Shown here: positions 1 through 64,000 of the stretch, piece by piece
Layout: each line of letters starts with the position of its first letter
Position numbering within the stretch: the stretch's first letter is position 1
IMG/VR virus record: IMGVR_UViG_3300016472_001095
Direction: 5' to 3' (one strand)
DNA length: 64,000 nt
From: an uncultured virus (IMG/VR IMGVR_UViG_3300016472_001095)
Taxonomy: Duplodnaviria > Heunggongvirae > Uroviricota > Caudoviricetes
Notes under the pieces: generated by a model
What the model saw: only the letters and a program-made list of their open reading frames with translations
Database searches by the model: none
Told to the model about the DNA's origin: nothing
Translations under genes and position numbers: made by a program

Positions 1-1326
1 GAAAAGAGAAAGTTTATTGAAGATATTTTTAATCTAGGTGTATTTGGTGAAATGTTAGATATTTTAAAAAGTGATATTAATGAGAATAAAAAAGTTTTTG
101 ATTTAGAAGCAACCAAACACGATGAAATCACTAAGAATATTTTATCTCTTGTAAAACAGCAGGAAAATCTCTCACAAGAGAGATTGCGCAAAAAAGAAAA
201 ATACCTTACCAGACAAACTAGTAATGCTAGCGAAATAAATGATATTGTAAAAAAACTAAATGTATTTGTATTACCGGATATTCAGGAAATTAAAAAGAAT
301 ATCTCTGAACAGGAAGCTAATAGCGCAAAAGCTGATAAAAAGCTTCAAGAAATTAGGCATTCTATATCTGAAAATACTACGTTAATATCACAAGCTAACA
401 AGAAGCTTTCTTCTGTAGGAACAGACAAAGACGTTTGTCCTACATGCCTGAGAAGCATTCAAGATGTAGATAGAAATCATATTAAAAATGAAAAGAAAAA
501 GGTTAATTTAGAAATTGAGAGCTGTGAAGATACTATTTTAAAGCTTAAAGAGGATGAAAAGCAATTTATTTCAGTGCAAAATAAAATAGATGAAAAAATA
601 CAAAAGCTTCGAGATAGCCTTATCTCTTATCAACATAAAGTAAAGGAAAAAGATAATTTAACTTCTCGACTTAATCAACTTAATACATGGCAAAAAGAAT
701 TAGAGCAGGATTTAAAAGAATTAGAAAATGACGGGCTGTCTTTTGATAATGTTATTAAAGAGCAAAAAGATAGACTAGAGCAGGTTAAACTGCAAATTGA
801 AAGTATAAAGGATAAACTTGGAATGCTTGATGTAGCTAAATTTGTTGTCTCAGAAGAAGGAGTTAAATCATATATTGTCAAAAAGATGCTTCAACTCTTT
901 AATAGTAAACTTGCATATTATCTCAAAAAAATGGACGCCAATTGTATATGCACTTTTAACGAGTATTTTGAAGAAGAAATTATTGATAGCAGAGGTAAGC
1001 CCTGCTCATACTTTAATTTTAGCGGTGCGGAAAGAAAAAATATTGATTTAGCTTGCTTGTTTACATTTATGGATATAAGAAGATTGCAAGGAGATGTAAC
1101 TTTTAACTTCAGTATTTATGATGAGCTTTTTGATTCGAGTTTAGATGAAAAGGGTGTAGAGCTTGTAATAGGTATTTTGAAAGAAAGAGTTGAGAAATAT
1201 AACGAGTGTATTATGGTAATTAGTCATAGAAAAGAAAGTATTAAAGCTGCGACCGGCGATATTATCTTTTTAGAAAAGTCTAACGGTATTACTAAGAGAG
1301 TTGATTATAAAGAGTATAGCAGTTAA
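1..1326 (+). CDS. gp46: Recombination endonuclease ATPase subunit (T4 gp46 / SbcC-Rad50 family), 5'-truncated by the window
   Basis: Frame open from position 1 (EKRKFIEDIF...). Coiled coil with CPTC zinc hook, ABC signature FSGAERK, Walker B/D-loop IYDELFDSSLD, H-loop ISHR. Confidence 0.93.
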   Translation, partial: EKRKFIEDIFNLGVFGEMLDILKSDINENKKVFDLEATKHDEITKNILSLVKQQENLSQERLRKKEKYLTRQTSNASEINDIVKKLNVFVLPDIQEIKKNISEQEANSAKADKKLQEIRHSISENTTLISQANKKLSSVGTDKDVCPTCLRSIQDVDRNHIKNEKKKVNLEIESCEDTILKLKEDEKQFISVQNKIDEKIQKLRDSLISYQHKVKEKDNLTSRLNQLNTWQKELEQDLKELENDGLSFDNVIKEQKDRLEQVKLQIESIKDKLGMLDVAKFVVSEEGVKSYIVKKMLQLFNSKLAYYLKKMDANCICTFNEYFEEEIIDSRGKPCSYFNFSGAERKNIDLACLFTFMDIRRLQGDVTFNFSIYDELFDSSLDEKGVELVIGILKERVEKYNECIMVISHRKESIKAATGDIIFLEKSNGITKRVDYKEYSS

Positions 1327-1334
1327 TATTAGTT

Positions 1335-2555
1335 ATGCAGTCTCTTCCCTTTGCCTCTCCTTTTGTCTCACCCTTTGCAAATCCGATTGTTTCTCCTTTT
1401 GGTAATTTAAACGTACCTAGAGAGCAAAGTCTTCCCCGCCCACCTGAAATGGATTTAAAGAGGGCTATGAACTACTACGCAGATTACAGTGGTTGCGGTT
1501 TCTGGAGAATGATATGGCCGGAGCACGTTTTAAATGCTCATCAAAAGCTAGTTATGCACGGAAGCACGGTAATGTGTTTTGATCCTAATTATTATCGAGG
1601 AACAGAGTGTATTCGAATTCAAAGACAAGCAACTGTTAGCCAATTAAGATTTGTAAAATTTTTAAAAGAATTAAGCTCTAAAGTCGGATTTAGAATGGTT
1701 TATGAAATAGACGATCTGGTTTTTAGCGAAGATATCCCAGAATACAATAAGTTTAAGCCAGCATTTACTGATCCAGAGATAAGAAAAACTGCACAAACTA
1801 TTATGGAGATGTGTGATGAAATTACTGTAACATGTGATTTCATGAAAGAGTATTATTTAGATAAAACTGCAAACAAAAATATAACGGTAATACCAAACTA
1901 TCCACCGAAGTTTTGGATGGGTAATTACTATGATGAAAAAAGGATCTCATCTAATTTTGATGAGTTTTCTAGCAAGCCAAGAATTCTTTATGCGGGCTCC
2001 GGCGCACATTTTGATGTTGATAACCGAGTAGGCCAGAATGATGACTTTTATCATGTAATTGATGCAATAATTAAAACAAGAAAAAAATATCAATGGGTAT
2101 TTTTAGGAGCGTTTCCTCTCCCCTTGAAGCCGTATGTTCAAAACGGTGATCTAGAATTTCACACCTGGCAACAGCTTTATTCTTACCCGGAGAAGATTTT
2201 TAACCTAAAAGTTAATATGATGGTCGCGCCCTTACAAAACAATACCTTTAATAAAGCAAAAAGCGATTTAAAGTATATTGAAGCATGCTGCTACGGGCTA
2301 CCTATTGCTTGTCAAGATTTAGTAACATACAGTAACGCACCTATAAAATTTAATACAGGAGACGAAATGATAGGTCAGATAGAAGAAACCTTAGCCAAAA
2401 AAGGTAAATATATGAATATGTGTGCAAGATATCGTAAGGTTGCAGAAGATCGTTGGCTTGAAAATGAAGATAATATAAACAAATATGTAGAACTTTATAC
2501 CTTGCCTTTTGGGCATCCTAATAGAAGTTTATTAAACAAAATTAATAATTTATGA
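1335..2555 (+). CDS. Glycosyltransferase, GT-B fold (GT4-like)
   Basis: SGCGFWRM, YEIDDL, APLQNNTFNKAKSDLKYIEACCYGLP motifs typical of phage GT-B proteins. Confidence 0.78.
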   Translation: MQSLPFASPFVSPFANPIVSPFGNLNVPREQSLPRPPEMDLKRAMNYYADYSGCGFWRMIWPEHVLNAHQKLVMHGSTVMCFDPNYYRGTECIRIQRQATVSQLRFVKFLKELSSKVGFRMVYEIDDLVFSEDIPEYNKFKPAFTDPEIRKTAQTIMEMCDEITVTCDFMKEYYLDKTANKNITVIPNYPPKFWMGNYYDEKRISSNFDEFSSKPRILYAGSGAHFDVDNRVGQNDDFYHVIDAIIKTRKKYQWVFLGAFPLPLKPYVQNGDLEFHTWQQLYSYPEKIFNLKVNMMVAPLQNNTFNKAKSDLKYIEACCYGLPIACQDLVTYSNAPIKFNTGDEMIGQIEETLAKKGKYMNMCARYRKVAEDRWLENEDNINKYVELYTLPFGHPNRSLLNKINNL

Positions 2556-2731
2556 GAAAGCTGTCAAAAAAAGAGATTAAAAGGTTAGAAGAAGAGGGGC
2601 GCTTAAGAGATTTAGTAGAAATTTGGGTCGATCGACATAATCATAAATTAGAATTGTTAAGAACCTTTACAAGTCTAGTAGCTGCTATTTGTTCAGCTAT
2701 AGTACTTTTTAAGATTGTTCTACATTTGTAA
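2552..2731 (+). CDS. Small hypothetical membrane protein (59 aa, not in the ORF track)
   Basis: ATG overlaps the upstream TGA (ATGA). Translation MRKLSKKEIKRLEEEGRLRDLVEIWVDRHNHKLELLRTFTSLVAAICSAIVLFKIVLHL has a C-terminal hydrophobic segment and fills the gap exactly. Confidence 0.65.
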   Translation: MRKLSKKEIKRLEEEGRLRDLVEIWVDRHNHKLELLRTFTSLVAAICSAIVLFKIVLHL

Positions 2732-2765
2732 TTGTACTTTTTATTAATGTAGTTATAATAGTATT
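2732..2765 (+). promoter_or_regulatory. Sigma70-type promoter, leaderless geometry, for DNA polymerase
   Basis: TTGTAC(2732)-16 nt-TATAAT(2754)-6 nt-GTG(2766). Confidence 0.75.
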
Positions 2766-5354
2766 GTGTATAGAAATGTTGCATATCTTCCTAGAGAGCA
2801 GCTTATGCGGCTATTTACTTGGGATAATGAGGGTAAAAGAGTAGCCCTTGATACAACCTATGAGCCGTACATTTATCTCGAAACAAATAATCATCCTGAC
2901 TGTACTAGTATCTTTAACACCAAATTAAAGAAAAAAAGATTTAAAAATCAAGCTGAACGCTCTAGATATTTAAAAGACAATAAAATTGTAAGAGTATTTG
3001 AAAATCTTAATATTCAACAGCAATTTTTAATTGATAATTTCTGGGAGCACAATGAAAAAGAGGATTTTACTAAACATCAAATAAGAGTTTTGTTTATTGA
3101 TATTGAGACTTACAGTCCCGATGAGTTTCCTAAACCCGACGATCCCACCCATCCCATTAATATTATTACAGTTTATGATACACTAAGAAATAAGTTTATT
3201 ACCTGGGGACTAAAAGCATATCATAAAAATATTGAAAACGGGCTATATATTTATTGTAAAACTGAGAAAGAGTTGTTATCAAAATTTTTAAGTTTTTTTA
3301 CTTCTGATTATCCCGATATACTCTCAGGCTGGAATAGTGAATTTTTTGACGTACCTTATATTATTAATAGAATAACCCGAATTCTTGGTGAGGATGAGAC
3401 AAAAAAATTATCACCAGTTGGTTATATTAGACCTATTATGTTCAAAGGTAAGTTTGGTAGAGAACAGGTGCACTGGCACATAGAGGGCGTTTCATGTGTA
3501 GATTACCTAGACATTTATAAAAGATTTTGCCCTACATTACGCGAATCATATAAACTTGATTCTATTGGTGAGATTGAATTGGGTGAAAATAAGATTGATT
3601 ACGGTGATACTAATCTTACTAGCCTTGCAGATGATAATTGGGAATTGTTTGTAGAGTATAATATCCAGGACGTTAATTTGCTGGTAAGGTTAGAGCAAAA
3701 ACTTCAATATCTTGAATTATTAAGGATGATTGCTTATGCGGGGTTAACTACATTTGAAGGCGCTCTTGGTTCATTATCAGTAATTACGGGTTTATGTGCT
3801 ATTAGAGCGAGGTCTCGTAATCAAAGAATCCCTACTTTTAATAAGGAAGTTCACAGCGATGAACAAAATGCTGGTGCGTATGTTGGTGAACCACGCAAAG
3901 GGTTTCAGGAGAATATAGTTTCATTTGACGCTAATAGTCTATATCCAAATGTTATGATAACATTAAACCTCTCTCCTGAAACAAAGGTAGGGGTAATCAC
4001 AGATAAAAATGATAAAGAAATAACTATACAGCATGTAAACGGACAAGAATTTAAATTATCACATCAAAGCTTTGTTGATTTTGTAAAGAAAGAAAAGATA
4101 GCTATTTCAAAAGCAAAAGTTTTATTTACTCAGAAAGAAAAAGGAATTATACCGGTAACTGTAGATCATTTTTACAAGAAGAGAGTAGAGATTAAAAGAC
4201 AGCTTAAACTTTTACAAAAGAAAATTATTTCTATAGAGAAAAACACAGATGAGTATAAGCAACTCAAATTGCAGATAGATAATTTAAATATTACTCAACA
4301 TACTATAAAAATCTTAATTAATACCATATACGGTTATTTCGGTAATAAGCACAGTCCCTTAGGCGATGATCAGCTAGCTGAGAGTATTACTCTTACAGGC
4401 CAAGCTGTAATTAAAGAATCTAATAGATTATTAGAAGAGTATGTAAAAAGTAAGACAGGAATGAGTAATGAAGATATCATAAAAGATACGCCTATAATTT
4501 ACAATGATACTGATAGTTCGTACATTTCTATTAAACATATCGTACAAAAAACAGGATTAAAAATGCTTGATAGTAAGGGTAAAATTACTTCTGAATACTA
4601 TAAAGAGGTACAGTCAATAGAGGACTATCTTAATAAAAATATTGTTGTCTGGGGTCAAACTGCGCTTGGTTCGCAAGATTGTAGGTTAAATTTTAAGAGA
4701 GAAGCTATAGCAGATGCAGGGATTTTTCTACAGAAAAAGAGATATGTACTTCACGTATTAGATGAGGAAGGCATACCATGCAATAAGTTTAAGTATACAG
4801 GGGTAGAAGTGGTTAGGACTACTATGCCTGCGCCTATAAAGCCCCACGTTAAAAAGATTATTGAGACAATGTTATTAACAAAAGACCTAGCAGCTACTAA
4901 TAAAATTTTTAATGAAACTTATGAAATATTTAAAAACCTTAGCGTAGAAGATATAGCTTTTGTAATGGGCATTAAGGGGTATGAGAAATATTCATCGATG
5001 TGTGACGGCTTTAAGACAGCAAAACATATGCCTATTCACGTAAAAGCTGCATATTTTTATAATATTTTGCTCGATAGGTTTAATACAGGTAAAAAGTATG
5101 AAAAGATATCATCTGGAGATAAAGTAAGATATTTTTATGCTAAACAGCCCAACAAATTCGGTATATCTACTATCGGCTATAAGTATTCCTTTCCTAAAGA
5201 ATTTAATGATGTGTTCGAACCTGATCACGAATTAATGTTTGAGAAAATTATTTTCTCAGTTATTGAGAGATTTTATGATGCAGTTAATTGGAAGCTTCAA
5301 TCCCCAGGGACACAGGTTCAAACTGACCTTTTTGATCTACTAAAAGAAAGTTGA
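2766..5354 (+). CDS. gp43: Family B DNA polymerase (T4 gp43-like)
   Basis: Exonuclease motifs DIET, GWNSEFFD, YNIQD. Polymerase motifs SFDANSLYP, KILINTIYG, YNDTDS, KKRY. Confidence 0.97.
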   Translation: MYRNVAYLPREQLMRLFTWDNEGKRVALDTTYEPYIYLETNNHPDCTSIFNTKLKKKRFKNQAERSRYLKDNKIVRVFENLNIQQQFLIDNFWEHNEKEDFTKHQIRVLFIDIETYSPDEFPKPDDPTHPINIITVYDTLRNKFITWGLKAYHKNIENGLYIYCKTEKELLSKFLSFFTSDYPDILSGWNSEFFDVPYIINRITRILGEDETKKLSPVGYIRPIMFKGKFGREQVHWHIEGVSCVDYLDIYKRFCPTLRESYKLDSIGEIELGENKIDYGDTNLTSLADDNWELFVEYNIQDVNLLVRLEQKLQYLELLRMIAYAGLTTFEGALGSLSVITGLCAIRARSRNQRIPTFNKEVHSDEQNAGAYVGEPRKGFQENIVSFDANSLYPNVMITLNLSPETKVGVITDKNDKEITIQHVNGQEFKLSHQSFVDFVKKEKIAISKAKVLFTQKEKGIIPVTVDHFYKKRVEIKRQLKLLQKKIISIEKNTDEYKQLKLQIDNLNITQHTIKILINTIYGYFGNKHSPLGDDQLAESITLTGQAVIKESNRLLEEYVKSKTGMSNEDIIKDTPIIYNDTDSSYISIKHIVQKTGLKMLDSKGKITSEYYKEVQSIEDYLNKNIVVWGQTALGSQDCRLNFKREAIADAGIFLQKKRYVLHVLDEEGIPCNKFKYTGVEVVRTTMPAPIKPHVKKIIETMLLTKDLAATNKIFNETYEIFKNLSVEDIAFVMGIKGYEKYSSMCDGFKTAKHMPIHVKAAYFYNILLDRFNTGKKYEKISSGDKVRYFYAKQPNKFGISTIGYKYSFPKEFNDVFEPDHELMFEKIIFSVIERFYDAVNWKLQSPGTQVQTDLFDLLKES

Positions 5355-5384
5355 TTTTAAATTACTATAACATAATATATCTAC

Positions 5385-5741
5385 ATGAGTAAAGAAAATA
5401 TTGTCACTTTTATCGATCACATTGGTAGAACTATTATTGCAACACATGTTGACCAAGATAAGTCACATTTAACTGTTAAAAACCCTGCCATTATCCATGT
5501 TCAACCTACGCAGAACGGTCAGCTAAATGTGCAGACAATTCCTTTATTTTTTAGAGAATTTGTTGGTGAAAAATCTAAAGCTACAGGAACTACATGGAAG
5601 TTTAATTTACAAAATATTGTTCTAGGTATTGACATTGACAATGATCCTCGTCTGTTAGAACAATATAATAAGCTTTTTACTTTTGTAGCTCCATCCCCTG
5701 CAAAAGAATCAGCTCCTGTAATTAAGTTGTTCGACGAATAA
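5385..5741 (+). CDS. Hypothetical protein
   Basis: 118 aa ORF preceded by TTGATT(5351)-16-TAATAT(5373)-6-ATG. Confidence 0.7.
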   Translation: MSKENIVTFIDHIGRTIIATHVDQDKSHLTVKNPAIIHVQPTQNGQLNVQTIPLFFREFVGEKSKATGTTWKFNLQNIVLGIDIDNDPRLLEQYNKLFTFVAPSPAKESAPVIKLFDE

Positions 5742-5749
5742 TATTTTAC

Positions 5750-5783
5750 TTGTTTTTTATTTTTCAGTCTTTATACTAGTTTT
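5750..5783 (+). promoter_or_regulatory. Sigma70-type promoter, leaderless geometry, for uvsX-queC
   Basis: TTGTTT(5750)-16-TATACT(5772)-6-ATG(5784). Confidence 0.65.
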
Positions 5784-6902
5784 ATGAGTAAAGACCTTAA
5801 TAAAATATTTGCGTCACTAGATAAGCTTAATAGCGAAGCTTCTTTTTTAAACGAAAATGCACTTAGTAAAGTTGATGAGTGGTTTGATACTGGATGCTAT
5901 GCTCTTAACGCTATTCTTGGCGGGAGTTGTCGCAACGGTGGCGTACCTAAGGGAAGAATAACAGGATTCTCTGGACCTAGTCAAACTGGTAAGACTTTTA
6001 TTGTAAATAAGATTTTAGCTACTGCTCAAAAAAAAGGTATTACTCCCGTTATATTTGATACTGAAATAGCTATTGATGAAAATAGTACAAAAGGTGTAGG
6101 TTTGGATCCCGAAAATGTAAAATATGTGCCTGTTGACACCATTGATCAGTGTCGTAATCAAGTTAGTGCACTACTCGATAGTATTATAGAAAATGATGCT
6201 AGAGGTAAATTTATACTTAGTATTGACAGTTTAGGCAATCTTGCTTCACAGAAAGAGCTCGATGACGTAGCTAAAGATAAATCTGCAGCGGATATGGGTC
6301 TTCGTGCAAAGTCTTTAAAGAGTATGTTTCGCACTTTAACCTTTAAGGCTGCAAAGGCTGGCGTTACAATTCTTTTTACCAATCATACGTATGATGATCC
6401 AGCTGCAATGTTCCCAAGTCTTGTGAAGAATCAAGCCGGTGGCTCAGGCCCTGTATATATGGCAAGTATACTTGTACAGCTTGCCAAGCGCCACGAGAAG
6501 GAGGGCGAAGGTGATTCTATGGATGTAGAGGACAAGAAGCTAGCAGAAGCCAATAAATACAGCGGTACAACACTTCGTGCATTGACTGTAAAGAATCGCT
6601 TCTTGCCTCCGTTTTTAGAGACTGAAATGTATCTTTCTTTTAAAACCGGTCTTAACAAGTACAGTGGATTGCTTGGTATGGCTGCAGTGAGAGGTATCGT
6701 TGAACAAAACGGTGCCACATACACAGTGGGGATTACAAGCGGTAAGTACAAGAAGGGTGATAAACTAGGGTATGCAAAGACTTTTGCAAAAGATCCTGCT
6801 TTCTACGAGGAATTTATTATTCCTGAGTTAGATAAGAGATTAATAGAGGAATACAAATATAATGCCAACGAAGAAGGTAAAGAAGAAGAACCTATCGAGT
6901 AG
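5784..6902 (+). CDS. uvsX: RecA-like recombinase UvsX
   Basis: DTGCYALN, Walker A GPSQTGKT, IDSLGNLAS, ADMGLRAK, FTNHTY, GGSGPVY, KNRF. Confidence 0.95.
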   Translation: MSKDLNKIFASLDKLNSEASFLNENALSKVDEWFDTGCYALNAILGGSCRNGGVPKGRITGFSGPSQTGKTFIVNKILATAQKKGITPVIFDTEIAIDENSTKGVGLDPENVKYVPVDTIDQCRNQVSALLDSIIENDARGKFILSIDSLGNLASQKELDDVAKDKSAADMGLRAKSLKSMFRTLTFKAAKAGVTILFTNHTYDDPAAMFPSLVKNQAGGSGPVYMASILVQLAKRHEKEGEGDSMDVEDKKLAEANKYSGTTLRALTVKNRFLPPFLETEMYLSFKTGLNKYSGLLGMAAVRGIVEQNGATYTVGITSGKYKKGDKLGYAKTFAKDPAFYEEFIIPELDKRLIEEYKYNANEEGKEEEPIE

Positions 6903-7632
6903 GGCTGTAGTCCCTGTTAGTGGTGGCATGGACAGCTCAGTACTGCTTCATTTAGCAGCTGAACGGTATGATAAGATAGTTGCTGTAAGCTTTGCATATG
7001 GTCAAAAGCACGGGGTAGAAATAATTTATGCTACACGACAGCTAGGCCAAGTACTTAAAAAAGTGGGCGAAAAAAATATAGTACATAAAATTATTAATTT
7101 ACCGTTTTTTAAGGATGTTTGTCAGGTTTCTTCACTTCTTAACAATAAGATTGCAGTAGCTAAAGCCAAGGACGTAATGGGAGATCCGCAAACAGTAAAC
7201 TATGTACCTTACAGAAATACGATGCTGCTAAGTATTGCATTAGCAATAGCTGAAAACTGCGGTGCTTCTACTGTTTTTCATGGTGCTGCGCAGGCTGATA
7301 GTGTTGCGGGATTTTGGGATGGGAGTGAGGAATTTTTAGAACAAATTAACAAACTTTCATCACTCAATAGACGGAACAAGATAACCGTTCAAGCTCCTTT
7401 AATCAAAAAATCTAAATCAGATATTATTAAATTAGGTATAAAGTTGGGAGTAGATTTTAGTCAAACATGGACTTGTTATGAGGGCGGAGAACAGGCCTGC
7501 GGTGAATGTACTGCGTGTTCTTTGAGAATAAAAGGCTTTATTGACGCTGGTTATATAGACCCGGTAAATTATAAAACATTAATACCTTGGGAAAAATATA
7601 AGTGTAAGTTAATCTATAACTCTGCAAAATAA
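6862..7632 (+). CDS. queC: QueC-family (7-cyano-7-deazaguanine synthase-like) PP-loop ATPase
   Basis: PP-loop SGGMDS, YGQKH, YVPYRN, zinc site TWTCY..CGECTAC..R. The usual GYPDC motif reads GFWDG. Confidence 0.88.
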   Translation: MPTKKVKKKNLSSRAVVPVSGGMDSSVLLHLAAERYDKIVAVSFAYGQKHGVEIIYATRQLGQVLKKVGEKNIVHKIINLPFFKDVCQVSSLLNNKIAVAKAKDVMGDPQTVNYVPYRNTMLLSIALAIAENCGASTVFHGAAQADSVAGFWDGSEEFLEQINKLSSLNRRNKITVQAPLIKKSKSDIIKLGIKLGVDFSQTWTCYEGGEQACGECTACSLRIKGFIDAGYIDPVNYKTLIPWEKYKCKLIYNSAK

Positions 7633-8705
7633 TATAATTTACCGCTTGTTGTCTTAAAATTAGCAGGGGTATGTGTCCAAGTAAAACCGTCTTCAGAAGT
7701 TAAAATTTGATCAAAATTTGAATATCCGGCAGTAGAAACGTTAGTGACCAGAAGCACAAATTTACCTTGACCATAAGTAAAGCTTCTAATTCCTCCAGAA
7801 AATAGATTAGTTGTTACATTTCCAGGAATCATATTAAATGTAGCTCCATTATCAGTAGAATATACTGCTTTCATAGAATCGCCCAACACTACCCATTTAC
7901 CGTTTCCATAAGCTATAGATTGAGGATAGGAAAAGGTACTAGTATTAGGCCCACTTGAAGCGGCCCAGGATATCCCATCAGAAGAATAGCAAATACCATA
8001 AGCAGTGGGATTTACACTGTAACCTGCAGCTAAATATCTATTATTTGCAAATAAAGCTTGAATGTACCACAGGGTAAAAGGAAGAGAGGTTGTTGCCCAA
8101 CTAATACCATCATTTGAGTAGACAGCTGTATTTGTTCTAGTAGCCCCTCTACCCGGGCTTGAAGCTACAAATCTATTATTTCCGTAAGTAATAGAAGAAT
8201 AATGTGATACTGTAGAGCTTGTTGGTAAAGTTGTCTGTATCCAAGAAGCAGCATTATTATTACTGTATGCGCCTCTTCCTAATTGTGTTGTACTGCCACC
8301 TACAGCTGAAAAAATTCCGTTACCGTAAACAACATCAACTAGATTTGCTCCTGAATAAAAAACGCCCCCGTTAGACCATGTAATTCCTTTATCAGCGCTG
8401 TAAATTGATTTAGTAGAGCTTATTAGAACTAAAATATTGTTAACACTATTATAAGCTAAAGATCTCCAAGTATCTGACACTGGTAAGGATCTGCTAGTCC
8501 AGTTGGTACCGTCATCAGAAAAATAAATTAAATTTTGGGTAGAACCAACATATATAAATTTACCTACATTTTTGTTATAAACATTTTTCCATACACCTTC
8601 ATTTTTTACATATCCTTTTTGAACATCTCTCCATTGACCATTATTCTTTACAAATATATTTTTTACAGCTTTCCATGTACCAGAAGATTTAATATATGCA
8701 GGCAT
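7614..8705 (-). CDS. Putative fibre/receptor-binding protein with BNR/Asp-box-like beta-propeller repeats
   Basis: N-terminal YIKSSGTWK/FVKNNGQWR/YVKNEGVWK repeats. Recurring SxDGxxW and YGNGxF motifs. Confidence 0.7.
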   Translation of the reverse strand: MPAYIKSSGTWKAVKNIFVKNNGQWRDVQKGYVKNEGVWKNVYNKNVGKFIYVGSTQNLIYFSDDGTNWTSRSLPVSDTWRSLAYNSVNNILVLISSTKSIYSADKGITWSNGGVFYSGANLVDVVYGNGIFSAVGGSTTQLGRGAYSNNNAASWIQTTLPTSSTVSHYSSITYGNNRFVASSPGRGATRTNTAVYSNDGISWATTSLPFTLWYIQALFANNRYLAAGYSVNPTAYGICYSSDGISWAASSGPNTSTFSYPQSIAYGNGKWVVLGDSMKAVYSTDNGATFNMIPGNVTTNLFSGGIRSFTYGQGKFVLLVTNVSTAGYSNFDQILTSEDGFTWTHTPANFKTTSGKLYYFAEL

Positions 8706-8714
8706 ATATTAATA

Positions 8715-8936
8715 TTAAGTTACTTGATAGTATATATCTCCGTCGTTGCCAGTAGTATTTAATGGCGGACCGGCTGCAGTAGATACAGTTATATTTGGCT
8801 TGCCGGTTATACTTGCAAATGAAACAGGTAAGCTTGATATTTCAGCTTTACTAGTAGCAACTCCATTAGAAAAAGGTATTACGCTAGTACTATCTGGAAT
8901 AGCAGGGCTTAATTCTGATATAGTAACATCACCCAT
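8715..8936 (-). CDS. Small fibre-associated protein with shared N-terminal anchor module
   Basis: MGDVTISELSP...PFSNGVATSKAEISSL resembles the N-termini of 21157-21888 and 22623-23474. C-terminal PP..TGNDGDIYYQ is a fibre motif. Confidence 0.7.
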   Translation of the reverse strand: MGDVTISELSPAIPDSTSVIPFSNGVATSKAEISSLPVSFASITGKPNITVSTAAGPPLNTTGNDGDIYYQVT

Positions 8937-8948
8937 ATAAATCTCTTT

Positions 8949-9851
8949 TTAAGCAGTACTGTACTTGTCAAATTCGTCGAAGCTTCTTCCACCTTTATAA
9001 CCTAGCTCTCTTGCGATTGAAGTAGGCTCGTCTTCTTCAGGATATTCTTCTACCGTTTCCACTTCACCGGTACCTTCGCCTTCTTTTTTCTCAGATGAAG
9101 GTGAAAAACTATTTTTAAATTTTAATGAATCAATAAAGTCCTGTACCATTTCGCTGTCTTTAGCCATCTTTTCATCATAGGCGCGAATAATAGCCTCTTC
9201 TACTTCTTTTTTAAGCTCAGGTGAATTATAAATATCGCTACCACTAGATACAGTTATTTCATCAGGCAATTCATTAAAGATTGGCATCCATTCTTTAATA
9301 AATCTAACATCGTTTTTTATAAAGGTATTTGTTGTAGAAGCTGGTGTTGCAGGTGATGTACCAGGTGCACCGGGAGCAACTACTTTCTTACCCTCTACCC
9401 CAGAGGTAACAGCTTGCTTGACTTGTGCTGGGCTAGCTGCTGCACCACCTTCTACATCTACTCTTAAAACGTTTAACAAATTGTCAACTATTCTAGCAGT
9501 GTATCTAGCTTCAGTACCGCCGAGTTTAAGTTCGTTTTTAATTAAATTTTCTAAATCTGTTCTAAATTTCATCTTAGATCCCGGATAATAAAGCTTATAT
9601 TCTTTACCATCTATAGTATGAATTGCGGGTTTAAAGAGCTTTGTCTGTATTGCTTGAAGTAAACGATTTGCAATTTCTGCTTTTGTTTTACCTTCCTTTG
9701 CAGCTGTTTTACCAATACCATACCCCTTGCCAGGCGCTTTTTCAATATCACCGGTATATCCTAGCTCGTCAGCATATATAGGTGCTTCTTTTAAAACCCT
9801 AGGTTTTTTAGTTAAATAAGCTTCGAAAATAAGCTTTGTATCTTTGTTCAT
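8949..9851 (-). CDS. Hypothetical late protein, possible internal head protein
   Basis: 300 aa ORF with TAAATA 7 nt upstream of the ATG. N-terminus KLIFEAY. Confidence 0.6.
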   Translation of the reverse strand: MNKDTKLIFEAYLTKKPRVLKEAPIYADELGYTGDIEKAPGKGYGIGKTAAKEGKTKAEIANRLLQAIQTKLFKPAIHTIDGKEYKLYYPGSKMKFRTDLENLIKNELKLGGTEARYTARIVDNLLNVLRVDVEGGAAASPAQVKQAVTSGVEGKKVVAPGAPGTSPATPASTTNTFIKNDVRFIKEWMPIFNELPDEITVSSGSDIYNSPELKKEVEEAIIRAYDEKMAKDSEMVQDFIDSLKFKNSFSPSSEKKEGEGTGEVETVEEYPEEDEPTSIARELGYKGGRSFDEFDKYSTA

Positions 9852-9852
9852 C

Positions 9853-9899
9853 TTGAATTATTTATTCTTTATATTATAATAAATCAGGAGGTTATAGCT
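9853..9899 (+). promoter_or_regulatory. Sigma70-type promoter plus perfect Shine-Dalgarno for the amidotransferase, overlapping a divergent late promoter
   Basis: TTGAAT(9853)-16-TATAAT(9875). AGGAGG at 9886-9891, 8 nt before ATT(9900). Minus-strand TAAATA at 9859-9864. Confidence 0.75.
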
Positions 9900-10583
9900 A
9901 TTTGCGGTATATTTGGTTCTAAAGACTTTACAACTTATGTAAAGCTTTATAAGAGCAACAAGAAACGTGGTACGTTTTCTTACGGTGGTCTACTGATCGG
10001 CTCACATATTCACGCTGTTCTCAAGACACCAGGCACTGCCAACCTATCCAATAAGCTAGTTATAGAGTACGGTAAAAAGAGGAGAAACATTACAGATTTT
10101 GATGTTTTTTTAGGACACACTCAAGCCCCTACATCTGAAAAAAGAACATTTTCACCAAATACATCTCATCCTTTTCAACATAAAGAATGGTTAATTGCAC
10201 ATAACGGGGTTTTAACAAACGATAAGGAATTAAAAAAGCTTATTAAAGATAAAAAATCTTATAACGTTGTAGATTCATCTGTTATTGCACCGCTTATAGC
10301 TATGTTTGTTAAAGAGCTAGATGATGAGGTTGCAGGTGTTTGCAAAGCACTATCGCTACTTAAAGGTACGTTTGGCCTTTGGATATATAATCAAAAAACT
10401 GGTAATATTTTTCTCGCACGATCCGGCAGTACAGTATTCGCAGATTTTCTATCAAACGACTTTTCTTCTTTAAAGGAAAGCGGGTTTGTCCCTCTTGACG
10501 AAGGTACACTATACCTATTAACTAAGGAAGGGTTAACCTCCGTAGGCGTATTTAAGACTAACTCTCCGTTTTTTACACAATGA
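9900..10583 (+). CDS. Class II (Ntn) glutamine amidotransferase, 227 aa, non-canonical ATT start
   Basis: Frame reads ATT-TGC-GGT-ATA-TTT-GGT = (M)CGIFG, then RG, GHTQAPT, SHPF, AHNGVL, VDS. It is in frame with the 93 aa ORF-track fragment starting at 10302. Confidence 0.88.
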   Translation: MCGIFGSKDFTTYVKLYKSNKKRGTFSYGGLLIGSHIHAVLKTPGTANLSNKLVIEYGKKRRNITDFDVFLGHTQAPTSEKRTFSPNTSHPFQHKEWLIAHNGVLTNDKELKKLIKDKKSYNVVDSSVIAPLIAMFVKELDDEVAGVCKALSLLKGTFGLWIYNQKTGNIFLARSGSTVFADFLSNDFSSLKESGFVPLDEGTLYLLTKEGLTSVGVFKTNSPFFTQ

Positions 10584-11272
10584 AAACAGCATTTTATTTT
10601 TGTACAAGAAATTCTAAAGCGCAAGATACTTTTGCATTTAAATCTCTTCAAAGAATTAAACTAGCTACTCTATGGGAGTTTACTATAATTTATAAGGAAA
10701 ATAATAATGACGGATTAAGCTTAAATTATAATAGTGTTTTAGAAAAGCATGGTAAAGATTATGATAACATAGTTTTTATACACGATGATGTTTATATTGA
10801 CGATCTTGGAGTGGTAAATAAGCTAGAAAAAGCTCATAATGATTTTGATATTGTAGGTCTTGCTGGGGGGTTAAATCCTGAAATTAAAGCACCCGCCCTT
10901 TGGCATTTAATGTGTGGGGGGTTTAACAGCGGTAATTTGAGAGGAGCAGTAGCCCATAAATTTAATAATGATCAAATTTTTATGACCAATTTTGGCCCCA
11001 CACCCGCTAGAGTTGCTATTTTAGATGGACTATTCCTAAGCGTTAAAACCGAATGTTTTTTAAAAAAGGAATTTAAATTTAATGAAAATTATAACTTCCA
11101 TCATTATGATATTGCCACCTGTATTGATGCTAATAAAAACAAATTAAAGTTAGGGGTCGTCCCTATATGGGTAGTACATAATTCACCCGGTCTTCTTAAT
11201 ATCAACGATGCTACATTTAGCGCTAGTCAATCTATATTTTTAAGAGAGTATAGCAGTATTGATTCTGTATAA
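10580..11272 (+). CDS. Glycosyltransferase-like protein (GT-A / GT2-like)
   Basis: YNSVL, FIHDDVYIDD, VGLAG, LDGLFL, FHHYDIATC, HNSPG. ATGA-coupled to the amidotransferase. Confidence 0.75.
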   Translation: MKTAFYFCTRNSKAQDTFAFKSLQRIKLATLWEFTIIYKENNNDGLSLNYNSVLEKHGKDYDNIVFIHDDVYIDDLGVVNKLEKAHNDFDIVGLAGGLNPEIKAPALWHLMCGGFNSGNLRGAVAHKFNNDQIFMTNFGPTPARVAILDGLFLSVKTECFLKKEFKFNENYNFHHYDIATCIDANKNKLKLGVVPIWVVHNSPGLLNINDATFSASQSIFLREYSSIDSV

Positions 11273-11292
11273 TTTTAATATATCATAAGAGA

Positions 11293-12621
11293 ATGGTTAA
11301 ATTAGATCTAGATTTTTTTGAGCTTATTATTGCTTATAAATCATTAACTGATGAAACCTATTTAGCTTCTGTTGTCGACCATATAAAGCCTATTTTCTTT
11401 AAAAATAAAGATATTAAAGTTATTTTTACAATAATAAGAGATTTTTATGAAAAAAGAAATGCATGTCCTACCTTAACAGAAATAAAATCGTATTTAACTA
11501 ACGATGAGCTTAAAAATTCATTTAAGAATGTTGTAACACAGTTTAATAATTTAGATAAAAATTTTAACACAGATGAATTATCTGCTAATACAGAAACTTT
11601 TATAAAAGAAAAATCCGTATACCATACAATGATGGATGTAGTAGATGATATCAACAAAAATAGTGTCGACACTTCTAAAATTTTAGCTAAATTTGAAAAA
11701 GCTTGTAGTATATCTTTAACCACTGAAATAGGGTTAGATTTGTATGCTAATTTAGATAGAGTAATTGAAGACCTGCATTCTTCAGAAAAATATATTCCTT
11801 CTAAATGGAAATGGCTTGATGATAAAATAGGAGGTGGGTTTCTAGAATCTGGTAGAGCACTCTATTTGTTTGCAGGCGAAACAAATATTGGTAAAAGTAT
11901 ATTTTTAGGAAATGTAGCTATTAACATAGCTGAGCAAGGAAAGACTGTATTGCTTGTTTCTTTAGAAATGCCAGAAATAATTTATGCTAAAAGACTCGTT
12001 TCAAGTGTATCTAAAATACCATTAAGCCAATTAAAAATAGAGTCTGATTCTTTAAAAAATCAAATTAGCGAGTATTGTATTGAAAATCCAAACGCAAAAA
12101 TTATTATAAAGGAGTTTCCTCCCGCAACAATTACGCCCAACCATTTAAAGGCTTTTATTAAAAAATTAATACAAAAAGGTATTAAGATAGATGCCATAGT
12201 TTTGGATTACGTAAATCTATTACATTCGTCTATGGGTGATTCAAGCTATGAGCGTGTTAAGATTTGTACTGAACAATTAAGAGCTTTATCATATGGGTTT
12301 AATTGCCCTGTTATATCCGCTACTCAGTTAAACCGTGAGGGGTATGAAATAACTGACCCAGGTTTAAAGACAATATCAGAAAGTATAGGGTTGGCTATGA
12401 CAGGTGACGTTATTATGAGTATTTGGCAAGAAGATACAGATAAAGAACTTGGCATTATTAAAATGGGATTAATGAAAAACAGGTTTGGACCTAATTACGG
12501 TCATTGTGCAATGAGGATAGATTATTCAACACTTACTATTACAGAAGACGAGCATATAAATGACACAGAAGCAAGCACTTCTTCAATTAGTACGTTGACA
12601 AAATTAGCTATCGACAATTGA
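11293..12621 (+). CDS. gp41: Replicative DnaB-like helicase (T4 gp41)
   Basis: Walker A GETNIGKS, SLEM, IKEFP, LDYVNL, SATQLNR, SESIGL, KNRFG. Promoter TTGATT(11259)-16-TATCAT(11281)-6-ATG. Confidence 0.95.
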   Translation: MVKLDLDFFELIIAYKSLTDETYLASVVDHIKPIFFKNKDIKVIFTIIRDFYEKRNACPTLTEIKSYLTNDELKNSFKNVVTQFNNLDKNFNTDELSANTETFIKEKSVYHTMMDVVDDINKNSVDTSKILAKFEKACSISLTTEIGLDLYANLDRVIEDLHSSEKYIPSKWKWLDDKIGGGFLESGRALYLFAGETNIGKSIFLGNVAINIAEQGKTVLLVSLEMPEIIYAKRLVSSVSKIPLSQLKIESDSLKNQISEYCIENPNAKIIIKEFPPATITPNHLKAFIKKLIQKGIKIDAIVLDYVNLLHSSMGDSSYERVKICTEQLRALSYGFNCPVISATQLNREGYEITDPGLKTISESIGLAMTGDVIMSIWQEDTDKELGIIKMGLMKNRFGPNYGHCAMRIDYSTLTITEDEHINDTEASTSSISTLTKLAIDN

Positions 12622-12646
12622 TTTATCTATTTAGTTAGATAATTAG

Positions 12647-12943
12647 TTGTTGAATGTGAAAGGTTACGATCCTTCTGAGCAATTAACAGATTATGAACAA
12701 ACTCATTTGTTTTTATCTTTCTGTTCGTTTGTAACACTCACTAATACAAAAAAATTAAATCTTGCTAATGTTTTTATTACCCTTCTTAAGAATAAAGAAT
12801 TTAGAGAGATTTTTAAAATTTATTGTGATTTAAAAAATGATTTTTCAGCTGTAAAATTTTTCTTGCAATTTGATTCAAGCTTGTATAAAAGTAAATATAT
12901 AATGAAATTTTTAAACTCAAATAAAAAGGCGCTTTTCCTATGA
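12647..12943 (+). CDS. Hypothetical protein (start uncertain)
   Basis: 98 aa ORF filling the gap, ATGA-coupled to the next gene. Confidence 0.6.
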   Translation: MLNVKGYDPSEQLTDYEQTHLFLSFCSFVTLTNTKKLNLANVFITLLKNKEFREIFKIYCDLKNDFSAVKFFLQFDSSLYKSKYIMKFLNSNKKALFL

Positions 12944-13152
12944 GCAATATTGTTAATGCTTCTGTAACTTTAGATAAGAAGAAATGTACAGATAAAGTTT
13001 ATTTTGATAAAGCCTACAAAAGGTTTGCAAGAGAATTTTTAAGGTCGGGTGTGTTAGAGGATTTAAGATTTAAAAGGTGTTATTATAAACCAAGCGTGTT
13101 GCGTAAGTTAAAAAAGCAAGTTGCAAGACAGAAGTGGAAGTTTTACAATTGA
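12940..13152 (+). CDS. rpsU: Ribosomal protein bS21 homolog
   Basis: 70 aa and basic. FDKAYKRFAREFLRSGVLEDLRFKRCYYKPSVLRKLKKQVAR matches the bS21 pattern (ALRRFKR..G.L.E.R.R..YEKP...RK). Confidence 0.8.
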   Translation: MSNIVNASVTLDKKKCTDKVYFDKAYKRFAREFLRSGVLEDLRFKRCYYKPSVLRKLKKQVARQKWKFYN

Positions 13153-13790
13153 TTACCGAGTTTGAAAAGCACATTTATAATTCTTATTTAAAAGTCACTA
13201 GATCAAATAGTGAACTACCTTACAAACTTAGAAAAAATTTTGAAAAAGTTGACGATAAGCTTTATGTAGCCTTAAAAAAGCTTTCTTCTTTTTTTAAGAG
13301 ATACCCCCATATAAAAATAGAGGATTTTTTTCGCGCGCCTTATTCTCTTTACCCTGACGAAAAATATTTTCCAATAGAATATTTTTATTCACTTAAAGCT
13401 ATAAAGTCCTATACTTTGTTTAATAAGCAACAGACAAATCTTGATCCGGATAGCGATGAACAGCTTAATAGCATTAAAAATTCATTAATTTTTATAAAAA
13501 GTTTTTGTAGAGATAATAATTTAAATGTAGAAAATTATATTTTTCACAAAACAAAAAATGAATATTCATTTATTTTGCACTTAAAAGAACATAATGTCAA
13601 CGTATATACTTTATTAGGATTTAATAACTTTGAGAAAATTCTTAGAGGCTGTAACCCCGATATTACAAAATTTATTATTGGTGAGGATATATACAACAAC
13701 ATCCAGGTATTTAGAACACGTCTTTATAATTCAAAAAAAGCAAGTAAAGTTGTCGAATATGGACTTAAAAAAATATTAGAAAAAGCTTGA
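13134..13790 (+). CDS. Probable helicase loader (T4 gp59-like)
   Basis: About 215 aa, basic and aromatic-rich, directly upstream of gp32 as in T4. Sequence resemblance is weak and the true start may be TTG at 13149. Confidence 0.5.
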   Translation: MEVLQLITEFEKHIYNSYLKVTRSNSELPYKLRKNFEKVDDKLYVALKKLSSFFKRYPHIKIEDFFRAPYSLYPDEKYFPIEYFYSLKAIKSYTLFNKQQTNLDPDSDEQLNSIKNSLIFIKSFCRDNNLNVENYIFHKTKNEYSFILHLKEHNVNVYTLLGFNNFEKILRGCNPDITKFIIGEDIYNNIQVFRTRLYNSKKASKVVEYGLKKILEKA

Positions 13791-13820
13791 TTAAGCAAAT
13801 AAAGTTATTATTATTATTCT

Positions 13821-14675
13821 ATGAGTACATTTACCACATCGATGTTTGAAAGTATTAAGGGCGCTTTGACGAAAAATAACGAATCTACTGCTTCGAAGGT
13901 TAAAGACTATCTTCGCTGTGAAGCCGGCAACACATATACAGTTAGACTTATTCCTAATGTAAAAGACCCATCTAAGACGTTTTTTCACTATTATTCATAC
14001 GGCTGGAATAGTTTTGCTACTGGTGAGCTTATTACTGCAGTAAGCCCTACTACATGGAATCAGCGTGATCCTATTGCTGAAGAAAGGTATCGTATTTTGA
14101 GAACAGGTACAGAGAAAGAGAAGGAAAAGGCTTTGGCTATTAAGCGTAGAGAAAATTGGTTAGTTAATGTTTATATTATTAACGATCCCGTAAACTCTGA
14201 TAATAATGGGAAGGTAAAGCTCTTACGTTTTGGTCGCCAGCTACATAAAATTATTATGGATGCTATTGAAGGTGAAGAAGCCGCAGAGCTTGGTCCTCGT
14301 ATATTTGACCTATCTCCTAAAGGCTGTAACCTTAGAATTAAAGTTGAGAAGCAGGGTGACTACCCCACATACGTTTCATCTAAGTTTTCTACTCCTAAGG
14401 AAATAGAGGGGTTGGACGAAGATGATTATAAGAAAGTTTATAACAGCTCATTTGATCTTGAGTCATATGTTAGTGTTAAGAGCTACGAAGAGCTTAAAAA
14501 TCTACTTGATGCGCATTACTATGGCACCAAGGATGTTGAAGAGGACGGCGCTGTTACTGCTGAAGTTAAAGCACCTAAGCCTTCAGTTAATGTAACTATT
14601 AATTCTAAGAAGGCTGAGACGAAAGAGACTACAGCCGACGATCAGCAAATAGACGAATTACTTAAAGATCTATAA
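13821..14675 (+). CDS. gp32: Single-stranded DNA-binding protein (T4 gp32-like)
   Basis: VRLIP, DPIAE, NVYIINDP..NNGKVKLLRFG, IFDL..GCNLRIK, YVSSKF, acidic tail. Promoter TTGATT(13787)-16-TATTAT(13809)-6-ATG. Confidence 0.9.
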   Translation: MSTFTTSMFESIKGALTKNNESTASKVKDYLRCEAGNTYTVRLIPNVKDPSKTFFHYYSYGWNSFATGELITAVSPTTWNQRDPIAEERYRILRTGTEKEKEKALAIKRRENWLVNVYIINDPVNSDNNGKVKLLRFGRQLHKIIMDAIEGEEAAELGPRIFDLSPKGCNLRIKVEKQGDYPTYVSSKFSTPKEIEGLDEDDYKKVYNSSFDLESYVSVKSYEELKNLLDAHYYGTKDVEEDGAVTAEVKAPKPSVNVTINSKKAETKETTADDQQIDELLKDL

Positions 14676-15073
14676 TGGAAGATACTTTTAGAGAGTTAAC
14701 TCCAGAAGAAATTAAACTGGCTACTATCCAGTTTATGGGCCAGCACCTAACTGGAGAAATGAAAGAACTCAATAAAAATATTATCGGCGAAAGCGCTACA
14801 CTTAGATCTTTATCCATAGACCCCTTAAAAGTTATTCAAACAATTCCAGGGGATAAACGTCCATATGCTACAACTGTTAATGCTGGGATAAATATTGCTC
14901 CTAACGCTATTCATCATCCTATTCCAGTACAGCAATCTCAACAACCCACAGTAGATCCTAATCAACTTGAATTTGATTTTGGTAAGTCAAATTTAGCAAA
15001 TTCTATTTTAGATCGGTTAGATTCGTTGAGCTCAAAATTAGATAAAGTTATAGCCTTACTTAAAAAAGATTGA
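14675..15073 (+). CDS. Hypothetical protein
   Basis: 132 aa ORF, TAATG-coupled to gp32. Confidence 0.7.
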   Translation: MEDTFRELTPEEIKLATIQFMGQHLTGEMKELNKNIIGESATLRSLSIDPLKVIQTIPGDKRPYATTVNAGINIAPNAIHHPIPVQQSQQPTVDPNQLEFDFGKSNLANSILDRLDSLSSKLDKVIALLKKD

Positions 15074-15103
15074 TAATTAGTAGTTATATCTTATTATAAA
15101 TGT

Positions 15104-15835
15104 GTGAATTTAAGTATAAAAGATAGAGATAACTTTTTAAATAATTTTGTAATTCCGTTAAGTAAGATAACAGACAGCGCAGTTATAAAAATTGCTCCAG
15201 GCAAGATAACATCTTTAATTTCCACAAGCGATAATACAATTATTGTTAATTCAGAGTATAACGATGATAGTATAAAAGCAGTTAAAACTTTAAACGTACC
15301 TGACTTAAAGAAGCTTTGCAGAGTTATTTCATGTATAGATGAAACAACTTTTAATTTAGATATATCATCAAATTTTATAGGCTACGATTCTCGTAATGTT
15401 AGGTTTAAGTATCATTTGTATGACGATGGCATTATTGCATCACCTAAGCTTAGTATAGATAAACTTAATTCTTTAGAATTTGATGGTAAGTTCACCCTAC
15501 CTCTCGCCTCTGTCATAAACCTTATCAAAGGCAGCTCCATAAGCACCGAAACAAATAAGATTTATTTGTCTGTTAAAGACAAGCAGATATTTGGTGAATT
15601 AACAGATAAGACTAGATCTAATATTGATTCATATGGTATTAATATTTCTGATGATTATAGCGGAACTCAGTTTGCAGTTGCTATACCCTTGAATTTTGAG
15701 ATATTTAGAATAATTTCTTCTATGAGATTTAAGGAGCTTCAAGCAAACCTAATAACAAAAATGGGCGTATTAACGTTAGACTTAAACTTAGATAATTCTA
15801 AATTTAAGTTTGTTATTTCTGCTCTAGCCAACTAA
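15104..15835 (+). CDS. gp45: DNA polymerase sliding clamp (T4 gp45-like)
   Basis: 243 aa with an alternating alpha/beta clamp-like pattern, C-terminal FVISAL, replication context. Promoter TTGATA(15070)-16-TATTAT(15092)-6-GTG. Confidence 0.7.
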   Translation: MNLSIKDRDNFLNNFVIPLSKITDSAVIKIAPGKITSLISTSDNTIIVNSEYNDDSIKAVKTLNVPDLKKLCRVISCIDETTFNLDISSNFIGYDSRNVRFKYHLYDDGIIASPKLSIDKLNSLEFDGKFTLPLASVINLIKGSSISTETNKIYLSVKDKQIFGELTDKTRSNIDSYGINISDDYSGTQFAVAIPLNFEIFRIISSMRFKELQANLITKMGVLTLDLNLDNSKFKFVISALAN

Positions 15836-16198
15836 ATGAGCAAAAATAAAATTAAAACACCTAGCTATTTTGTAAAGCGTTTAAGAGACAACGGCTTTAT
15901 AGCTATTAAGTTATTTGGGGTATTTGCTAAGCAAGATCCAAGACAATGGGTAGTTCTTGTCAATCCTAGTGAGGCATCGGTTCTTGTTACCTGTTATTTA
16001 AACAAGGATAATCTCAATGAAGTTCTATTTGAATTTAATGACGGTGATAGACATATACCTAGAAATTTTTCTATTAAAACTGATTCTATTGAAGTAATTA
16101 TAGACTATTTGCTTAGACACGGTGTTTCTAATAATAAAGATTACCCAGGCCGCGATAGATATTTGTCAAAAAGATTAAATACTTATGATGAAAAATAA
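15836..16198 (+). CDS. Hypothetical protein
   Basis: 120 aa ORF abutting the clamp gene. Confidence 0.7.
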   Translation: MSKNKIKTPSYFVKRLRDNGFIAIKLFGVFAKQDPRQWVVLVNPSEASVLVTCYLNKDNLNEVLFEFNDGDRHIPRNFSIKTDSIEVIIDYLLRHGVSNNKDYPGRDRYLSKRLNTYDEK

Positions 16199-16511
16199 AA
16201 ATTCATCCAAGGGTAAAGATCAGAATAAAAGCTTTAATCCTAATGAAAATAAAGAAATCAAAGAGCTTACTCATAAAGCACTTTTATCATTTCTTCGTGA
16301 TCAAATTAGTGAAAAAAACTCTAATAAAAAAGATATAGAAGCGCTAAATGCTCAAATATTAGAATTTTTAAATTGCTTTATTTTAATTGGATATAACTTT
16401 AATGGCGAGCCAATATCTATGATATCTGCGCACAACCAGCAAGAAGCAGATTCTCTGGGCACACTTATTAATAAGTTTATATTTAATTCATCTAAAGACT
16501 CTGGAGAATAG
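16185..16511 (+). CDS. Hypothetical protein (likely start at the second ATG, 16188)
   Basis: ORF with TAAATA at 16176-16181, 6 nt before ATG 16188. Confidence 0.65.
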   Translation: MMKNKNSSKGKDQNKSFNPNENKEIKELTHKALLSFLRDQISEKNSNKKDIEALNAQILEFLNCFILIGYNFNGEPISMISAHNQQEADSLGTLINKFIFNSSKDSGE

Positions 16512-16534
16512 TTAGTTTGTTAATATAATATTTT

Positions 16535-17371
16535 GTGGTAAAAGTATTAATACTTGGCAAAGGATTTATAGGTAATAAACTTGCAAAATACTTGCAAGAA
16601 AATAATGTTGATATTTTTCATATAGCACAAAATGAAATAGATTACACTCGCCATACCACTTTAAGCATGCTCTTAAGAGAATATAATTTTTCTCATGTAG
16701 TTAATTGCTGCGGTTATACAGGCAAGCCTAATGTTGATGGCTGTGAAAATAATAAGGAAGATTGCTGGAAGTATAATGTAACAGTTGCTTCTTACATAGA
16801 CAGGCTATGTCATTGCTATGGAAGAAAGATTATACATATTTCAAGCGGTTGTATATACACAGGCTACGAAAAAGAATTTACAGAAACAGACGTCCCAAAC
16901 TTCGGTCTTTTTAATCCCAACTCTAGCTTTTATTCTAAGAGCAAACACGCATTAGAATCAGTAGTCAATACAAATTTTTCTACTGTTTTTAGAATAAGAA
17001 TGCCATTTACAAATCTGAAAGAAGATAAAAATTATATTTATAAAATATTGAAATATGATAATCTTTTGAGTATGCCAAACAGTCTTACAAGTGTAACAGA
17101 CCTCTGTAGTGTAGTTCAGCAATTTATAGAGGAGCATAGGCCTGGAATTTTTAATGTTGTCAATCCGCAACCGGCTGAAGCTAAGGAGATTGTCACTCTT
17201 CTAAAAAAATATAACCATATTAATCCTAATTGGAAGTTCGTAGAATATAAGGATCTTGACATCATAGCTAATAGATCTAATTGTATTTTAAGCTCTGATA
17301 AACTTAAGACTATAGGCCTATGTTTACCTGATACATTCGAATCTCTAGAGAAATGTATAAAGGAGTTATGA
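16535..17371 (+). CDS. NDP-4-keto-6-deoxyhexose reductase (RmlD / NRS-ER-like SDR), probable NDP-rhamnose synthesis
   Basis: Rossmann LILGKGFIG, GYTGKPNVDGCE, HISSGCIY, YSKSK catalytic YxxxK, RIRMP, NRSNCIL. Confidence 0.85.
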   Translation: MVKVLILGKGFIGNKLAKYLQENNVDIFHIAQNEIDYTRHTTLSMLLREYNFSHVVNCCGYTGKPNVDGCENNKEDCWKYNVTVASYIDRLCHCYGRKIIHISSGCIYTGYEKEFTETDVPNFGLFNPNSSFYSKSKHALESVVNTNFSTVFRIRMPFTNLKEDKNYIYKILKYDNLLSMPNSLTSVTDLCSVVQQFIEEHRPGIFNVVNPQPAEAKEIVTLLKKYNHINPNWKFVEYKDLDIIANRSNCILSSDKLKTIGLCLPDTFESLEKCIKEL

Positions 17372-17661
17372 AATTTTCATTTTTAAATAAGCACCCCAAA
17401 AAGCGTATTATATATGCTATTACTGGGGGCTATTATTTAGGCGAATTATTTGTTTTTATGGAAAAGACAGATGAAAAATATATATTTCTCTCCCTACCTG
17501 AAATGCACATTAGAGAGGTGCCAATCGATAAATTTGAGTTTGGATTGAACCAAAACATTATAGATATAGTTAAAAAAATACCAAATTTTGTTTATAAAGT
17601 ATGTAAAGCGCAATATACCAAAAATAAAACACGTGACTTACAGTCTTTAAAGGATAAATAG
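17353..17661 (+). CDS. Hypothetical protein (likely start ATG 17368)
   Basis: ORF with ATGA overlap at the upstream stop. Confidence 0.6.
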   Translation: MYKGVMKFSFLNKHPKKRIIYAITGGYYLGELFVFMEKTDEKYIFLSLPEMHIREVPIDKFEFGLNQNIIDIVKKIPNFVYKVCKAQYTKNKTRDLQSLKDK

Positions 17662-17665
17662 TTAT

Positions 17666-17854
17666 ATGGATTTTATTTCACCAAAACCAATCGTGTCCCC
17701 TATTAGCGGTCAAGTAGTAAGACCGGTCTTAAAAACGTATGTTCGTGAAGGCAAAGAAATTGTAGAAGCTGAATATATCGACCCAGCTAGTGGTTCTTTT
17801 ATCCGTAAAGGTATTGTTTCTGTAAGAGATTTAAAGAAACCCTCCGAAAAATAA
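17666..17854 (+). CDS. Small hypothetical late protein
   Basis: 62 aa ORF, TAAATA(17655)-5-ATG. Confidence 0.65.
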   Translation: MDFISPKPIVSPISGQVVRPVLKTYVREGKEIVEAEYIDPASGSFIRKGIVSVRDLKKPSEK

Positions 17855-17890
17855 TCTTGTAAGTTAGTTGTTTTGTACTATAATTAAAAT

Positions 17891-18928
17891 GTGTTAATAC
17901 CGACCGAATATATACTGCAAAAATTTTATCAGTACGCTGGCTATCCTCAATATAAAAAGAGTAGCAACACTTATATTGCAGGGTGCCCTATATGCAGAGA
18001 AGGAAAATCGTGGGGTAAAAAAAGAAGATGCATTTTTATTGTTGAAGACAATGCTATATGCTGTCATAATTGTGGTTGGTATAGTGATGCGGTAAAATGG
18101 ATTTGCGAGGTATCGGGGCTAAATTTTTCTGAAGTACTTAATGAATCTAAAAATTTTGATATCTTACCATTAAACGCATATACTGACGAAACTAAACAGG
18201 AAAAGCCTAAACCAACACATACACTCCCTACCGACTGTATAAATTTATTTGATAATAATCAAATTGAATTTTATAAAGATAATAAGATTGTTAATGACGC
18301 TCTTTCTATTGTTATTAATAGAAGACTAGATAGAGCAGTTAATAGACCAGATACATTGTATGTTACCTGTAAAGATAAAATTCATAAAAACAGAATTGTA
18401 ATACCTTTTTATGACGATAATAATAATAATATTATTTTTTATCAAACAAGGCTTATTTATAAAAACGATGAAAAGCTGTATCCTAAGTATCTAAGCAAGG
18501 TAAATGGAGAGAAATCCCTATACAATATCAATAAAATAGATCCGCAATTAGAATATATTTTTATTTTTGAAGGCCCTATCGATTCTTTTTTCGTAAAAAA
18601 CGGTACTGCTGTTGCAGGTATTCAAGAGAATAGTAGCAATACATTTTCAACACTCCAGGAACAACAACTCATACCTTTTAAGTTTTTTAAAAAGATATGG
18701 GTGTTAGACAGCCAGTGGGCTGATACAGCAAGTAGAAATAAGACGAGTAAGTTAATTGAAAATGAAGAAACTGTTTTTATATGGCCAGAGGATTTAGGTA
18801 AAAAATATAAAGATATAAATGAGTACTGTGTTAGTAATAAATTAGACAGTATTGATCCAGAGTTTTTAATTAATAATTCTTATTCAGGAATTAAAGCCAA
18901 GCTTTTAATGTCTATTATCTGTCGTTAG
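17891..18928 (+). CDS. gp61: DNA primase (T4 gp61-like)
   Basis: Zinc finger CPIC...CHNCG, RIVIPF, TOPRIM FEGPIDS, KDINE. Promoter TTGTAA(17857)-16-TATAAT(17879)-6-GTG. Confidence 0.93.
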   Translation: MLIPTEYILQKFYQYAGYPQYKKSSNTYIAGCPICREGKSWGKKRRCIFIVEDNAICCHNCGWYSDAVKWICEVSGLNFSEVLNESKNFDILPLNAYTDETKQEKPKPTHTLPTDCINLFDNNQIEFYKDNKIVNDALSIVINRRLDRAVNRPDTLYVTCKDKIHKNRIVIPFYDDNNNNIIFYQTRLIYKNDEKLYPKYLSKVNGEKSLYNINKIDPQLEYIFIFEGPIDSFFVKNGTAVAGIQENSSNTFSTLQEQQLIPFKFFKKIWVLDSQWADTASRNKTSKLIENEETVFIWPEDLGKKYKDINEYCVSNKLDSIDPEFLINNSYSGIKAKLLMSIICR

Positions 18929-19322
18929 CAGAAATTAAATAGCCTTTAAGAGATTCGCTCAAAGAACTAAGCTCTGCTGCTAGTCTTGCTATTTTCTTTT
19001 TCTCGCTTCTAGCAATATCTTCAAAAATAGAATCACAAGCTGCTGTGTGAAGCTGTACCTGCATGCTGCTAGCATCTGTACTATTTAAAAACTTAATAAA
19101 CTCATCTATTTGAGTAATCCAGCCTTTAAGCTTGGAAATCTGCTCTGCTTTTTTATGATCTTGTACTTGCTCTCTTCCTCCCTGAACGTCAAAATCTTCA
19201 GGCTTAGCAGTATCAAGCGTAGATGCCATAGCTTCTTTATCGGTTTGAGGAGCTACAGCTGGAGCAGGTTCCGTCTCATCAGCTTCTAATAATGTGGTAA
19301 ACTTACTAACAAAAGAACTCAT
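18915..19322 (-). CDS. Hypothetical late protein, possible internal head protein
   Basis: 135 aa, TAAATA-5-ATG, N-terminus FTTLLEADE. Confidence 0.6.
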   Translation of the reverse strand: MSSFVSKFTTLLEADETEPAPAVAPQTDKEAMASTLDTAKPEDFDVQGGREQVQDHKKAEQISKLKGWITQIDEFIKFLNSTDASSMQVQLHTAACDSIFEDIARSEKKKIARLAAELSSLSESLKGYLISANDR

Positions 19323-19352
19323 ATTATTATTTATTATTGAATAAATATTTTT
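19323..19352. promoter_or_regulatory. Back-to-back divergent late promoters
   Basis: Minus-strand TAAATA 5 nt before ATG 19322 and plus-strand TAAATA (19342-19347) 5 nt before GTG 19353, all within 30 bp. Confidence 0.7.
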
Positions 19353-19739
19353 GTGAGAAAAAAGTTAGTTTTTGAAGATATTTTAAATTACAATAAATGG
19401 GTTTCTGGTATTGCTTCAAGAGAGCTTGCCTCACAAAGAGTTAGCTTAAGAGATTTATTTAACAACCCTTATGTCGATCAAAATCCTAATGATGCTAGAG
19501 CAGAGCCAGTTATGCCATATCCATTGCAAAGCGTGGTACCGCAGATAGGGGACCTTTACATTTATGCATGTAATACTAAAGATTTGTTTAAATCATCATT
19601 ATCAAATCCTCTTGTTGCAAAAAATAAAATTGCCAAAGAAACTGTATTAGATATTGTAAGTAAATTAGATGCTGTTATTGACATTATTAAAGGTATAATT
19701 GAACAAGCCAATAAACCGGTTGCAAAAAAAGTTAAATAA
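19353..19739 (+). CDS. Hypothetical late protein
   Basis: 128 aa ORF with late-promoter geometry. Confidence 0.65.
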   Translation: MRKKLVFEDILNYNKWVSGIASRELASQRVSLRDLFNNPYVDQNPNDARAEPVMPYPLQSVVPQIGDLYIYACNTKDLFKSSLSNPLVAKNKIAKETVLDIVSKLDAVIDIIKGIIEQANKPVAKKVK

Positions 19740-19753
19740 GTTATAATATATTG

Positions 19754-20203
19754 ATGGTAAAGAAAGTAATATCACAATTACTACCTCTTTTAGGCGTTGC
19801 AACGCTTACAAGTTTTTTGCTAGCAACCTGGGGCGTTAATTATTTTATTGGTGCCTTAGTTGGCATTTTAATTCAATTTGTTGCCTTTTATTCATTCAAA
19901 AGCATTCTTATAGCAGTTGTTGCTTTGAGAAATAAAAAACTAGATAATGAGAGAATAAAAGAATTATCTTACCAAGGACTAGAGGTGGTCTGCCCTTGTT
20001 TTAAACAAATTAAGGAATTTGTTCCAATAAAGCTAAATATAGCAAACTACTATAAATGCAGTGAATGTAAAAAAACTATTGGAGTCGTAATTACACCGGA
20101 AACTGCAATTGTAACAGAGCCCGCTGATTCAAGCCAAGAAGCAGTAAATAAACTGCTAGCACAAGGCATTCTGAATGTATCTAAACCAAATGCAAATACC
20201 TAA
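19754..20203 (+). CDS. Membrane protein with C-terminal zinc ribbon
   Basis: Two N-terminal hydrophobic segments, CPC...CSEC. TTGCAA(19720)-16-TATAAT(19742)-6-ATG places the start at 19754. Confidence 0.65.
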   Translation: MVKKVISQLLPLLGVATLTSFLLATWGVNYFIGALVGILIQFVAFYSFKSILIAVVALRNKKLDNERIKELSYQGLEVVCPCFKQIKEFVPIKLNIANYYKCSECKKTIGVVITPETAIVTEPADSSQEAVNKLLAQGILNVSKPNANT

Positions 20204-20663
20204 TAGCATAAACAATCTTACTGCTGATAAAGCAGCTGATGTATTCTTATCAAATACAAAGCTTCCAGAGATACCTTTAGATGAAATAGTTCTTGCAATT
20301 AAGAGGTCATTACCGGTAAAAGAACTTGAGTCTTTTGAATTAGGGCTAGCTTACTTTAAAAAGGATGTAGAGATAGATAAAGCTATTATTAAAAATATTT
20401 TATCTTTAATAAACGAGTCTTTAACTAGAGCTGTAAATGATAGTCAAATTGATATTGAAATAAGGCACTTAATTAACTCACAACTCAAGACAGCAATGGA
20501 AAGTATGTCTTATAATTTTGACTCTTTTTATAATATATTAAATATTTTAAATAAACAAAAGAATTTACTTGACGTTAAGAACTTTATCCTGATAATAATA
20601 GGATATGCCATCAGTCTTCTCAAAAAAATACATAACAATACAAACAAGCAAAACAACTCATAA
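20175..20663 (+). CDS. Hypothetical protein
   Basis: ORF in operon context. Confidence 0.55.
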   Translation: MYLNQMQIPNSINNLTADKAADVFLSNTKLPEIPLDEIVLAIKRSLPVKELESFELGLAYFKKDVEIDKAIIKNILSLINESLTRAVNDSQIDIEIRHLINSQLKTAMESMSYNFDSFYNILNILNKQKNLLDVKNFILIIIGYAISLLKKIHNNTNKQNNS

Positions 20664-20913
20664 ATTTAAGGCTGAAGAATATGCCAGGTGGCTTTGTTTA
20701 ATAGAAGCTTTAGATATTGTTACTCGCGGTGCAGATAGATTTAAAGTCGATCTAAATAACAAAGATATTGATTGGATTAAGCCTCTGTCTTTTCAAAAAT
20801 ATGTGGCCGAGCGCTTTGAATCAATGATTGATGAGGTGTCGATGAACGAAGGTGTAAAGATAAATATTAAAAAATTACCATGCATTACATCGTCGGAACC
20901 AGTTTTAGAGTAA
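20605..20913 (+). CDS. Hypothetical protein
   Basis: ORF in operon context. Confidence 0.55.
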   Translation: MPSVFSKKYITIQTSKTTHKFKAEEYARWLCLIEALDIVTRGADRFKVDLNNKDIDWIKPLSFQKYVAERFESMIDEVSMNEGVKINIKKLPCITSSEPVLE

Positions 20914-21155
20914 CACCTAATCCCAAAGCTTTAATTAGGGACAAAAGATTCGAACCACAGCAAATCTATACTTTAATTCATATAGTTAAAAGAGATAATA
21001 AAGTCACATATACTTTTTTAGGTAATGGAAAAAAAATATTAGTAGACTTTAATAGTTGTAGAGAAGGCGATCAGTTTATTTCAAAATTTAGAAATGAAAA
21101 TTTACCTAATTACGAGGCCCAATTATCCCCTGTAACAGATAATATAGCAGATTAA
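20880..21155 (+). CDS. Hypothetical protein
   Basis: ORF in operon context. Confidence 0.55.
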   Translation: MHYIVGTSFRVTPNPKALIRDKRFEPQQIYTLIHIVKRDNKVTYTFLGNGKKILVDFNSCREGDQFISKFRNENLPNYEAQLSPVTDNIAD

Positions 21156-21156
21156 G

Positions 21157-21888
21157 TTACCATTCTAAAATAACACACCCACCTACACCGCTACCGCTGT
21201 TTGCAGATCCGCCAAAACCAAAATTAGAAAATATTTTTCCAGGTAAATTATTTGTACCGTTTAAGATTATTATTCCACCTGATCCGCTACCACCACCACC
21301 CTGTCCCCCACTGCCTCCAGCAGAATTGTTACCACAATTTTTAAATGCTCCTCCACCGCCATTTCCGCCTGTAGCTACTATGCTGCCTACTGATGTAGAT
21401 CCTCCTACTTGACCAGCACCTGCAGTAACGCCACAACCCGTGCTTCCACCACCGCCACCGCCATTTCCAATAGAAATTGATAGCTGTTGCCCAGGTGTTA
21501 CATCTAAAATACCTAAACAGCATCCACCCCCACCACCAGCTCCGCCTCCATATGCTCCATAGCTAGAGGATGCACCTCCCCCTGCACCGCCCCCACCACC
21601 TATACATGTAACTTTTAATTTTGTTATATTAGAAGGTACAGTAAATGTACTGGATGAGGTAAATAGCTGTAAGCCGCTAAACGTAGAAAAAGATGGTTTA
21701 TTTAACAAATCGGTGTAACTACCAGTTGTCGCAACAGTAGCTAATGTAGGCTTGTTGGCTATATTAGTATAATCTACTTGTAAAGCTGATAATTGTGCTT
21801 TACCGGTTGTACTTCCATTTGATATAGGGACAACCAGAGAGCCTTGAGGAGTTATATCATTTAATTGAGATATAGTTATATCAGCCAT
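21157..21888 (-). CDS. Glycine-rich fibre protein with shared N-terminal anchor module
   Basis: MADITISQL N-terminus, LATVATTGSYTDLLNKP fibre repeat, FTVPSNITKLKVTCIGGGGG...GCVILEW glycine-rich domain typical of phage fibre tips. Confidence 0.8.
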   Translation of the reverse strand: MADITISQLNDITPQGSLVVPISNGSTTGKAQLSALQVDYTNIANKPTLATVATTGSYTDLLNKPSFSTFSGLQLFTSSSTFTVPSNITKLKVTCIGGGGGAGGGASSSYGAYGGGAGGGGGCCLGILDVTPGQQLSISIGNGGGGGGSTGCGVTAGAGQVGGSTSVGSIVATGGNGGGGAFKNCGNNSAGGSGGQGGGGSGSGGIIILNGTNNLPGKIFSNFGFGGSANSGSGVGGCVILEW

Positions 21889-22616
21889 TATTGATAACCT
21901 CCATATACATCTGAATAATCTGTTTTGCTATAGTCAAAAACATTTTTTGATGCTACATTGACATCGTAGCTATAAGGCTTTTGTGCTCCTGAAGCTGTAG
22001 GCGACGTGGTGTCATCAAATACTTGATCATTTTGCGCTTCTGGCGTTACTCCAGGTTCAAACGAGTATTCGAATCTCTTAGCTTTTATCAACCAAACATA
22101 ATGACCTGCAAGAGGATTAATTTGTGCTATATCTTGATCTAATCTTTGGGTAATTTCATATATATTACCGTTTCTACCCCCCGGCCTATCATTACCATAT
22201 TCGGTTAATTGAAAAAGATCGCCAGCTTTAGGTTCTGCACCCTGCCCAAAAGTAGCATAAAACGCGCTTATATGAACAAATGCAGTGACTTCGTCATCTG
22301 ATACTAAGCCAAACTTACTTAAAAGCAATGCATTTTCATTTAAATTAATAGCTATAATTAAATCTTGAGGAGGAGAGTATTGTTGTGTTGGCTGCTCTCC
22401 GTAAAGCATGTCTGCACTTAATGTACTAGTATTATTAACTATATAACCAACTTTCTGTCCATAAAGATTAATTTGTTCTCTCCAGTAATTAGATATAATG
22501 TTTCTTTCGTCTGTATTTTTACTTTTATCTGTAAATCTAAAACAAGTATTATCTACAAAAAAGAAAGGGTATGTCTTAGACTGTTCTAGATTACCTGTAT
22601 AATATTCTGTAGACAT
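21888..22616 (-). CDS. gp14: Neck / head-closure protein (T4 gp14-like)
   Basis: EQINLYGQKVGYI, LYGE, LSKFGL...DE, PKAGDL, YEIT, YVWLIKAKRFEYS. Confidence 0.8.
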   Translation of the reverse strand: MSTEYYTGNLEQSKTYPFFFVDNTCFRFTDKSKNTDERNIISNYWREQINLYGQKVGYIVNNTSTLSADMLYGEQPTQQYSPPQDLIIAINLNENALLLSKFGLVSDDEVTAFVHISAFYATFGQGAEPKAGDLFQLTEYGNDRPGGRNGNIYEITQRLDQDIAQINPLAGHYVWLIKAKRFEYSFEPGVTPEAQNDQVFDDTTSPTASGAQKPYSYDVNVASKNVFDYSKTDYSDVYGGYQ

Positions 22617-22622
22617 ATTAAG

Positions 22623-23474
22623 TTAAGAGATTTTGCTTACCCCTAATCCAGTTAGCTTTATCCAATAGTAGCCTTGGCCATTATAAGACCCTGCAGATTT
22701 GCTTATAACTAAATCTGTATTATCCCAGGTAACCGACCAATTGCCTGCTGTACCATTATTAGAATTGTAATATGTAGTAATATCTTTTATAGACCATGGA
22801 GCTCCCCCTAGGGCAAAAGCCGCAAAATAAGTACAACCATAAGTATTAACATAACCATAGTGCGAGAATGTTGCTTCAATTTTAAAAGGCCCTCCTATTT
22901 CAGGTCTTGCTTTATGGGTAATTACTGAATTTCCTGCAGAATACCCTGCCCATGCGAGATCAGAAACACCATCTAGAGAAAAAGATTTTTGTGCAGATAC
23001 AGTACCATAAACTGATAATTGCCCATCCTGTTGTAACGTCATTCTCCTGTAAACTACCGGTGTTTGAAAATTGCTACCTCCACTAGGCCCTTGAATAAAT
23101 TGTAAATTACCTGTCAATCCGGTATTATCAGTTAAATTGTCCGGGCTTACAAATATATGCCAACTTCTATAGTTGTTACTATTACTATTTTCAGGAAATG
23201 TTAACCCTTCATAAGGCCCGGTTTCATTCCAATATAAATTGTTTAAACCTCTTATATCACCGTTATTGAGTTGTAAACAAATAATACCAGGACTACCAGC
23301 GGGAACAGTATCCCAAGTTAACGTAGAACTTAAAAGACTTATTCTAGAAGAATCGCTATAGAGAATAGAAGATACGGGAATGGATTTAGTTGTACCACCG
23401 TTAGCTACAGGTAATAAAGCATTACCTCTTGTAACCGTTGCTATTGGTAATCCAGATATTGTAACATCTGCCAT
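22623..23474 (-). CDS. Fibre-like protein with shared N-terminal anchor module
   Basis: MADVTISGLP...LPVANGGTTKSIPVSSI, followed by a beta-rich G/S/T/N body. Confidence 0.65.
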   Translation of the reverse strand: MADVTISGLPIATVTRGNALLPVANGGTTKSIPVSSILYSDSSRISLLSSTLTWDTVPAGSPGIICLQLNNGDIRGLNNLYWNETGPYEGLTFPENSNSNNYRSWHIFVSPDNLTDNTGLTGNLQFIQGPSGGSNFQTPVVYRRMTLQQDGQLSVYGTVSAQKSFSLDGVSDLAWAGYSAGNSVITHKARPEIGGPFKIEATFSHYGYVNTYGCTYFAAFALGGAPWSIKDITTYYNSNNGTAGNWSVTWDNTDLVISKSAGSYNGQGYYWIKLTGLGVSKIS

Positions 23475-23475
23475 A

Positions 23476-23796
23476 TTATTTCTCTAAAACCGCCTTTCCT
23501 ATTAATGGATCAAATCTAAGACTTATACCCGTATTACCTAGTTTTTTAGGTGTAGTACTAGAATATTTTAAGTTAAATTGATCTTCAACATCTTTTATAT
23601 CAGAACTATTAATAGCAATCTTACCTGTTTTTTTTCTTAATAAGCTTAATACTCTTTGGTTCTTAAGTATTGTTTGATGTGCTTTGGGAACAAACCTCGC
23701 TTGTGAGGGTAGAGTTTCTCCTAAACCCTCATGTCGCTTTTTAACAAAATCTCCTTTTTTGTTGAATTTACGCCAATGATCTTTAAACGTATTCAC
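23476..23796 (-). CDS. Basic hypothetical late protein
   Basis: 106 aa ORF, TAAATA-5-GTG. Confidence 0.65.
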   Translation of the reverse strand: MNTFKDHWRKFNKKGDFVKKRHEGLGETLPSQARFVPKAHQTILKNQRVLSLLRKKTGKIAINSSDIKDVEDQFNLKYSSTTPKKLGNTGISLRFDPLIGKAVLEK

Positions 23797-23810
23797 TTAA
23801 GTATTTAAGC

Positions 23811-23840
23811 AAAAAAAAGGGCCTAATTTGACTTAGGCCC
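23811..23840 (-). terminator. Rho-independent terminator
   Basis: GGGCCTAA-6 nt loop-TTAGGCCC perfect 8 bp stem (23819-23840) followed on the minus strand by T8, downstream of 23868-24776. Confidence 0.88.
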
Positions 23841-23867
23841 TAATTTTTACTATTTTTGACTAATTTA

Positions 23868-24776
23868 TTATTTTAGTCCTGCTAGATAAGCACCTACTTT
23901 GCTTGTCTTAGAGGCAACTACATTAGCCTTACCCTTTGGAGATGTTGGGGCACCACCCTTAACACCTGCACCTACTAGGGCATGGCCCTTTTCACCATCA
24001 TTACCAACTTTATCCGTTACCTTGCCATCGCCTTCACCGTGAGAAACAAGGCTCTTTGTTACATCACCAACCTTGTTATCTTTCTTTTGAAGGGACTGAC
24101 CGGCTGAATCGGGAAGTTCTTTTAATTCTGTGGCTTCTTTAGCAACGCCGTCTTCTTCGTCTTCATCCTTCTTATCGTCCTTCTTATCTTCTTTCTTTTT
24201 CTCTTCGTTGGACTCTTCAGGAGTTGTTTCATCACCGGCTTCTTCACCACCTAAATCTTCTTCGCCAGCGGCTTCCTCATCACCAAGAACTGCCACCAAA
24301 GCATCGTGTAGCTTTTGGGCTAGATCCTTAGAGAGAGTAACTGTTACTTCTTCACCACCGACATCTTCACCAGCATCGCCCGAGGGCAACCCGAGAGCAG
24401 CGGCGTCATTTGCCTCGGTATCATCTGGCTGACCGGACATTACGTCCTCATATAGTTTGTCAAAAATAGATTTGCTCATAAAAGTATTTATTGTTTGAGT
24501 TTCTGTTTTTTCAAGGTTTTGTGAGAATTTTTTAGGCTCATAAAAATTTTCTTTTTTAGCGGTTTTAGGATCAATAATATCCTTATTAAATCCATCTGCG
24601 TTTTCAGGGCCAGAAGCTTTAGGAAGAATAGCGCTTTTATCAGCTTTTGCTTCAACAGGCTTCTTATCTTCAACACGCTTAAAAGTATCCTTAGGAGGAA
24701 ATACACTTTTCTTTTCTTCAATAACTTGCTTTTCATAGTATTCACCTAATTTAACTAGCGTTCTGACACCGTTCAT
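23868..24776 (-). CDS. Highly charged, low-complexity late protein (candidate prohead core / internal protein)
   Basis: 302 aa with Asp/Glu/Lys tracts. TAAATA-6-ATG. Has its own terminator and an internal second promoter/start at codon 100. Confidence 0.6.
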   Translation of the reverse strand: MNGVRTLVKLGEYYEKQVIEEKKSVFPPKDTFKRVEDKKPVEAKADKSAILPKASGPENADGFNKDIIDPKTAKKENFYEPKKFSQNLEKTETQTINTFMSKSIFDKLYEDVMSGQPDDTEANDAAALGLPSGDAGEDVGGEEVTVTLSKDLAQKLHDALVAVLGDEEAAGEEDLGGEEAGDETTPEESNEEKKKEDKKDDKKDEDEEDGVAKEATELKELPDSAGQSLQKKDNKVGDVTKSLVSHGEGDGKVTDKVGNDGEKGHALVGAGVKGGAPTSPKGKANVVASKTSKVGAYLAGLK

Positions 24777-24796
24777 ATTAAGTATTTATTATATAT

Positions 24797-26503
24797 ATGC
24801 CTAAAAAACAAGAAAGTCAATTTTATTTAGGTAATCAAAATCTACCTACAGCTGATGCAACTTTTGATTATGAAGCACATCCAGAGTGGGTAGAAGATAT
24901 AGCTAAATGTAGAAAAAATATTTTATATTTTGCAGAAAACTTTTTCTTTATTACTAATTTAGATGAAGGTAAGATGAAAATTAAGCTCCATACCTATCAA
25001 AAAAGAATATTAAGAAGTTTAAGAGACAATAGATTTGTATGTCTATTAGCTTCAAGACAGATAGGTAAAACCACATTAATGACGATATATGCATTATGGA
25101 TAGCATCTTTTTTTGAAGATCAGCGTATTTTAATTGTAGCAAACAAAGAACAGACAGCTATTAACATTTTTAAAAGAGTTCGTTTAGCTTATGAAAAGCT
25201 ACCTAATTATCTTAAACCAGGAACCGTAGAATATGGAAAAACATCAATGTCTTTGGGAAATGGGTCTAGTATTGGTATTTCGACGACCAGCAGTGATGCT
25301 GGTAGAGGCGATAGCTGTAATGTTCTTATTTTGGACGAGCTAGCATTTATTGACAACCATCTCGTAGAGCAGTTTTGGAGCTCAGTTTACCCAATTATTT
25401 CATCCTCTAAAAAATCTAAGATATTTGTTGCTTCAACTCCAAATGGAACAGGTAATCTTTTTCACGAATTATATTCTGGAGCTGTTGAAGGTAAGAACGA
25501 TTGGCACGCAGAAAAAGTTGATTGGTGGGAATTCCCTGGTCGTGATGATGTATGGAAGGAAAAAACAATTCGTACCTTGGGTAGTAGAGAAGTTTTTGAC
25601 CAAGAATTTGGTAATGTATTTTTACAGGCTGGTGAAAGCGCTATAGATGAAAAACTTTTTGAACAGATGAAATCAGAATGTATAGAACCAAATTTTGTTT
25701 TTGAAAATGGAAAATATTTAATGTGGGATGAACCAAGTAAAGAAAATATTTATGTTGTAGGGGTTGATATAAGTGAGGGGGTAGGCGAGGCTGCTAGCGT
25801 TGTACAAGTCTTAGACATTACAGATTTAAGAGAAATAAAACAAGTAGCCATTTATCATGATAGAACAATAAGCCCTTACAATTTTACTTCCAAGCTTCAT
25901 GAAATTTTAAAACACTGGGGATCGCCTCTAGCATTAATTGAAAGAAACAATTGCGGTGCTCAGGTTGTAGATCAATTAAAGAATACACACGGATATGAAA
26001 ATATAGTTTCATACGGGATAAAAGCAGGGCCTATAAATTACAATAAAATTGGTGTACAAGCACATACTAACACAAAATATAAAGGGGTAGTTAACATGAG
26101 ATATTGGATGTCTGAATTAAAAGTTTTAAAAATTAGAGATTTAAAAACTTTAAACGAATTAAAAGGGTTTGTAAGATATCCAAACGGTACGTGGGCTGCA
26201 AAGCAAGGGGTTGATAGTTGGGATGATAGGGTTATGAGCCTTGTGTGGAGCTTAATGATTTTAGAAAACGATTTAGTAGAAAAATATTTTGAAGTAGTAG
26301 AATATGATTCAAATAGAAAACCATTAAAACTTAAATCATTAGATTACGGAGTCAAATATTTTGTAAATCCCGCTTCAATTTATAGCAATGAAAAACTAGG
26401 TGACGGATTACCACCTCTACCTATAGTCATACAGGGGGATAACTCTAATGAATTTGACGAAATAAAAGACTTAGAATCTCAAGGTTGGCAGAGGTTACAA
26501 TAA
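24797..26503 (+). CDS. gp17: Terminase large subunit (T4 gp17-like)
   Basis: LHTYQ, Walker A SRQIGKTT, Walker B LILDELAF, ASTPNG, FDQEF, nuclease GVDISEGVG, IERNN, DDRVMSL. Confidence 0.96.
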   Translation: MPKKQESQFYLGNQNLPTADATFDYEAHPEWVEDIAKCRKNILYFAENFFFITNLDEGKMKIKLHTYQKRILRSLRDNRFVCLLASRQIGKTTLMTIYALWIASFFEDQRILIVANKEQTAINIFKRVRLAYEKLPNYLKPGTVEYGKTSMSLGNGSSIGISTTSSDAGRGDSCNVLILDELAFIDNHLVEQFWSSVYPIISSSKKSKIFVASTPNGTGNLFHELYSGAVEGKNDWHAEKVDWWEFPGRDDVWKEKTIRTLGSREVFDQEFGNVFLQAGESAIDEKLFEQMKSECIEPNFVFENGKYLMWDEPSKENIYVVGVDISEGVGEAASVVQVLDITDLREIKQVAIYHDRTISPYNFTSKLHEILKHWGSPLALIERNNCGAQVVDQLKNTHGYENIVSYGIKAGPINYNKIGVQAHTNTKYKGVVNMRYWMSELKVLKIRDLKTLNELKGFVRYPNGTWAAKQGVDSWDDRVMSLVWSLMILENDLVEKYFEVVEYDSNRKPLKLKSLDYGVKYFVNPASIYSNEKLGDGLPPLPIVIQGDNSNEFDEIKDLESQGWQRLQ

Positions 26504-26511
26504 ATAATTAA

Positions 26512-27126
26512 ATGGCAAACTTAGTACCATACACTCAAAGCCCTTTCAATAAAGCGCGTAAAGACAAATTTTTACTAGTGCTTAATTTTCCTCAAGGCTT
26601 AAAAGACATATCACAAAAAATGATTAGATCTAATAAAACTATAATTCCCGATTCCATTCAGTTTTCTGTGTTTGGTGCAGTTGTGCCAGAAATAGAAGTA
26701 CCGGTAGTAAATGTTAGATACTCTGGACAAACGTTAGCAGCGTCTAGCCATTCTCGTGAACCGTACCCTCCAGTCACGGTTAACTTTACCGTTGATAACA
26801 GATTCAACAATTATTATGTCATTTATAAATGGTTAGATATTTTAAACAGCAGTAAAACTAGTATTTTTGACGAAAATAATATTATAGAGGCTAAGAAGTC
26901 AACCAGTGGGGGTAATGATAACATGCTTTACAGAGCTAATATATCTATTTTCGCATTAGACGAATACGATAAAAGAATAGTAGAATTTGTCTATACAAAT
27001 GCATTTCCTATTAATTTAGGAGGTATTACATTTAATAATAGGGATGCAGGAGAAGTAGAAGCTTCATTTACATTTGTTTACTCTCAACTTCAGGTTTCTT
27101 TGGTAGAATATATAGATAGTTTATAA
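26512..27126 (+). CDS. Tail tube terminator / completion protein (gp3/gp19-fold)
   Basis: Tube-fold motifs VTVNFTVDNRFNNYYVIYKWL and NAFPINLGGITF...ASFTFVY. TAAATA-5-ATG. Confidence 0.65.
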   Translation: MANLVPYTQSPFNKARKDKFLLVLNFPQGLKDISQKMIRSNKTIIPDSIQFSVFGAVVPEIEVPVVNVRYSGQTLAASSHSREPYPPVTVNFTVDNRFNNYYVIYKWLDILNSSKTSIFDENNIIEAKKSTSGGNDNMLYRANISIFALDEYDKRIVEFVYTNAFPINLGGITFNNRDAGEVEASFTFVYSQLQVSLVEYIDSL

Positions 27127-27167
27127 AAAATTAAAAAGTTTTATCCAAAAAAACATAAATACTTTAT

Positions 27168-29465
27168 ATGGCACGCACAATTCAAAGCCCCGGAGTGGAA
27201 ATTAATGAAATCGATTTATCGCTTAGAAATGCAGGAGCCCCAGCTACAGTAGTTTTTGTACCCGGGTTTGCACCTAAAGGGCCTACATCTGAACCTATTA
27301 GCGTAACATCCCTCTCTGAATTTGAACAAATTTTCGGTCAGCCTACTAATTCTGCTGAAAGATATTTTTATCATTCGGTAAAAGGTGTCCTGCAATCGCC
27401 AGCCAATCCAATCGTTTATCGCTTACCTTATGGTGAAGGCGCCGGTGTTGATACAAGCGATGAATATAGTGCATTAGTATTTCCTGTCAAAGCATATTGC
27501 CCTTCTACAGGGTATATTGAAACAGATTTAACTAAGCCCGATTCAAGATACTTTTTCGGTTCACCCACACACCTTAAGCTTACACAAAATGAATACCTTT
27601 CAATTTTAAAGGGCGACGGTTTTAGTTGGGCAGCTGATACACAAAACACAACAACATTTAGTAGTGTTTCTGCACTTAGTGGTGCAGGTGTTATTATTCT
27701 CAATAAAGCTCAATCAACTATTAATACAAAATTTGAAGGTGTTTATATTAGTATTGCTGATAATACGAATCTTAACCCTGCAACACCCTTTAATGATGTA
27801 AACGCAGTTCTTAGCGTTAATAATGAAACTAAAGCAATTTTTGGCAATGGTTATGTTAGCATTCCAGATGTAAGATTAAACTTTACTCTGTCAGCGGATG
27901 CAGCAGGGTTACAAGGTAGCGTGTCCGAGGTACTAGAGAATATACCTACATTTGATATTTCATCAAACCAGTATGATGATACCGTAACACTTGGTGTATT
28001 TAAGCTTAGACAGTCTGTATTCTCACCTGATACAATTGCGCTTGACTATGTGCTGCAAGAAGGATATACCGCATCATTTGATGCACACAGACAAATTAAC
28101 AGCGTTAATGGCGGGCCGCCCATCAGTTTCTTCTTAGAGATTGCTGACCAGACTTCAACAAATATAACAACAATTATTAACCCCTACATTTCTAATAAGG
28201 GTGGAAATACCTGGCTTGATACTAATGGTGTACCAGCTAAGAAAGTTCGTTTCCTTAGCTCTCAACTTCTAACACCTTTAGCAAATGAAACTGCAAGTGC
28301 TTATACGACTCGTGTTGGTGCTCCTTCCGGGCAAGTCGCTACATTAGCAAGCCAACTAGGTACAACAAATGCTTTATACGCTCTAGGTGATTACAGCGAT
28401 GAAGATCTATCAACAAAAATTATTGGTAATGTACCTGCAAAGCTCACTACAGCTACTGAAAAGCTAGCTAATGTAGATTTATATCCGCTTAATATATCAA
28501 TAGAAGCCGGTTTAGGTACTATATATGCAAACTCATTTAACCCTTCCACATATCAATATTTTGATGATAGTGTTCCTTTTGACGCTTTAGTTGAAGAATT
28601 AGCAGTACAAAACCCTTCTAGCACACCATCTTGCGTACAACATTATAATGCAGTTGTAGGGCCTTTCATAAACCTTACAAATAGCCGTAAGGACCATTTG
28701 TTTATTGCTGATCCATTTACAAATATCTTTATTCAGGGTGCTAACTTAAAGACATTAGATATACCTGAAAAGTCGTTCCCCACAGATATTTATTGGTCTT
28801 TAAAAAATCAATTTGGCAGCATTGATTCAAGTTATGTTGCAACATTTGCAAATGTTGCTAAAGTAGCAGATATTGCTACAAATCAGCAAGTATGGGTACC
28901 ATTCTCCGGATTTGCAGCAGGATCAATGGCTTCAACTGATAATAACTTCCAGCCTTGGTATGCACCTGCAGGATTTACTCGCGGTATAATTAGCGGTATA
29001 GTAGATCTTGCTATATATCCTAAGCAAAAACATCGCGATCAGCTATATCGTATTAATTTAAATCCTGTTACATTCTTCCCTTCAGAAGGGTTTGTAATAT
29101 TTGGACAGAAAACAATGCAGAAGAAACCTAGCGCATTTGATCGTATTAATGTTCGTAGATTGTTCTTAAATCTAGAAACTGCAACTAGAGATACAGTAAA
29201 GTATTTCTTGTTTGAGCCTAATACGCTCTTTACTAGAACACAGATTATTAATAGTTTAACACCGATCTATGATAACGCTAAAAATACTCAAGGTATTTAT
29301 GATTATCTATTAATATGTGATGAGCGCAATAATACGCCCGAAACTATTGATGATAATACAATCGTTATAGACGTCTATATTAAGCCAGTAAGAGCTGCAG
29401 AGTATATACTATGTAACTTCTACTGCACTAGAACCGGAACAAATTTCCAGGAGATAGTAACTTAA
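27168..29465 (+). CDS. gp18: Contractile tail sheath protein (T4 gp18)
   Basis: SPGVEINEIDLS, PWYAPAGFTRG, LYRINLNPV, FGQKT, SAFDRINVRRLFL, FEPN, IKPVRAAEYI. TAAATA(27156)-6-ATG. Confidence 0.96.
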   Translation: MARTIQSPGVEINEIDLSLRNAGAPATVVFVPGFAPKGPTSEPISVTSLSEFEQIFGQPTNSAERYFYHSVKGVLQSPANPIVYRLPYGEGAGVDTSDEYSALVFPVKAYCPSTGYIETDLTKPDSRYFFGSPTHLKLTQNEYLSILKGDGFSWAADTQNTTTFSSVSALSGAGVIILNKAQSTINTKFEGVYISIADNTNLNPATPFNDVNAVLSVNNETKAIFGNGYVSIPDVRLNFTLSADAAGLQGSVSEVLENIPTFDISSNQYDDTVTLGVFKLRQSVFSPDTIALDYVLQEGYTASFDAHRQINSVNGGPPISFFLEIADQTSTNITTIINPYISNKGGNTWLDTNGVPAKKVRFLSSQLLTPLANETASAYTTRVGAPSGQVATLASQLGTTNALYALGDYSDEDLSTKIIGNVPAKLTTATEKLANVDLYPLNISIEAGLGTIYANSFNPSTYQYFDDSVPFDALVEELAVQNPSSTPSCVQHYNAVVGPFINLTNSRKDHLFIADPFTNIFIQGANLKTLDIPEKSFPTDIYWSLKNQFGSIDSSYVATFANVAKVADIATNQQVWVPFSGFAAGSMASTDNNFQPWYAPAGFTRGIISGIVDLAIYPKQKHRDQLYRINLNPVTFFPSEGFVIFGQKTMQKKPSAFDRINVRRLFLNLETATRDTVKYFLFEPNTLFTRTQIINSLTPIYDNAKNTQGIYDYLLICDERNNTPETIDDNTIVIDVYIKPVRAAEYILCNFYCTRTGTNFQEIVT

Positions 29466-29480
29466 TAGATAAATAATTTT

Positions 29481-30029
29481 ATGGCAGACGTAAATCAATT
29501 AATTACTGACTTTTACAGAGTAGCGACGAACCGTGAGTTTGCACGCGATTATAACTTTAGAGTATTATCTATTAATACAGGAGGTGCTAGTGATGTAACG
29601 TTTGATCAAGATGATTTAGTTTATGTTAAGACAGCTTCATTACCTGCACGTCAAATTAAAAATGTTGAAGTACCTTATATGGGATTAAATTTTAATCTCC
29701 CTGGTAACGCCACATATCCAGGTTCTGATGCATATGAAATGACATTTTATGCTGATGCACAGTCGAGAATACGTCAAAAGTTTGAACAATGGTCATTAGA
29801 CATTTTTAATGACGCTAATTCAACCGGTAATTACTTTGCACCAAAACAAACTGCTATTATTGATCTTGTACAGCTAGATAACCAGCTTAATAAAGTTGCT
29901 CAATATCAACTAGTAGGTGTATCAGTTCGCAATGTAGGTCCGATAAGCTATAATATAGCTACTGGTACTGGAGAGACAATTGAATTTACAGCTACAGTTT
30001 CTTATCACTACTGGAGAAACATTGGTTAA
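29481..30029 (+). CDS. gp19: Tail tube protein (T4 gp19)
   Basis: Follows the sheath gene. VKTASLP, EVPYMG..FNLPG, IRQKFEQW, IEFTATVSYHYW. TAAATA-5-ATG. Confidence 0.88.
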   Translation: MADVNQLITDFYRVATNREFARDYNFRVLSINTGGASDVTFDQDDLVYVKTASLPARQIKNVEVPYMGLNFNLPGNATYPGSDAYEMTFYADAQSRIRQKFEQWSLDIFNDANSTGNYFAPKQTAIIDLVQLDNQLNKVAQYQLVGVSVRNVGPISYNIATGTGETIEFTATVSYHYWRNIG

Positions 30030-30053
30030 TTAGTTTGGGTTATAAATAATTAG

Positions 30054-30962
30054 GTGAACAATCCGTTTACCAGTGCCCTTAATGGTTTAGGACAAAATTT
30101 TACAGGTCTTTTTACTGGTACAAACCCATCATTTGCCCCTCAAATAACCGATCTATTTGGGTTTAATATACCTGGAGTACCCTTAATTTCTGTAAGAGAT
30201 TATTTTCTCGTGCAGATGGAATCTTGGTTTACTTCCATTCCTAACTCGAGTCAGTGGATAATAGTAATTGATAAATATCCACCTGCTCTACAATCAAGTG
30301 TTATACAGGGACTAGAGAGAGTTGATGGTAGCCGTAAGGGGTATGATATTAGTACAGCTAAAAATATTTTAGCAAGTTTTCCTCTTCAAAAAATTATTGG
30401 ATGTTTATTTGCCCATGAAGTTACAATACCAACAGAACAGTTTGATATACTCTCTGCATCTGTACCCAACAATAGAGGATTTTTACCGGGTATTTTAGGC
30501 GGAGGTAGAAACACAGAACCGCCCGCTTTAGTAGTTGATTTTAGAGAAACCAATACGTCGTTTATTGACTTTGTTGTTAGACCGTGGGTCATTCTTGGCT
30601 CACATTTTGGTATGGCAGCTCGCCCGGGCGATACCTCTAATTCTAAAAGCTTTTATAATATGAAATGTAATATGACACTTATAAATTTTGCAGCTACCAT
30701 ACAAGGTATTTCGATGATTCCTAGAAAAGTTTTTAATTTCTTCAATTGTATGCCATATCAGGTGTCTGAGCAAAGCTATGACTACACTGATTCTAGACTA
30801 ACCTCTTACAATACAAGATGGACATATTCACACTATACTGTAGAAAATAATTTATACTTGCCTATTGCTGATATAGTTAATAGAATATCTCAAGGTGAAA
30901 TACCAAGAGTTACAAGCTTCCAAAACGGGCTTAGCATAACTAATCCTTTAGGCTTTTTATAA
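30054..30962 (+). CDS. Baseplate tail-tube initiator (gp54-like, tube fold)
   Basis: Tube-fold C-terminus (FFNCMPYQVS...TRWTYSHY) and position. TATAAATA(30041)-5-GTG. Confidence 0.55.
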   Translation: MNNPFTSALNGLGQNFTGLFTGTNPSFAPQITDLFGFNIPGVPLISVRDYFLVQMESWFTSIPNSSQWIIVIDKYPPALQSSVIQGLERVDGSRKGYDISTAKNILASFPLQKIIGCLFAHEVTIPTEQFDILSASVPNNRGFLPGILGGGRNTEPPALVVDFRETNTSFIDFVVRPWVILGSHFGMAARPGDTSNSKSFYNMKCNMTLINFAATIQGISMIPRKVFNFFNCMPYQVSEQSYDYTDSRLTSYNTRWTYSHYTVENNLYLPIADIVNRISQGEIPRVTSFQNGLSITNPLGFL

Positions 30963-31795
30963 TGTCATTTTATTTAAACTTTACAGCTCCAACTACCAAA
31001 AAAAGTTTAAGATTAAAAGAGCTTAACTTTTTACAATACAAGACTCTTAATAAATTTTTAATTAATAACAATAATACACATATTGCAGAATATTTTGATC
31101 AGATTTTAAAAGAATGTATTTTAGACGAAGCCACAGAACTTACTAACTTTGATAAGTTTTGTGCTCTTTTTCTACTAAGATGTACTTGCGTTTCACCAGA
31201 TATAGAATTTTACATAGGTACAAACACTCAAAAAACATCCTTATTAAATTTTCTTAAAGATTGCTTAGACTTTGATACTGAGTTTAATAGAAAAATTTCT
31301 ATTGACAAAAGTATAGAATTACAATTATCGTTACCAAAAAATTTAAACTTTGAAACAACTTTCGATGCATTGCATGATTGTATAACAGGGGTGATTTATG
31401 AAGGAAAAAAATTAATTTACAGAAATGTAAATGAACTTATTGAAGTTCTACCAGCAGGTATTACCACTCACTTAAAGGATTTTAGCGATGATTTAGAAAA
31501 AAGTTTTAAAAAGCTAATCTTTAAAGTAGGAGTCAAAGAATCAGAACAATTCTCTATTTCTCCTTTTAATTTGTCTTTATTAGAAGTTTTAAAAGCTTTA
31601 TTTAGCTCTAATTTAAAAAATATTTTAGAACTGCAATATCTACTTGTAAGCAAATGTAGATACAACCCAGATTACATTGATAAGAGTACATTAATGGAGA
31701 ACCTAATTTTAGTCAACATATACGAAACAGAAGTTAAAGCTATAAACGAAGAGCAAGATAAAGCATTGGAGAAAACCAAGCCTGGTAATAAATAG
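30962..31795 (+). CDS. Baseplate hub assembly protein (gp26/gp51-like)
   Basis: PTTKKSLRLKEL, FDKFCALFLLR resembling gp26. C-terminal YLLVSKCRYNPDYIDKSTLME resembling gp51. Confidence 0.5.
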   Translation: MSFYLNFTAPTTKKSLRLKELNFLQYKTLNKFLINNNNTHIAEYFDQILKECILDEATELTNFDKFCALFLLRCTCVSPDIEFYIGTNTQKTSLLNFLKDCLDFDTEFNRKISIDKSIELQLSLPKNLNFETTFDALHDCITGVIYEGKKLIYRNVNELIEVLPAGITTHLKDFSDDLEKSFKKLIFKVGVKESEQFSISPFNLSLLEVLKALFSSNLKNILELQYLLVSKCRYNPDYIDKSTLMENLILVNIYETEVKAINEEQDKALEKTKPGNK

Positions 31796-31799
31796 GTTT

Positions 31800-32552
31800 A
31801 TGGATAACTTTTCTAGTGCATTAAATTCTTTAGAAAGCCTGACAAAAGCATACGATATTTTTGTCCCCTCTTTAAACAAAAAAGTTAAATTTAAAGGCTT
31901 AACAACAAAGCAACAAAAAGACGCAGTAAAAACCGCGTTAGATAAGAACATTACAGGCTTAACATTCTCTAATCTTTTAAACAAAATAATTTCTGAAAAT
32001 TCATTAGAAAAAAATGTATATCTACTAACTGATAGAAATTACATTGTAACTGCTTTGAGAGTTTTATCTTTATCAACAAAAGTCACGGTTGAAGAAGAAG
32101 AAAAGGATATATCGTTTGTAACTAATTTTAACTTGCCTCTTCCTGAGGAATTAAAAAAATTAGATATTTCTGACGATAACGTTTTAATTTCAGTATCGAT
32201 ACCAACTCTTGAAAAAGATACGTTTGTAAACAATGAAACAAGAAAAAAGCTCGCTCCCTTACCAGATGACGATAATTTCGCTAAAGAGTCTTTAGGTGAA
32301 GTTTATGTAAATGAGCTCATAAAATATTTAGACAAAGTTTCAGTTACTGCGGGAGGCAACGTTAACGTTATAGTAATGAATGACCTAACATTTGACCAAA
32401 AGACGCAGCTAGTAGAAAAGCTTCCATTAAATATTAATACTAAATTAGTAAATTACATTAATAATGTAAAAGCGTTTGAAAAGAAATACTTTACATCACC
32501 TTCCGGCGAAGAATTAGACATTAATATAGACCCCACTCTTTTCACTGTCTAA
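31800..32552 (+). CDS. Baseplate hub assembly protein (gp26-like)
   Basis: FVPSLNKKVKFKGLTTKQQK, DRNYIVTALRVLS, IPTL, LVEKLP. TAAATA-5-ATG. Confidence 0.6.
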   Translation: MDNFSSALNSLESLTKAYDIFVPSLNKKVKFKGLTTKQQKDAVKTALDKNITGLTFSNLLNKIISENSLEKNVYLLTDRNYIVTALRVLSLSTKVTVEEEEKDISFVTNFNLPLPEELKKLDISDDNVLISVSIPTLEKDTFVNNETRKKLAPLPDDDNFAKESLGEVYVNELIKYLDKVSVTAGGNVNVIVMNDLTFDQKTQLVEKLPLNINTKLVNYINNVKAFEKKYFTSPSGEELDINIDPTLFTV

Positions 32553-32578
32553 ATTAATATTTTAATTAAATATTAATA

Positions 32579-34504
32579 ATGAAAGATGACGGAACGTCTT
32601 CAATGATAGGCGACTCCTCCTCCGTACAAGAACAATTAACAACTATTATTGGGCTTTTAACTAAAAAGGCAGCCACAGAAGAAGCATTAAAGCCAGGAAT
32701 ATTAAAAAACCTACAGGACAGTCTATTCCCAGAGCAAAAAAGCGAGAGATCATCATTTAGAAGACTAAAACAAAAGCAAAAAACATATCAGGGGATACCT
32801 ATTGCAATTGATTCAATTACTCCTGAAGGCAGGAGAGATATTAAAAGAGCATTTTCAAATGTAATATCTTTTGAGGTAGACTATGAAAAGCCAAATGTTA
32901 AAAGCGGTCCTTGGGCAAAATTTTTCTTCTTTTTAGCTTTATTATTTGGAATACTTGTAGGTGCAATTACTCAAATTATTAAAGATGTAAGAGGTTTATT
33001 TAGAATAATAAAAACTAAATTTAAAAATCTCTTTACTTTTTTAGGTAAAACTAAAATAGGTCAGTTTATAACAAAACTTTTTAATGGTATTAAAAGTAAA
33101 TTTTTAAATGCAATAAAATTTATTAAAAACAATTCAATAGTAAAAGCAATATCCGGGTTTTTTACTAACATAAAAAATAATCTTTTAAATAAATTTAAAA
33201 AAATTACAGATTTAGCTAGTAAGCTTTTTAAAACAATAAGCGCTAGAGTAATAGCGTTTTTTAATACAGTAAAAAATATTGTTGTAAAAATAAGAAATTT
33301 TTTTAAGCCAATAACTGCTTTTTTAAGTAAATTTACTAAAATAGGTTCTGTTATAGGAAAAGCTGGTAAAATGTTTCAAGGATTTTTAGGTTTTTTTGGC
33401 AAACTATCAAAGTTTTTTGGTTTGGGGTTAAAATTAGGCAGGCTATTAGGTAAAGCTTTATTTCCTTTGTTTTTATTAATTGATACCGTAGGAGGATTAT
33501 TTAAATCATTTAATGATCCAAAATTAAAAGATAAAAGCCTTTTTCAAAAAATTATTACAGGTCTTGTAGCAGGTATAGCTAAATTTTTTGATATATTTGA
33601 AATATTTGGGTTAGAGCTATTTGGCTTTGATGAAATAAGAGATAGATTTGATAAAATATTTACAGCCTTTAAAGGTGGAATTATAAATGGTATTTTAGAA
33701 TGGTTTAATCAAATTCAATCGTATGCCATAGGGTTAATTGGTAAAGTTATTGGTTGGATAGTTGGGTGGTTTAATAAAGATGCCGGTAAAGCTATAACAG
33801 AATGGTCTAAAAATTTTGATTTAGGTAAATTTATAATAGAAACTGTAGGAGCAGTAGTAAAATGGTTTAAAAAAATATTTAATTTTATAGGCGGTATTAA
33901 AGACACAGTTGCTAGCGCTTATGGGAAGATAAAAGAATTTGCTACCGGTCTTTACGATAAAATTATAGGATTTGTAAAAAACGTAGTAGACGCTATTGCT
34001 AATATTTTTAACATTAAAAAAATTAAAGATTGGATAAAAGACAAATTAGGGTTTGGCCCTACAGAAAAACAAGTTGAAATTAAATCACCCACACCTGTTG
34101 GAGACATAGTTGATACTAGTGATAGGACTATTTTTTCAAAACGAGGTTCTTATTCATTAGATAAAAACGATGAAATTCTTGCTATGAAAAAGGGCGGACC
34201 TATAGCAGAAATTATGTTAAATAACACAAGAGGGTCGTTAGATGCTCTTAAAAATTTAAATGATACTGCTAAAAAAATTAATGAAGCTGTTGATAGATTT
34301 GCAAAATCAGCAAATTCTATGCAAGATAGAGAGATAAAGCTTATGCAAGAAAATCTTATACTGTTAAAAGACCTAAAAGATAAGAATAATTCATCTAATG
34401 TAGTAGTGCAAAACAATTCAAATAGTAATGTATTTAGTGAAAAAACTAGCTCGAATATTGATATGAGAAAAGACCTGGCTTTAAGGAGTAGCTTTCCTTT
34501 TTAA
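32579..34504 (+). CDS. Tape measure protein (gp29-like)
   Basis: 641 aa of long amphipathic helical repeats with periodic F/W and hydrophobic segments, located between hub chaperones and the tube cap. Confidence 0.75.
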   Translation: MKDDGTSSMIGDSSSVQEQLTTIIGLLTKKAATEEALKPGILKNLQDSLFPEQKSERSSFRRLKQKQKTYQGIPIAIDSITPEGRRDIKRAFSNVISFEVDYEKPNVKSGPWAKFFFFLALLFGILVGAITQIIKDVRGLFRIIKTKFKNLFTFLGKTKIGQFITKLFNGIKSKFLNAIKFIKNNSIVKAISGFFTNIKNNLLNKFKKITDLASKLFKTISARVIAFFNTVKNIVVKIRNFFKPITAFLSKFTKIGSVIGKAGKMFQGFLGFFGKLSKFFGLGLKLGRLLGKALFPLFLLIDTVGGLFKSFNDPKLKDKSLFQKIITGLVAGIAKFFDIFEIFGLELFGFDEIRDRFDKIFTAFKGGIINGILEWFNQIQSYAIGLIGKVIGWIVGWFNKDAGKAITEWSKNFDLGKFIIETVGAVVKWFKKIFNFIGGIKDTVASAYGKIKEFATGLYDKIIGFVKNVVDAIANIFNIKKIKDWIKDKLGFGPTEKQVEIKSPTPVGDIVDTSDRTIFSKRGSYSLDKNDEILAMKKGGPIAEIMLNNTRGSLDALKNLNDTAKKINEAVDRFAKSANSMQDREIKLMQENLILLKDLKDKNNSSNVVVQNNSNSNVFSEKTSSNIDMRKDLALRSSFPF

Positions 34505-34507
34505 TTT

Positions 34508-35791
34508 ATGAATCATGTATTTTCAATAAGCAGATCTACCTCGTTAAATAGCTTTAAGCAAAGCAACACGGTAGACGTTGAACCGCCTTTACTAGTTTCT
34601 CCTCAAAATACCCCTTTAGGGTCTGGTATAGGTAAAAGCACTGCTACACCTCAAGGCAATATAGTCAACGTGGTAAGAGATTTTTATTGGACACATTCAA
34701 AATTAGTTGGGTCAAGAAAAGAAGTACCTAGAATTATATTATCTGAAAAAAGACTAAAAGCTAATGCATTAATTTCGCAGCTAAAATATGCTTTTGGTGT
34801 TAGTTCAGCCGCGGTAGGTGAATTTGTTAATAATTTACCTGAAAACATAAAATCACCGCTACAAACTTTTGGAAAAAAATTAGCTGAATCACAAACTGGG
34901 CAAGCAACAACCGATTTTGTTAATAGAATTAATGAGGGGCTTAATATAGATGATGATAATAATGTTTATAAACAAAATCCGTTTTTATCTCCTTATCAAA
35001 ACCTCTATATAACTGAACCTACAGGTTGGGAGTTTATATTACCCTACTTTGATAATTACAATAATGCGGCTGCAAACGCATTTACTGAAGATATGGGCGG
35101 AGCTTCCGGTTTAAGCTTTTTAAAAGAAGGTGTTGATTTAGTCACAGGGTTTGCACAGATGGCAAGCGTCTTAAGAGCTCCCACACAAGTAACATTTGTA
35201 GAAAAAGCAAAATTTTATAATTATCCCACAGAGGGTGAAGAATTTACTTTTGGATTTCCTCTAATAAACACCGGGTCTGCGACATTTGATGATGTCGTAC
35301 GCAATTGGGAATTATTATTTTTATTACTTTATAATAATAAACCGTCAAGAAAAAATGTATCTGTAATAGACCCTCCTGTTATTTATCAAGTAGAAATACC
35401 AGGGGTAAAGTTCCTACCTTTCTGCTACATTCAAAGCATTGCAGTCGATTTTCAAGGCTCGAGGCGCGAAATAGATTTTAACCTACAATTAGTTGACAAC
35501 ATAAATGTTGATGCGTCAACCCCAAATCTGCAAAATGGACCAGTAAGGCCCGGTGAGCAGCTATCAGAAAATGTTGTAAGGTTCTTTAATAATCAAATAA
35601 CTAACAGGTCTGTTAGTACTATAGTTCCGGATGCATACAATATAAAAATAACTGTAAAAAGCTTATTACCAGAGACTAAGAATTTTATGTATACTGTTTT
35701 AAACAAAAATAATATAGTTTCAGCGAGAACTCTTGGAGCTGAAGCCGAAGGTACTCTAAATCCAATAGTAAATCCCACTGGTGGACCGTAA
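34508..35791 (+). CDS. Baseplate tail-tube cap (gp48-like)
   Basis: EFTFGFPL, PPVIYQVEI, CYIQSIAVDF, YNIKITVKSL, plus position after the tape measure. Confidence 0.55.
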   Translation: MNHVFSISRSTSLNSFKQSNTVDVEPPLLVSPQNTPLGSGIGKSTATPQGNIVNVVRDFYWTHSKLVGSRKEVPRIILSEKRLKANALISQLKYAFGVSSAAVGEFVNNLPENIKSPLQTFGKKLAESQTGQATTDFVNRINEGLNIDDDNNVYKQNPFLSPYQNLYITEPTGWEFILPYFDNYNNAAANAFTEDMGGASGLSFLKEGVDLVTGFAQMASVLRAPTQVTFVEKAKFYNYPTEGEEFTFGFPLINTGSATFDDVVRNWELLFLLLYNNKPSRKNVSVIDPPVIYQVEIPGVKFLPFCYIQSIAVDFQGSRREIDFNLQLVDNINVDASTPNLQNGPVRPGEQLSENVVRFFNNQITNRSVSTIVPDAYNIKITVKSLLPETKNFMYTVLNKNNIVSARTLGAEAEGTLNPIVNPTGGP

Positions 35792-35811
35792 GTTGTCTAA
35801 TAAGTATTTTT

Positions 35812-36174
35812 ATGGAAGGTGAATACCAGAGCGATATTAACGAACTACCTTTTTTAAAAAGTTACAGATATGAAAATATCTTTAAAATCTATAAAAACGG
35901 TGACGATCAATACTACTATAACTTACTACAAAGCGTTTTTTTACCCGACAAAATAGATGAAGATTATGTATATTATCAATTAGTTACTAAAACTATGCCT
36001 TGGACTATCGTAAGTTTTAACGCTTATAAAACTATAGAACTTTGGTGGCTGGTTTGCTTAGCAAACAAAATCTACAATCCAATTGTGTTACCTAAAGAAA
36101 ATCAATTACTTAAAATAATAAGACCACAATTTGTACCTAATGTTGTTAACGAAATTACTCAAGCGTTGAGATAA
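35812..36174 (+). CDS. Baseplate wedge protein (gp53-like, LysM-type)
   Basis: VSFNAYKTIELWWLVCLANKIYNP...LKII motif. Confidence 0.75.
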   Translation: MEGEYQSDINELPFLKSYRYENIFKIYKNGDDQYYYNLLQSVFLPDKIDEDYVYYQLVTKTMPWTIVSFNAYKTIELWWLVCLANKIYNPIVLPKENQLLKIIRPQFVPNVVNEITQALR

Positions 36175-36178
36175 TATT

Positions 36179-37810
36179 ATGGCTACAGCTATTACACCAG
36201 AAATTGCATCAGGAAAAGTACCTCCTCTGGGGTCAGAGAAGCGCACAACTAACATAATAAATAATAATCCATACAAATTTAATGTAAGTCTTATTACAGC
36301 AGACGGAAGATATCAAGAGCTTAGAATAGGTGCTATAAATTCGTTAGTTATAGAAGACACCTTTACAAATTTCTACCATAAAGGCTACATTATACTGAAT
36401 AATACCTTTGATGCATTAGAGAGAATTGTAGAGATGGAGAAACCAAGAGATCAATCGTCTGGTAATTCAGCTAATTCTGTCTCAAAGCAAAAAGGGTTTT
36501 TAATGAGAGGAGATTCACGAGATTTATTAGTCGTAGATATAATGCCTATATTTGATGACGATAAAGATAGTGTTGATACATCTATGAATGACGAAGATGC
36601 AAACAAAGCATTTTTAATTTCAATAGTTTTTAGTATTTACAACACTGAAGAAGTTATAGGTTCATCACCCGGGCAAAAGTTTAAAAAACTGTATTTTTGG
36701 GACATGCACTATGAGCTTTTAAGAGAGAAAAACTCTTACTTCTCCACTGCTAAAAGCTTTAAAGAAGGTACTCTGGTAACATCTTTAGATGATAGCGAAA
36801 GAGCTCTATATACCGGAGATGCAATAAAAGAGTTTTTACTAGATTTCTTTAAAGAAGAAGATGGTTGGCCTATTAAAATAGATGAAGAGCATTTTGATCA
36901 GGGGTCTACTAAGGTATTTTTTTCAGCTCCCGCGAGATTTAAAGGAATAGATTGTTTAGAATACTTAACTAACAGACATACTTCAAGTATAAAAAACAAC
37001 TTTGATCAAGCCTTTTTAAATATAGAAAGAAATACTTCATTATTTAGTTTTAAGAGTTTAGCCGATGTATACAAGACCGCTTTAAATAATATTTCTAATA
37101 ATAACGTAGTTTTAGGTAGTAGTTATTTAGAAACATTTAAACTAGGTGCTTATTCTGAAACATCTAATACAGAAGAAACAATGACTTTAGAAAGAGTAGA
37201 TTTCACTCCCGCAGGTGCTCTATTTTTTGATAAATATGGAACTATAAACAATTTTTCCTATGACCCTCTTCCTGGTGAAATTACCCAACACAATATTGCT
37301 CCTGTGCTAGTCCATAGCTACGATCATGACTGTAAACAATTTAATATAGATTTTGAACGCAATAGTATGCAATCTACACTGTCTACATTTAAAGAAAATT
37401 ACGTAGATACATTTAAAAAAGCTAGTAAGACATTTAACAATGTTTATGAAAATGTATTTCCTGGTGAATATAGATTAAAAAATAAGAATGTAAGAAATGT
37501 GTTTACTATTATTAATGACCCTGATCAACGACTTTCGCAAGGAAGAAACAAAGTACTATACAATTCTATTTTTATGAATAGTACCATTACTTTTAAAGTG
37601 CCCGGCTCTACTCACCGTCAAGCCGGTCATTTCATAGGATTAAATTTTGACGGCGCTTCTAACTCTAGTGAATTTAATAAAAAACTGCTAGGTGTGTATT
37701 TTCTAATTAATGTAAAACATATATTTGAAGGTAATGAATATTTCAATGAAATCCGCGCAGTTAAAACCTACAATTACGAGGATTTACTACTAAATAAGGA
37801 GAGCAGATAA
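36179..37810 (+). CDS. Baseplate hub protein (gp27-like)
   Basis: LVIEDTFTNFYHKGYIIL, FKVPGSTHRQAG, GVYFLINVKHIF hub-type motifs. Confidence 0.6.
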   Translation: MATAITPEIASGKVPPLGSEKRTTNIINNNPYKFNVSLITADGRYQELRIGAINSLVIEDTFTNFYHKGYIILNNTFDALERIVEMEKPRDQSSGNSANSVSKQKGFLMRGDSRDLLVVDIMPIFDDDKDSVDTSMNDEDANKAFLISIVFSIYNTEEVIGSSPGQKFKKLYFWDMHYELLREKNSYFSTAKSFKEGTLVTSLDDSERALYTGDAIKEFLLDFFKEEDGWPIKIDEEHFDQGSTKVFFSAPARFKGIDCLEYLTNRHTSSIKNNFDQAFLNIERNTSLFSFKSLADVYKTALNNISNNNVVLGSSYLETFKLGAYSETSNTEETMTLERVDFTPAGALFFDKYGTINNFSYDPLPGEITQHNIAPVLVHSYDHDCKQFNIDFERNSMQSTLSTFKENYVDTFKKASKTFNNVYENVFPGEYRLKNKNVRNVFTIINDPDQRLSQGRNKVLYNSIFMNSTITFKVPGSTHRQAGHFIGLNFDGASNSSEFNKKLLGVYFLINVKHIFEGNEYFNEIRAVKTYNYEDLLLNKESR

Positions 37811-37811
37811 T

Positions 37812-40193
37812 ATGGCAACTACATTTACAAGAGATACGGCGACATCTACTAGTACTATTTTAAACAAAGCTATAATGGGTATGGCTCTACCTCATGATCA
37901 AGCTAGAGATTACAGTACCTTTCTTCAGGTAATGGGTAGTAATGCAGAGCCTAACCCCGGTTTAGGCACTTCATCTAGTGTAGGCACGTTTAGTAGATCT
38001 GCAACGCCAACTGGAGGCGCACTAGTACCAAACAGTAGAGGTAAAGTTAATAGCGGTGCGCTTTATAACTTTCTAAAGCAAGAGATAGAAAATTCTAAAT
38101 TATTGGGGTTTGTTCCTAAAGACGGTAAGAAATACGGAATTGATGGATCCGGAGATTCTTATGCAGATTTCATGACTCAAACTGCTCAATGGGAATCGGG
38201 GTTTAGAGTAAATGCTAAAGGCGATGTTGGAAGATATAGGGGCGGTTCTAATGGTTTATTCCAGCTGTCACCTGACGACGCTCTTACGTATAAAATTCAA
38301 AAAACACCTTTTACTATTCAACAGCTACAAGACCCGGCTTTAAACGCCAGGGTTGCTGTAAAGATATTAGAAGATAACGTATTGAGAGACGGTGTAATGG
38401 TAGGTCAATCAGGCCCAAGCACGTTTTTAGGGGCTTCAGCTTATTGGGGCCCTCACAGACCAAATAGACCTTCAGATCAACGTATAAAAATAACTCCTGG
38501 TAAATTTATACCCGCTAGTACAGCTGCTAAAGATATAGAATCAGATACTGTACAAACGCTTAGTAGAATATCTACAGAATATAAGAGAACATTAACGTCA
38601 CCGGCGCCTGTAAATCAGCGTACTATATTTTTTACTAGTTTTGACGGTAAGGTAATATCAAATAATTTAGATAATAGACATGCGTTTGATTACTTTAGGG
38701 CTTTTTCATCACAAGCAGAATCCATGTATGAATCTGTACCTAGTAGTTTATTTGATGAAGATTCCTTTTTAAGCCCCCCTAGCGATTCGCTAGGGTTTTT
38801 CTCAACAAATGTGTTTCCTAAGTTTACGCCAGGTGTTGCTCCTGCTTGGGATTTTAATAGCTTTGGAGCTATACAAGACAATAATGCTTTAATTTTTTCA
38901 AAAGATACTTGGTCTACTAGCTATGGCGGACCTTACATGTTTGCTGGTAATAATGTTCAAAAAGTTTCAGATAACACTTACATGATGACTGTTGATATGA
39001 GTGATATAACTCAATCTCTGCATAATTATAATTTTCAAAATATAGTAAGAAAAAATCAGAGTAGTGATGTATTTGGTGGAGGAGATCAAACCCAGTCTTC
39101 TCAACTAGTAGGAACTACTGATTTACCAAGCTACATAGATCATTACAATAATAAAAGCTATTACCTAGAAGATTTTAAAGGGCTTTTTCCTAATACTTTT
39201 GAGTATATATCATATTTTAACACAGTAAACGATAATCCTGGCTATAATCCCCGTGATTATAAGAGTAAAAATCTTGAAAAAATGGAAGATATATATGCAG
39301 AACTCAATGTTGAGGGTCAAATTATAAAAGTCGACCTACTTTTAAAAAAATATAAGAAACCTGTTAGTAACAGAAGTATAAAAAGATCATTATGTTTATG
39401 TGAAGGGTGTGGAGAAGCTAAAGATAACCAGGAAGGCGGCGAAACTCTAGATACAGCTACGATAAATAAAAGATTTCTAGAGCAAGGAACCACAAGAGGC
39501 GGGTTAGAAAGTGCTAAAACAAAGGGTTTATTTAGTGCTAATAGAGGAGCATTAGAAAGTGCTAAAGTAAAGGGAATTTTAAATAGTAATCTCTCAATAT
39601 TTGACAAAGCTGAAGATAAATTAGAACAGGCTAGAGAAGCTTTTTCACTACCTCAACAAAAAGTTGCAGAGTTACAAGCTAAAATAAGTCAGGTAGGTAT
39701 TAATAATATTCCAGGACTACAGGATATTACTAGTCCTATTAATGATTTGTTGGGATCGGCGTCAGGGCTAACATCTATATTACAGACGCCTTTAAATCTT
39801 CCTAACATTCTACCCTCTGTTGACGCCGGTTCTTTCCCTCAAATTGCAGGATTGCTAATGAATACTAATTGGAAGAACTTGGATGTAGGTAGTACTGTAG
39901 AAATTGCAAAACAATTAAATACTATTTTATGCGATTTTAGATTACCAATTATAGGTAAAATAGAATGGGAAGATATTTTCGATATTGATATTGAGGATTT
40001 TGATATTGGAGAAGAATTTGATAAGTTTATTCAAGGGTTTAAAAAGAAATTTGATAAACTCTTTACAGATCTGCAAGATAAATTTAAGAATTTATTGCCT
40101 AATTTCTTTAAGAACTTAGAAAACTTCTTTAAAGACATATTTACTTGCGACGAAAAACCTAATGTTAAAGATTCAGATAAAAAAGTTAATTAA
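37812..40193 (+). CDS. Tail-associated protein with lytic transglycosylase (SLT / lysozyme-like) domain
   Basis: WESGF (catalytic E-S), SNGLFQL, LQDPALNARVAVKIL. Occupies the position after the hub where gp5 is expected. Confidence 0.7.
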   Translation: MATTFTRDTATSTSTILNKAIMGMALPHDQARDYSTFLQVMGSNAEPNPGLGTSSSVGTFSRSATPTGGALVPNSRGKVNSGALYNFLKQEIENSKLLGFVPKDGKKYGIDGSGDSYADFMTQTAQWESGFRVNAKGDVGRYRGGSNGLFQLSPDDALTYKIQKTPFTIQQLQDPALNARVAVKILEDNVLRDGVMVGQSGPSTFLGASAYWGPHRPNRPSDQRIKITPGKFIPASTAAKDIESDTVQTLSRISTEYKRTLTSPAPVNQRTIFFTSFDGKVISNNLDNRHAFDYFRAFSSQAESMYESVPSSLFDEDSFLSPPSDSLGFFSTNVFPKFTPGVAPAWDFNSFGAIQDNNALIFSKDTWSTSYGGPYMFAGNNVQKVSDNTYMMTVDMSDITQSLHNYNFQNIVRKNQSSDVFGGGDQTQSSQLVGTTDLPSYIDHYNNKSYYLEDFKGLFPNTFEYISYFNTVNDNPGYNPRDYKSKNLEKMEDIYAELNVEGQIIKVDLLLKKYKKPVSNRSIKRSLCLCEGCGEAKDNQEGGETLDTATINKRFLEQGTTRGGLESAKTKGLFSANRGALESAKVKGILNSNLSIFDKAEDKLEQAREAFSLPQQKVAELQAKISQVGINNIPGLQDITSPINDLLGSASGLTSILQTPLNLPNILPSVDAGSFPQIAGLLMNTNWKNLDVGSTVEIAKQLNTILCDFRLPIIGKIEWEDIFDIDIEDFDIGEEFDKFIQGFKKKFDKLFTDLQDKFKNLLPNFFKNLENFFKDIFTCDEKPNVKDSDKKVN
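39495..39590 (+). repeat. Imperfect 48 bp tandem duplication within the CDS
   Basis: RGGLESAKTKGLFSAN / RGALESAKVKGILNSN, with shared core ttagaaagtgctaaa. Confidence 0.75.
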
Positions 40194-40654
40194 TTTATTA
40201 CTTCAGAATCGATTATTTTTACGCTTTTGTTAGCATTATCAATTAACATTTTAAATACTTGTTCTCTAGTTGCTAGCAACCTTGCCTGGTTATCAGATTC
40301 TTTTAATTCTTTTCTTGAATTAATATCCATTTCCTTAGCCTTCAACAAAGTTTCGTTTTTCTTATCAGTAACTATTATTTTATTAAGAGTTTCTATGGCA
40401 GTAGCTGTTGCAGCTATTAGTTCTGCAAGAGACCCTACATCTTTACTTTCTGGAGCAGATGAAATATAGTCCTTTACATTGGACATAACGTCTAAACTCT
40501 CTTCTACTAATCTACCAGCTTTTTCAACAACAAACTTTTCCATATTTTCTTTAGTTAGAGGATTAGCCTCTTTTTTAACTTGCTCTACTTGCTTATTGGC
40601 ATCGCTAAGTTGTTCGAGTAGATCACCTACCATTTCATTAAGCTCTTCGCTCAC
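40190..40654 (-). CDS. Probable terminase small subunit (gp16-like)
   Basis: 154 aa helical protein. SAPESKDVGSLAELIAATATAIETL and LLATREQVFKML recall gp16 central and C-terminal motifs. TAAATA-5-GTG. Confidence 0.5.
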   Translation of the reverse strand: MSEELNEMVGDLLEQLSDANKQVEQVKKEANPLTKENMEKFVVEKAGRLVEESLDVMSNVKDYISSAPESKDVGSLAELIAATATAIETLNKIIVTDKKNETLLKAKEMDINSRKELKESDNQARLLATREQVFKMLIDNANKSVKIIDSEVIN

Positions 40655-40674
40655 AAAATTATTTATGTAAAATA

Positions 40675-40708
40675 TTGAATTTCTACAGTTATAATATATA
40701 ATTTAAGT
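40675..40708 (+). promoter_or_regulatory. Sigma70-type promoter, leaderless geometry, for dut-gp44
   Basis: TTGAAT(40675)-16-TATAAT(40697)-6-ATG(40709). Confidence 0.75.
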
Positions 40709-41188
40709 ATGTATAATATTAATCCCTATTCTAATAGAGACATAGATCCAAATATACAGTTTATTCCTGTATTAAAGTTTGAGAAAACCCATGAATTAGC
40801 TAAATTACCTTCCAAAAACCATGAATCTGATACAGGATATGACGTCTATTCAATTGAAAGTAAAGTAATACCTGCTAAATCTAGCGCTACAGTAGGCGTT
40901 GGATTAAAATTTGCTTATATTCCTGACGGCTATTGGGTAAAGGTAGAATCTAGAAGCGGTCTAGGGTTTAAGCACAGTATACTAGCTCATCCCGGTATTA
41001 TAGATAGTGGTTATAGAGGTGATGCTGGGGTAAAACTGTACAATTTGTCTGATAAAGATTATGAAATTAAAGAAGGAGATAGAATAGCTCAATTTGTCAT
41101 ATATTTTAATATTTCTATGCCAGTAGAATGGGGGGTCGCAGAAAAATCTGAAAGAGGTGAAAAGGGATTTGGATCATCCGGTAAGTAA
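40709..41188 (+). CDS. dut: Trimeric dUTPase
   Basis: Five conserved motifs: GYDV, SRSGLG, GIIDSGYRG, GDRIAQ, RGEKGFGSSG. Confidence 0.96.
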   Translation: MYNINPYSNRDIDPNIQFIPVLKFEKTHELAKLPSKNHESDTGYDVYSIESKVIPAKSSATVGVGLKFAYIPDGYWVKVESRSGLGFKHSILAHPGIIDSGYRGDAGVKLYNLSDKDYEIKEGDRIAQFVIYFNISMPVEWGVAEKSERGEKGFGSSGK

Positions 41189-42126
41189 TGAATAGTGATT
41201 TTAATAATTTATGGATTGAAAAGTATAGACCTGCTTGTTTATCTGATTATGTAATCAGCGAAACAAACAAGAAAATTATTGAATCGTTTAAAACAAAAAA
41301 AGAAATACCTAATCTCTTATTTTTAGGCACACCAGGGCTTGGTAAAACAACTTTAGCTAAGATTATAGTTAATAATATTCTAAATTGTCAATATCTCTAC
41401 ATTAATGCAAGCGACGAAAACGGTATAGATACAATCAGAACTAAAGTTACTAGCTTTGCACAGACAAAAAGCATTGATGGTACAATAAAAGTTATTATTT
41501 TAGATGAGACTGATGGTCTATCCATTGATGCTCAACGTGCACTTAGAAATACAATGGAAGAGTTTGCTAGAATTACACGGTTTATTTTAACTGCTAACTA
41601 CAAATATAGAGTTATAAATGCATTACAAAGCAGATGTCAAAGTATAGACTTAACGCCTCCTTTGGACGGTGTAGTAAAACGTGTTGGTTTTATTTTAAAG
41701 AATGAAAAAATAGATATTAAAGCTGAACACAAGCCAAAGTTACTATCGTTTATAAGAGAAAACTATCCAGATCTTCGTAAAATAGTAAATGAGGTTCAAA
41801 AACACTCTACAACTGGTTCACTTAATCTAAGTGGTATTGATAATAATGAGATATTATCTTTAATCTTTGGTGAGATAAAGAAAAATAACACGCTTAATTT
41901 AAGAAAAGCGCTAATAGAGAATGAATCACAGTTTAATTCTGATTACGTAAATCTATTACGAAATCTTTTTAATTATATAGACTCTAACGAACAGAATGTA
42001 TCCGTGAAGAAGCAGTATTTATTATTAATTGCTGAACATCTTTACAGGAGTAGCTTTGTAGTAGACCAAGAAATTAACTGTTATTCTTGTTTTATTGCTC
42101 TAAGCAATGTTACGGCAAGTAGTTAG
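41188..42126 (+). CDS. gp44: Clamp loader ATPase (T4 gp44 / RFC small subunit-like)
   Basis: WIEKYRP, GTPGLGKTT, INASDE, ILDETD, AQRALR, LQSRC, YPDLRK. Confidence 0.94.
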   Translation: MNSDFNNLWIEKYRPACLSDYVISETNKKIIESFKTKKEIPNLLFLGTPGLGKTTLAKIIVNNILNCQYLYINASDENGIDTIRTKVTSFAQTKSIDGTIKVIILDETDGLSIDAQRALRNTMEEFARITRFILTANYKYRVINALQSRCQSIDLTPPLDGVVKRVGFILKNEKIDIKAEHKPKLLSFIRENYPDLRKIVNEVQKHSTTGSLNLSGIDNNEILSLIFGEIKKNNTLNLRKALIENESQFNSDYVNLLRNLFNYIDSNEQNVSVKKQYLLLIAEHLYRSSFVVDQEINCYSCFIALSNVTASS

Positions 42127-42712
42127 CAGTGTAGCTAGCAGGGTCTTTGTGACCTACTGCAGGAGATGAAGGTATCTTAACATTGATATTTTGTAATTCT
42201 CTATCACCCTTACTTAGTTTCTTATTACCGACATCAGAAAGTCTGGTCTGACCAGGAGATAGAAATGGAACTTCTTGATTTTCATCTTTAAATTTCTTAG
42301 GCTTTATATTAGTTCTTTTGCCGGGATCATCTTTTTTAAATACCTCAGGAACATCCGGTAAATTTGGATATGAACTCTTTGGCTGTACTAAATGAGCAGG
42401 AATAGTTACGAAATCCTTATATCTGCCAGGTGCAATCTCGGATGTTATGTCTAAAACTACTTCGCCATTGTTATAGTCGTTGTTACCAGCGCCCTGAACT
42501 GCAGGTAAAAGAGTTTTTACTGCTGATACCCTGAGGTTTAAACCACTATTCATCATTTCCTTGATCTTCTCTACGGTATTAACACCTTTATCCTTAAACC
42601 AGGGATCTCTCAATGCATTTTCTTTAAAAATAACAAGATCTCCTGCTAAGAAGCCACCTAAAGTATAGCGCTGCATCCACGACTCATACAATTTGACAAA
42701 ATTACGGCTCAT
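42110..42712 (-). CDS. Hypothetical late protein, possible internal head protein
   Basis: 200 aa, TAAATA-6-ATG, N-terminus FVKLYES. Confidence 0.6.
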   Translation of the reverse strand: MSRNFVKLYESWMQRYTLGGFLAGDLVIFKENALRDPWFKDKGVNTVEKIKEMMNSGLNLRVSAVKTLLPAVQGAGNNDYNNGEVVLDITSEIAPGRYKDFVTIPAHLVQPKSSYPNLPDVPEVFKKDDPGKRTNIKPKKFKDENQEVPFLSPGQTRLSDVGNKKLSKGDRELQNINVKIPSSPAVGHKDPASYTANYLP

Positions 42713-42781
42713 TTAAATTATTTATTGTTTTGCATTGCTTAAAATCGTTTTTAAAACATAAAAATCGATATAAATATGTAT

Positions 42782-43264
42782 GTGGCTACTATAAAAGTAC
42801 AATCTATTGCTGAGCCAGAAAAGTCAGAAAGTAGTTTTTTGTATACAGATTTAAAACTAGATCTTCAAATAGACTATACAAAGAACAATGAGTTTTTAAA
42901 ACGAAAAGAAGTAAGAGATTTACAAATAGATTATGATTACGCAGCTGTAAGAAACTCTATATTCAATTTATTTACAACAATTCCTGGTCAACGCATTTTA
43001 AACCCCGAATTTGGTTTAGGGCTACAAAAATATTTGTTTAACCCTGTCGATGAAGATATTGCCAGACTTATAGGTAATGATATTTTAAGAGGATTAAATA
43101 TTTTTGAACCTAGAGTTAGAGCTAACAGCATAGATGTTGTAGCTGATGAGTTAGAGCAGCAATACACCATAACTTTAATACTTACCTTATTAACTATTGA
43201 TCCTGTAACTGGTTTTAGATTGGTAGGTATATTAAGTAATACAGGATTCACATTTACAACATAA
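42782..43264 (+). CDS. gp25: Baseplate wedge protein gp25
   Basis: AVRNSIFNLFTTIPGQRILNPEFG...YLF, IFEPRV. TAAATA(42771)-5-GTG(42782) suggests a start two codons after the ORF-track ATG. Confidence 0.9.
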   Translation: MATIKVQSIAEPEKSESSFLYTDLKLDLQIDYTKNNEFLKRKEVRDLQIDYDYAAVRNSIFNLFTTIPGQRILNPEFGLGLQKYLFNPVDEDIARLIGNDILRGLNIFEPRVRANSIDVVADELEQQYTITLILTLLTIDPVTGFRLVGILSNTGFTFTT

Positions 43265-43265
43265 T

Positions 43266-45119
43266 ATGGCAACATTTAACGATTTTACATTATCCAAAGA
43301 CGGCTACGTAGCATTTGATGCTTTGAGCTTGAAAAGCCTTATCAAGACTCGGCTTAATACTAATCGTATATTTACAGATCAAAATTTTGAGGGCAGCAAT
43401 CTTTCCTCAGTTATAGATATTATTGCATATGCATATCACGTTTTAATTTTTTATTTAAATAGATCTGCTGCTGAAAGCACCTTTACAACCGCTGAATTAT
43501 ATGAAAACATTAATAAAATTGTAAAAATTTTAAATTATAATCCTATAGGTAATCAAACATCTATTTTATCTTTTCTTGCAAAAGCATTACCTTCACTCTT
43601 ACCGAATACCTATACAATTCCTCGATATTCTTATTTTACTATAAATGGTGCATCATATTCGTTTAATCAAGATGTTACTTTTTCTAAAAATACTACAGAA
43701 GAAGAAGTTTTAACTAATTTACAAGAAAGTAATTTATTGTATCAAGGAAGCTATAATGAATATCCTACATACATAGCCACAGGTGAACCTTTTGAAGTTT
43801 TAACTATGACATTAGTTAATACAGAAGGTGAAAATATAGTATTAGATCATTTTAATATGGATGTTTATGTAAAAGATAACACCATTTTAAATGCAGTTTG
43901 GGAAAAATGGTCTCCTACTCAATCTTTATTTTTAGAAAGATCTAATTCTAAGGTTTATGAAGTTAGATTGAATGAAAATGGTAGATATGAGTTTCGTTTT
44001 GGTAATAATGTTACTGGAAAACAGTTAAATGAGGGCGATGAAGTGGCTATTTATTATTTAAAATCTGATGGAAAGAAAGGTGAAGTAGGCCCGGGGTTGT
44101 TAGACAATAATAAATTATATTTTTACAGTACCACAAGGTTTAATCAAATAAAATCTGATACCACTCCTTCGAATTTAACACTTATCACAGAAGCACAATC
44201 AAATAGTATAAACTTTTCTAATATTGACGCCTCTTCTCCTTTTGTTGCACGTGAATCTGTTGATAGTATTAAAATTAATTCTCTTAATACGTTTAGAAGC
44301 CAGTATAGATTAATTACATCAGAAGATTTTACAAACTATGTACTAAAGAACTACAGTAATATAATTTCTTCTACCGTCGCCGTCAATAACTGGGACTATA
44401 TCTCAGGACATTTAAAATACTTTTTTGATTTAGGTGTTGATAAACCAAATTATGAAAGCAGAGTGCTTTTTAATCAAGTAAAATTCGCTGACTCTTGTAA
44501 TTTTAACAACGTTTACATATATGCAGTACCTAAATTAGAAAAACTTACCTCATTAACTACTAGAACTAATTACTTAAATACAGCTCAAAAGCAGCTTATT
44601 ATTAACGACCTACAAAAGGTAAAACTTACTACTGCAGAGGTTATTATAAACGACCCCGTTTATGTCGCAATAGATCTAGGTGTAAGATTTCCAAGCGAAA
44701 TTCTTTCTCCCTCTATTTCAGACAATACATTCTTGGAAATACAACGAGATATTACCGCTAAAAGAAATCCAGAAGCCTTAAAACAGCAAGTTGCGCAAAT
44801 ATTTAAAGACTATTTTTCAACTTTAAAAGATAATTTAGGTTTGACTATTAGCTTGACAGACATTACAAATAAAATTCTTGCTATAGAAGGCGTAAAAGGT
44901 ATTAATACAGTTCGTACTGAGGGCACCAATACAATTACTATACCCGGTATAAGCTTATTAATCTATAACCCGGTTTACCCGTTCGATGATATAAGAATTA
45001 CAACACAAGATGAAAAGCTACCATTCTTTAAGTTTCCTTTTTTAAATAATCCGCTAGATTTCAAAAACAAAATAAATGTCATAACACCATCTATTCAGAC
45101 ATTACAACGTGAGTTTTAA
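43266..45119 (+). CDS. gp6: Baseplate wedge protein gp6
   Basis: FTDQNFEGSNLSSVIDIIAY, ESTFTTA, FRFGNNVTGK, ESVDSIK, QYRLITSEDF. Confidence 0.9.
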   Translation: MATFNDFTLSKDGYVAFDALSLKSLIKTRLNTNRIFTDQNFEGSNLSSVIDIIAYAYHVLIFYLNRSAAESTFTTAELYENINKIVKILNYNPIGNQTSILSFLAKALPSLLPNTYTIPRYSYFTINGASYSFNQDVTFSKNTTEEEVLTNLQESNLLYQGSYNEYPTYIATGEPFEVLTMTLVNTEGENIVLDHFNMDVYVKDNTILNAVWEKWSPTQSLFLERSNSKVYEVRLNENGRYEFRFGNNVTGKQLNEGDEVAIYYLKSDGKKGEVGPGLLDNNKLYFYSTTRFNQIKSDTTPSNLTLITEAQSNSINFSNIDASSPFVARESVDSIKINSLNTFRSQYRLITSEDFTNYVLKNYSNIISSTVAVNNWDYISGHLKYFFDLGVDKPNYESRVLFNQVKFADSCNFNNVYIYAVPKLEKLTSLTTRTNYLNTAQKQLIINDLQKVKLTTAEVIINDPVYVAIDLGVRFPSEILSPSISDNTFLEIQRDITAKRNPEALKQQVAQIFKDYFSTLKDNLGLTISLTDITNKILAIEGVKGINTVRTEGTNTITIPGISLLIYNPVYPFDDIRITTQDEKLPFFKFPFLNNPLDFKNKINVITPSIQTLQREF

Positions 45120-45121
45120 AG

Positions 45122-48100
45122 ATGGCTAATTTTGTAAATTATACTTATGTATATTTCTACATAACTAACTATACCGGTACTAATACACTTACTTCCTACA
45201 CTCTACCAAATACGCCAGTAACATTTTATCCGGATTTTACCACTTCAGCTATTTTAACTGCTACAGATAACATATCTAATAAGATTATAAGATGGGATTT
45301 TGGTGATGGTACTTTTTCTAATGAGTTAACAGCTGTTCATCATTATGAATGGCCGGGAGAATATAGCGTAAGGCTTACTGTTTATGATAAACAGGGCAGT
45401 AGCTTCGATAGCTCTTACAGACCAGTAGTAAAAATATATGATTATGTTTATGATCAGCTGCAATTTAGAGATTATATAAAATTTATATACGATGTACCTG
45501 CTAGCAAAATACAAGACCCTCTCATTATTGAAAGGCAGAATAGCTGGCAATCATATCCCGCGCTTAGTGCTAATGGATATACTTTAAATCTTTATGCCTC
45601 AGGCGCAAACGGTCAATATCAGAACATTGATAACTTTTATGACGACAAATGGTCACATCTAAGAGCTTTAAGTAGGTTTTACATAAAAAATAGAATAGGA
45701 GCAAATTTTGAATTTAAATCTGTAAGTCAAGTAACAACCACCAATGAAGAAATTTATGTAAAATTAGCAAATAAAAAATTAATTTTATGTAAAAAAGATG
45801 ATGAGGGTGCTGTTTTAGCAGGCACAAAAGGAACTGCAGAAATTTATTACGTAGATGATGTAGCTAAAAATTTTACTACAAGAGAACCTCCTATTTTCGT
45901 ATTTGCAACATTTGATAGTTCAAAATTTGAGGACTGGTACAGCATATTACATAATTCCTACCCTACAATAAATTATCCACCTTATGGGTTTCAAAATTTA
46001 AAGCCTGCAGTACTTCCCATTATTAAGGTTAGACACAATGAAGCAACTAGACTATCCATTACTACAACAGGAATTGATGGCGAAGGATATCTTTCCGCAA
46101 CCAACTTTAATATGCCAGAGATTAGCTGGCAAAACACAGAAATACCTTTCGTTATTAGAATGAAAGATAGAGATAACTATACAACAAAAACTTATCCTCC
46201 ACTGTCCTCATCTACAATTAATTCATCTTTATCAACCTTAACTGCATTTGATGTAAAGTTTGGTTTAATTGAACAGACTAATACAGGATTTAAAGAAGTA
46301 AGTACAATAAAATTTTACGAAGATTTTAATTCAGAAATTCCACAAAGTATTGGAGCTTTTTATAAAGGCTATTTTGTATCACCCGAAACAACTTATAACT
46401 GTAAGCTTACAGCTCAAATGACTGTAGTTGACCCTCTTAATTTTCCTAAAGACTCGTTAATAGGTTGGATAGCAGCCCCACAATACAATAAACTGTTAAG
46501 ATTTTTTAGACAACAAATTTATAGTAATTGCCCTGGATATCTTACTGTTACAATTTCTGCATCAAGACAATATTTTAATTCATTTGAAAATAGAAATGTA
46601 TATGCAATTCAGGTCGCGCCCTCAGGAAATGGTCCAGGAAAAGATTATGAAACTTGGTTTGCTGATGGAACAAGTGATAGGGTATTCAAATTTAATGCAA
46701 GCGGAGATATATTACTAGACATACCTTTAAATAATGCCCCTACTTTATCTGGAGGTCAAATAATAAATGTAAATTACCTTTCCCCTGTACTAAGTAGTGC
46801 GGCTCCAGGTAGTATTACTTTGGATAGAAATAACGATATATGGGTAGCTTTATTTGATTCTGTATCCTGTATAAAGATCGATGCTACAGAAGGATATGTT
46901 AAGGCTGTAGCTTATCCTCCGTATAATAATATTGTATATAGCTTAAGTTCCAGTTACAATATACCTACATTAAGTGGTTTTGCCGGTGAAAACCTGCTGC
47001 TACCTTCTTCAGTAGATACTGACAGAGAAGATAATTTATGGGTCTCATATACTCACCCCGCATCAAACTTCTTAGTAAAGTATGATTCTCAAGGAAATTA
47101 TTTATTTACTGTGGGGATGTCTGCATTACATTCACCAGTAGAAATAGTAATAGATAGAAATCGTTTTGTATGGCTATCAACTTATAATCTTACTACTAGC
47201 GGTGCTTCACTTACTTCTAGAAACGACTTTTTATATAAATTTACCTCAACTGGTGCATTAGTTAGCGGCTACCCTCTTTCTGGCTTTAGATTTATAGGTA
47301 ATTTAACAGTTGACGGTAATCAAAATGCGTGGGTAGTACATAATAAAGATACAGTTACTAGAGTAAGCGGTGAAGATGGTACAACAACTGATTATATTGC
47401 AGGCTCAGGAAATTTTACAAACTACATAGGTAGCATTGGCGGTATTGCTGTTGATACTAGTTCTTATCTATGGGTAATTAATAATTTAAATCAAAGATTG
47501 TATCTTATAGATACGCTACTACCTCCAGCATCATCTTTAGAAGATTATGAATATGTTGAAATAGAGTACCCCGCAACATCCCCTGAAAACCAGCCATCAA
47601 CTTTTGAAGACAAACAGCTTCAAGCTTACGGTGACTGGCTAGGTAGTAGATGGATTAACAAGCATATGTTAGCAGAAACCACAACACGTGTAATTACTGG
47701 CGAATCAACTAGCTTTAACATATATCCTCTATCAGGCGTTTACAATATTCAAAAAGTAAACGAGAATTTTAATACTGAAAAATTTTATAAAGATTTAATA
47801 TTTACAGAAAATTTAGAAGATAAAAAAATATTTTTTGAAGACTTTTTAGGCACTATAGTAGGCGATGGCAAATCTATGCCCTACGAACTAGGTAAAACAA
47901 TTTACGAAAAAATTGCAAATTATGTAAATAATACTTCTGATATAGATTCGTGTAATTTAGACCAGCTACTTTCATTTTGCGATGAGCTATCAGTTCAGTT
48001 CGAACAGTATAATTATCCATTCCCACCACAGCTTTTAAGACTAGTAAACCTACTTTCCATTAAACATAAAAAGCTGTGGGGCGATTTAAACAAATATGAT

Positions 48101-48553
48101 ATATTATTTTTAAGAGATACAACAAAGCTTACAGAGTATAACACATTAACAAGTACTATTTCTTGCGGTTATCCTATTGTAGCGAAAGAAAAATTTTCAG
48201 ACCTCTATACTGTAGTAAACAATAATATAATAAGCAATTACACTTACGGGTATGTGTTGCCTTTATCCGATTATTCTGTTGAATGGGGTTGGGGATTGGT
48301 AGCACCTAGAGGTCTTTCAGGTGATAGAATCTCAGATTATTATAAATTTTATGAGTATAAGCCTGTAGAGGATACAAGGTATTTTAATAATATTATCGAT
48401 TGGGACAACTCAATGAATACACTTACATTTAATAATAGCTCTTTTAATAATTGGAAAAAAGATAATGGAATGATGCAAAATATGCTAAGTTACGAGCTAA
48501 CTAAAGGATTAAGACTGTTTTTAAGCGGTAGTAACATTGTATATAACAATTAA
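45122..48553 (+). CDS. Large baseplate/virion protein with PKD domain and NHL-like beta-propeller (gp7 position)
   Basis: WDFGDG...HHYEWPGEYSVRLTV (PKD). Repeated D.....W blades (LDRNNDIWV, TDREDNLWV, IDRNRFVW, VDGNQNAWV, VDTSSYLWV). Confidence 0.7.
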   Translation: MANFVNYTYVYFYITNYTGTNTLTSYTLPNTPVTFYPDFTTSAILTATDNISNKIIRWDFGDGTFSNELTAVHHYEWPGEYSVRLTVYDKQGSSFDSSYRPVVKIYDYVYDQLQFRDYIKFIYDVPASKIQDPLIIERQNSWQSYPALSANGYTLNLYASGANGQYQNIDNFYDDKWSHLRALSRFYIKNRIGANFEFKSVSQVTTTNEEIYVKLANKKLILCKKDDEGAVLAGTKGTAEIYYVDDVAKNFTTREPPIFVFATFDSSKFEDWYSILHNSYPTINYPPYGFQNLKPAVLPIIKVRHNEATRLSITTTGIDGEGYLSATNFNMPEISWQNTEIPFVIRMKDRDNYTTKTYPPLSSSTINSSLSTLTAFDVKFGLIEQTNTGFKEVSTIKFYEDFNSEIPQSIGAFYKGYFVSPETTYNCKLTAQMTVVDPLNFPKDSLIGWIAAPQYNKLLRFFRQQIYSNCPGYLTVTISASRQYFNSFENRNVYAIQVAPSGNGPGKDYETWFADGTSDRVFKFNASGDILLDIPLNNAPTLSGGQIINVNYLSPVLSSAAPGSITLDRNNDIWVALFDSVSCIKIDATEGYVKAVAYPPYNNIVYSLSSSYNIPTLSGFAGENLLLPSSVDTDREDNLWVSYTHPASNFLVKYDSQGNYLFTVGMSALHSPVEIVIDRNRFVWLSTYNLTTSGASLTSRNDFLYKFTSTGALVSGYPLSGFRFIGNLTVDGNQNAWVVHNKDTVTRVSGEDGTTTDYIAGSGNFTNYIGSIGGIAVDTSSYLWVINNLNQRLYLIDTLLPPASSLEDYEYVEIEYPATSPENQPSTFEDKQLQAYGDWLGSRWINKHMLAETTTRVITGESTSFNIYPLSGVYNIQKVNENFNTEKFYKDLIFTENLEDKKIFFEDFLGTIVGDGKSMPYELGKTIYEKIANYVNNTSDIDSCNLDQLLSFCDELSVQFEQYNYPFPPQLLRLVNLLSIKHKKLWGDLNKYDILFLRDTTKLTEYNTLTSTISCGYPIVAKEKFSDLYTVVNNNIISNYTYGYVLPLSDYSVEWGWGLVAPRGLSGDRISDYYKFYEYKPVEDTRYFNNIIDWDNSMNTLTFNNSSFNNWKKDNGMMQNMLSYELTKGLRLFLSGSNIVYNN

Positions 48554-48561
48554 ATACTTAA

Positions 48562-51500
48562 ATGGTATCTAATAATAGATTTATTGATGAGAAGCTATCA
48601 GTATCCATTACTTCTCTTGTTGCACCATCAAACCCTGTAGATAGCAATAAGCCTTTATCTTTTCAAGAATGGCTAAAATATAATAATTCTTTATTCACTA
48701 ATGCAGACGACTTTTTATCTAGATATCAATCTTATCTTAATAATTGGTATGAGATAAAAAATATTGCTAAGCCTGAGCAGGTTGCTATAACTAAATCACT
48801 TTACACCTTATTAATTAATGAAATTGTACTTTCCTTTACTTCTACAGATGAAAGACGGTTTTTAAAAAATATTGATTTTAATAATAATAGAGATCTAGCT
48901 GTTGCTGTACCTTTTTTTGCTAAAAAAATTAAAGATATATGCTTATATTACAGTACATTAAGAGATGACGTTAAATCTTCTGTTGTACAGTACAATTTAA
49001 AAGGTTCTATTTACGGTACAAAAAACTTAATTTATAATCAAATATCAAAGTCATTAGAAACTGAAGATTTGACAGACTTAATTAGAACTTTAAACTACTC
49101 TTTATCAGATATTAGAAATAATATGGTGGTAGATATAGAAGAGCTATATGATACTAATCAAAACTATTTTGATGTTAGCCCTTACCTTCCTGCATCATCT
49201 TATGATGTCACAGAAGGTGAAAGAGAAAAATATTTTTCTGTTAATCAGTACGATATTGACCCAAATTTGTTTTTAAACTTTGATACTTCAATAGTAGATG
49301 CAATTACGTCTTACCCGTTCTTTTTGCTAGAGTTTGGTACTAATAATTTTTCTGCTAACATACCAGGTCTTTCTTCTGAATCGCTAAACTATCTCAAAGA
49401 TAGAGATTATATTAATACTGTTAACACAGAAGACAGAGACAATTTAAATCTTAATTTAAATTTAAACCAAATTACAAAGTTTATAGGTACTGATTTTTAC
49501 TATATATCTACCAATTCTACTGGGGTAGAGTATCTTTCCGGTAGACTGTTTGTTGCAGATAATAATTTTGCAAATTATCTTAATAAAAGATACCCATCTG
49601 TAGCAGCTATCCCGTCTTCTGAATTTATTAAATCAGGTAAAGATATAGGGCTTTTTTTTAAGCCTGATAAATTAGGGTTATCTAACTTCTACAGCTTTGG
49701 ACTAGCTACGACAATTAAAAACTCAGTATTAAGTGCAGATACTGTATATGTGTTTCCAGATCCTTCTATTTACGGAGACATTTCTAGTTTAACTGAAGAG
49801 GAATTTAACTCCCCCATTGTTTATACAGACTTATCTTATTTTAATAAAATAGATTTTTCAAATCAATTTAAATTTGGTGATACTATAAGCGGGCCTTATT
49901 TTCAAACTTTAAGAGCATATCAAGCACGTGAACAATCACTTGGCATAGGACTACAGGGGCTATCAAGATATACAGATTCACAAGATTTTTTTGAAGGGTA
50001 TAAGAAAAATGTTTGGTCTAACAAAGATGTTTTTCCTATTATACCACAAAATGTTTTTCCTATAGATAATAGAATAGAAAAACTATATTCAATTAATAAA
50101 ACTATTACACAGCAAAAATCTGATATTTACGGTAACGATTATGTATTATATAAAGACGTTGAACCTTTAAAAAGACTATCTAATACCCCAACTAATCAAG
50201 GCGGATTAAAAATTTATTACTGCCTTTACATTGATGGGCATGTCTTTTTTGATGCTATTTCCGGCTACAACTTTGATTATACTGAATATTTACCTGCAAA
50301 AAATTATACAGGCATTCTATTAAAAACTACAACAAACATCCCACCAGGCACAGGGTATTATGTGCAGGGTCCTAATTATCTCACACCATCACCTCTTTCT
50401 GCTTCAAAATACAACAACGGTATTCCGGAATTTACTTTACCCTCATTAACAGCCGTTATAGTTTCATACAGATTTCAACCCGATACATTCTGCCCTGATG
50501 AGATAAAAGTTAAGTTTGATTGTAGTGTTTACGACGGCGAAACTTTTGTATCACCTGCAAGCGGTCTTTTACCCGATACTTCATCCGACGAGCCAACTTT
50601 TGATCCCGAAATAGCAAATGTTTATTATGGTATTTTAGTCGACGGTGGTGTTAATCCTAACGGTCCAGATTATAGAGCTAATTTTGTTTACCCTGGAGAA
50701 TTTACCTTTACCCCACCGGTGTCTGCAGTAGAAGATGTTAACGGTAGTATTTTTGCTTATAATAGTGCTTCCCCTTGCGGTGATGATAATGTGTTTTCAG
50801 TATCCTATATTGAAAAGAGTAATTTCATGGATTATAAAATTCCTTTTAGAAATACACAGGTTATAGAAGGGCTTTCAGGTATTGATTCTAAGAGAACGTT
50901 ATATGAAACTAATTTTATAGATTATGGTCAACTTTATTATAGAAATTCTAATTCTTCTATAGTAGGTCCAGCATCAGCTGCATTAAGCGGAATGTATTTA
51001 AAGTATAGTGTTAATATTGTAAATGAACTTAATAATAATCTAATTAACTTTGATATTGTATACGACACTATTATATTTGAAACAGAAAATTATCTTATAG
51101 CGGACAAGCTTGTATTCGATTATGAGCAAAATAAAAACATAGATATATCAAAAAATGATTGTTATTTTCAGCGTAATGCCAATAAAGAGTTAGAAAAAAT
51201 TTCTACTATATGGTATAACGAAGAAATAGATACGTTTTTCTTCTGTAAAACTGTATTATATAATCAGCTTAGCGCAACTAATTATAAAATAGTTTATCCT
51301 GAAATTTATGCAATTAATGCTTCGAATTTAACTTTTAATAAAATTTATCCTCAAGTTTCTAATTCTGAATTAACTATAGATTACTTAAAAATGTTTTCAT
51401 TATCTGGAAATAATATTGAAGTTAATATTATCAAAATAGATAAACCTTTATTTAATTATAATAATGAAACAGGTCTATACACTATTACCTGGCTAGGTAA

Positions 51501-51705
51501 AGATATTGCAAATAGCTTCTACATATTTAAAACATTCTTTAAATATATTAATGGCGTTATAACTAATATTAGCAATTCAATGTTTAAACTACTTCCAAAT
51601 GTTAATACTATTAATTTTACAGGCGCTCTTTCTTCTTACTATGCAACACAAAACATTGCTGGTGAAGTAGGTGAAGTAACGAACGGAGAATTTATCTTTA
51701 ACTAA
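48562..51705 (+). CDS. Large virion structural protein (baseplate/fibre region)
   Basis: 1047 aa, TAAATA(48551)-5-ATG, structural module context. Confidence 0.6.
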
Positions 51706-51706
51706 T

Positions 51707-54103
51707 ATGCCTACATTTTATCAAACAACTTCTGCAGACAAGACATCTATTTTGTATGATTTTAAAACTATAGATACGTCAAGAGACGTAGTTATATCTT
51801 TTGACTATAATTGTTCACTATTTAACTCTACAGGAGTTGATGGGTTTAGTCTTTTTTTAGCTGAAAGTATTAATGCTCCAGTGGGAGGTGCTGTTGGCCC
51901 GGGGTTAGGCGCAACATCCTTAGTAGCACTATCTACTGTAGGTTATTTTACTAACCCTTTACCGCCTTTTGATCTTCTGCCTGTAAACGTTCCAGTTGTT
52001 TTTAATGGTGCTGAAACTAGTGCACTTGTAATAGGTTTTGATATAAGTGGTAGATTTGGCTCTGGTAATTATTACGGGTTAAACGGACCTTCACAAGAAA
52101 TACCTAATACAATAACTTTAAGAGGAGGTAAAGATCAAGGATTTCAATTTCTTTATAAAACACCTCAACTGAATACTTCTGCATTCGAAGAGCCTTTCTA
52201 TCTTTATACTGCTTCAGCTACAGCATTCAATACATTTAGAGCAAGACTAACAAATTTAGGTAAAACTATTATTTTAGATCATAAGATTGGAACAGGTAAA
52301 TATAATAATATTTTTAGTTATAATCTACCATATTTTCTTCCTCAATATGTGTATCCATGTCTAGGATTCAGTACAAATATAGATTTTAATACAATAAATT
52401 TACGCGTAAAAAACTTTCATGAAAACGGATTTTTTGTAACACCTACTAATACACCATCATGGACACCCACAGTTACGCCTACACCTACAGTTACGCCTAC
52501 TAGAACCGCTACTCCCACGGTTACACCTACTAATACAGTTACACCGTCTGTTACGCCTTCTAATACCGTTACACCTTCCGTCACACCTTCTAATACCGTC
52601 ACACCATCAATAACCCCGTCTAATACAGTTACTCCTTCTATTACACCTTCCAATACTGCTACGCCATCAGAAACACCTACTAACACGCCTACGCATTCAG
52701 AAACACCTACCAACACGCCTACACCAACAGAAACACCTACCAACACACCCACACCCACTCAAACAGTAACACCTACAGTAACGCCTTCTAATACACGTAC
52801 GCCAACAGCAACGCCGACTAGAACTGTAACACCTACAGTAACGCCTTCTAATACTGCTTCACCTACGGTAACCCCGTCTATAACACCGACCAATACACGT
52901 ACTCCTACGGTCACACCGTCCGTCACTCCTTCAGCTACAAATATTAACTATACGGTATTCCCATCTAATCAAACAAATATTATTATTAATGATAATACTG
53001 TTGCAACCCCGTATCCTGTAGAATTTACAGTTTCAGGTATTACAAGAATAGTAGATAAGATTACTATAAAGTTAATAAACTATAATCATGATTTTGCTGC
53101 TGACGTTGCTATGTTGTTAGTAGCACCTAATGGTCAATCAACCATCGTAGTTGGCAGGGTAGGCGAAGGCCCCGCTATTAATGTAGACGTAATGCTAGAT
53201 CAAAATGCAAGCCAAGCTTGGGATGGTTATTCATCAGGTACTTACAAGCCTAATACAATATCGGATGATTTCCCATTCGACAATATAAATGGGTGCCCCG
53301 TTGGCCCTTATAATACATCGCTTGACACATTCTTCTATATGTCACCAGGTGACGTTAATGGTACCTGGAAATTATACATACAAGACTTTGCACCTGTTGA
53401 TGTAGGGACTATGCAAAGCGCACAGTTATATGTATATCAAGTATCACCATTTGCATCACCTACACCTACTGCTTCGCCTACTGTTACGCCTTCAGTTACA
53501 CCCACAATAACACCTACATTCCCTCTACCTACATCAAGCGTAACACCTACTAATACTCCTACAGTTACTAATACGCCTTCACCTACAGTAACGCAATCAC
53601 AAATAGACTATATTTCATTCCTATCGAGTACCAGTAATCTCATTATAAATGATGAAAGTATAGCTACTCCTTATCCACTCACATTTAATGTCTCTGGGCT
53701 AGCATCTACATATTCTAGAGTAACTGTACAATTAAGCGGGTATAATCATGACTTTACTGAAGATGTTGTCATGCTTCTTGTTTCTCCTACTAATACTACT
53801 TGTTTATTAGCCGGTAGAGTTGGTTTAAATTCTGCCGTTGATACTACAGTAGTATTAGATCAAAGCGCATCTATTGCTTGGGATGGGTATAGTTCAGGGT
53901 ATTACAAACCTAACACTACTTCTAATACATTTGCAATGAGTAGTAATAACGGTTGCCCCGCAGGCCCGTATAACACAACATTAAATATATTTAACAATAT
54001 AAATTCTGCAAACGCCAACGGTACTTGGAAGCTATATATTCAAGACTTTGCATTCGGAGATATTGGCAGCCTTAGCAACGCTACTTTAAGATTCCATTCA
54101 TAA
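51707..54103 (+). CDS. Adhesin-like virion protein: lectin-like N-domain, mucin-like Thr/Pro/Ser stalks and two proprotein-convertase P-like domains
   Basis: DGFSLFL...GPGLG...IGFD legume-lectin-like motifs. Long TPT/TPS tracts. Duplicated domain ending [14 protein letters not shown] (P-domain signature). Confidence 0.75.
52439..52940 (+). repeat. Thr/Pro/Ser-rich coding repeat (about 10 aa / 30 bp units such as [20 protein letters not shown])
   Basis: Direct reading of the translation. Synonymous positions have diverged between units. Confidence 0.92.
53455..53595 (+). repeat. Second Thr/Pro/Ser-rich coding tract
   Basis: [21 protein letters not shown]...[17 protein letters not shown] between the two P-like domains. 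Confidence 0.85.
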
Positions 54104-54111
54104 ATTTTTAT

Positions 54112-54145
54112 TTGATTTAAATACATTGTGTATTAAAATATTAAA
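54112..54145 (+). promoter_or_regulatory. Sigma70-type promoter, leaderless geometry, for the glycosylation operon
   Basis: TTGATT(54112)-16-TAAAAT(54134)-6-GTG(54146). Confidence 0.7.
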
Positions 54146-55414
54146 GTGAAAAATAACAAAGAATTAATTTTTATTTCAATAGCTTCATATAGAGATCCGC
54201 AGTTAGTACCTACTTTAAGAGATTGTGTTGCCAATGCTAAATATCCTGAAAATTTAAGGTTTAATATTTGTTGGCAAAAAGACGAGAAGGAATCATTAGA
54301 AGAGTTTACAAATGATTCGAGAGTTAAATACATTGAAGTTCCTTATAACGAGAGCAAAGGGACATGCTGGGCAAGAAGCAGAATTCAAGATAATTATGAT
54401 GGTGAAAAATATTATTTACAGCTAGACAGTCATCATCGCTTTGTAAAAGATTGGGATGAAAAATGTATTGGAATGGTCAAGCAACTTCAAAAGAAAGGAC
54501 ATAAAAAGCCTCTGCTAACTGGTTATATTTCTAGTTTCAATCCAGATAATGATCCCGCTGAACGTATACAAATACCATGGAAAATGAATTTCGATAGATT
54601 TATACCAGAGGGAGCAGTTTTCTTTTTACCCGCATCAATCGACGATTATAAAGAACGAACTGAACCGCTACCAGCAAGATTTGTTTCAGCTCATTTTATT
54701 TTTACACTTGGTAAATGGGTAAAGGAAGTTCCTTACGATCCTAATTATTATTTTCATGGTGAAGAAATTAACCTTGCTGTGAGATCATTTACTTGGGGAT
54801 ATGACTTATTTCACCCTCATATGGTAATCGCATGGCATGAATATACTAGACGAGGAAGAACGAAACACTGGGATGATGTTAAGGAATGGGGCGAATTTAA
54901 CAGACTTTCGCACCTACGTAATCGTAAATTGTTTGGTATGGATGGTGAGATCGATGATATTAAGTGGGGAAAGTATGGATTTGGTAAGAAGAGAACATTA
55001 CAGGATTATGAAAAATATTCCGGTCTTTGTTTTAAAAAGCGTGCAGTTCAAAGATGGACGCTAGAAAATAAACTAGCACCAAATCCTAATGACAATCTTA
55101 GTGCGGAAGAATATGAAAAGTCTTTCTTAAAGATATTTAAGCATTGTATTGATGTCGGATATGACAAAGTGCCTGAAAAAGACTATGACTTTTGGTGTGT
55201 AGCATTTAAAGATAAAGAAGGTAAAGATGTATATAGAAAAGATGCTGATAGAGCTGAAATAGATAGAATGTTTAATGATCCGGACAAATATTGTAAGATT
55301 TGGCGTGAGTTTAATGCAGAAGAAATGCCTCATAGCTGGATTGTATGGCCTCACAGTGTATCTAAAGGGTGGTCAGATCCTATAACTGGTGTAATAGGTA
55401 ATAAAGTCAGCTAA
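54146..55414 (+). CDS. GT60-family polypeptide N-acetylglucosaminyltransferase (Skp1 Gnt1-like)
   Basis: IFISIASYRD, GTCWAR, YYLQLDSHHRF..WD (DSH motif), VPYDP..YFHGEE...RSFTWGYDLFHP, HEY. Confidence 0.87.
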   Translation: MKNNKELIFISIASYRDPQLVPTLRDCVANAKYPENLRFNICWQKDEKESLEEFTNDSRVKYIEVPYNESKGTCWARSRIQDNYDGEKYYLQLDSHHRFVKDWDEKCIGMVKQLQKKGHKKPLLTGYISSFNPDNDPAERIQIPWKMNFDRFIPEGAVFFLPASIDDYKERTEPLPARFVSAHFIFTLGKWVKEVPYDPNYYFHGEEINLAVRSFTWGYDLFHPHMVIAWHEYTRRGRTKHWDDVKEWGEFNRLSHLRNRKLFGMDGEIDDIKWGKYGFGKKRTLQDYEKYSGLCFKKRAVQRWTLENKLAPNPNDNLSAEEYEKSFLKIFKHCIDVGYDKVPEKDYDFWCVAFKDKEGKDVYRKDADRAEIDRMFNDPDKYCKIWREFNAEEMPHSWIVWPHSVSKGWSDPITGVIGNKVS

Positions 55415-56187
55415 TGAAATACACGTATTGTATTGCATCAGAGGCTCATTATCCTAACTATACGAAAAGAGTTAAGGAGAACAGTCTTAAATCATACTTT
55501 AACCTTGAACTTGACAAAAAAAATATACCATATTATATTTCAACAAACAGAATTCAGGATTTTGATGAATTCAAGGACCACCCTACAGTAAAAATAATAG
55601 ATATTAACGAAGCAAGAAGAGATGTTCCCGAATCTTTTAATTACGAGCTTTATCCCGACGACCCCACGGGTATCTACCCGGCTAGATATCCATGGAACAT
55701 GCGTAGATTTTTAGTTAGACGCGCCGGACTGGACGGGCTTTGTGGCTGCTATGTAATAGATGCTGATTCTGTTAGTCACCCTTCAATTAGTAAGGATAAT
55801 TTTGTAGATCATATGGATAAAATATATGAGCCTAAGGTCTGTGGGTCAAATGCTGCTATATTTAAATATTCTCCCGGCTCTACATTTGAAGTGTTTGCGA
55901 GACATGATGCTTATATAAAGCATTTCGGGTTTACATTTACACCCGATCAGTATACTACTATAGACGGCCCGGCAATGTTTTTTATGGGCGAGACTAGTCA
56001 AGATCTTATTAATTTATATGAGAAATGGAATTTCTTTGCTTTGTTTGGCTATAAAAAGGAGTTTGGCTTCGGTTGTGAAAGTAATTTCCATACCAATCTA
56101 TCATTTACATTTCCTTCTGTTGGCTTTACAGTAAAGGAAAAGCCTCTACCTTTTTATCCTGAGCATCATTATGAGGATAGATATTAA
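55414..56187 (+). CDS. Putative glycosyltransferase (GT-A, DxD)
   Basis: YPWNMRRF followed by YVIDADS. TAATG-coupled within the GT operon. Confidence 0.55.
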   Translation: MKYTYCIASEAHYPNYTKRVKENSLKSYFNLELDKKNIPYYISTNRIQDFDEFKDHPTVKIIDINEARRDVPESFNYELYPDDPTGIYPARYPWNMRRFLVRRAGLDGLCGCYVIDADSVSHPSISKDNFVDHMDKIYEPKVCGSNAAIFKYSPGSTFEVFARHDAYIKHFGFTFTPDQYTTIDGPAMFFMGETSQDLINLYEKWNFFALFGYKKEFGFGCESNFHTNLSFTFPSVGFTVKEKPLPFYPEHHYEDRY

Positions 56188-56837
56188 TGAAACTTCTTAT
56201 TAAGTTTCCTAGCAGAGGCAGGCCTGAAAAATTTAAATCAACGTTCGAGCAGTATTATAGATTACTCTCTAATAAGCGTGAAGTAAAGTTTGTTTTTACA
56301 TTTGACACAGATGACGAGACTATGAATAACGATATTATTAAGAATTTTTTACAACTTTACTCTAATATTTGCGAGATTAATTACGGTGATAGTAAAAATA
56401 AAATTGAAGCTATTAATGCTAATTTACAGGATAAGCAATTCGACGTCTTATTACTCGCTAGTGACGACTTAATTCCCTATGTTCAAAATTATGATGATAT
56501 AATTTGTAGTCACATGGAAGAATTTTTTCCCGATACTGATGGCAGTATTCAATATTATACACCTATGTGGGCAGATACATTAGATATTATGTGCATCTTA
56601 GGATTTAAGTATTTTAAAAGATTTAATTACATTTACCACCCTGCTTATAAAGGGTTATTCTGTGATAACGAATTTACTGACATTAAAAAGAAGCTAAACA
56701 AAAATAAATTTGTTTGCCAACAACTATTTGATCATAATTATACTTCAGGCGATCCTACTTCATGGAGAAGTAATTTTTTTCAACATGAAGATTGGCGAGT
56801 TTATGAAGATAGAAAATTACGCAATTTTGATCTATAA
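56187..56837 (+). CDS. Glycosyltransferase (GT2-like)
   Basis: IKFPSRGRP, FDTDD, KIEAIN, LLASDD, YHPAY...FCDNEF. Confidence 0.75.
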   Translation: MKLLIKFPSRGRPEKFKSTFEQYYRLLSNKREVKFVFTFDTDDETMNNDIIKNFLQLYSNICEINYGDSKNKIEAINANLQDKQFDVLLLASDDLIPYVQNYDDIICSHMEEFFPDTDGSIQYYTPMWADTLDIMCILGFKYFKRFNYIYHPAYKGLFCDNEFTDIKKKLNKNKFVCQQLFDHNYTSGDPTSWRSNFFQHEDWRVYEDRKLRNFDL

Positions 56838-56839
56838 TT

Positions 56840-58360
56840 ATGTTTTCAATCTCTAACGTAGCTTTTGCAGATAAGGGGTTTTACATTAATCTCGATTCGT
56901 CTTTAGATAGAAGAAATCACGTAGAAAAGCAAATAGAAAAATTCAATATTAAAAATATTGAAAGGTTTTCAGCTTTAACTGATGAATTACGCCAATGCAC
57001 TGCTACTAAAAGTCAAAAAGCAGTATTTGAAAAAGCTATTAGCGAAAATTTAAATACTGTGTTTATTGCTGAGGATGATTTTGATATATTAGAGAATATT
57101 AAGCAGTACAATAATAATACTGTTTCTCTAGAAGACCACCTAAAAGAATTAAAAGTAGAATTAGATACTTTAGACTGGGACATATTTCTTTTTGGTTGCA
57201 CCCCAAAAACATTTTTAATACCTTATACTAAAAATATTAGCAAGGTTCATAAAAGTACAGGAGCCTGGGGTTATCTTATTAAAAAAGAAGCAATGCAATA
57301 TATTTTAGATAATTTTAATTACAAAAGAGATTATTTAGCAATAGACGATATTTTACCTATTTTAAATTTTAGAGGTTTTAAAACTTTTTGCGCATCACCG
57401 ATTACGATTCACCATGCTAAAGGGTTCGAATCTACATTGAACCCTCGAGGACCAGTTAACTATGATAATATGATAGATGGTAGCTACCACAAATATCTAG
57501 AAGGATTTATTAAAGATGATTATTTAGATCAATATTATTTAGAGCGTAACTTAACAATAGTAGTCGCAGGGCACTTTGCAGAGAATTTTTTATATTATTT
57601 GAGATATTTACTATTTAGTTTGCCTGAAGAAATTACTAAGTGTAAATTCCTCGTATATTACGATCACAATCCTAATATAGAAAATCCCATATTACCACTT
57701 TTACATTATTTTTATAATAGAAATCGTACAATTACCTATGATATTAAGTTTGTAAAGTATGGTTTGATAGACACTGTTAAGACAATGCTACAAGACATAA
57801 CTACTCCATACTTTATGTTTTTAGAGCATGATTGGGTATTTTTAAGAAAAGACAATATTAACTTTAAATCTATACTAAAAGCATTTGATAAATATGACTT
57901 TATACATTCTGTTTACTTGAATAAAGATGACAATAATTTAAGAGGCTTTGAAATTTGCCAAGATAAAACGGGTGCTACATCACCATTTCAATTGGAAGAT
58001 AGAGTTAAGGAAATAAACTTAATTACAACTTGTAGATGGTCTAATAACCCCTGTATACATAGAACAAGTAAATATAAAGAATGGTATACAACATATTTGG
58101 ATTCTGTACATAATAATGTCGGTCATGGCCAACATGATGTAGAAGAAGTAATGATACCCGCTTATAGAGACGTTATTTCTAAATCTAACTGGATTGACAT
58201 TAGAGATAATTGGGGTACATATTTATATGGTAATATTGGTGAAGGACCATACGTTGGTCATACAGATGCTTCTAGAAGATATCTTACATCAGCAAGATCT
58301 CAGCCAGAAGAAAATGGTGATGAATTTATAAAGAACAACCCTCTTCCCGAACATGATTAA
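56840..58360 (+). CDS. Bifunctional glycosyltransferase (GT25-like N-domain + GT2-like C-domain)
   Basis: YINLDSSLDRR, ERFSA, IAEDD, TGAWGYLI, IDD (GT25). TPYFMFLEHDW, WSNNP, HTD (second GT-A domain). Confidence 0.78.
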   Translation: MFSISNVAFADKGFYINLDSSLDRRNHVEKQIEKFNIKNIERFSALTDELRQCTATKSQKAVFEKAISENLNTVFIAEDDFDILENIKQYNNNTVSLEDHLKELKVELDTLDWDIFLFGCTPKTFLIPYTKNISKVHKSTGAWGYLIKKEAMQYILDNFNYKRDYLAIDDILPILNFRGFKTFCASPITIHHAKGFESTLNPRGPVNYDNMIDGSYHKYLEGFIKDDYLDQYYLERNLTIVVAGHFAENFLYYLRYLLFSLPEEITKCKFLVYYDHNPNIENPILPLLHYFYNRNRTITYDIKFVKYGLIDTVKTMLQDITTPYFMFLEHDWVFLRKDNINFKSILKAFDKYDFIHSVYLNKDDNNLRGFEICQDKTGATSPFQLEDRVKEINLITTCRWSNNPCIHRTSKYKEWYTTYLDSVHNNVGHGQHDVEEVMIPAYRDVISKSNWIDIRDNWGTYLYGNIGEGPYVGHTDASRRYLTSARSQPEENGDEFIKNNPLPEHD

Positions 58361-60662
58361 TATACAAAAAATTTTAAATTTTAATAACAAAAAGTTTGAT
58401 CCTTCTATTGTTAATTCAGATCAAATTAAATATATTGTAACTTATCTTGCAGAAGCTATAGAAAGCCTGGAAGGCGATGTTGTTGAATTGGGATGTTACG
58501 TAGGAGAGACCAGTAAGTACATTTCAAAAACATTAGAAGTTGCTAATTCTAATAAAAGCTTTTTTGTATTTGATTCGTTCGAAGGGCTTCCTGATTTGTC
58601 TAAATTTGAAGAAGGCACAGGGTGGAAGCCGAGGACTTTAAACACTACAGAAGAAGTATTGACAGAAAATTTTACTATTAATAACGTAAAATTGCCAATT
58701 ATAACTAAGTCTTGGTTTAAAGATATTAGGGACGATCAGCTTCCCGAAAAAATATGCTTTGCATTTTTAGATGGTGATTTTTATACCTCTATTTTTGATA
58801 GTTTAGAAAAAATTTATAACCGAGTAGTTGATGGCGGGTATATTTTAGTTCATGATTATAAGCGTAATGATTTACCCGGGGTAGAAGCTGCAATATTAGA
58901 ATACTTTAGATTGAATAATATAGAACTTAATATTATAGAAATATGCGAACAGCTAGCTGTTATTTGCAAAAACAAAGAAATCAAAAAGATTGAACCCTCA
59001 AAGTCAAAATTCACTATTGTCACAGGCCTTTGGGATATTGGCAGAGATAAGCTCAAGGAAGGATGGTCTAGAGGCTATTCTCACTACTTAAATAAATTAG
59101 AGGAGCTTTTGAAAGCTGATTTTAATTTAATTATTTTCGGTGATGAAGAATTAGAAAAGTTTGTTTTTGAGAGAAGAGAACACTATAATACTCAATTTGT
59201 TAGACGAGATTTAAATTGGATTAAAAACATGCCATTTTTTAATAAAATTCAAGAAATTAGAACGGACCCTAATTGGTATAATCAAGCCGGTTGGTTATCT
59301 GAATCTACACAAGCAAAGCTCGAGCTCTATAATCCATTAGTAATGAGTAAAGTATTTTTGCTCAACGACGCTAAAATTTTAGATAAATTTGATTCTGAGT
59401 TTCTCTTTTGGCTAGATGCTGGTATAACAAACACAGTACATTATGGGTATTTTACACATGATAAAGTACTAGAAAAGCTACCTAAATTTTTAGAGAAGTT
59501 TTTATTTATAAGCTTTCCTTATCCCGATGGTGGAGAAATACATGGGTTTTCTAGAGAAAAAATGAATGAATTAGCGGGCGTTGAAAATGTTGAATATGTC
59601 TGTAGAGCCGGTTTTTTTGGCGGCCCTAAAGCATCAATCTCCGAAATTAACAGTATATATTATACTTTGTTAAACAACACACTTAATGATGGGTATATGG
59701 GAACAGAAGAAAGCATCTTTACATTAATGACATATCTCCACCCCCATCTTTTTACAAGAGTTTCAATAGACGGCAACGGACTTTTAAGTAAGTTTTTTGA
59801 GGACCTTAAAAACCTAGATATTTCAGAAAAAAATATTGATTTGGATAGTAGAGTACTCTCCGGTGTAAGCATATATGTCATAACATTTAATTCGCCAAAG
59901 CAATTTGAAATTCTATGTGAATCGTATTTAAAGCATCCAGGGTTTTTAAAAGAAACTAAAAATTATCTATTAGATAATAGCACGGATGAATCTACATTTG
60001 AAAAATATAAATTGTTGTGTGAAAAATATAATTTTGAGCACATTAAAAAAGACAACTTAGGTATATGTGGCGGTAGACAATTTATTGCAGATCATTTTAA
60101 TGAAAGTGATTCTAAGTATTGTATCTTTTTGGAGGATGATATGGGGCTTTGTGAGCAAACTACAGATCTTTGTAGAAATGGTTTCCCAAGATATACAGAT
60201 AATTTATTTTACAAATTAGTAAAAATAATGGATATAGAAAAGTTTGATTTTCTTAAATTGTCGTTTAGTGAATTTTTTGGAGATAACTCAATACAATGGG
60301 CTTGGTATAATGTACCCCAGGTAGTTCGCGAAAGATTCTGGCCTCATAACAAAAAGCTACCAAAAATGGGTCTAGACCCTAATGCACCTAGAACAGAATT
60401 TAAAAATATAGATTTTATTGATGGGCTTGGTTATATTACAGGAGATATATATTACTGCAATTGGCCTCAAATAGTATCTAAGGAAGGCAATAAAAAAATG
60501 TTTATTGAAACTAAATGGGCATCGCCATTTGAACAAACATGGATGTCTTATATGTATCAGCTTACTAAGGAAAATAAATTAAAAGGCGCGTTGTTATTAC
60601 TGTCTCCTATTGAACACAATAGATTTGATCATTACTCTAGAGAATTACGTAGAGAAAACTAA
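58353..60662 (+). CDS. Tri-domain protein: TylF/MycF-type sugar O-methyltransferase + HtrL-like glycosyltransferase + GT2-like domain
   Basis: GDVVELGCYVG, FDSFEGLP, WFKD, FAFLDGDFYTS, HDY..LPGV (TylF). TIVTGLWDIGR, MSKVFLL, FWLDAG, FFGG, GTEE (HtrL-like). LLDNS, NLGICGGRQF, FLEDD. Confidence 0.82.
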   Translation: MINIQKILNFNNKKFDPSIVNSDQIKYIVTYLAEAIESLEGDVVELGCYVGETSKYISKTLEVANSNKSFFVFDSFEGLPDLSKFEEGTGWKPRTLNTTEEVLTENFTINNVKLPIITKSWFKDIRDDQLPEKICFAFLDGDFYTSIFDSLEKIYNRVVDGGYILVHDYKRNDLPGVEAAILEYFRLNNIELNIIEICEQLAVICKNKEIKKIEPSKSKFTIVTGLWDIGRDKLKEGWSRGYSHYLNKLEELLKADFNLIIFGDEELEKFVFERREHYNTQFVRRDLNWIKNMPFFNKIQEIRTDPNWYNQAGWLSESTQAKLELYNPLVMSKVFLLNDAKILDKFDSEFLFWLDAGITNTVHYGYFTHDKVLEKLPKFLEKFLFISFPYPDGGEIHGFSREKMNELAGVENVEYVCRAGFFGGPKASISEINSIYYTLLNNTLNDGYMGTEESIFTLMTYLHPHLFTRVSIDGNGLLSKFFEDLKNLDISEKNIDLDSRVLSGVSIYVITFNSPKQFEILCESYLKHPGFLKETKNYLLDNSTDESTFEKYKLLCEKYNFEHIKKDNLGICGGRQFIADHFNESDSKYCIFLEDDMGLCEQTTDLCRNGFPRYTDNLFYKLVKIMDIEKFDFLKLSFSEFFGDNSIQWAWYNVPQVVRERFWPHNKKLPKMGLDPNAPRTEFKNIDFIDGLGYITGDIYYCNWPQIVSKEGNKKMFIETKWASPFEQTWMSYMYQLTKENKLKGALLLLSPIEHNRFDHYSRELRREN

Positions 60663-60703
60663 TTTAGTACGTTTAAATACGTGTATTTTAAGTAAATAAT
60701 AAT

Positions 60704-61555
60704 GTGAATTATGTAAATTACGTTTTGTCGAGCGTACAAATTCCCGGATATCCTTCTGTATTAAATCATTATATTTTTATTGACCCTGTACTAGGAACTT
60801 CTATTAATTGGCCTGCCTGTGCAAACGGAAGCTTTTTTTCTGAAACAACCGGCACGTTTGTATACCCCGCAACTGCTAAAGGCGGTTTATTTTTCCCTTG
60901 GGGTTATTCAGTTGAAAACACCACACTTACAGCAGATTTAGGCATATTTAAAGGGCAGGTAACTCTTTTAATTAGCCCCTCAGCTATAGATAATACGTAT
61001 TTTACAACATTAAAAATAATTTACGATTTTAATGATAATGAGATTATTAACATTGAAAAGGGTATTGTAGAAAATATTTTACCAGGCAATGTTGCTTTTC
61101 TTGATGCTGGCAACCCAAACGATAAAAATATATCACACGTATATACATCAAAATCATTAAGCGGGACAACTTATTATCCAACTATTACTGTTTTAAACGG
61201 TAATATGGCATTAAGTGTTTTTAATTTAAAGCTTTCACTTCTACCTGGCACAGTATTCGATTTTGAAGATTTTCATCTAATAAATACCTCACAGCTTTCT
61301 AGGTTTGACGCACCGCAATTTAAATCATTAGAAGTGTTTGAATTAGATGAAGAAAACAATAATTTTGTATCAAATTTTCTTTTAATAAGCTCTTATCCCA
61401 CCCCTACGCCTTCCTACACGCCAGTGCCCACCCCTACACCATCAATTACCCCTACTATAACACCTACTATTACTCCTACTAAAACTGTTACGCCTACGAT
61501 AACACCCTCACCATCTATTACACCTACTATAACTCCATCGAGGTCGAGTTTATAA
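60704..61555 (+). CDS. Virion protein with C-terminal mucin-like Thr/Pro/Ser tail
   Basis: TAAATA(60693)-5-GTG. C-terminus PTPTPSYTPVPTPTPSITPTITPTITPTKTVTPTITPSPSITPTITPS. Confidence 0.7.
   Translation: MNYVNYVLSSVQIPGYPSVLNHYIFIDPVLGTSINWPACANGSFFSETTGTFVYPATAKGGLFFPWGYSVENTTLTADLGIFKGQVTLLISPSAIDNTYFTTLKIIYDFNDNEIINIEKGIVENILPGNVAFLDAGNPNDKNISHVYTSKSLSGTTYYPTITVLNGNMALSVFNLKLSLLPGTVFDFEDFHLINTSQLSRFDAPQFKSLEVFELDEENNNFVSNFLLISSYPTPTPSYTPVPTPTPSITPTITPTITPTKTVTPTITPSPSITPTITPSRSSL
61396..61540 (+). repeat. Thr/Pro/Ser-rich coding repeat (TPTI/TPSI, 12 bp units)
   Basis: Direct reading of the sequence. Confidence 0.85.
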
Positions 61556-61564
61556 ATATTTACT

Positions 61565-64000
61565 ATGGATGTAATTAATTTAGATAGTACTAATTTTGTT
61601 GGTTTGTCAGCAAAATATAGCAATGATGAAACTTTAAAGTTTAATCAATCTATTATATTTTCTGAACAAAGCATCTATCTATCGCTTAACGAAATATTGA
61701 AAGAAATTTACGATAATAAAATAAACAACTATTCTAATTTGTTTTTAACAAATAAAAACGTTCTATCAACCGGTATATATATTGATAAACTAGAGCCATT
61801 AGAAGATGAAGGGTTCTCTACATATTTTGCTGCTAATGCTGCGGGTACTATAACACCATCTACTAAATTTTGGGTAGTAGATGAACCCGCAATTAGCGTA
61901 AATGTAGCGCAAGTTAAAGTAGATGGCGAGTTTAGTACTATAAACAACAAGTATTTTTTTGATGTAGAGCTATTAACTGAAAAACTTTGTAAAATTTCCC
62001 ACGAAAACAGCAACGTTACTAGATATTTAACTGTCGATTATACCGGTAATCTGTCTTTTGCAAAAGATGCAGGATTAGATTTAATTGGCCCTCTTAGCCC
62101 CCAGATATTTTATTACATTTATGATAGAGCTTATAATTATATGGTTTTAATAAAAAACATAAACGATATACCTAAATTTGTTACTTTTAGCGCTAATAAT
62201 GAAGATCTTGCATTAACCGATCCCATTACAGGTACGAGTATACCGTATTCAATAACTTCTGTTTTTAGAGTAAGAGAAAGAAACCCTCTTCCCAATAAAA
62301 CAGAATTATTAGATCCTTGGGTTAGCTATACAAAAGATTTTAAAACAAATTCACAAGATATTAATGCTGATAGAAGTTTTGATAACACTAATACAAACTT
62401 TTTAATTAATAACCAGTATTATACAATTTCTGGTAACGAAATTAACTTTAATTTATTATCACTTAAAAATACCTCTACCCCGGAATACAACATTTCTAGA
62501 GCTAATCCTTTTTTTGATGAAATAAATGTTGAGTTTAGAGACTATAAAAAGCTTCATACAGGTACATATCAAAATTTAGGAAATGATAATATTACTGCTG
62601 GGTTTGAAAGTTATACTAATGCTATAACTCTTAAGAAAGATAAAGTAACATATTTTCATATTCCTCAAGTATTTTATCCTTTTTTAAGACTTAATATAAA
62701 TGATTCTGGATTGACAGAAGCAGGAGCTATAGCTGGTGATCATCCTTTAAAATCAGATAAAATATTTAAGAAAAAAGCTGATTATAAATATACTTCTAAT
62801 TTTGGCGATACTGCGGAAGAAAATTCAGGCGAATTTTTATGCGCATGGCTTTCCGGAAATACAAGCCCAGACGTTAGACCTGTGTGGGTAGATAGATATT
62901 ATAATCCAAAGAAAATTTCTGGTTATCAAGCTCTAACTGCATCAGACTTTAAAGCAATTAAATATATTTCTAATTTTGACTGCTTGGTAGAGAAAGCTTT
63001 TGAAACGTTTGCGAGGGATGTGGATGTTTTTGATAAACCATCTGACTTAATTTTTGAAAAAGGAACTTATTATGCGTATCATCATTACGGGCCAAAAGAC
63101 GTAGATAAATTTATTGAAACCCTATCTCTCGATCTGGTAGAAAAAGGTATAAAGACTTATCTTTTCAATAATGGTGCTGACGCTACATATACTGCGGTAA
63201 TAAATGAAAGTGATGAGGTATCAGAATATTTATTTGACGGTAAGAAATACGGTACTACCTCACAGTTATCCGCTATTCAGGCGTCTAACCAATTTACTTT
63301 AGTTTTTGATGGCTACAGTTCAGATTGGAATAAACCCATAGGAAATCAATTAGTTGGTAATTATGATAGAGACGGTTTTGGTATTTTTAATGAAAATTTA
63401 GTTACACCCACTTTATTTGTACCTATTTTAAGTGGTCTGTATGTTACAAACTTAGATTATAGAATTCTCAATACATTAAAGTTCGATAGTAATATTACAG
63501 GTATTATAAGACTTCAGGGTATGAACGATTTTTATGGCATATTTGAAGACAATAGCTTTAGAAGATTTAATTTAAATTACTCTGAAACAAGACGTGGTTA
63601 TCCTGCTGATATAACAGATGAATTAGGTAAAGTTAGAGGTGTTGATTATAATGAAACAGATGCAAGAGTTCTTATTGGCGATAACCCCGGGGTTAAAAAA
63701 CTAATGAGGCTAGATTTAAACTCTCATGAAATTACAGATATTACTTCTGGTACTTTTAATTTAACAAAATACCCTAGAAGAATATCAAAAGGGCTTAATA
63801 TAAACACAGCAAATTCAATAGTATTTTATAATGACGTAATGTATTTAACGCAAGGTTCAAAAGCAATAAGAGCCAAAGATACAATTTTTTATAATTTTGA
63901 AAATTCTCAAATACTACAATGGAAGGATATTACTAATTTAACAAGTATTAATCCAATAACAGCATTTGTATCAAGCACTACTATAAATGACTTTTCTGTA
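61565..64000 (+). CDS. Large virion structural protein, 3'-truncated by the window (not in the ORF track)
   Basis: TATAAATA(61551)-6-ATG(61565), reading MDVINLDSTNFVGLSAKYSNDETLKF... The frame appears open to the window end, which explains its absence from the track. Confidence 0.75.
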   Translation, partial: MDVINLDSTNFVGLSAKYSNDETLKFNQSIIFSEQSIYLSLNEILKEIYDNKINNYSNLFLTNKNVLSTGIYIDKLEPLEDEGFSTYFAANAAGTITPSTKFWVVDEPAISVNVAQVKVDGEFSTINNKYFFDVELLTEKLCKISHENSNVTRYLTVDYTGNLSFAKDAGLDLIGPLSPQIFYYIYDRAYNYMVLIKNINDIPKFVTFSANNEDLALTDPITGTSIPYSITSVFRVRERNPLPNKTELLDPWVSYTKDFKTNSQDINADRSFDNTNTNFLINNQYYTISGNEINFNLLSLKNTSTPEYNISRANPFFDEINVEFRDYKKLHTGTYQNLGNDNITAGFESYTNAITLKKDKVTYFHIPQVFYPFLRLNINDSGLTEAGAIAGDHPLKSDKIFKKKADYKYTSNFGDTAEENSGEFLCAWLSGNTSPDVRPVWVDRYYNPKKISGYQALTASDFKAIKYISNFDCLVEKAFETFARDVDVFDKPSDLIFEKGTYYAYHHYGPKDVDKFIETLSLDLVEKGIKTYLFNNGADATYTAVINESDEVSEYLFDGKKYGTTSQLSAIQASNQFTLVFDGYSSDWNKPIGNQLVGNYDRDGFGIFNENLVTPTLFVPILSGLYVTNLDYRILNTLKFDSNITGIIRLQGMNDFYGIFEDNSFRRFNLNYSETRRGYPADITDELGKVRGVDYNETDARVLIGDNPGVKKLMRLDLNSHEITDITSGTFNLTKYPRRISKGLNINTANSIVFYNDVMYLTQGSKAIRAKDTIFYNFENSQILQWKDITNLTSINPITAFVSSTTINDFSV

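Follow-up and report, generated by a model that had tools for sequence, protein, structure and literature searches.

An AUU start codon behind a strong Shine-Dalgarno sequence in a phage amidotransferase gene that alternates with a predicted leaderless AUG

Why should a phage gene begin at ATT, behind a perfect Shine-Dalgarno (SD) sequence, in a genome whose other genes appear to dispense largely with leaders? The question is raised by a 64,000-nt stretch of DNA (hereafter, the window) belonging to the 139.6-kb record of an uncultured tailed virus (IMG/VR IMGVR_UViG_3300016472_001095). An open frame extends on its plus strand from 9816 to 10583, with the stop codon at 10581-10583. Because it holds no in-frame ATG, GTG or TTG before 10302, the list of open reading frames credits it with just 93 aa. 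A first-pass annotation made from the sequence alone had proposed that this frame hides an N-terminal nucleophile (Ntn) amidotransferase initiated at ATT, with AGGAGG 8 nt upstream and a TTGAAT-16-TATAAT promoter giving a leader of about 13 nt. The enzyme was confirmed by the frame, Pfam, the fold and the catalytic residues, and the start signals are as described, the transcript 5' end being a prediction. The elements concerned are the following.

8949..9851, minus strand: divergent gene of 300 aa, whose ATG (9849-9851) lies 1 nt from the -35 box
9853..9858, plus strand: TTGAAT, -35 hexamer of the early-type promoter that serves the amidotransferase operon
9859..9866, minus strand: putative late-promoter-like element AATAAATA, 7 nt before the ATG of the divergent gene
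9875..9880, plus strand: -10 hexamer TATAAT, separated from the -35 hexamer by a 16-nt spacer
9886..9891, plus strand: SD sequence AGGAGG, on which the predicted transcript 5' end (about 9886-9888) falls
9892..9899, plus strand: A/T-rich spacer of 8 nt between SD and ATT, with T at -1 (9899)
9900..9902, plus strand: ATT initiation codon, assigned by comparison of 110 distinct loci
9903..9905, plus strand: TGC codon of Cys1, the probable catalytic N-terminal nucleophile after Met removal
9900..10583, plus strand: stand-alone glutamine amidotransferase of class II (Ntn), 226 aa counted from Cys1, assigned from Pfam, fold and residues
10200-10208, plus strand: His100-Asn101-Gly102, amidotransferase motif
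10272-10274, plus strand: Asp124, amidotransferase residue

In the window, the -10 box ends 19 nt before ATT, so that a leader of 13-14 nt is predicted, and the mRNA's 5' end would lie on the SD itself. By this prediction the gene is not leaderless, its start codon lying downstream of the transcript 5' end. TTGAAT-16-TATAAT, with 10 of 12 matches, is among the three best promoter-like sites in the region 8800-13300, and TTGAAW with the T-rich spacer that follows it is conserved in homologous loci starting with either ATT or ATG. The start codons of the divergent gene and the amidotransferase are 48 nt apart in the window, and AATAAATA overlaps the spacer of the plus-strand promoter. Within the 139.6-kb record, this is the only real gene at which an SD is combined with a non-canonical start; five further matches to this combination were discarded by eye, since they run antisense, lie inside a gene or stand a single codon ahead of a real ATG. 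An mRNA structure hiding the SD was considered and rejected, the first 80 nt folding no better than shuffled sequences (z = -0.97). A phage-encoded initiator tRNA reading AUU was likewise rejected: initiator tRNAs are marked by three G-C pairs in the anticodon stem and, as judged by eye, these are missing from the sole tRNA (CAT anticodon, L005:10751-10825).

The 226-aa product matches GATase_6 (3.4e-10) and GATase_7 (8.9e-07), and its AlphaFold2 model (pLDDT 92.6, pTM 0.90) has the four-layer alpha-beta-beta-alpha fold of Ntn glutaminases. Foldseek searches returned as top matches the glutaminase domains of GlmS, GFAT-1 and PurF (probability 1.00, TM 0.65-0.74), the best being that of GlmS (1xff; TM 0.72, E 5.5e-12). 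Cys1 is invariant in alignments A2 (20 sequences) and A3 (16 sequences). Also invariant are His100-Asn101-Gly102 and Asp124, which in a profile alignment fall on the HNG and D-T/S-E motifs found in E. coli GlmS; Asn-Gly would form the oxyanion hole and the Asp would bind the amino group of glutamine. Arg81, a candidate for the Arg that binds the carboxylate of glutamine, is invariant as well; the HMMER alignment to GlmS starts only at profile position 86. The fold, Cys1, the His-Asn-Gly oxyanion motif and the amino-group-binding Asp are thus features common to the phage protein, the GlmS glutaminase domain (1xff) and the N-terminal domain of PurF, whereas sequence identity is only 17-21% and the phage protein carries no fused synthase domain. 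The family is confined to phage and metagenome contigs, its nearest relatives in 185,579 species genomes being 26-29% identical.

Three other genes of the window bear on the role and the expression of this enzyme.

6862..7632, plus strand: QueC (preQ0 synthase family; PF06508, 6.6e-56), the likely functional partner
10580..11272, plus strand: glycosyltransferase-like gene (PF13712, 9.9e-11)
12940..13152, plus strand: phage gene for ribosomal protein bS21 (PF01165, 2e-10), 2.4 kb downstream

Of 33 long related records, 31 contain QueC, in each case close to the amidotransferase, and in the two records without it the amidotransferase stands at a contig end. The two are separate genes, which in the window lie 2.3 kb apart with three minus-strand genes between them and which in the most distant homologous locus (L248) abut as separate ORFs; their products match different halves of phrog_10428. 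FolE, QueD and QueF are also present in the phage's own record. QueE was not detected there by Pfam. A TGT/DpdA profile (PF01702) found no match in this record (66% complete), divergent DpdA types being able to escape the profile, nor in the five largest related records, which are up to 88% complete. A known counterpart is the Gat-QueC of phage 9g and Crenarchaeota, in which a class-II amidotransferase domain is joined to QueC in one polypeptide on the route to archaeosine (dG+) (PMC6884629, PMC10516641). Both systems tie a class-II amidotransferase genetically to QueC, and the window phage also has FolE, QueD and QueF; it differs in having two separate polypeptides and no detected TGT/DpdA. 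No BLAST-level similarity was found between the amidotransferase and the Gat-QueC of cultured phages. Judged from this genomic context, the enzyme most likely serves as ammonia donor, from glutamine, to QueC or to a later 7-deazaguanine step.

The glycosyltransferase-like gene is the immediate downstream neighbour of the amidotransferase in all 67 loci with flanks of 2.5 kb. Its start codon shares bases with the amidotransferase stop codon (ATGA) and no SD precedes it, so that the gene is probably translated by coupling. As a candidate partner of the enzyme it was rejected: no relative of it turned up in cultured phages, and it is absent beside L248, where QueC adjoins instead.

The remainder of the genome fits its earlier description as leaderless. 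SD-like 5-mers or longer precede 13 of the 173 called genes, with 11.7 expected at random, and the AGGAGG of the amidotransferase does stand as the only perfect SD at a gene start, SD-like sequences elsewhere being at chance level. At 14 promoter-like sites the start codon that opens an ORF lies exactly 6 nt after the -10 hexamer, and 39 of the 173 genes have a late-type ATAAATA-like element ending 5 or 6 nt upstream of their start, an arrangement that would place many start codons at the predicted transcript 5' end. A limited literature search found no paper on leaderless early-type plus late-type units in a T4-like phage, nor on a phage amidotransferase starting at ATT. The DNA of the window phage has no match in cultured phages, and its major capsid protein shares only ~32% identity with proteins of cyanomyophages. 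One record (G013) labelled 'provirus' in IMG/VR has ends of phage-like, even GC.

Comparison of homologous loci bears directly on the assignment of the start. After L211, the only locus with a disrupted start region, had been set aside, 110 distinct loci were compared. The start codon is ATT in 62 and ATG in 48 of them, with no other codon, and TGC or TGT follows it directly in 110/110. The ATT of the window is therefore not a private mutation or an error of that one record, an eventuality for which the first-pass annotation had suggested an inspection of related phages; and since relatives with ATG carry it at exactly this position, initiation directly before TGC holds as well. The reasoning offered for it was sound in part. 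The position was right, as the comparative data establish, but Cys1 alone would not fix it, because some Ntn amidotransferases, such as B. subtilis PurF, have a cleaved propeptide. For this family an upstream start followed by a propeptide was rejected: canonical in-frame upstream starts occur in only 6/62 ATT loci, where they are the TTG of the -35 box or are not conserved, and only L231 has an ATG four codons upstream. An in-frame stop lies at most seven codons upstream of the start in 33/62 ATT loci.

The start codon goes along with the whole design of the leader. A strong SD is present in each of the 62 ATT loci, where the predicted SD:anti-SD duplex has -8.0 to -13.6 kcal/mol (median -11.5) and GGAGG lies 8-10 nt upstream of ATT in 61; the median duplex energy in ATG loci is +0.65. 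The -10 hexamer ends 18-22 nt before ATT in each of the 50 ATT loci with a promoter call. Of the 43 ATG loci whose promoter is recognisable, 41 have the hexamer ending 5-12 nt before ATG, without an SD, and for this reason these are predicted to be leaderless; with 9 nt after TATAAT (17/43), a leader of 1-3 nt has the same likelihood as none. In the 50 ATT loci the GGAGG core starts 4-8 nt past the -10 hexamer (5-6 nt in 43), which is where the A of ATG sits in the leaderless genes of the phage. T occupies position -1 in 62/62 ATT loci versus 11/48 ATG loci, while the spacer sequence drifts freely and 11 different codons are found at -1. U at -1 pairs with A37 of initiator tRNA (PMC10018350), and the invariant T would fit such a pairing.

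Leadered ATG loci are few and their SDs are weak or mis-spaced: AGGAG at 13 and 11 nt in L077 and L083, respectively, GAGG at 12 nt in L170/L171, and AAGGA at 10 nt in L095. Neither a strong SD at 8-10 nt combined with ATG nor an ATT without SD was found among the 110 distinct loci. AGGAGG with ATT appears again in a leadered setting at L175, which has an extra upstream ORF, and in L075-type loci with an inserted nuclease gene. L248, the most distant homologue, is not leaderless and has its ATG right after the QueC stop codon. The ATG relatives, like many further genes of the phage, resemble known leaderless mRNAs (lambda cI, Caulobacter and actinobacterial genes; PMC9031893, PMC8459731) in having the start codon at the predicted transcription start and in the link between the leaderless form and AUG. 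The window gene differs from such mRNAs by its predicted SD-bearing leader of ~13 nt.

Purifying selection acts on codons 1-58 (pN/pS 0.07-0.37, pS 0.52-0.87). The best tree needs 11 start-codon changes, and well-supported branches force at least 5. SD and start codon change together in 5/5 independent pairs, a number with which the p value of a sign test cannot go below 0.0625; with the energy threshold of the tree analysis, the SD differs in just 3.6/5 pairs (p 0.125). Some apparent start changes are transfers of a single cassette rather than separate mutations, and a supposedly very recent switch between L204 and L194 was rejected, their proteins differing by ~0.03 but their DNA by ~17%. 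What is observed here, namely the anatomy of the start, its conservation, the all-or-none pairing of its features and the selection on the first codons, leaves little room for an artefact or a dead gene, in which ATT would stem from misassembly or from a mutation that inactivates the gene, and the ORF would be a pseudogene or start elsewhere. Such a reading would agree with the failure of gene callers to find the start, given that 46 of the best 120 protein clusters cover at most 95% of the query and that one is called from the TTG inside the -35 box. Yet the 62 distinct ATT loci come from many assemblies, purifying selection is strong from codon 1, the catalytic residues are all invariant, SD, spacing and -1 base are conserved, and only L211 has a disrupted start region. 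We regard it as scarcely credible and, as far as the comparative data go, already refuted.

A different history is suggested by a gene of 238-244 aa that lies head to head with the amidotransferase, directly upstream, in seven distinct ATT loci and in 0/48 ATG loci. Its product matches homing endonuclease phrog_314 (6.6e-35 to 2.5e-31), with a weak Pfam GIY-YIG match (3.1e-4; 21.4 bits, below the curated cut-off of 22.6). T4 has free-standing homing endonucleases of the GIY-YIG type, the Seg proteins, and the likeness extends to a small nuclease gene between two conserved genes of T4-like phages, patchy among close relatives and with flanking sequence that travels along; the differences are the sub-threshold GIY-YIG match and the vacant site in the window, where no nuclease gene was found and tblastn gave no match. 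If such an element repeatedly entered at the start of the gene or cut close to it, the SD leader and the G-to-T change of the start codon could be nothing else than the junction of a selfish element or an uncuttable allele, ATT being retained after the nuclease gene is gone, with no translational benefit, since reversion would restore the cleavable site. Several observations point this way besides the distribution of the nuclease. The same leader recurs in distant protein backgrounds; L069 keeps ATT and the leader beside a remnant of ~150 nt of the nuclease gene, and L212 keeps ATT with only ~45 nt of the leader, which there adjoin the native promoter; two pairs, L230/L231 and L204/L085, have similar coding DNA from Cys1 on but differ in everything from the third base of the start codon upstream. 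However, no nuclease gene or recognisable remnant is seen in 53/62 ATT loci, among them the entire clade of 42 to which the window belongs, and the leaders of these loci are not demonstrably homologous to the cassette leader. The expected patch of co-conversion around the start was sought in eight pairs and rejected, divergence being even along the gene. Immunity alone would also leave unexplained the invariant U(-1), the spacing of 8-10 nt and the weak SDs of leadered ATG loci. Taken as a whole, we consider this purely selfish account unlikely; that the ATT design arose or spread in part with a homing-endonuclease cassette is what the loci suggest.

In E. coli, infC (which encodes IF3) and pcnB start at AUU. 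As in the phage gene, a conserved AUU stands behind an SD, functional in the E. coli genes, and has been selected although one mutation would give AUG. The codon is also of a class disfavoured by IF3 (PMC9031893). In the idea put forward by the first-pass annotation, the start would be a regulatory sensor, with AUU kept for discrimination by IF3 and the enzyme made only when IF3 per ribosome falls or the composition of ribosomes changes. This control would extend to leaderless AUG alleles, since IF3 also disfavours leaderless mRNAs, and bS21 would be an example of a route. AUU behind a 5'-terminal SD and a 5'-terminal AUG would, in this case, be interchangeable IF3-disfavoured solutions, controlled by the state of initiation factors or ribosomes as possibly reshaped by bS21, with endonuclease traffic forcing the switching. 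The exclusive use of ATT (62/62, never GTG, TTG, ATA or ATC) fits a need for an IF3-discriminated codon, and both designs belong to classes against which E. coli IF3 discriminates, AUU starts and leaderless mRNAs (PMC9031893, PMC8459731). The phage does encode bS21, 2.4 kb downstream, and in E. coli bS21 supports the anti-SD while its absence favours a leaderless mRNA (PMC10491246).

The phage bS21 itself, judged by its distribution, lends this proposal no support. It is present in 24/33 long related records, beside ATT and ATG versions alike, and none was found in the 79-kb ATT record behind L069; the link to bS21 envisaged in the first-pass annotation is unsupported because bS21 co-occurs with both start types. 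Sixteen relatives of the protein were found in databases, four of them named only 'ribosomal protein S21', and cultured phages gave no tblastn match. Unlike infC, moreover, the gene encodes a metabolic enzyme and not a translation factor, one without known feedback on translation, so that no autoregulatory loop is evident; Pfam scans of the 172 ORFs of the record found no translation-factor families. The phage case also differs from infC and pcnB in that AUU and a leaderless AUG have taken each other's place over evolution, the SD is predicted to stand at the mRNA's extreme 5' end, and U(-1) is invariant. Shared descent of the leaders and AT-biased mutation could also explain the exclusive use of ATT. 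Sensing of IF3 appears to us quite improbable, as does the wider scheme of interchangeable IF3-disfavoured starts. If true, the family would be a natural reporter of IF3-type discrimination in an uncultured host that translates leaderless mRNAs. A separate observation concerns pure dosage tuning: GTG or TTG with a moderate SD would also serve, yet only ATT occurs, and therefore either something is specific to AUU or the leaders share a common descent.

The reading that we favour, and hold to be probably correct, is that a strong SD, U(-1) and a weak AUU together replace a leaderless AUG, and that selection on dosage keeps the combination. The catalytic Cys of the stand-alone Ntn amidotransferase would have to be residue 1 after Met removal. 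An early, sigma-70-type promoter would transcribe the gene into an mRNA beginning at or within a base of GGAGG, and translation would proceed from AUU after an 8-nt spacer ending in U. In related phages translation of the same protein would begin at an AUG that opens a leaderless mRNA or lies beside its 5' end, as for most of their genes. SD, optimal spacing, U(-1) and AUU would keep the output of the amidotransferase and of the coupled gene in the selected range, and purifying selection would hold the combination in place. A homing-endonuclease cassette, arriving head to head at the gene start, would bring the SD leader and ATT, both of which would remain after loss of the nuclease. We infer from the sequence comparisons that the two designs give a similar output and that dosage is the selected trait; the rules of initiation used are those of E. 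coli and Caulobacter and may not be the host's. The idea of translational gating by IF3, with which the first reading had ended, accounts for the data no better than does the simpler one of dosage balancing together with a history of homing endonucleases.

No new kind of mechanism is at work here. Because 46 of the best 120 clusters are cut short, one of them starting inside the promoter, a widespread 7-deazaguanine-linked phage enzyme is mis-annotated. More generally, these loci provide more than 100 natural variants in which leader, SD strength, spacing, -1 base and start codon change all-or-none, and which support the rule that an mRNA without a leader must start at AUG, whereas AUU can serve behind a strong SD with U(-1). 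They come from a T4-like phage lineage that, as a whole, appears organised around leaderless expression, under early-type and late-type promoters alike. They also suggest that a homing endonuclease is able to remodel the site at which translation of the adjacent gene begins, and they offer a natural example of co-evolving start signals.

In the window, the amidotransferase reading frame (+ strand) is open from position 9816 to the stop codon at 10581-10583. Its first in-frame ATG, GTG or TTG occurs at 10302 or later, which explains why the ORF finder gives only 93 aa; public databases mis-annotate the start of this gene. The product read from the TGC codon at 9903 has 226 residues with the N-terminus CGIFGS, and is preceded by the following elements:

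Features around the amidotransferase start (window numbering)
9853-9880 (+), promoter TTGAAT-16-TATAAT
9886-9891 (+), Shine-Dalgarno (SD) sequence AGGAGG
9900-9902 (+), ATT initiation codon, immediately 5' of the Cys1 codon
within 9852-9899 (-), late-promoter-like AATAAATA, 7 nt before the ATG of the divergent gene (8949..9851, -, 300 aa)

The ATT start, Cys1, SD and promoter had all been noticed in the first-pass annotation and are borne out by the window sequence. Among record-wide candidates pairing an SD with a non-canonical start, the amidotransferase was judged to be the sole real gene. Its AUU start is real and conserved, and its comparative signal is unusually clean. The 48-nt intergenic space (9852-9899) carries the TTGAAT/TATAAT and late-type promoters back to back and overlapping, and this block is conserved in all relatives because both promoters share it.

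The deduced protein matches class-II amidotransferase families (GATase_6, 3.4e-10; GATase_7, 8.9e-07), and its structure, modelled with 20 relatives as input, was predicted with confidence (pLDDT 92.6). In structure, the model comes closest to glutaminase domains, those of GlmS, GFAT-1 and PurF (E 5.5e-12 and TM 0.72 against 1xff_A). Cys1, His100-Asn101-Gly102 and Asp124 are invariant among aligned relatives and line up with the GlmS catalytic motifs. The family is confined to phage and metagenome contigs, the nearest matches from a scan of 185,579 species genomes being 26-29% identical.

The virus record holding the window (G000; 139,594 bp, GC 33.5%, estimated completeness ca. 66%) is that of a distant T4-like myovirus, with genes for Gp23, Gp20, gp32, a RecA/UvsX-like protein, a family-B polymerase, and sheath and baseplate proteins; its capsid protein is ca. 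32% identical to those of cyanomyophages. FolE, QueD, QueC, QueF, a formyltransferase and bS21 are also encoded. SD-like sequences precede 13 of the 173 genes, with 11.7 expected at random positions, and are thus not enriched. At 14 early-type promoter-like sites (sigma-70-type; TTGAnn, 16-18 nt, TAnnnT), the start codon that opens an ORF comes exactly 6 nt past the -10 hexamer; these sites include:

Early-type promoters with a start codon 6 nt past the -10 hexamer
11259-11295, helicase start at 11293
13787-13823, gp32 start at 13821
40675-40711, dUTPase start at 40709

An ATAAATA-like late element lies ahead of 39/173 genes, ending 5 or 6 nt from the start codon. This promoter-to-start geometry, with SDs at chance level, therefore indicates a phage set up to express its genes without leaders or nearly so, in agreement with the "leaderless genome" initially proposed, and leaderless mRNAs appear to occur in both temporal classes of this T4-like phage. 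Very few genes have GGAGGT placed 8 nt ahead of an ATG; one of them is a late gene for a glycine-rich protein (21157-21888, - strand; site 21888-21905), and SD with ATG is therefore permitted for other genes here. The record also carries a 64-aa histone H1-like Hc1 protein (L006:2244-2435; PF07432, 2.4e-16) and a sole tRNA gene (L005:10751-10825) with a CAT anticodon and an anticodon stem that is not initiator-like; this tRNA may serve Met codons in elongation or be a lysidine-type Ile tRNA that reads AUA.

Three scans, two of IMG/VR and one of metagenome contigs, yielded 165 loci, of which 111 were distinct. Metagenome locus L211, whose start region is disrupted by a small frameshifting deletion just past ATT-Cys (890-910), was set aside as either a defunct gene copy or a misassembly. 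Among the 110 loci counted, many from related assemblies so that locus counts are not event counts, the codon before Cys1 was ATT in 62, ATG in 48 and never another. Upstream of this codon, the ATT and ATG groups differ completely. The SD:anti-SD duplex ranged from -8.0 to -13.6 kcal/mol (median -11.5) in ATT loci, with a GGAGG-to-start spacer of 8-10 nt in 61/62; the median was +0.65 kcal/mol in ATG loci, most of which have no SD. Where a promoter was called, the -10 hexamer ended 18-22 nt before the start in 50/50 ATT loci and 5-12 nt before it in 41/43 ATG loci. In each of the five leadered ATG loci (L077, L083, L170, L171, L095), the SD is weak or mis-spaced. The GGAGG core of ATT loci starts 4-8 nt past the -10 hexamer (5-6 nt in 43/50), a position that in leaderless genes of these phages is taken by the A of ATG; with transcript starts deduced from promoter geometry, the mRNA is therefore predicted to begin with its SD. 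The spacer sequence varies freely, and the -1 base is constant (T in 62/62 ATT versus 11/48 ATG loci), consistent with a report that U(-1) pairs with initiator-tRNA base A37 (PMC10018350); such pairing would compensate for the AUU third-position mismatch. Codons 1-58 are under purifying selection (pN/pS 0.07-0.37, synonymous sites nearly saturated), and an in-frame stop lies just upstream of ATT in 33/62 ATT loci. Overall, sequence comparison identifies ATT as the true start, kept by selection.

The best tree of the proteins from the 110 loci requires 11 start-codon changes, of which well-supported branches force at least five. Codon and SD changed together in 5/5 independent pairs of the first 79-locus set (sign test, p = 0.0625, the lowest value reachable with five pairs). 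The clade of the window (42 ATT loci, support 99) has retained the ATT design across ca. 30% protein divergence. Alignment A5 shows three distinct 5' architectures joined to coding sequences that are close relatives; these alleles are 10-17% apart in DNA, and the switches are therefore not very recent.

One leader type is tied to a homing endonuclease gene (238-244 aa; phrog_314, 6.6e-35; GIY-YIG match under the Pfam cut-off), inserted head to head with the amidotransferase and immediately 5' of it. Seven distinct ATT loci and 0/48 ATG loci have this gene. Only ca. 150 nt of it are left in L069, and just ca. 45 nt of leader, fused to the native promoter, in L212; both still start with ATT. The ATT design therefore came or moved, at least in part, with a selfish element, whose loss it outlasts. 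Neither the nuclease gene nor a recognisable remnant was found in the window and 52 other ATT loci, and no co-conversion patch around the start was visible in the compared alleles. In the nuclease-bearing ATT locus L231 (1100-1210), the SD is degenerate and an ATG lies in frame four codons 5' of ATT; the enzyme of this locus may be made with a 5-residue propeptide. G000 itself has two nuclease genes that are likely to be mobile, a SegE-type GIY-YIG gene (L008:10244-10660, 5.8e-31) and one for a TnsA-like endonuclease, flanked by the prohead protease gene and a head gene (L007:4190-4648), neither related to the nuclease at the amidotransferase start of relatives. In metagenome contig L175, an insertion between the divergent gene and the amidotransferase carries an ORF for a hydrophobic 66-aa product (480-680); the amidotransferase is thus second in the transcript, again with AGGAGG and ATT.

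QueC occurs in 31/33 long related records, always near the amidotransferase. In L248, the most distant homologue (45% identity), the amidotransferase ATG immediately follows the QueC stop codon. The amidotransferase and QueC of the window match different halves of a single PHROG family, phrog_10428. The arrangement resembles the Gat-QueC fusion reported to lead to archaeosine in phage 9g DNA (PMC6884629, PMC10516641), with the two proteins encoded separately here. We infer that it supplies ammonia from glutamine to QueC or a later 7-deazaguanine step.

7-Deazaguanine gene set
L006:15800-19303, L008:440-1090, L008:3210-3860 and window 6862-7632: FolE, QueD, QueC and QueF

The set is accompanied by a formyltransferase and a GMP-reductase/IMPDH-family gene, the former adjoining QueF and reminiscent of the preQ1 formyltransferase DpdN proposed in PMC10516641. 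No recognisable QueE was found alongside it in G000, and profile searches detected no TGT/DpdA in this or five related records.

The pairing of SD and start codon, and its upkeep, are established by these data. A link with bS21, initially suggested, gains no support: bS21, ca. 2.5 kb downstream, accompanies both start types (24/33 records), and none was seen in the 79-kb ATT record from which L069 comes. IF3 discrimination, proposed in the first-pass annotation to make the gene a sensor, could account for the exclusive use of ATT, never GTG or TTG; in E. coli, IF3 is reported to disfavour AUU starts and leaderless mRNAs alike (PMC9031893, PMC8459731), a rule that may not be that of the host. 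The simplest account of the pairing is one of balance between predicted expression levels. A leaderless message reportedly requires AUG (PMC8459731, PMC9031893), and a leadered one would need a strong SD in this otherwise SD-poor system. Combined with AUG, a strong SD would yield too much of the enzyme and of the product of the glycosyltransferase-like gene probably coupled at its stop codon (10580..11272, + strand), and AUU with U(-1) would lower the output again.

Follow-up and report, generated by a model that had tools for sequence, protein, structure and literature searches.

The 64,000-nucleotide stretch of DNA that we analyzed (the window) comes from an uncultured T4-like phage whose genome is 66% complete. 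It harbors five linked sugar-transferase genes situated between genes for two of the phage's own Thr/Pro-rich tail-module proteins, downstream of a gp6-like baseplate wedge gene (Table 1). All five genes lie on the + strand, and consecutive genes overlap by 1, 1, or 8 bases or are separated by a 2-base gap. Thus, they constitute one tightly packed unit, which we call the cassette. When re-derived, the genes, coordinates, and strand agreed with an earlier sequence-only reading, which had described a linked glycosyltransferase (GT) cassette with Thr/Pro/Ser-bearing flanks. At least four more GT genes exist in the genome outside the cassette. A megablast search with the cassette region returned no match among cultured phages, and our literature search found no description of a GT60-led phage cassette.

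Table 1. Features of the cassette and its surroundings, by position in the window
Feature	Position	Strand	Basis or detail
1047-aa conserved tail-module protein; opens the late unit that encodes the first Thr/Pro protein	48562..51705	+	TAAATA-N5-ATG at start
798-aa protein with two Thr/Pro/Ser tracts; candidate substrate	51707..54103	+	begins 2 bases past the upstream stop
Thr/Pro/Ser tract 1 of the 798-aa protein (residues 242-412)	52430..52942	+	84 Thr+Ser, 36 TP dipeptides
Thr/Pro/Ser tract 2 of the 798-aa protein (residues 579-632)	53441..53602	+
Early-type promoter architecture, ending at the GT60 start codon	54112..54148	+	TTGATT-N16-TAAAAT-N6-GTG
GT60 glycosyltransferase, 422 aa, soluble; proposed initiator	54146..55414	+	PF11397 3.6e-68; phrog_24687 2.5e-166
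257-aa protein, predicted GT-A fold, without family match	55414..56187	+	AlphaFold model, Foldseek
216-aa probable glycosyltransferase (weak evidence)	56187..56837	+	phrog_14945 "glycosyltransferase" 3.9e-8
506-aa protein, whole gene	56840..58360	+
GT25 domain, N-terminal half of the 506-aa protein	56840..57499	+	PF01755 1.3e-9, 38.6 bits (half alone)
C-terminal half of the 506-aa protein, GT2-like lead only	57500..58360	+	ESM Atlas neighbors
769-aa protein, whole gene	58353..60662	+
TylF-type O-methyltransferase, residues 36-198 of the 769-aa protein	58458..58946	+	PF05711 5.5e-22; 3.3e-23 (segment alone)
HtrL_YibB domain, residues 219-469 of the 769-aa protein	59007..59759	+	PF09612 2e-15
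Predicted GT-A fold domain with invariant E-D-D, C-terminal in the 769-aa protein	59811..60662	+	model, Foldseek
Late-type motif at the start of the downstream Thr/Pro protein	60693..60706	+	TAAATA-N5-GTG
283-aa protein with C-terminal Thr/Pro/Ser tract; candidate substrate	60704..61555	+	tract at residues 225-283, nt 61376-61552

Enzyme domains of the cassette

The first cassette gene encodes a GT60 family glycosyltransferase. Specifically, its product matches PF11397 at 231 bits against a curated cut-off of 21, a search of the whole genome with PF11397 recovers the same single gene, and the triplet D94-S95-H96, a DxH motif, is invariant across 23 phage GT60 sequences. According to PMC7185993, DxH, instead of the DxD metal/nucleotide-sugar motif, is a hallmark of families GT27 and GT60, which have in common a polypeptide Ser/Thr O-glycosylation mode. 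The profile match and the invariant DxH bear out the family assignment made from the sequence. The GT60 protein possesses a conserved C-terminal extension of ~120 aa, and close relatives are encoded in 311 viral stretches. A phmmer search of the PDB with the GT60 protein produced no match and thus no solved GT60 structure whose donor pocket could be compared.

Profile searches, which the sequence-only reading had proposed for each domain, place GT60, GT25, TylF, and HtrL_YibB above their Pfam cut-offs. The GT25 profile (PF01755) scores 31.5 bits against the whole 506-aa protein (cut-off 24). The TylF-type O-methyltransferase noticed earlier is indeed present: PF05711 scores 78.7 bits (cut-off 23), or 82.7 bits for the segment alone. 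The HtrL_YibB domain passes the PF09612 cut-off (57.6 bits versus 24.1) and fails that of the NCBIfam equivalog TIGR02192 (58.4 bits versus 264.9). Thus, it is a predicted member of the HtrL_YibB family and not a YibB equivalent. Its designation as a glycosyltransferase domain was not sustained, as no relation to a known GT fold was detected: the best match of the HtrL profile among PDB sequences has an E-value of 0.16, the proteins matched are unrelated, no solved relative was found, and hhalign comparisons with GT-A alignments A1 and A4 give probabilities of 0.6% and 1.0%.

No Pfam match was obtained for the 257-aa protein or for the last 283 aa of the 769-aa protein, and structural models predict that both adopt GT-A folds. 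AlphaFold models them with pLDDT values of 76.7 (from a 5-sequence alignment) and 87.5, respectively, and for both models the PDB structure matches are exclusively GT-A glycosyltransferases. Foldseek places K4CP, alpha-1,3-GalT/GTA/GTB, and WbbM at the top for the 257-aa protein (E from 5e-5, TMq 0.4-0.48) and, for the C-terminal domain, returns the LH3 GT domain, B4GALNT1, GlfT2, POMGnT1, Mimivirus R699, and TarP/S (E from 8e-8). The E-D-D residues of the C-terminal domain are invariant in alignment A1. The domain itself is present in 67 of 81 loci and, together with HtrL, is the conserved partner of GT60. Likewise devoid of Pfam matches, the 216-aa protein and the second half of the 506-aa protein have viral ESM Atlas neighbors that, in one cluster each, include GT2 proteins (12% and 25%, respectively). 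Of the seven or so GT domains originally counted, then, four are well supported, two are leads, and HtrL belongs to a family of unproven activity.

None of the five cassette proteins has a membrane segment; the maximum hydropathy of the GT60 protein is 0.78. Moreover, no Pfam match to a flippase, polymerase, lipid-carrier priming enzyme, or ABC exporter exists in the cluster. Together, these features fit a soluble acceptor. The lipid-carrier, export, and membrane-bound steps that define LPS, O-antigen, and capsule clusters are absent from the cassette.

Promoters and flanking tract proteins

The sequence-only reading assigned a sigma70-type promoter to the cassette and placed its putative substrates in late units. 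A generic sigma-70 scan performed at chance level (98 sites found versus 97.7 expected) and was replaced by architectures anchored at gene starts, which do support a promoter at GT60. The TTGATT-N16-TAAAAT-type architecture ends at six gene starts, those of GT60 and five others including DnaB and SSB, and the GT60 copy is kept in 10 of 11 loci of the window's lineage even though the spacers diverge. The flanking genes, as anticipated, carry a late-type motif: TAAATA lies 5-6 bases ahead of the start codons at 48562, 60704, and 61565, an arrangement common to the sheath, tube, hub, and tape-measure genes. Early timing of the cassette fits the notion that the enzymes precede their substrates; enzymes directed at the host or at DNA fit it equally well. 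The word "TTTAAATAC," present in both flanking spacers and counted with a variant pattern as well, occurs 7 times in the window versus 4.0 expected, a nonsignificant excess, and is not conserved in relatives; it was discarded as a candidate.

The upstream late unit begins with the 1047-aa protein, which has no Pfam or PHROG match. A single-protein query reached 5 loci containing homologs; the scan, repeated with an alignment query, revealed them in 81 viral loci. The 798-aa protein that follows contains a first tract composed of 39% Thr and 22% Pro, and it matches the PF01483 P-domain at 44.4 bits, with the best stretch at residues 679-796. No signal peptide or membrane segment was found in it. 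Its only PDB match, 8zvk_A, reflects the low-complexity tract and was disregarded, and a lectin-like N-terminal domain suspected by eye has no Pfam match even at E-values up to 5. Homologs of the 283-aa protein on the other side of the cassette exist in 15 loci. Because the non-tract domains of the 798-aa and 283-aa proteins have no homolog in cultured phages, we place both proteins in the virion, provisionally, by position and late motif only. Previously termed late structural proteins, they keep the tracts and the late assignment; the structural part of the label reduces to their position behind the gp6-like wedge gene. The genome contains four tract ORFs, and the gp23-type capsid gene and the tube genes are not among them.

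GT60 and Thr/Pro tracts in phages and bacteria

An association between GT60 and Pro/Thr-repeat proteins across related phages, which the sequence-only reading had put forward as a check, is supported by 81 related phage records. These records were anchored on the neutral 1047-aa tail-module gene, a choice blind to both traits. All 16 GT60-positive records possess tracts, compared with 13 of the 65 GT60-negative records (16, 0, 13, and 52 records in the four classes; Fisher p = 2e-9), and the 10 records with a completeness of 50% or more divide 4/0/0/6 (p = 0.005); 14 of the 16 GT60-positive records belong to one clade (neighbor protein at least 51% identical), so these Fisher values overstate independence. 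Tracts without GT60 are possible, as they occur in 13 GT60-negative records, all of which are small fragments, 36% complete or less. In the anchored loci, tract ORFs are present at 6.69 per 100 kb in GT60-positive phages versus 1.89 in the remainder.

The genomic arrangement varies. GT60 neighbors tract genes on the same strand in the window's clade and on the opposite strand in locus L163; in genome G001, it shares a contig with them but lies tens of kb distant. Each arrangement exists in a tract-bearing genome. In every close relative with enough sequence, the cassette lies between two tract genes. In other phage groups, 10 GT60-positive records reach 47% completeness or more; 8 of them contain 12 to 193 pattern hits, and the other two, G085 and G096, have 3 each. 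Outside the window's lineage, tract ORFs are not significantly enriched within 10 kb of GT60 (7.2 versus 4.8 per 100 kb elsewhere, p = 0.15). Both traits could follow a shared host or lineage with no functional link between them.

Bacteria provide a second setting for the association. Specifically, chromosomes from several phyla carry the GT60 and HtrL pair beside secreted P/T/S-tract proteins. Sixteen P/T/S-tract ORFs lie within 3 kb of bacterial GT60 genes and one lies further out, corresponding to densities of 5.33 versus 0.20 per 100 kb (p = 1.3e-6), and 12 of the 24 full-length bacterial GT60 loci with enough flank have a tract neighbor. Other neighbors include HtrL/GT2 partners and carbamoyl-, methyl-, and sulfotransferases. 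No polysaccharide export genes are present in the islands examined. Models of the twin-arginine (Tat) signal gave one weak, sub-cut-off match among the bacterial proteins; the Tat reading rests on an RR motif, visible in 8 of the 12 bacterial proteins listed. In a single bacterial island, a 2-oxoglutarate (2OG) oxygenase gene adjoins that of a tract protein. Finally, phage and bacterial GT60 sequences interleave on a tree from a quick search with SH-aLRT support only, in which well-supported branches force at least five switches.

Proposed function and its alternatives

The phage probably sugar-coats the Thr/Pro-rich tail-module proteins that surround the cassette. On balance, we lean toward the view that the phage, through this cassette, encodes a cytoplasmic system for protein O-glycosylation that acts preferentially on Thr/Pro/Ser tracts in its own late proteins, among them both flanking proteins. 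The notion is that the five soluble enzymes would be made from the early-type promoter and that GT60 would place the first sugar on Thr/Ser residues of the extended tracts while the late proteins are being produced. That sugar would be GlcNAc if the analogy with characterized GT60 enzymes holds. The protein carrying HtrL and GT-A, together with the lineage-specific GT-A, GT25, and GT2-like domains, would lengthen the glycan, and the TylF domain would O-methylate a sugar. Such a coat might stiffen the proteins, shield them from proteases, or imitate glycoproteins of the host surface. Modification through hydroxyproline, as for Skp1, finds no support, since no prolyl hydroxylase or other 2OG oxygenase was found in the 66%-complete genome. 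From the interpretation first drawn from the sequence, the enzyme families, promoter classes, and co-occurrence of GT60 with tracts hold up, the virion status of the flanking proteins becomes a presumption, and the role of HtrL as a transferase is unsupported.

An alternative, which we regard as unlikely, is that the cassette targets the host. Enzymes made early could glycosylate the host surface, either the host's own P/T/S-rich exported proteins or its envelope glycans, and by doing so mask receptors, block superinfection, or keep progeny off debris. The promoter type common to replication genes would suit this role, as would the interleaving of phage and bacterial GT60 sequences and the assignment of the family by PHROGs to the category "moron, auxiliary metabolic gene and host takeover." The bacteria that carry GT60 and HtrL beside exported P/T/S-rich proteins demonstrate that a suitable host substrate can exist. 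However, targeting of the host leaves unexplained both the tract richness of GT60-positive phage genomes and the position of the cassette between two tract genes in close relatives.

It is improbable, in our estimation, that the enzymes modify a different soluble acceptor, be it a free oligosaccharide, a small molecule, or another phage protein, for example the capsid, and that the Thr/Pro tracts serve as unmodified linkers. TylF-type enzymes methylate macrolide sugars, and Thr/Pro linkers are common as spacers that need no glycan. The GT60-negative fragments with tracts, the lack of significant local adjacency beyond the window's lineage, and the accessory GT genes, which differ widely from locus to locus, would also be consistent with such an acceptor. 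Against it, the tract association turns up again in several bacterial phyla, where the tract proteins differ, and characterized GT60 enzymes, as described in PMC7185993, act on polypeptides. The absence of a tract from the gp23-type capsid protein argues against the capsid in particular.

Glycosylation of phage DNA in the manner of the T4 glucosyltransferases, to evade restriction, is very improbable: the promoter class common to replication genes, the weak similarity (2.7e-4) of the C-terminal GT-A domain to a PHROG whose name refers to a T4-type DNA glucosyltransferase, and the location of a GT60 homolog near DNA polymerase and RNase H genes in the Xanthomonas jumbo phage XacN1 are set against the absence of a hydroxymethyl-pyrimidine synthesis gene among the 42 + 77 ORFs scanned in the 66%-complete genome, which has a complete 7-deazaguanine pathway instead, against bacterial homologs that reside in chromosomal islands by exported proteins and not in DNA-modification contexts, and against a sugar methyltransferase accompanied by six or seven transferase domains, an enzyme set far larger than known DNA sugar modifications need.

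Glycosylation of the phage's own tract proteins, the reading we prefer, has partial precedents. Protist GT60 enzymes are polypeptide alpha-GlcNAc-transferases and include Dictyostelium Skp1 Gnt1, a Golgi mucin-type enzyme, and enzymes of Trypanosoma cruzi. The phage enzyme resembles them in its strong family match and DxH motif, it is soluble like the cytoplasmic Skp1 enzyme, and its candidate acceptors are Thr-rich, mucin-like tracts. Unlike them, it is phage-encoded and has the ~120-aa C-terminal extension and an HtrL/GT-A partner; its function here is predicted from sequence. To our knowledge, virion glycosylation by phage-encoded enzymes has been shown only in mycobacteriophages, with a hint for XacN1. 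Work of 2023 by Freeman and colleagues reportedly demonstrated by experiment that phage GTs and a methyltransferase modify mycobacteriophage virion proteins, and the substrates are said to be capsid and tail-tube subunits. In both cases, GT genes lie within or beside structural genes, and phage GTs plus a methyltransferase are proposed to act on the phage's own virion proteins. However, the enzyme families differ, the mycobacteriophage hosts are actinobacteria, and the capsid and tube genes of our phage are not among its four tract ORFs, so acceptors of the mycobacteriophage type find no counterpart here.

XacN1 offers a parallel by enzyme. Its ORF334 product is a GT60 homolog, 46.7% identical over 96% of the query, and its genome contains 147 Thr/Pro pattern hits, with tracts in ORFs 232-237, 350, 384, and 325. 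PMC5852040 reports at least two Schiff-stained glycoprotein bands in XacN1 virions, with the bands not identified, and its authors proposed the phage's two GTs, one of which is ORF334, as the glycan source. The tract-bearing ORFs are not named among virion proteins in the main text of PMC5852040. Unlike in the window, the XacN1 GT60 gene lies by replication genes, next to a carbamoyltransferase gene.

Two other systems share the logic. In the serine-rich-repeat adhesins of gram-positive bacteria, GtfA/GtfB prime with GlcNAc, further GTs act, and accessory Sec carries out export. There, as proposed here, Ser/Thr-rich repeats receive their first sugar from soluble enzymes in the cytoplasm, and several GTs lengthen the glycan prior to export; in contrast, those initiators are GT-B enzymes (GT4) rather than GT60, export is dedicated, and none of that system's genes is in the cassette. 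Mimivirus fibrils undergo virus-encoded glycosylation. The capsid of chlorovirus PBCV-1 does as well, as cited in PMC5852040. These giant viruses likewise bear cytoplasmic glycosylation enzymes for virion surface proteins, and the structural search with the C-terminal GT-A domain returned Mimivirus R699, but they are eukaryotic viruses with other linkages and enzyme families and no GT60-led cassette.

We tentatively raise a broader idea, which we hold with less than even confidence. GT60 and HtrL/GT-A may compose a prokaryote-wide cytoplasmic "mucin-type" O-glycosylation module that acts on Pro/Thr/Ser tracts. In bacteria, the substrates would be twin-arginine-signal proteins, some of them T9SS-sorted, exported folded and modified. 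Phages would have swapped the module with bacteria repeatedly and would use it on their own appendages, perhaps as a host-like sugar coat, and an old prokaryotic/viral system would include the protist mucin-initiating enzymes as one of its branches. The bacterial islands represent a tractable test bed for the function proposed for the cassette. They would provide prokaryotic GT60 and the HtrL_YibB family with their first assigned function, and they would tie the protist initiators of mucin-type glycans to a prokaryotic and viral origin. If the phage reading is correct, O-glycans of the phages' own making cover the appendages of a large group of uncultured T4-like phages, which would bear on host recognition, on particle stability, and on how phage fibers are read from sequence.

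A GT60-led cassette and its Thr/Pro-rich neighbors

The five cassette genes (window 54146–60662) all lie on the + strand, with successive genes overlapping by 1, 1, or 8 bases or separated by a 2-base gap. Coordinates and family matches confirm this tight linkage and the GT60, GT25, and TylF assignments made from sequence alone. The accompanying count of about seven glycosyltransferase domains holds in part. The count divides into four well-supported domains, two leads, and one family, HtrL_YibB, that is at most a putative transferase. A 23-sequence HtrL_YibB profile found no relative among solved structures (best E 0.16) and no profile similarity to two GT-A alignments. The gene 2 model, built on a five-sequence alignment, matches GT-A glycosyltransferases only (E from 5e-5; TMq 0.4–0.48): chondroitin polymerase, alpha-1,3-galactosyltransferase, blood-group transferases, and WbbM. 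The C-terminal 283-aa domain of gene 5 has an invariant E-D-D, and its model (pLDDT 87.5, pTM 0.87) matches GT-A enzymes with E from 8e-8: the LH3 glycosyltransferase domain, B4GALNT1, GlfT2, POMGnT1, Mimivirus R699, GnT-I, and TarP/TarS. The ESM Atlas provides the two leads. The neighbors of gene 3 are viral clusters, in one of which 12% of members carry GT2, so this gene may encode a GT2-like glycosyltransferase; for the C-terminal half of gene 4, otherwise unassigned, the figure is 25% of one cluster.

Both genes beside the cassette encode the Thr/Pro/Ser tracts that the sequence-only reading described, and the larger of the two products, at 798 aa, has a P-domain match as well (PF01483, 44.4 bits). 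Neither these two proteins nor the five enzymes have membrane segments or signal peptides. An ORF was counted as a tract ORF if any 30-residue window in it contained ≥6 Pro, ≥10 Thr+Ser, and a combined P+T+S share of ≥70%. Four of the 175 ORFs in the window's genome qualify: two flank the cassette, a third lies 5 kb beyond at the contig end, and the fourth is distant, adjoining a tail-collar-domain gene.

Features and their positions (window coordinates unless marked as genome, which lie beyond the window, or by bacterial locus)
Feature	Position	Assignment
Gene 1		422 aa; GT60; PF11397, 231 bits (cut-off 21); phrog_24687, 2.5e-166
GT60 C-terminal extension	55040–55414	residues ~300–422; no family match
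Gene 2		257 aa; no family match; GT-A fold by AlphaFold model, pLDDT 76.7
Gene 3		216 aa; PHROG named glycosyltransferase, 3.9e-8
Gene 4		506 aa; N-terminal GT25 domain, 38.6 bits for N-terminal half
Gene 5		769 aa; fusion of TylF (78.7 bits), HtrL_YibB (57.6 bits), and C-terminal 283-aa domain
798-aa protein, tract 1	residues 242–412	39% Thr, 22% Pro, 36 TP dipeptides
798-aa protein, tract 2	residues 579–632	
283-aa protein, tract	residues 225–283	
Replication genes		PHROG: family-B DNA polymerase, UvsX, DnaB-like helicase, gp32-like SSB, clamp loader
Packaging/tail genes		PHROG: large terminase, sheath, two tube-like, baseplate hub, gp25-like and gp6-like wedge
Tube-like paralogues	26512–27126; 29481–30029	both phrog_45
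QueC	6862–7632	
QueF	genome 37392–38306	
QueE-like	genome 55779–56543	radical-SAM
QueD	genome 57437–58090	
GTP cyclohydrolase I	genome 60210–60863	
Further sugar genes	1335–2555; 10580–11272; 16535–17371; genome 50157–51041; genome 53291–54088	
Early-type starts	1335; 5385; 11293; 13821; 15104; 54146	GT (1335), DnaB-like (11293), SSB (13821), GT60 (54146)
Late-type starts (include)	26512; 27168; 29481; 31800; 32579; 48562; 60704; 61565	tube (26512, 29481), sheath (27168), hub (31800), tape-measure-like (32579)
Promoter examples	1301–1337; 11259–11295; 13787–13823; 27156–27170; 29470–29483	
Island tract proteins	L182:8525–9670; L192:8959–9747; L196:7997–9751; L204:8645–9625; L207:11298–11849; L208:6816–7454; L203:11411–12115	
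PqqD-like tract proteins	L187:3839–4471; L188:8510–9235	below cut-off, E ~1e-5
2OG-Fe(II) oxygenase	L196:7374–7997	PF13640, 1e-6

The phage and its promoters

PHROG matches show the phage to be, by predicted gene content, a distant T4-like myovirus. Its DNA polymerase shares only ~30% identity with the polymerases of cultured cyanophages and Sinorhizobium phages, and a nucleotide search of the cassette region against cultured phages gave no match. The viral record is 139,594 bases long (completeness 66%, CheckV estimate), the window being its bases 71904–135903, with G+C of ~0.29–0.38. Two tube-like paralogues flank the sheath gene. A 7-deazaguanine (preQ0/preQ1) pathway is complete in the genome, pointing to deazaguanine modification of the phage's DNA. 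Elsewhere it carries at least four further glycosyltransferase genes, one of them adjoining the polymerase with an early-type promoter upstream, plus an RmlD-like reductase and a cytidylyltransferase-like gene. The phage's sugar investment extends past the GT60 cassette.

A sigma70-type promoter had been proposed for the cassette. A generic sigma-70 scan of the window performs at chance (98 sites versus 97.7 expected), whereas an architecture anchored on gene starts does place an early-type promoter at GT60. Specifically, the 60 bases 5' of all 64 called genes yield two classes: TTGA[TC][TA]-N15-17-T[AT]nnn[TA]-N5-8-start (early-type), which ends exactly at six gene starts, and TAAATA-N4-7-start (late-type), which ends exactly at 17. 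The window has 15 early-type and 36 late-type occurrences, for which Markov-simulated sequence gives 8.4 and 31.5; from these counts, we calculate that ~0.004 and ~0.016 events, respectively, would coincide with the 64 given starts by chance. Thus, the cassette shares its promoter type with replication genes. Tail genes share theirs, a motif that resembles the T4 late promoter, with the unit at 48562–54103 and with the two genes starting at 60704 and 61565. Within the window's lineage, 10 of 11 loci keep the GT60 promoter despite differing spacer letters. Together, these observations support the proposal that the enzymes precede their substrates. In both classes (6 and 17 of the 64 genes), the -10-like element lies only 5–8 bases 5' of the start codon, with no Shine-Dalgarno-like spacing evident, which suggests that many of the phage mRNAs are leaderless or nearly so.

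GT60 and tract proteins in phages and bacteria

Close GT60 relatives are encoded by 311 IMG/VR stretches; the best 80 (60–92% identity) plus phage XacN1 gave us 81 loci. Cultured phages contribute only four records with a homolog (43–47% identity), namely the jumbo phages XacN1, Xoo-sp13, CM1, and RAS14. Across the loci, GT60 invariably heads a run of same-strand genes. Iterated profile searches of the 81 loci found HtrL in 73, the C-terminal GT-A domain in 67, GT25 in 18, TylF in 15, gene 2 in 6, and gene 3 in 4. Thus, GT60 and an HtrL/GT-A protein of ~555 aa form the conserved core, to which individual lineages add the remaining enzymes as accessories.

A tract ORF lies within 10 kb of GT60 in 56 of the 81 loci. 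With GT60 clustered at 90% identity (50 clusters), a tract ORF is immediately 5' in 15 clusters, 11 of them from the window's lineage, and among the two ORFs 5' in 20. In the remaining four of the 15 (phage loci L015, L052, L075, L077), the upstream tract ORF has no BLAST similarity to the window's protein. For a neutral sample, we anchored on the 1047-aa tail-module gene (48562–51705; 12-sequence alignment), obtaining 81 loci at 26–84% identity, and scanned the whole records for PF11397 and for a DNA pattern encoding TP[TS] twice within 0–3 residues. The pattern recovers 134 of 134 tract ORFs, with 5 matches elsewhere in 2.95 Mb; records with at least 9 matches were called tract-positive. The expected co-occurrence across related phages was borne out: all 16 GT60-positive records are tract-positive (minimum 25 matches) versus 13 of the 65 GT60-negative records, the other 52 having neither trait (Fisher p = 2e-9), and of the 10 records with completeness of 50% or more, four have both and six neither (p = 0.005). 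Both p values overstate how independent the records are, since a single clade (anchor protein at least 51% identical) accounts for 14 of the 16 positives. None of the 13 discordant records is more than 36% complete, and several stop just before the expected cassette site. Tract ORFs number 6.69 per 100 kb in GT60-positive anchored loci and 1.89 in GT60-negative ones.

GT60 occurs in three arrangements, each in a tract-rich genome: adjacent to the anchor on the same strand in the clade of 14; adjacent on the opposite strand in phage locus L163 (anchor 27% identical), whose ~20 nearest relatives lack both traits within 10 kb; and tens of kb away in phage record G001. In all 49 IMG/VR clusters, tract ORFs number 9.4 per 100 kb near GT60 versus 5.2 farther away (p = 0.017); when the window's lineage is set aside, the flanks (10 kb) of the other 38 clusters show no significant excess near GT60 (7.2 versus 4.8, p = 0.15). 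The phage link is therefore genome-level rather than strict adjacency. In other phage groups, 10 GT60-positive records have completeness of 47% or more (L046 left out), and 8 of these have 12–193 pattern matches; G085 and G096 are GT60-positive yet have only 3 each.

Scanning one genome for each prokaryotic species with an alignment as query revealed 62 bacterial GT60 loci (33–68% identity) in Saprospiraceae, Lewinellaceae, Leadbetterellaceae/Cytophagaceae (including the isolate Jiulongibacter sediminis JN14-9), Gemmatimonadaceae, Verrucomicrobia, Halieaceae, Ectothiorhodospiraceae, Desulfobacterales, Magnetococcales, and others. Here, 16 tract ORFs are no more than 3 kb from GT60, against a single one beyond (5.33 versus 0.20 per 100 kb; binomial p = 1.3e-6). 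The possibility that these are wrong-frame artefacts was rejected; the sequences are real genes. Where the GT60 match is full-length and the flank is 4 kb or longer, 12 of 24 loci have a tract ORF; where the match is shorter than 400 residues, 3 of 21 do. The shorter matches lack the conserved C-terminal extension of the window's GT60, which may be an acceptor-recognition domain.

In the chromosomal islands tabulated above, a long-P/T/S-tract protein with a twin-arginine signal adjoins GT60 and an HtrL/GT2 protein, and carbamoyl-, methyl-, or sulfo-transferases are also present. Eight of 12 tract proteins inspected have the twin-arginine motif first, then a hydrophobic stretch, then the tract; Tat-signal models gave one weak match only. 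Among Bacteroidota, a T9SS sorting domain scores above cut-off in two Saprospiraceae proteins and just under it in one from Lewinellaceae. In two Gemmatimonadaceae tract proteins, both immediately 5' of GT60, an N-terminus with a sub-threshold PqqD-like (peptide-chaperone-like) match replaces the twin-arginine signal. HtrL_YibB (+GT2) partners stand beside GT60 in 9 of 11 loci scanned, and no flippase, polymerase, or lipid-carrier genes were seen in those 11. Other neighbors include carbamoyltransferases, which adjoin GT60 in XacN1 as well, a sulfotransferase, second GT60 copies, and one 2OG oxygenase. This last, a prolyl-hydroxylase superfamily member directly adjoining a Lewinellaceae tract protein, is the sole hint of a possible hydroxyproline route. 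A bacterial FkbM methyltransferase–HtrL fusion parallels the window's TylF–HtrL fusion.

Phage and bacterial copies interleave in a quick maximum-likelihood tree of 83 GT60 sequences, in which several bacterial branches are long; well-supported branches force at least five switches. Sister relationships include one phage clade with Saprospiraceae/Lewinellaceae copies and XacN1 with a Verrucomicrobia copy. Two short contigs from bacterial MAGs (L176, L177; G+C 0.29–0.31), with GT60 64–68% identical to the window's and nested within phage clades, are probably phage sequences that were binned into bacterial genomes.

What the cassette may modify

Purified XacN1 virions show at least two Schiff-stained glycoprotein bands, which the authors propose are made by the phage's two glycosyltransferases (PMC5852040). 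We find that one of the two, ORF334, is the GT60 homolog, and that tracts occur in ORF232–237, ORF325, ORF350, and ORF384; ORF350 adjoins head-completion and structural genes. The main text of PMC5852040 names none of the tract-bearing ORFs. Full-text search, with most subscription journals outside it, found neither a phage GT60 system nor the bacterial GT60/tract-protein module described; one preprint lists GT60 among viral auxiliary genes without further comment on it.

On comparative genomics and one stained gel in a distant relative, the best-supported explanation, to which we give somewhat better than even chances, is that the cassette glycosylates the phage's own tract proteins. Early expression would be equally expected under a serious rival, in which the cassette glycosylates host surface proteins, likewise P/T/S-rich. 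An enzyme directed at phage DNA would also be expressed early, but that target is unlikely given the complete 7-deazaguanine pathway, the lack of hydroxymethyl-pyrimidine genes among the ORFs scanned in this 66%-complete genome, and bacterial GT60 neighborhoods that are the wrong context. Action on envelope polysaccharide is not supported, since the gene content does not fit and all five enzymes are soluble.

Mycobacteriophages reportedly glycosylate their virions with phage-encoded enzymes. Virus-encoded glycosylation of a virus's own proteins is already known; what self-directed glycosylation by the GT60 cassette would add is a GT60-led cytoplasmic module that phages have in common with bacteria.
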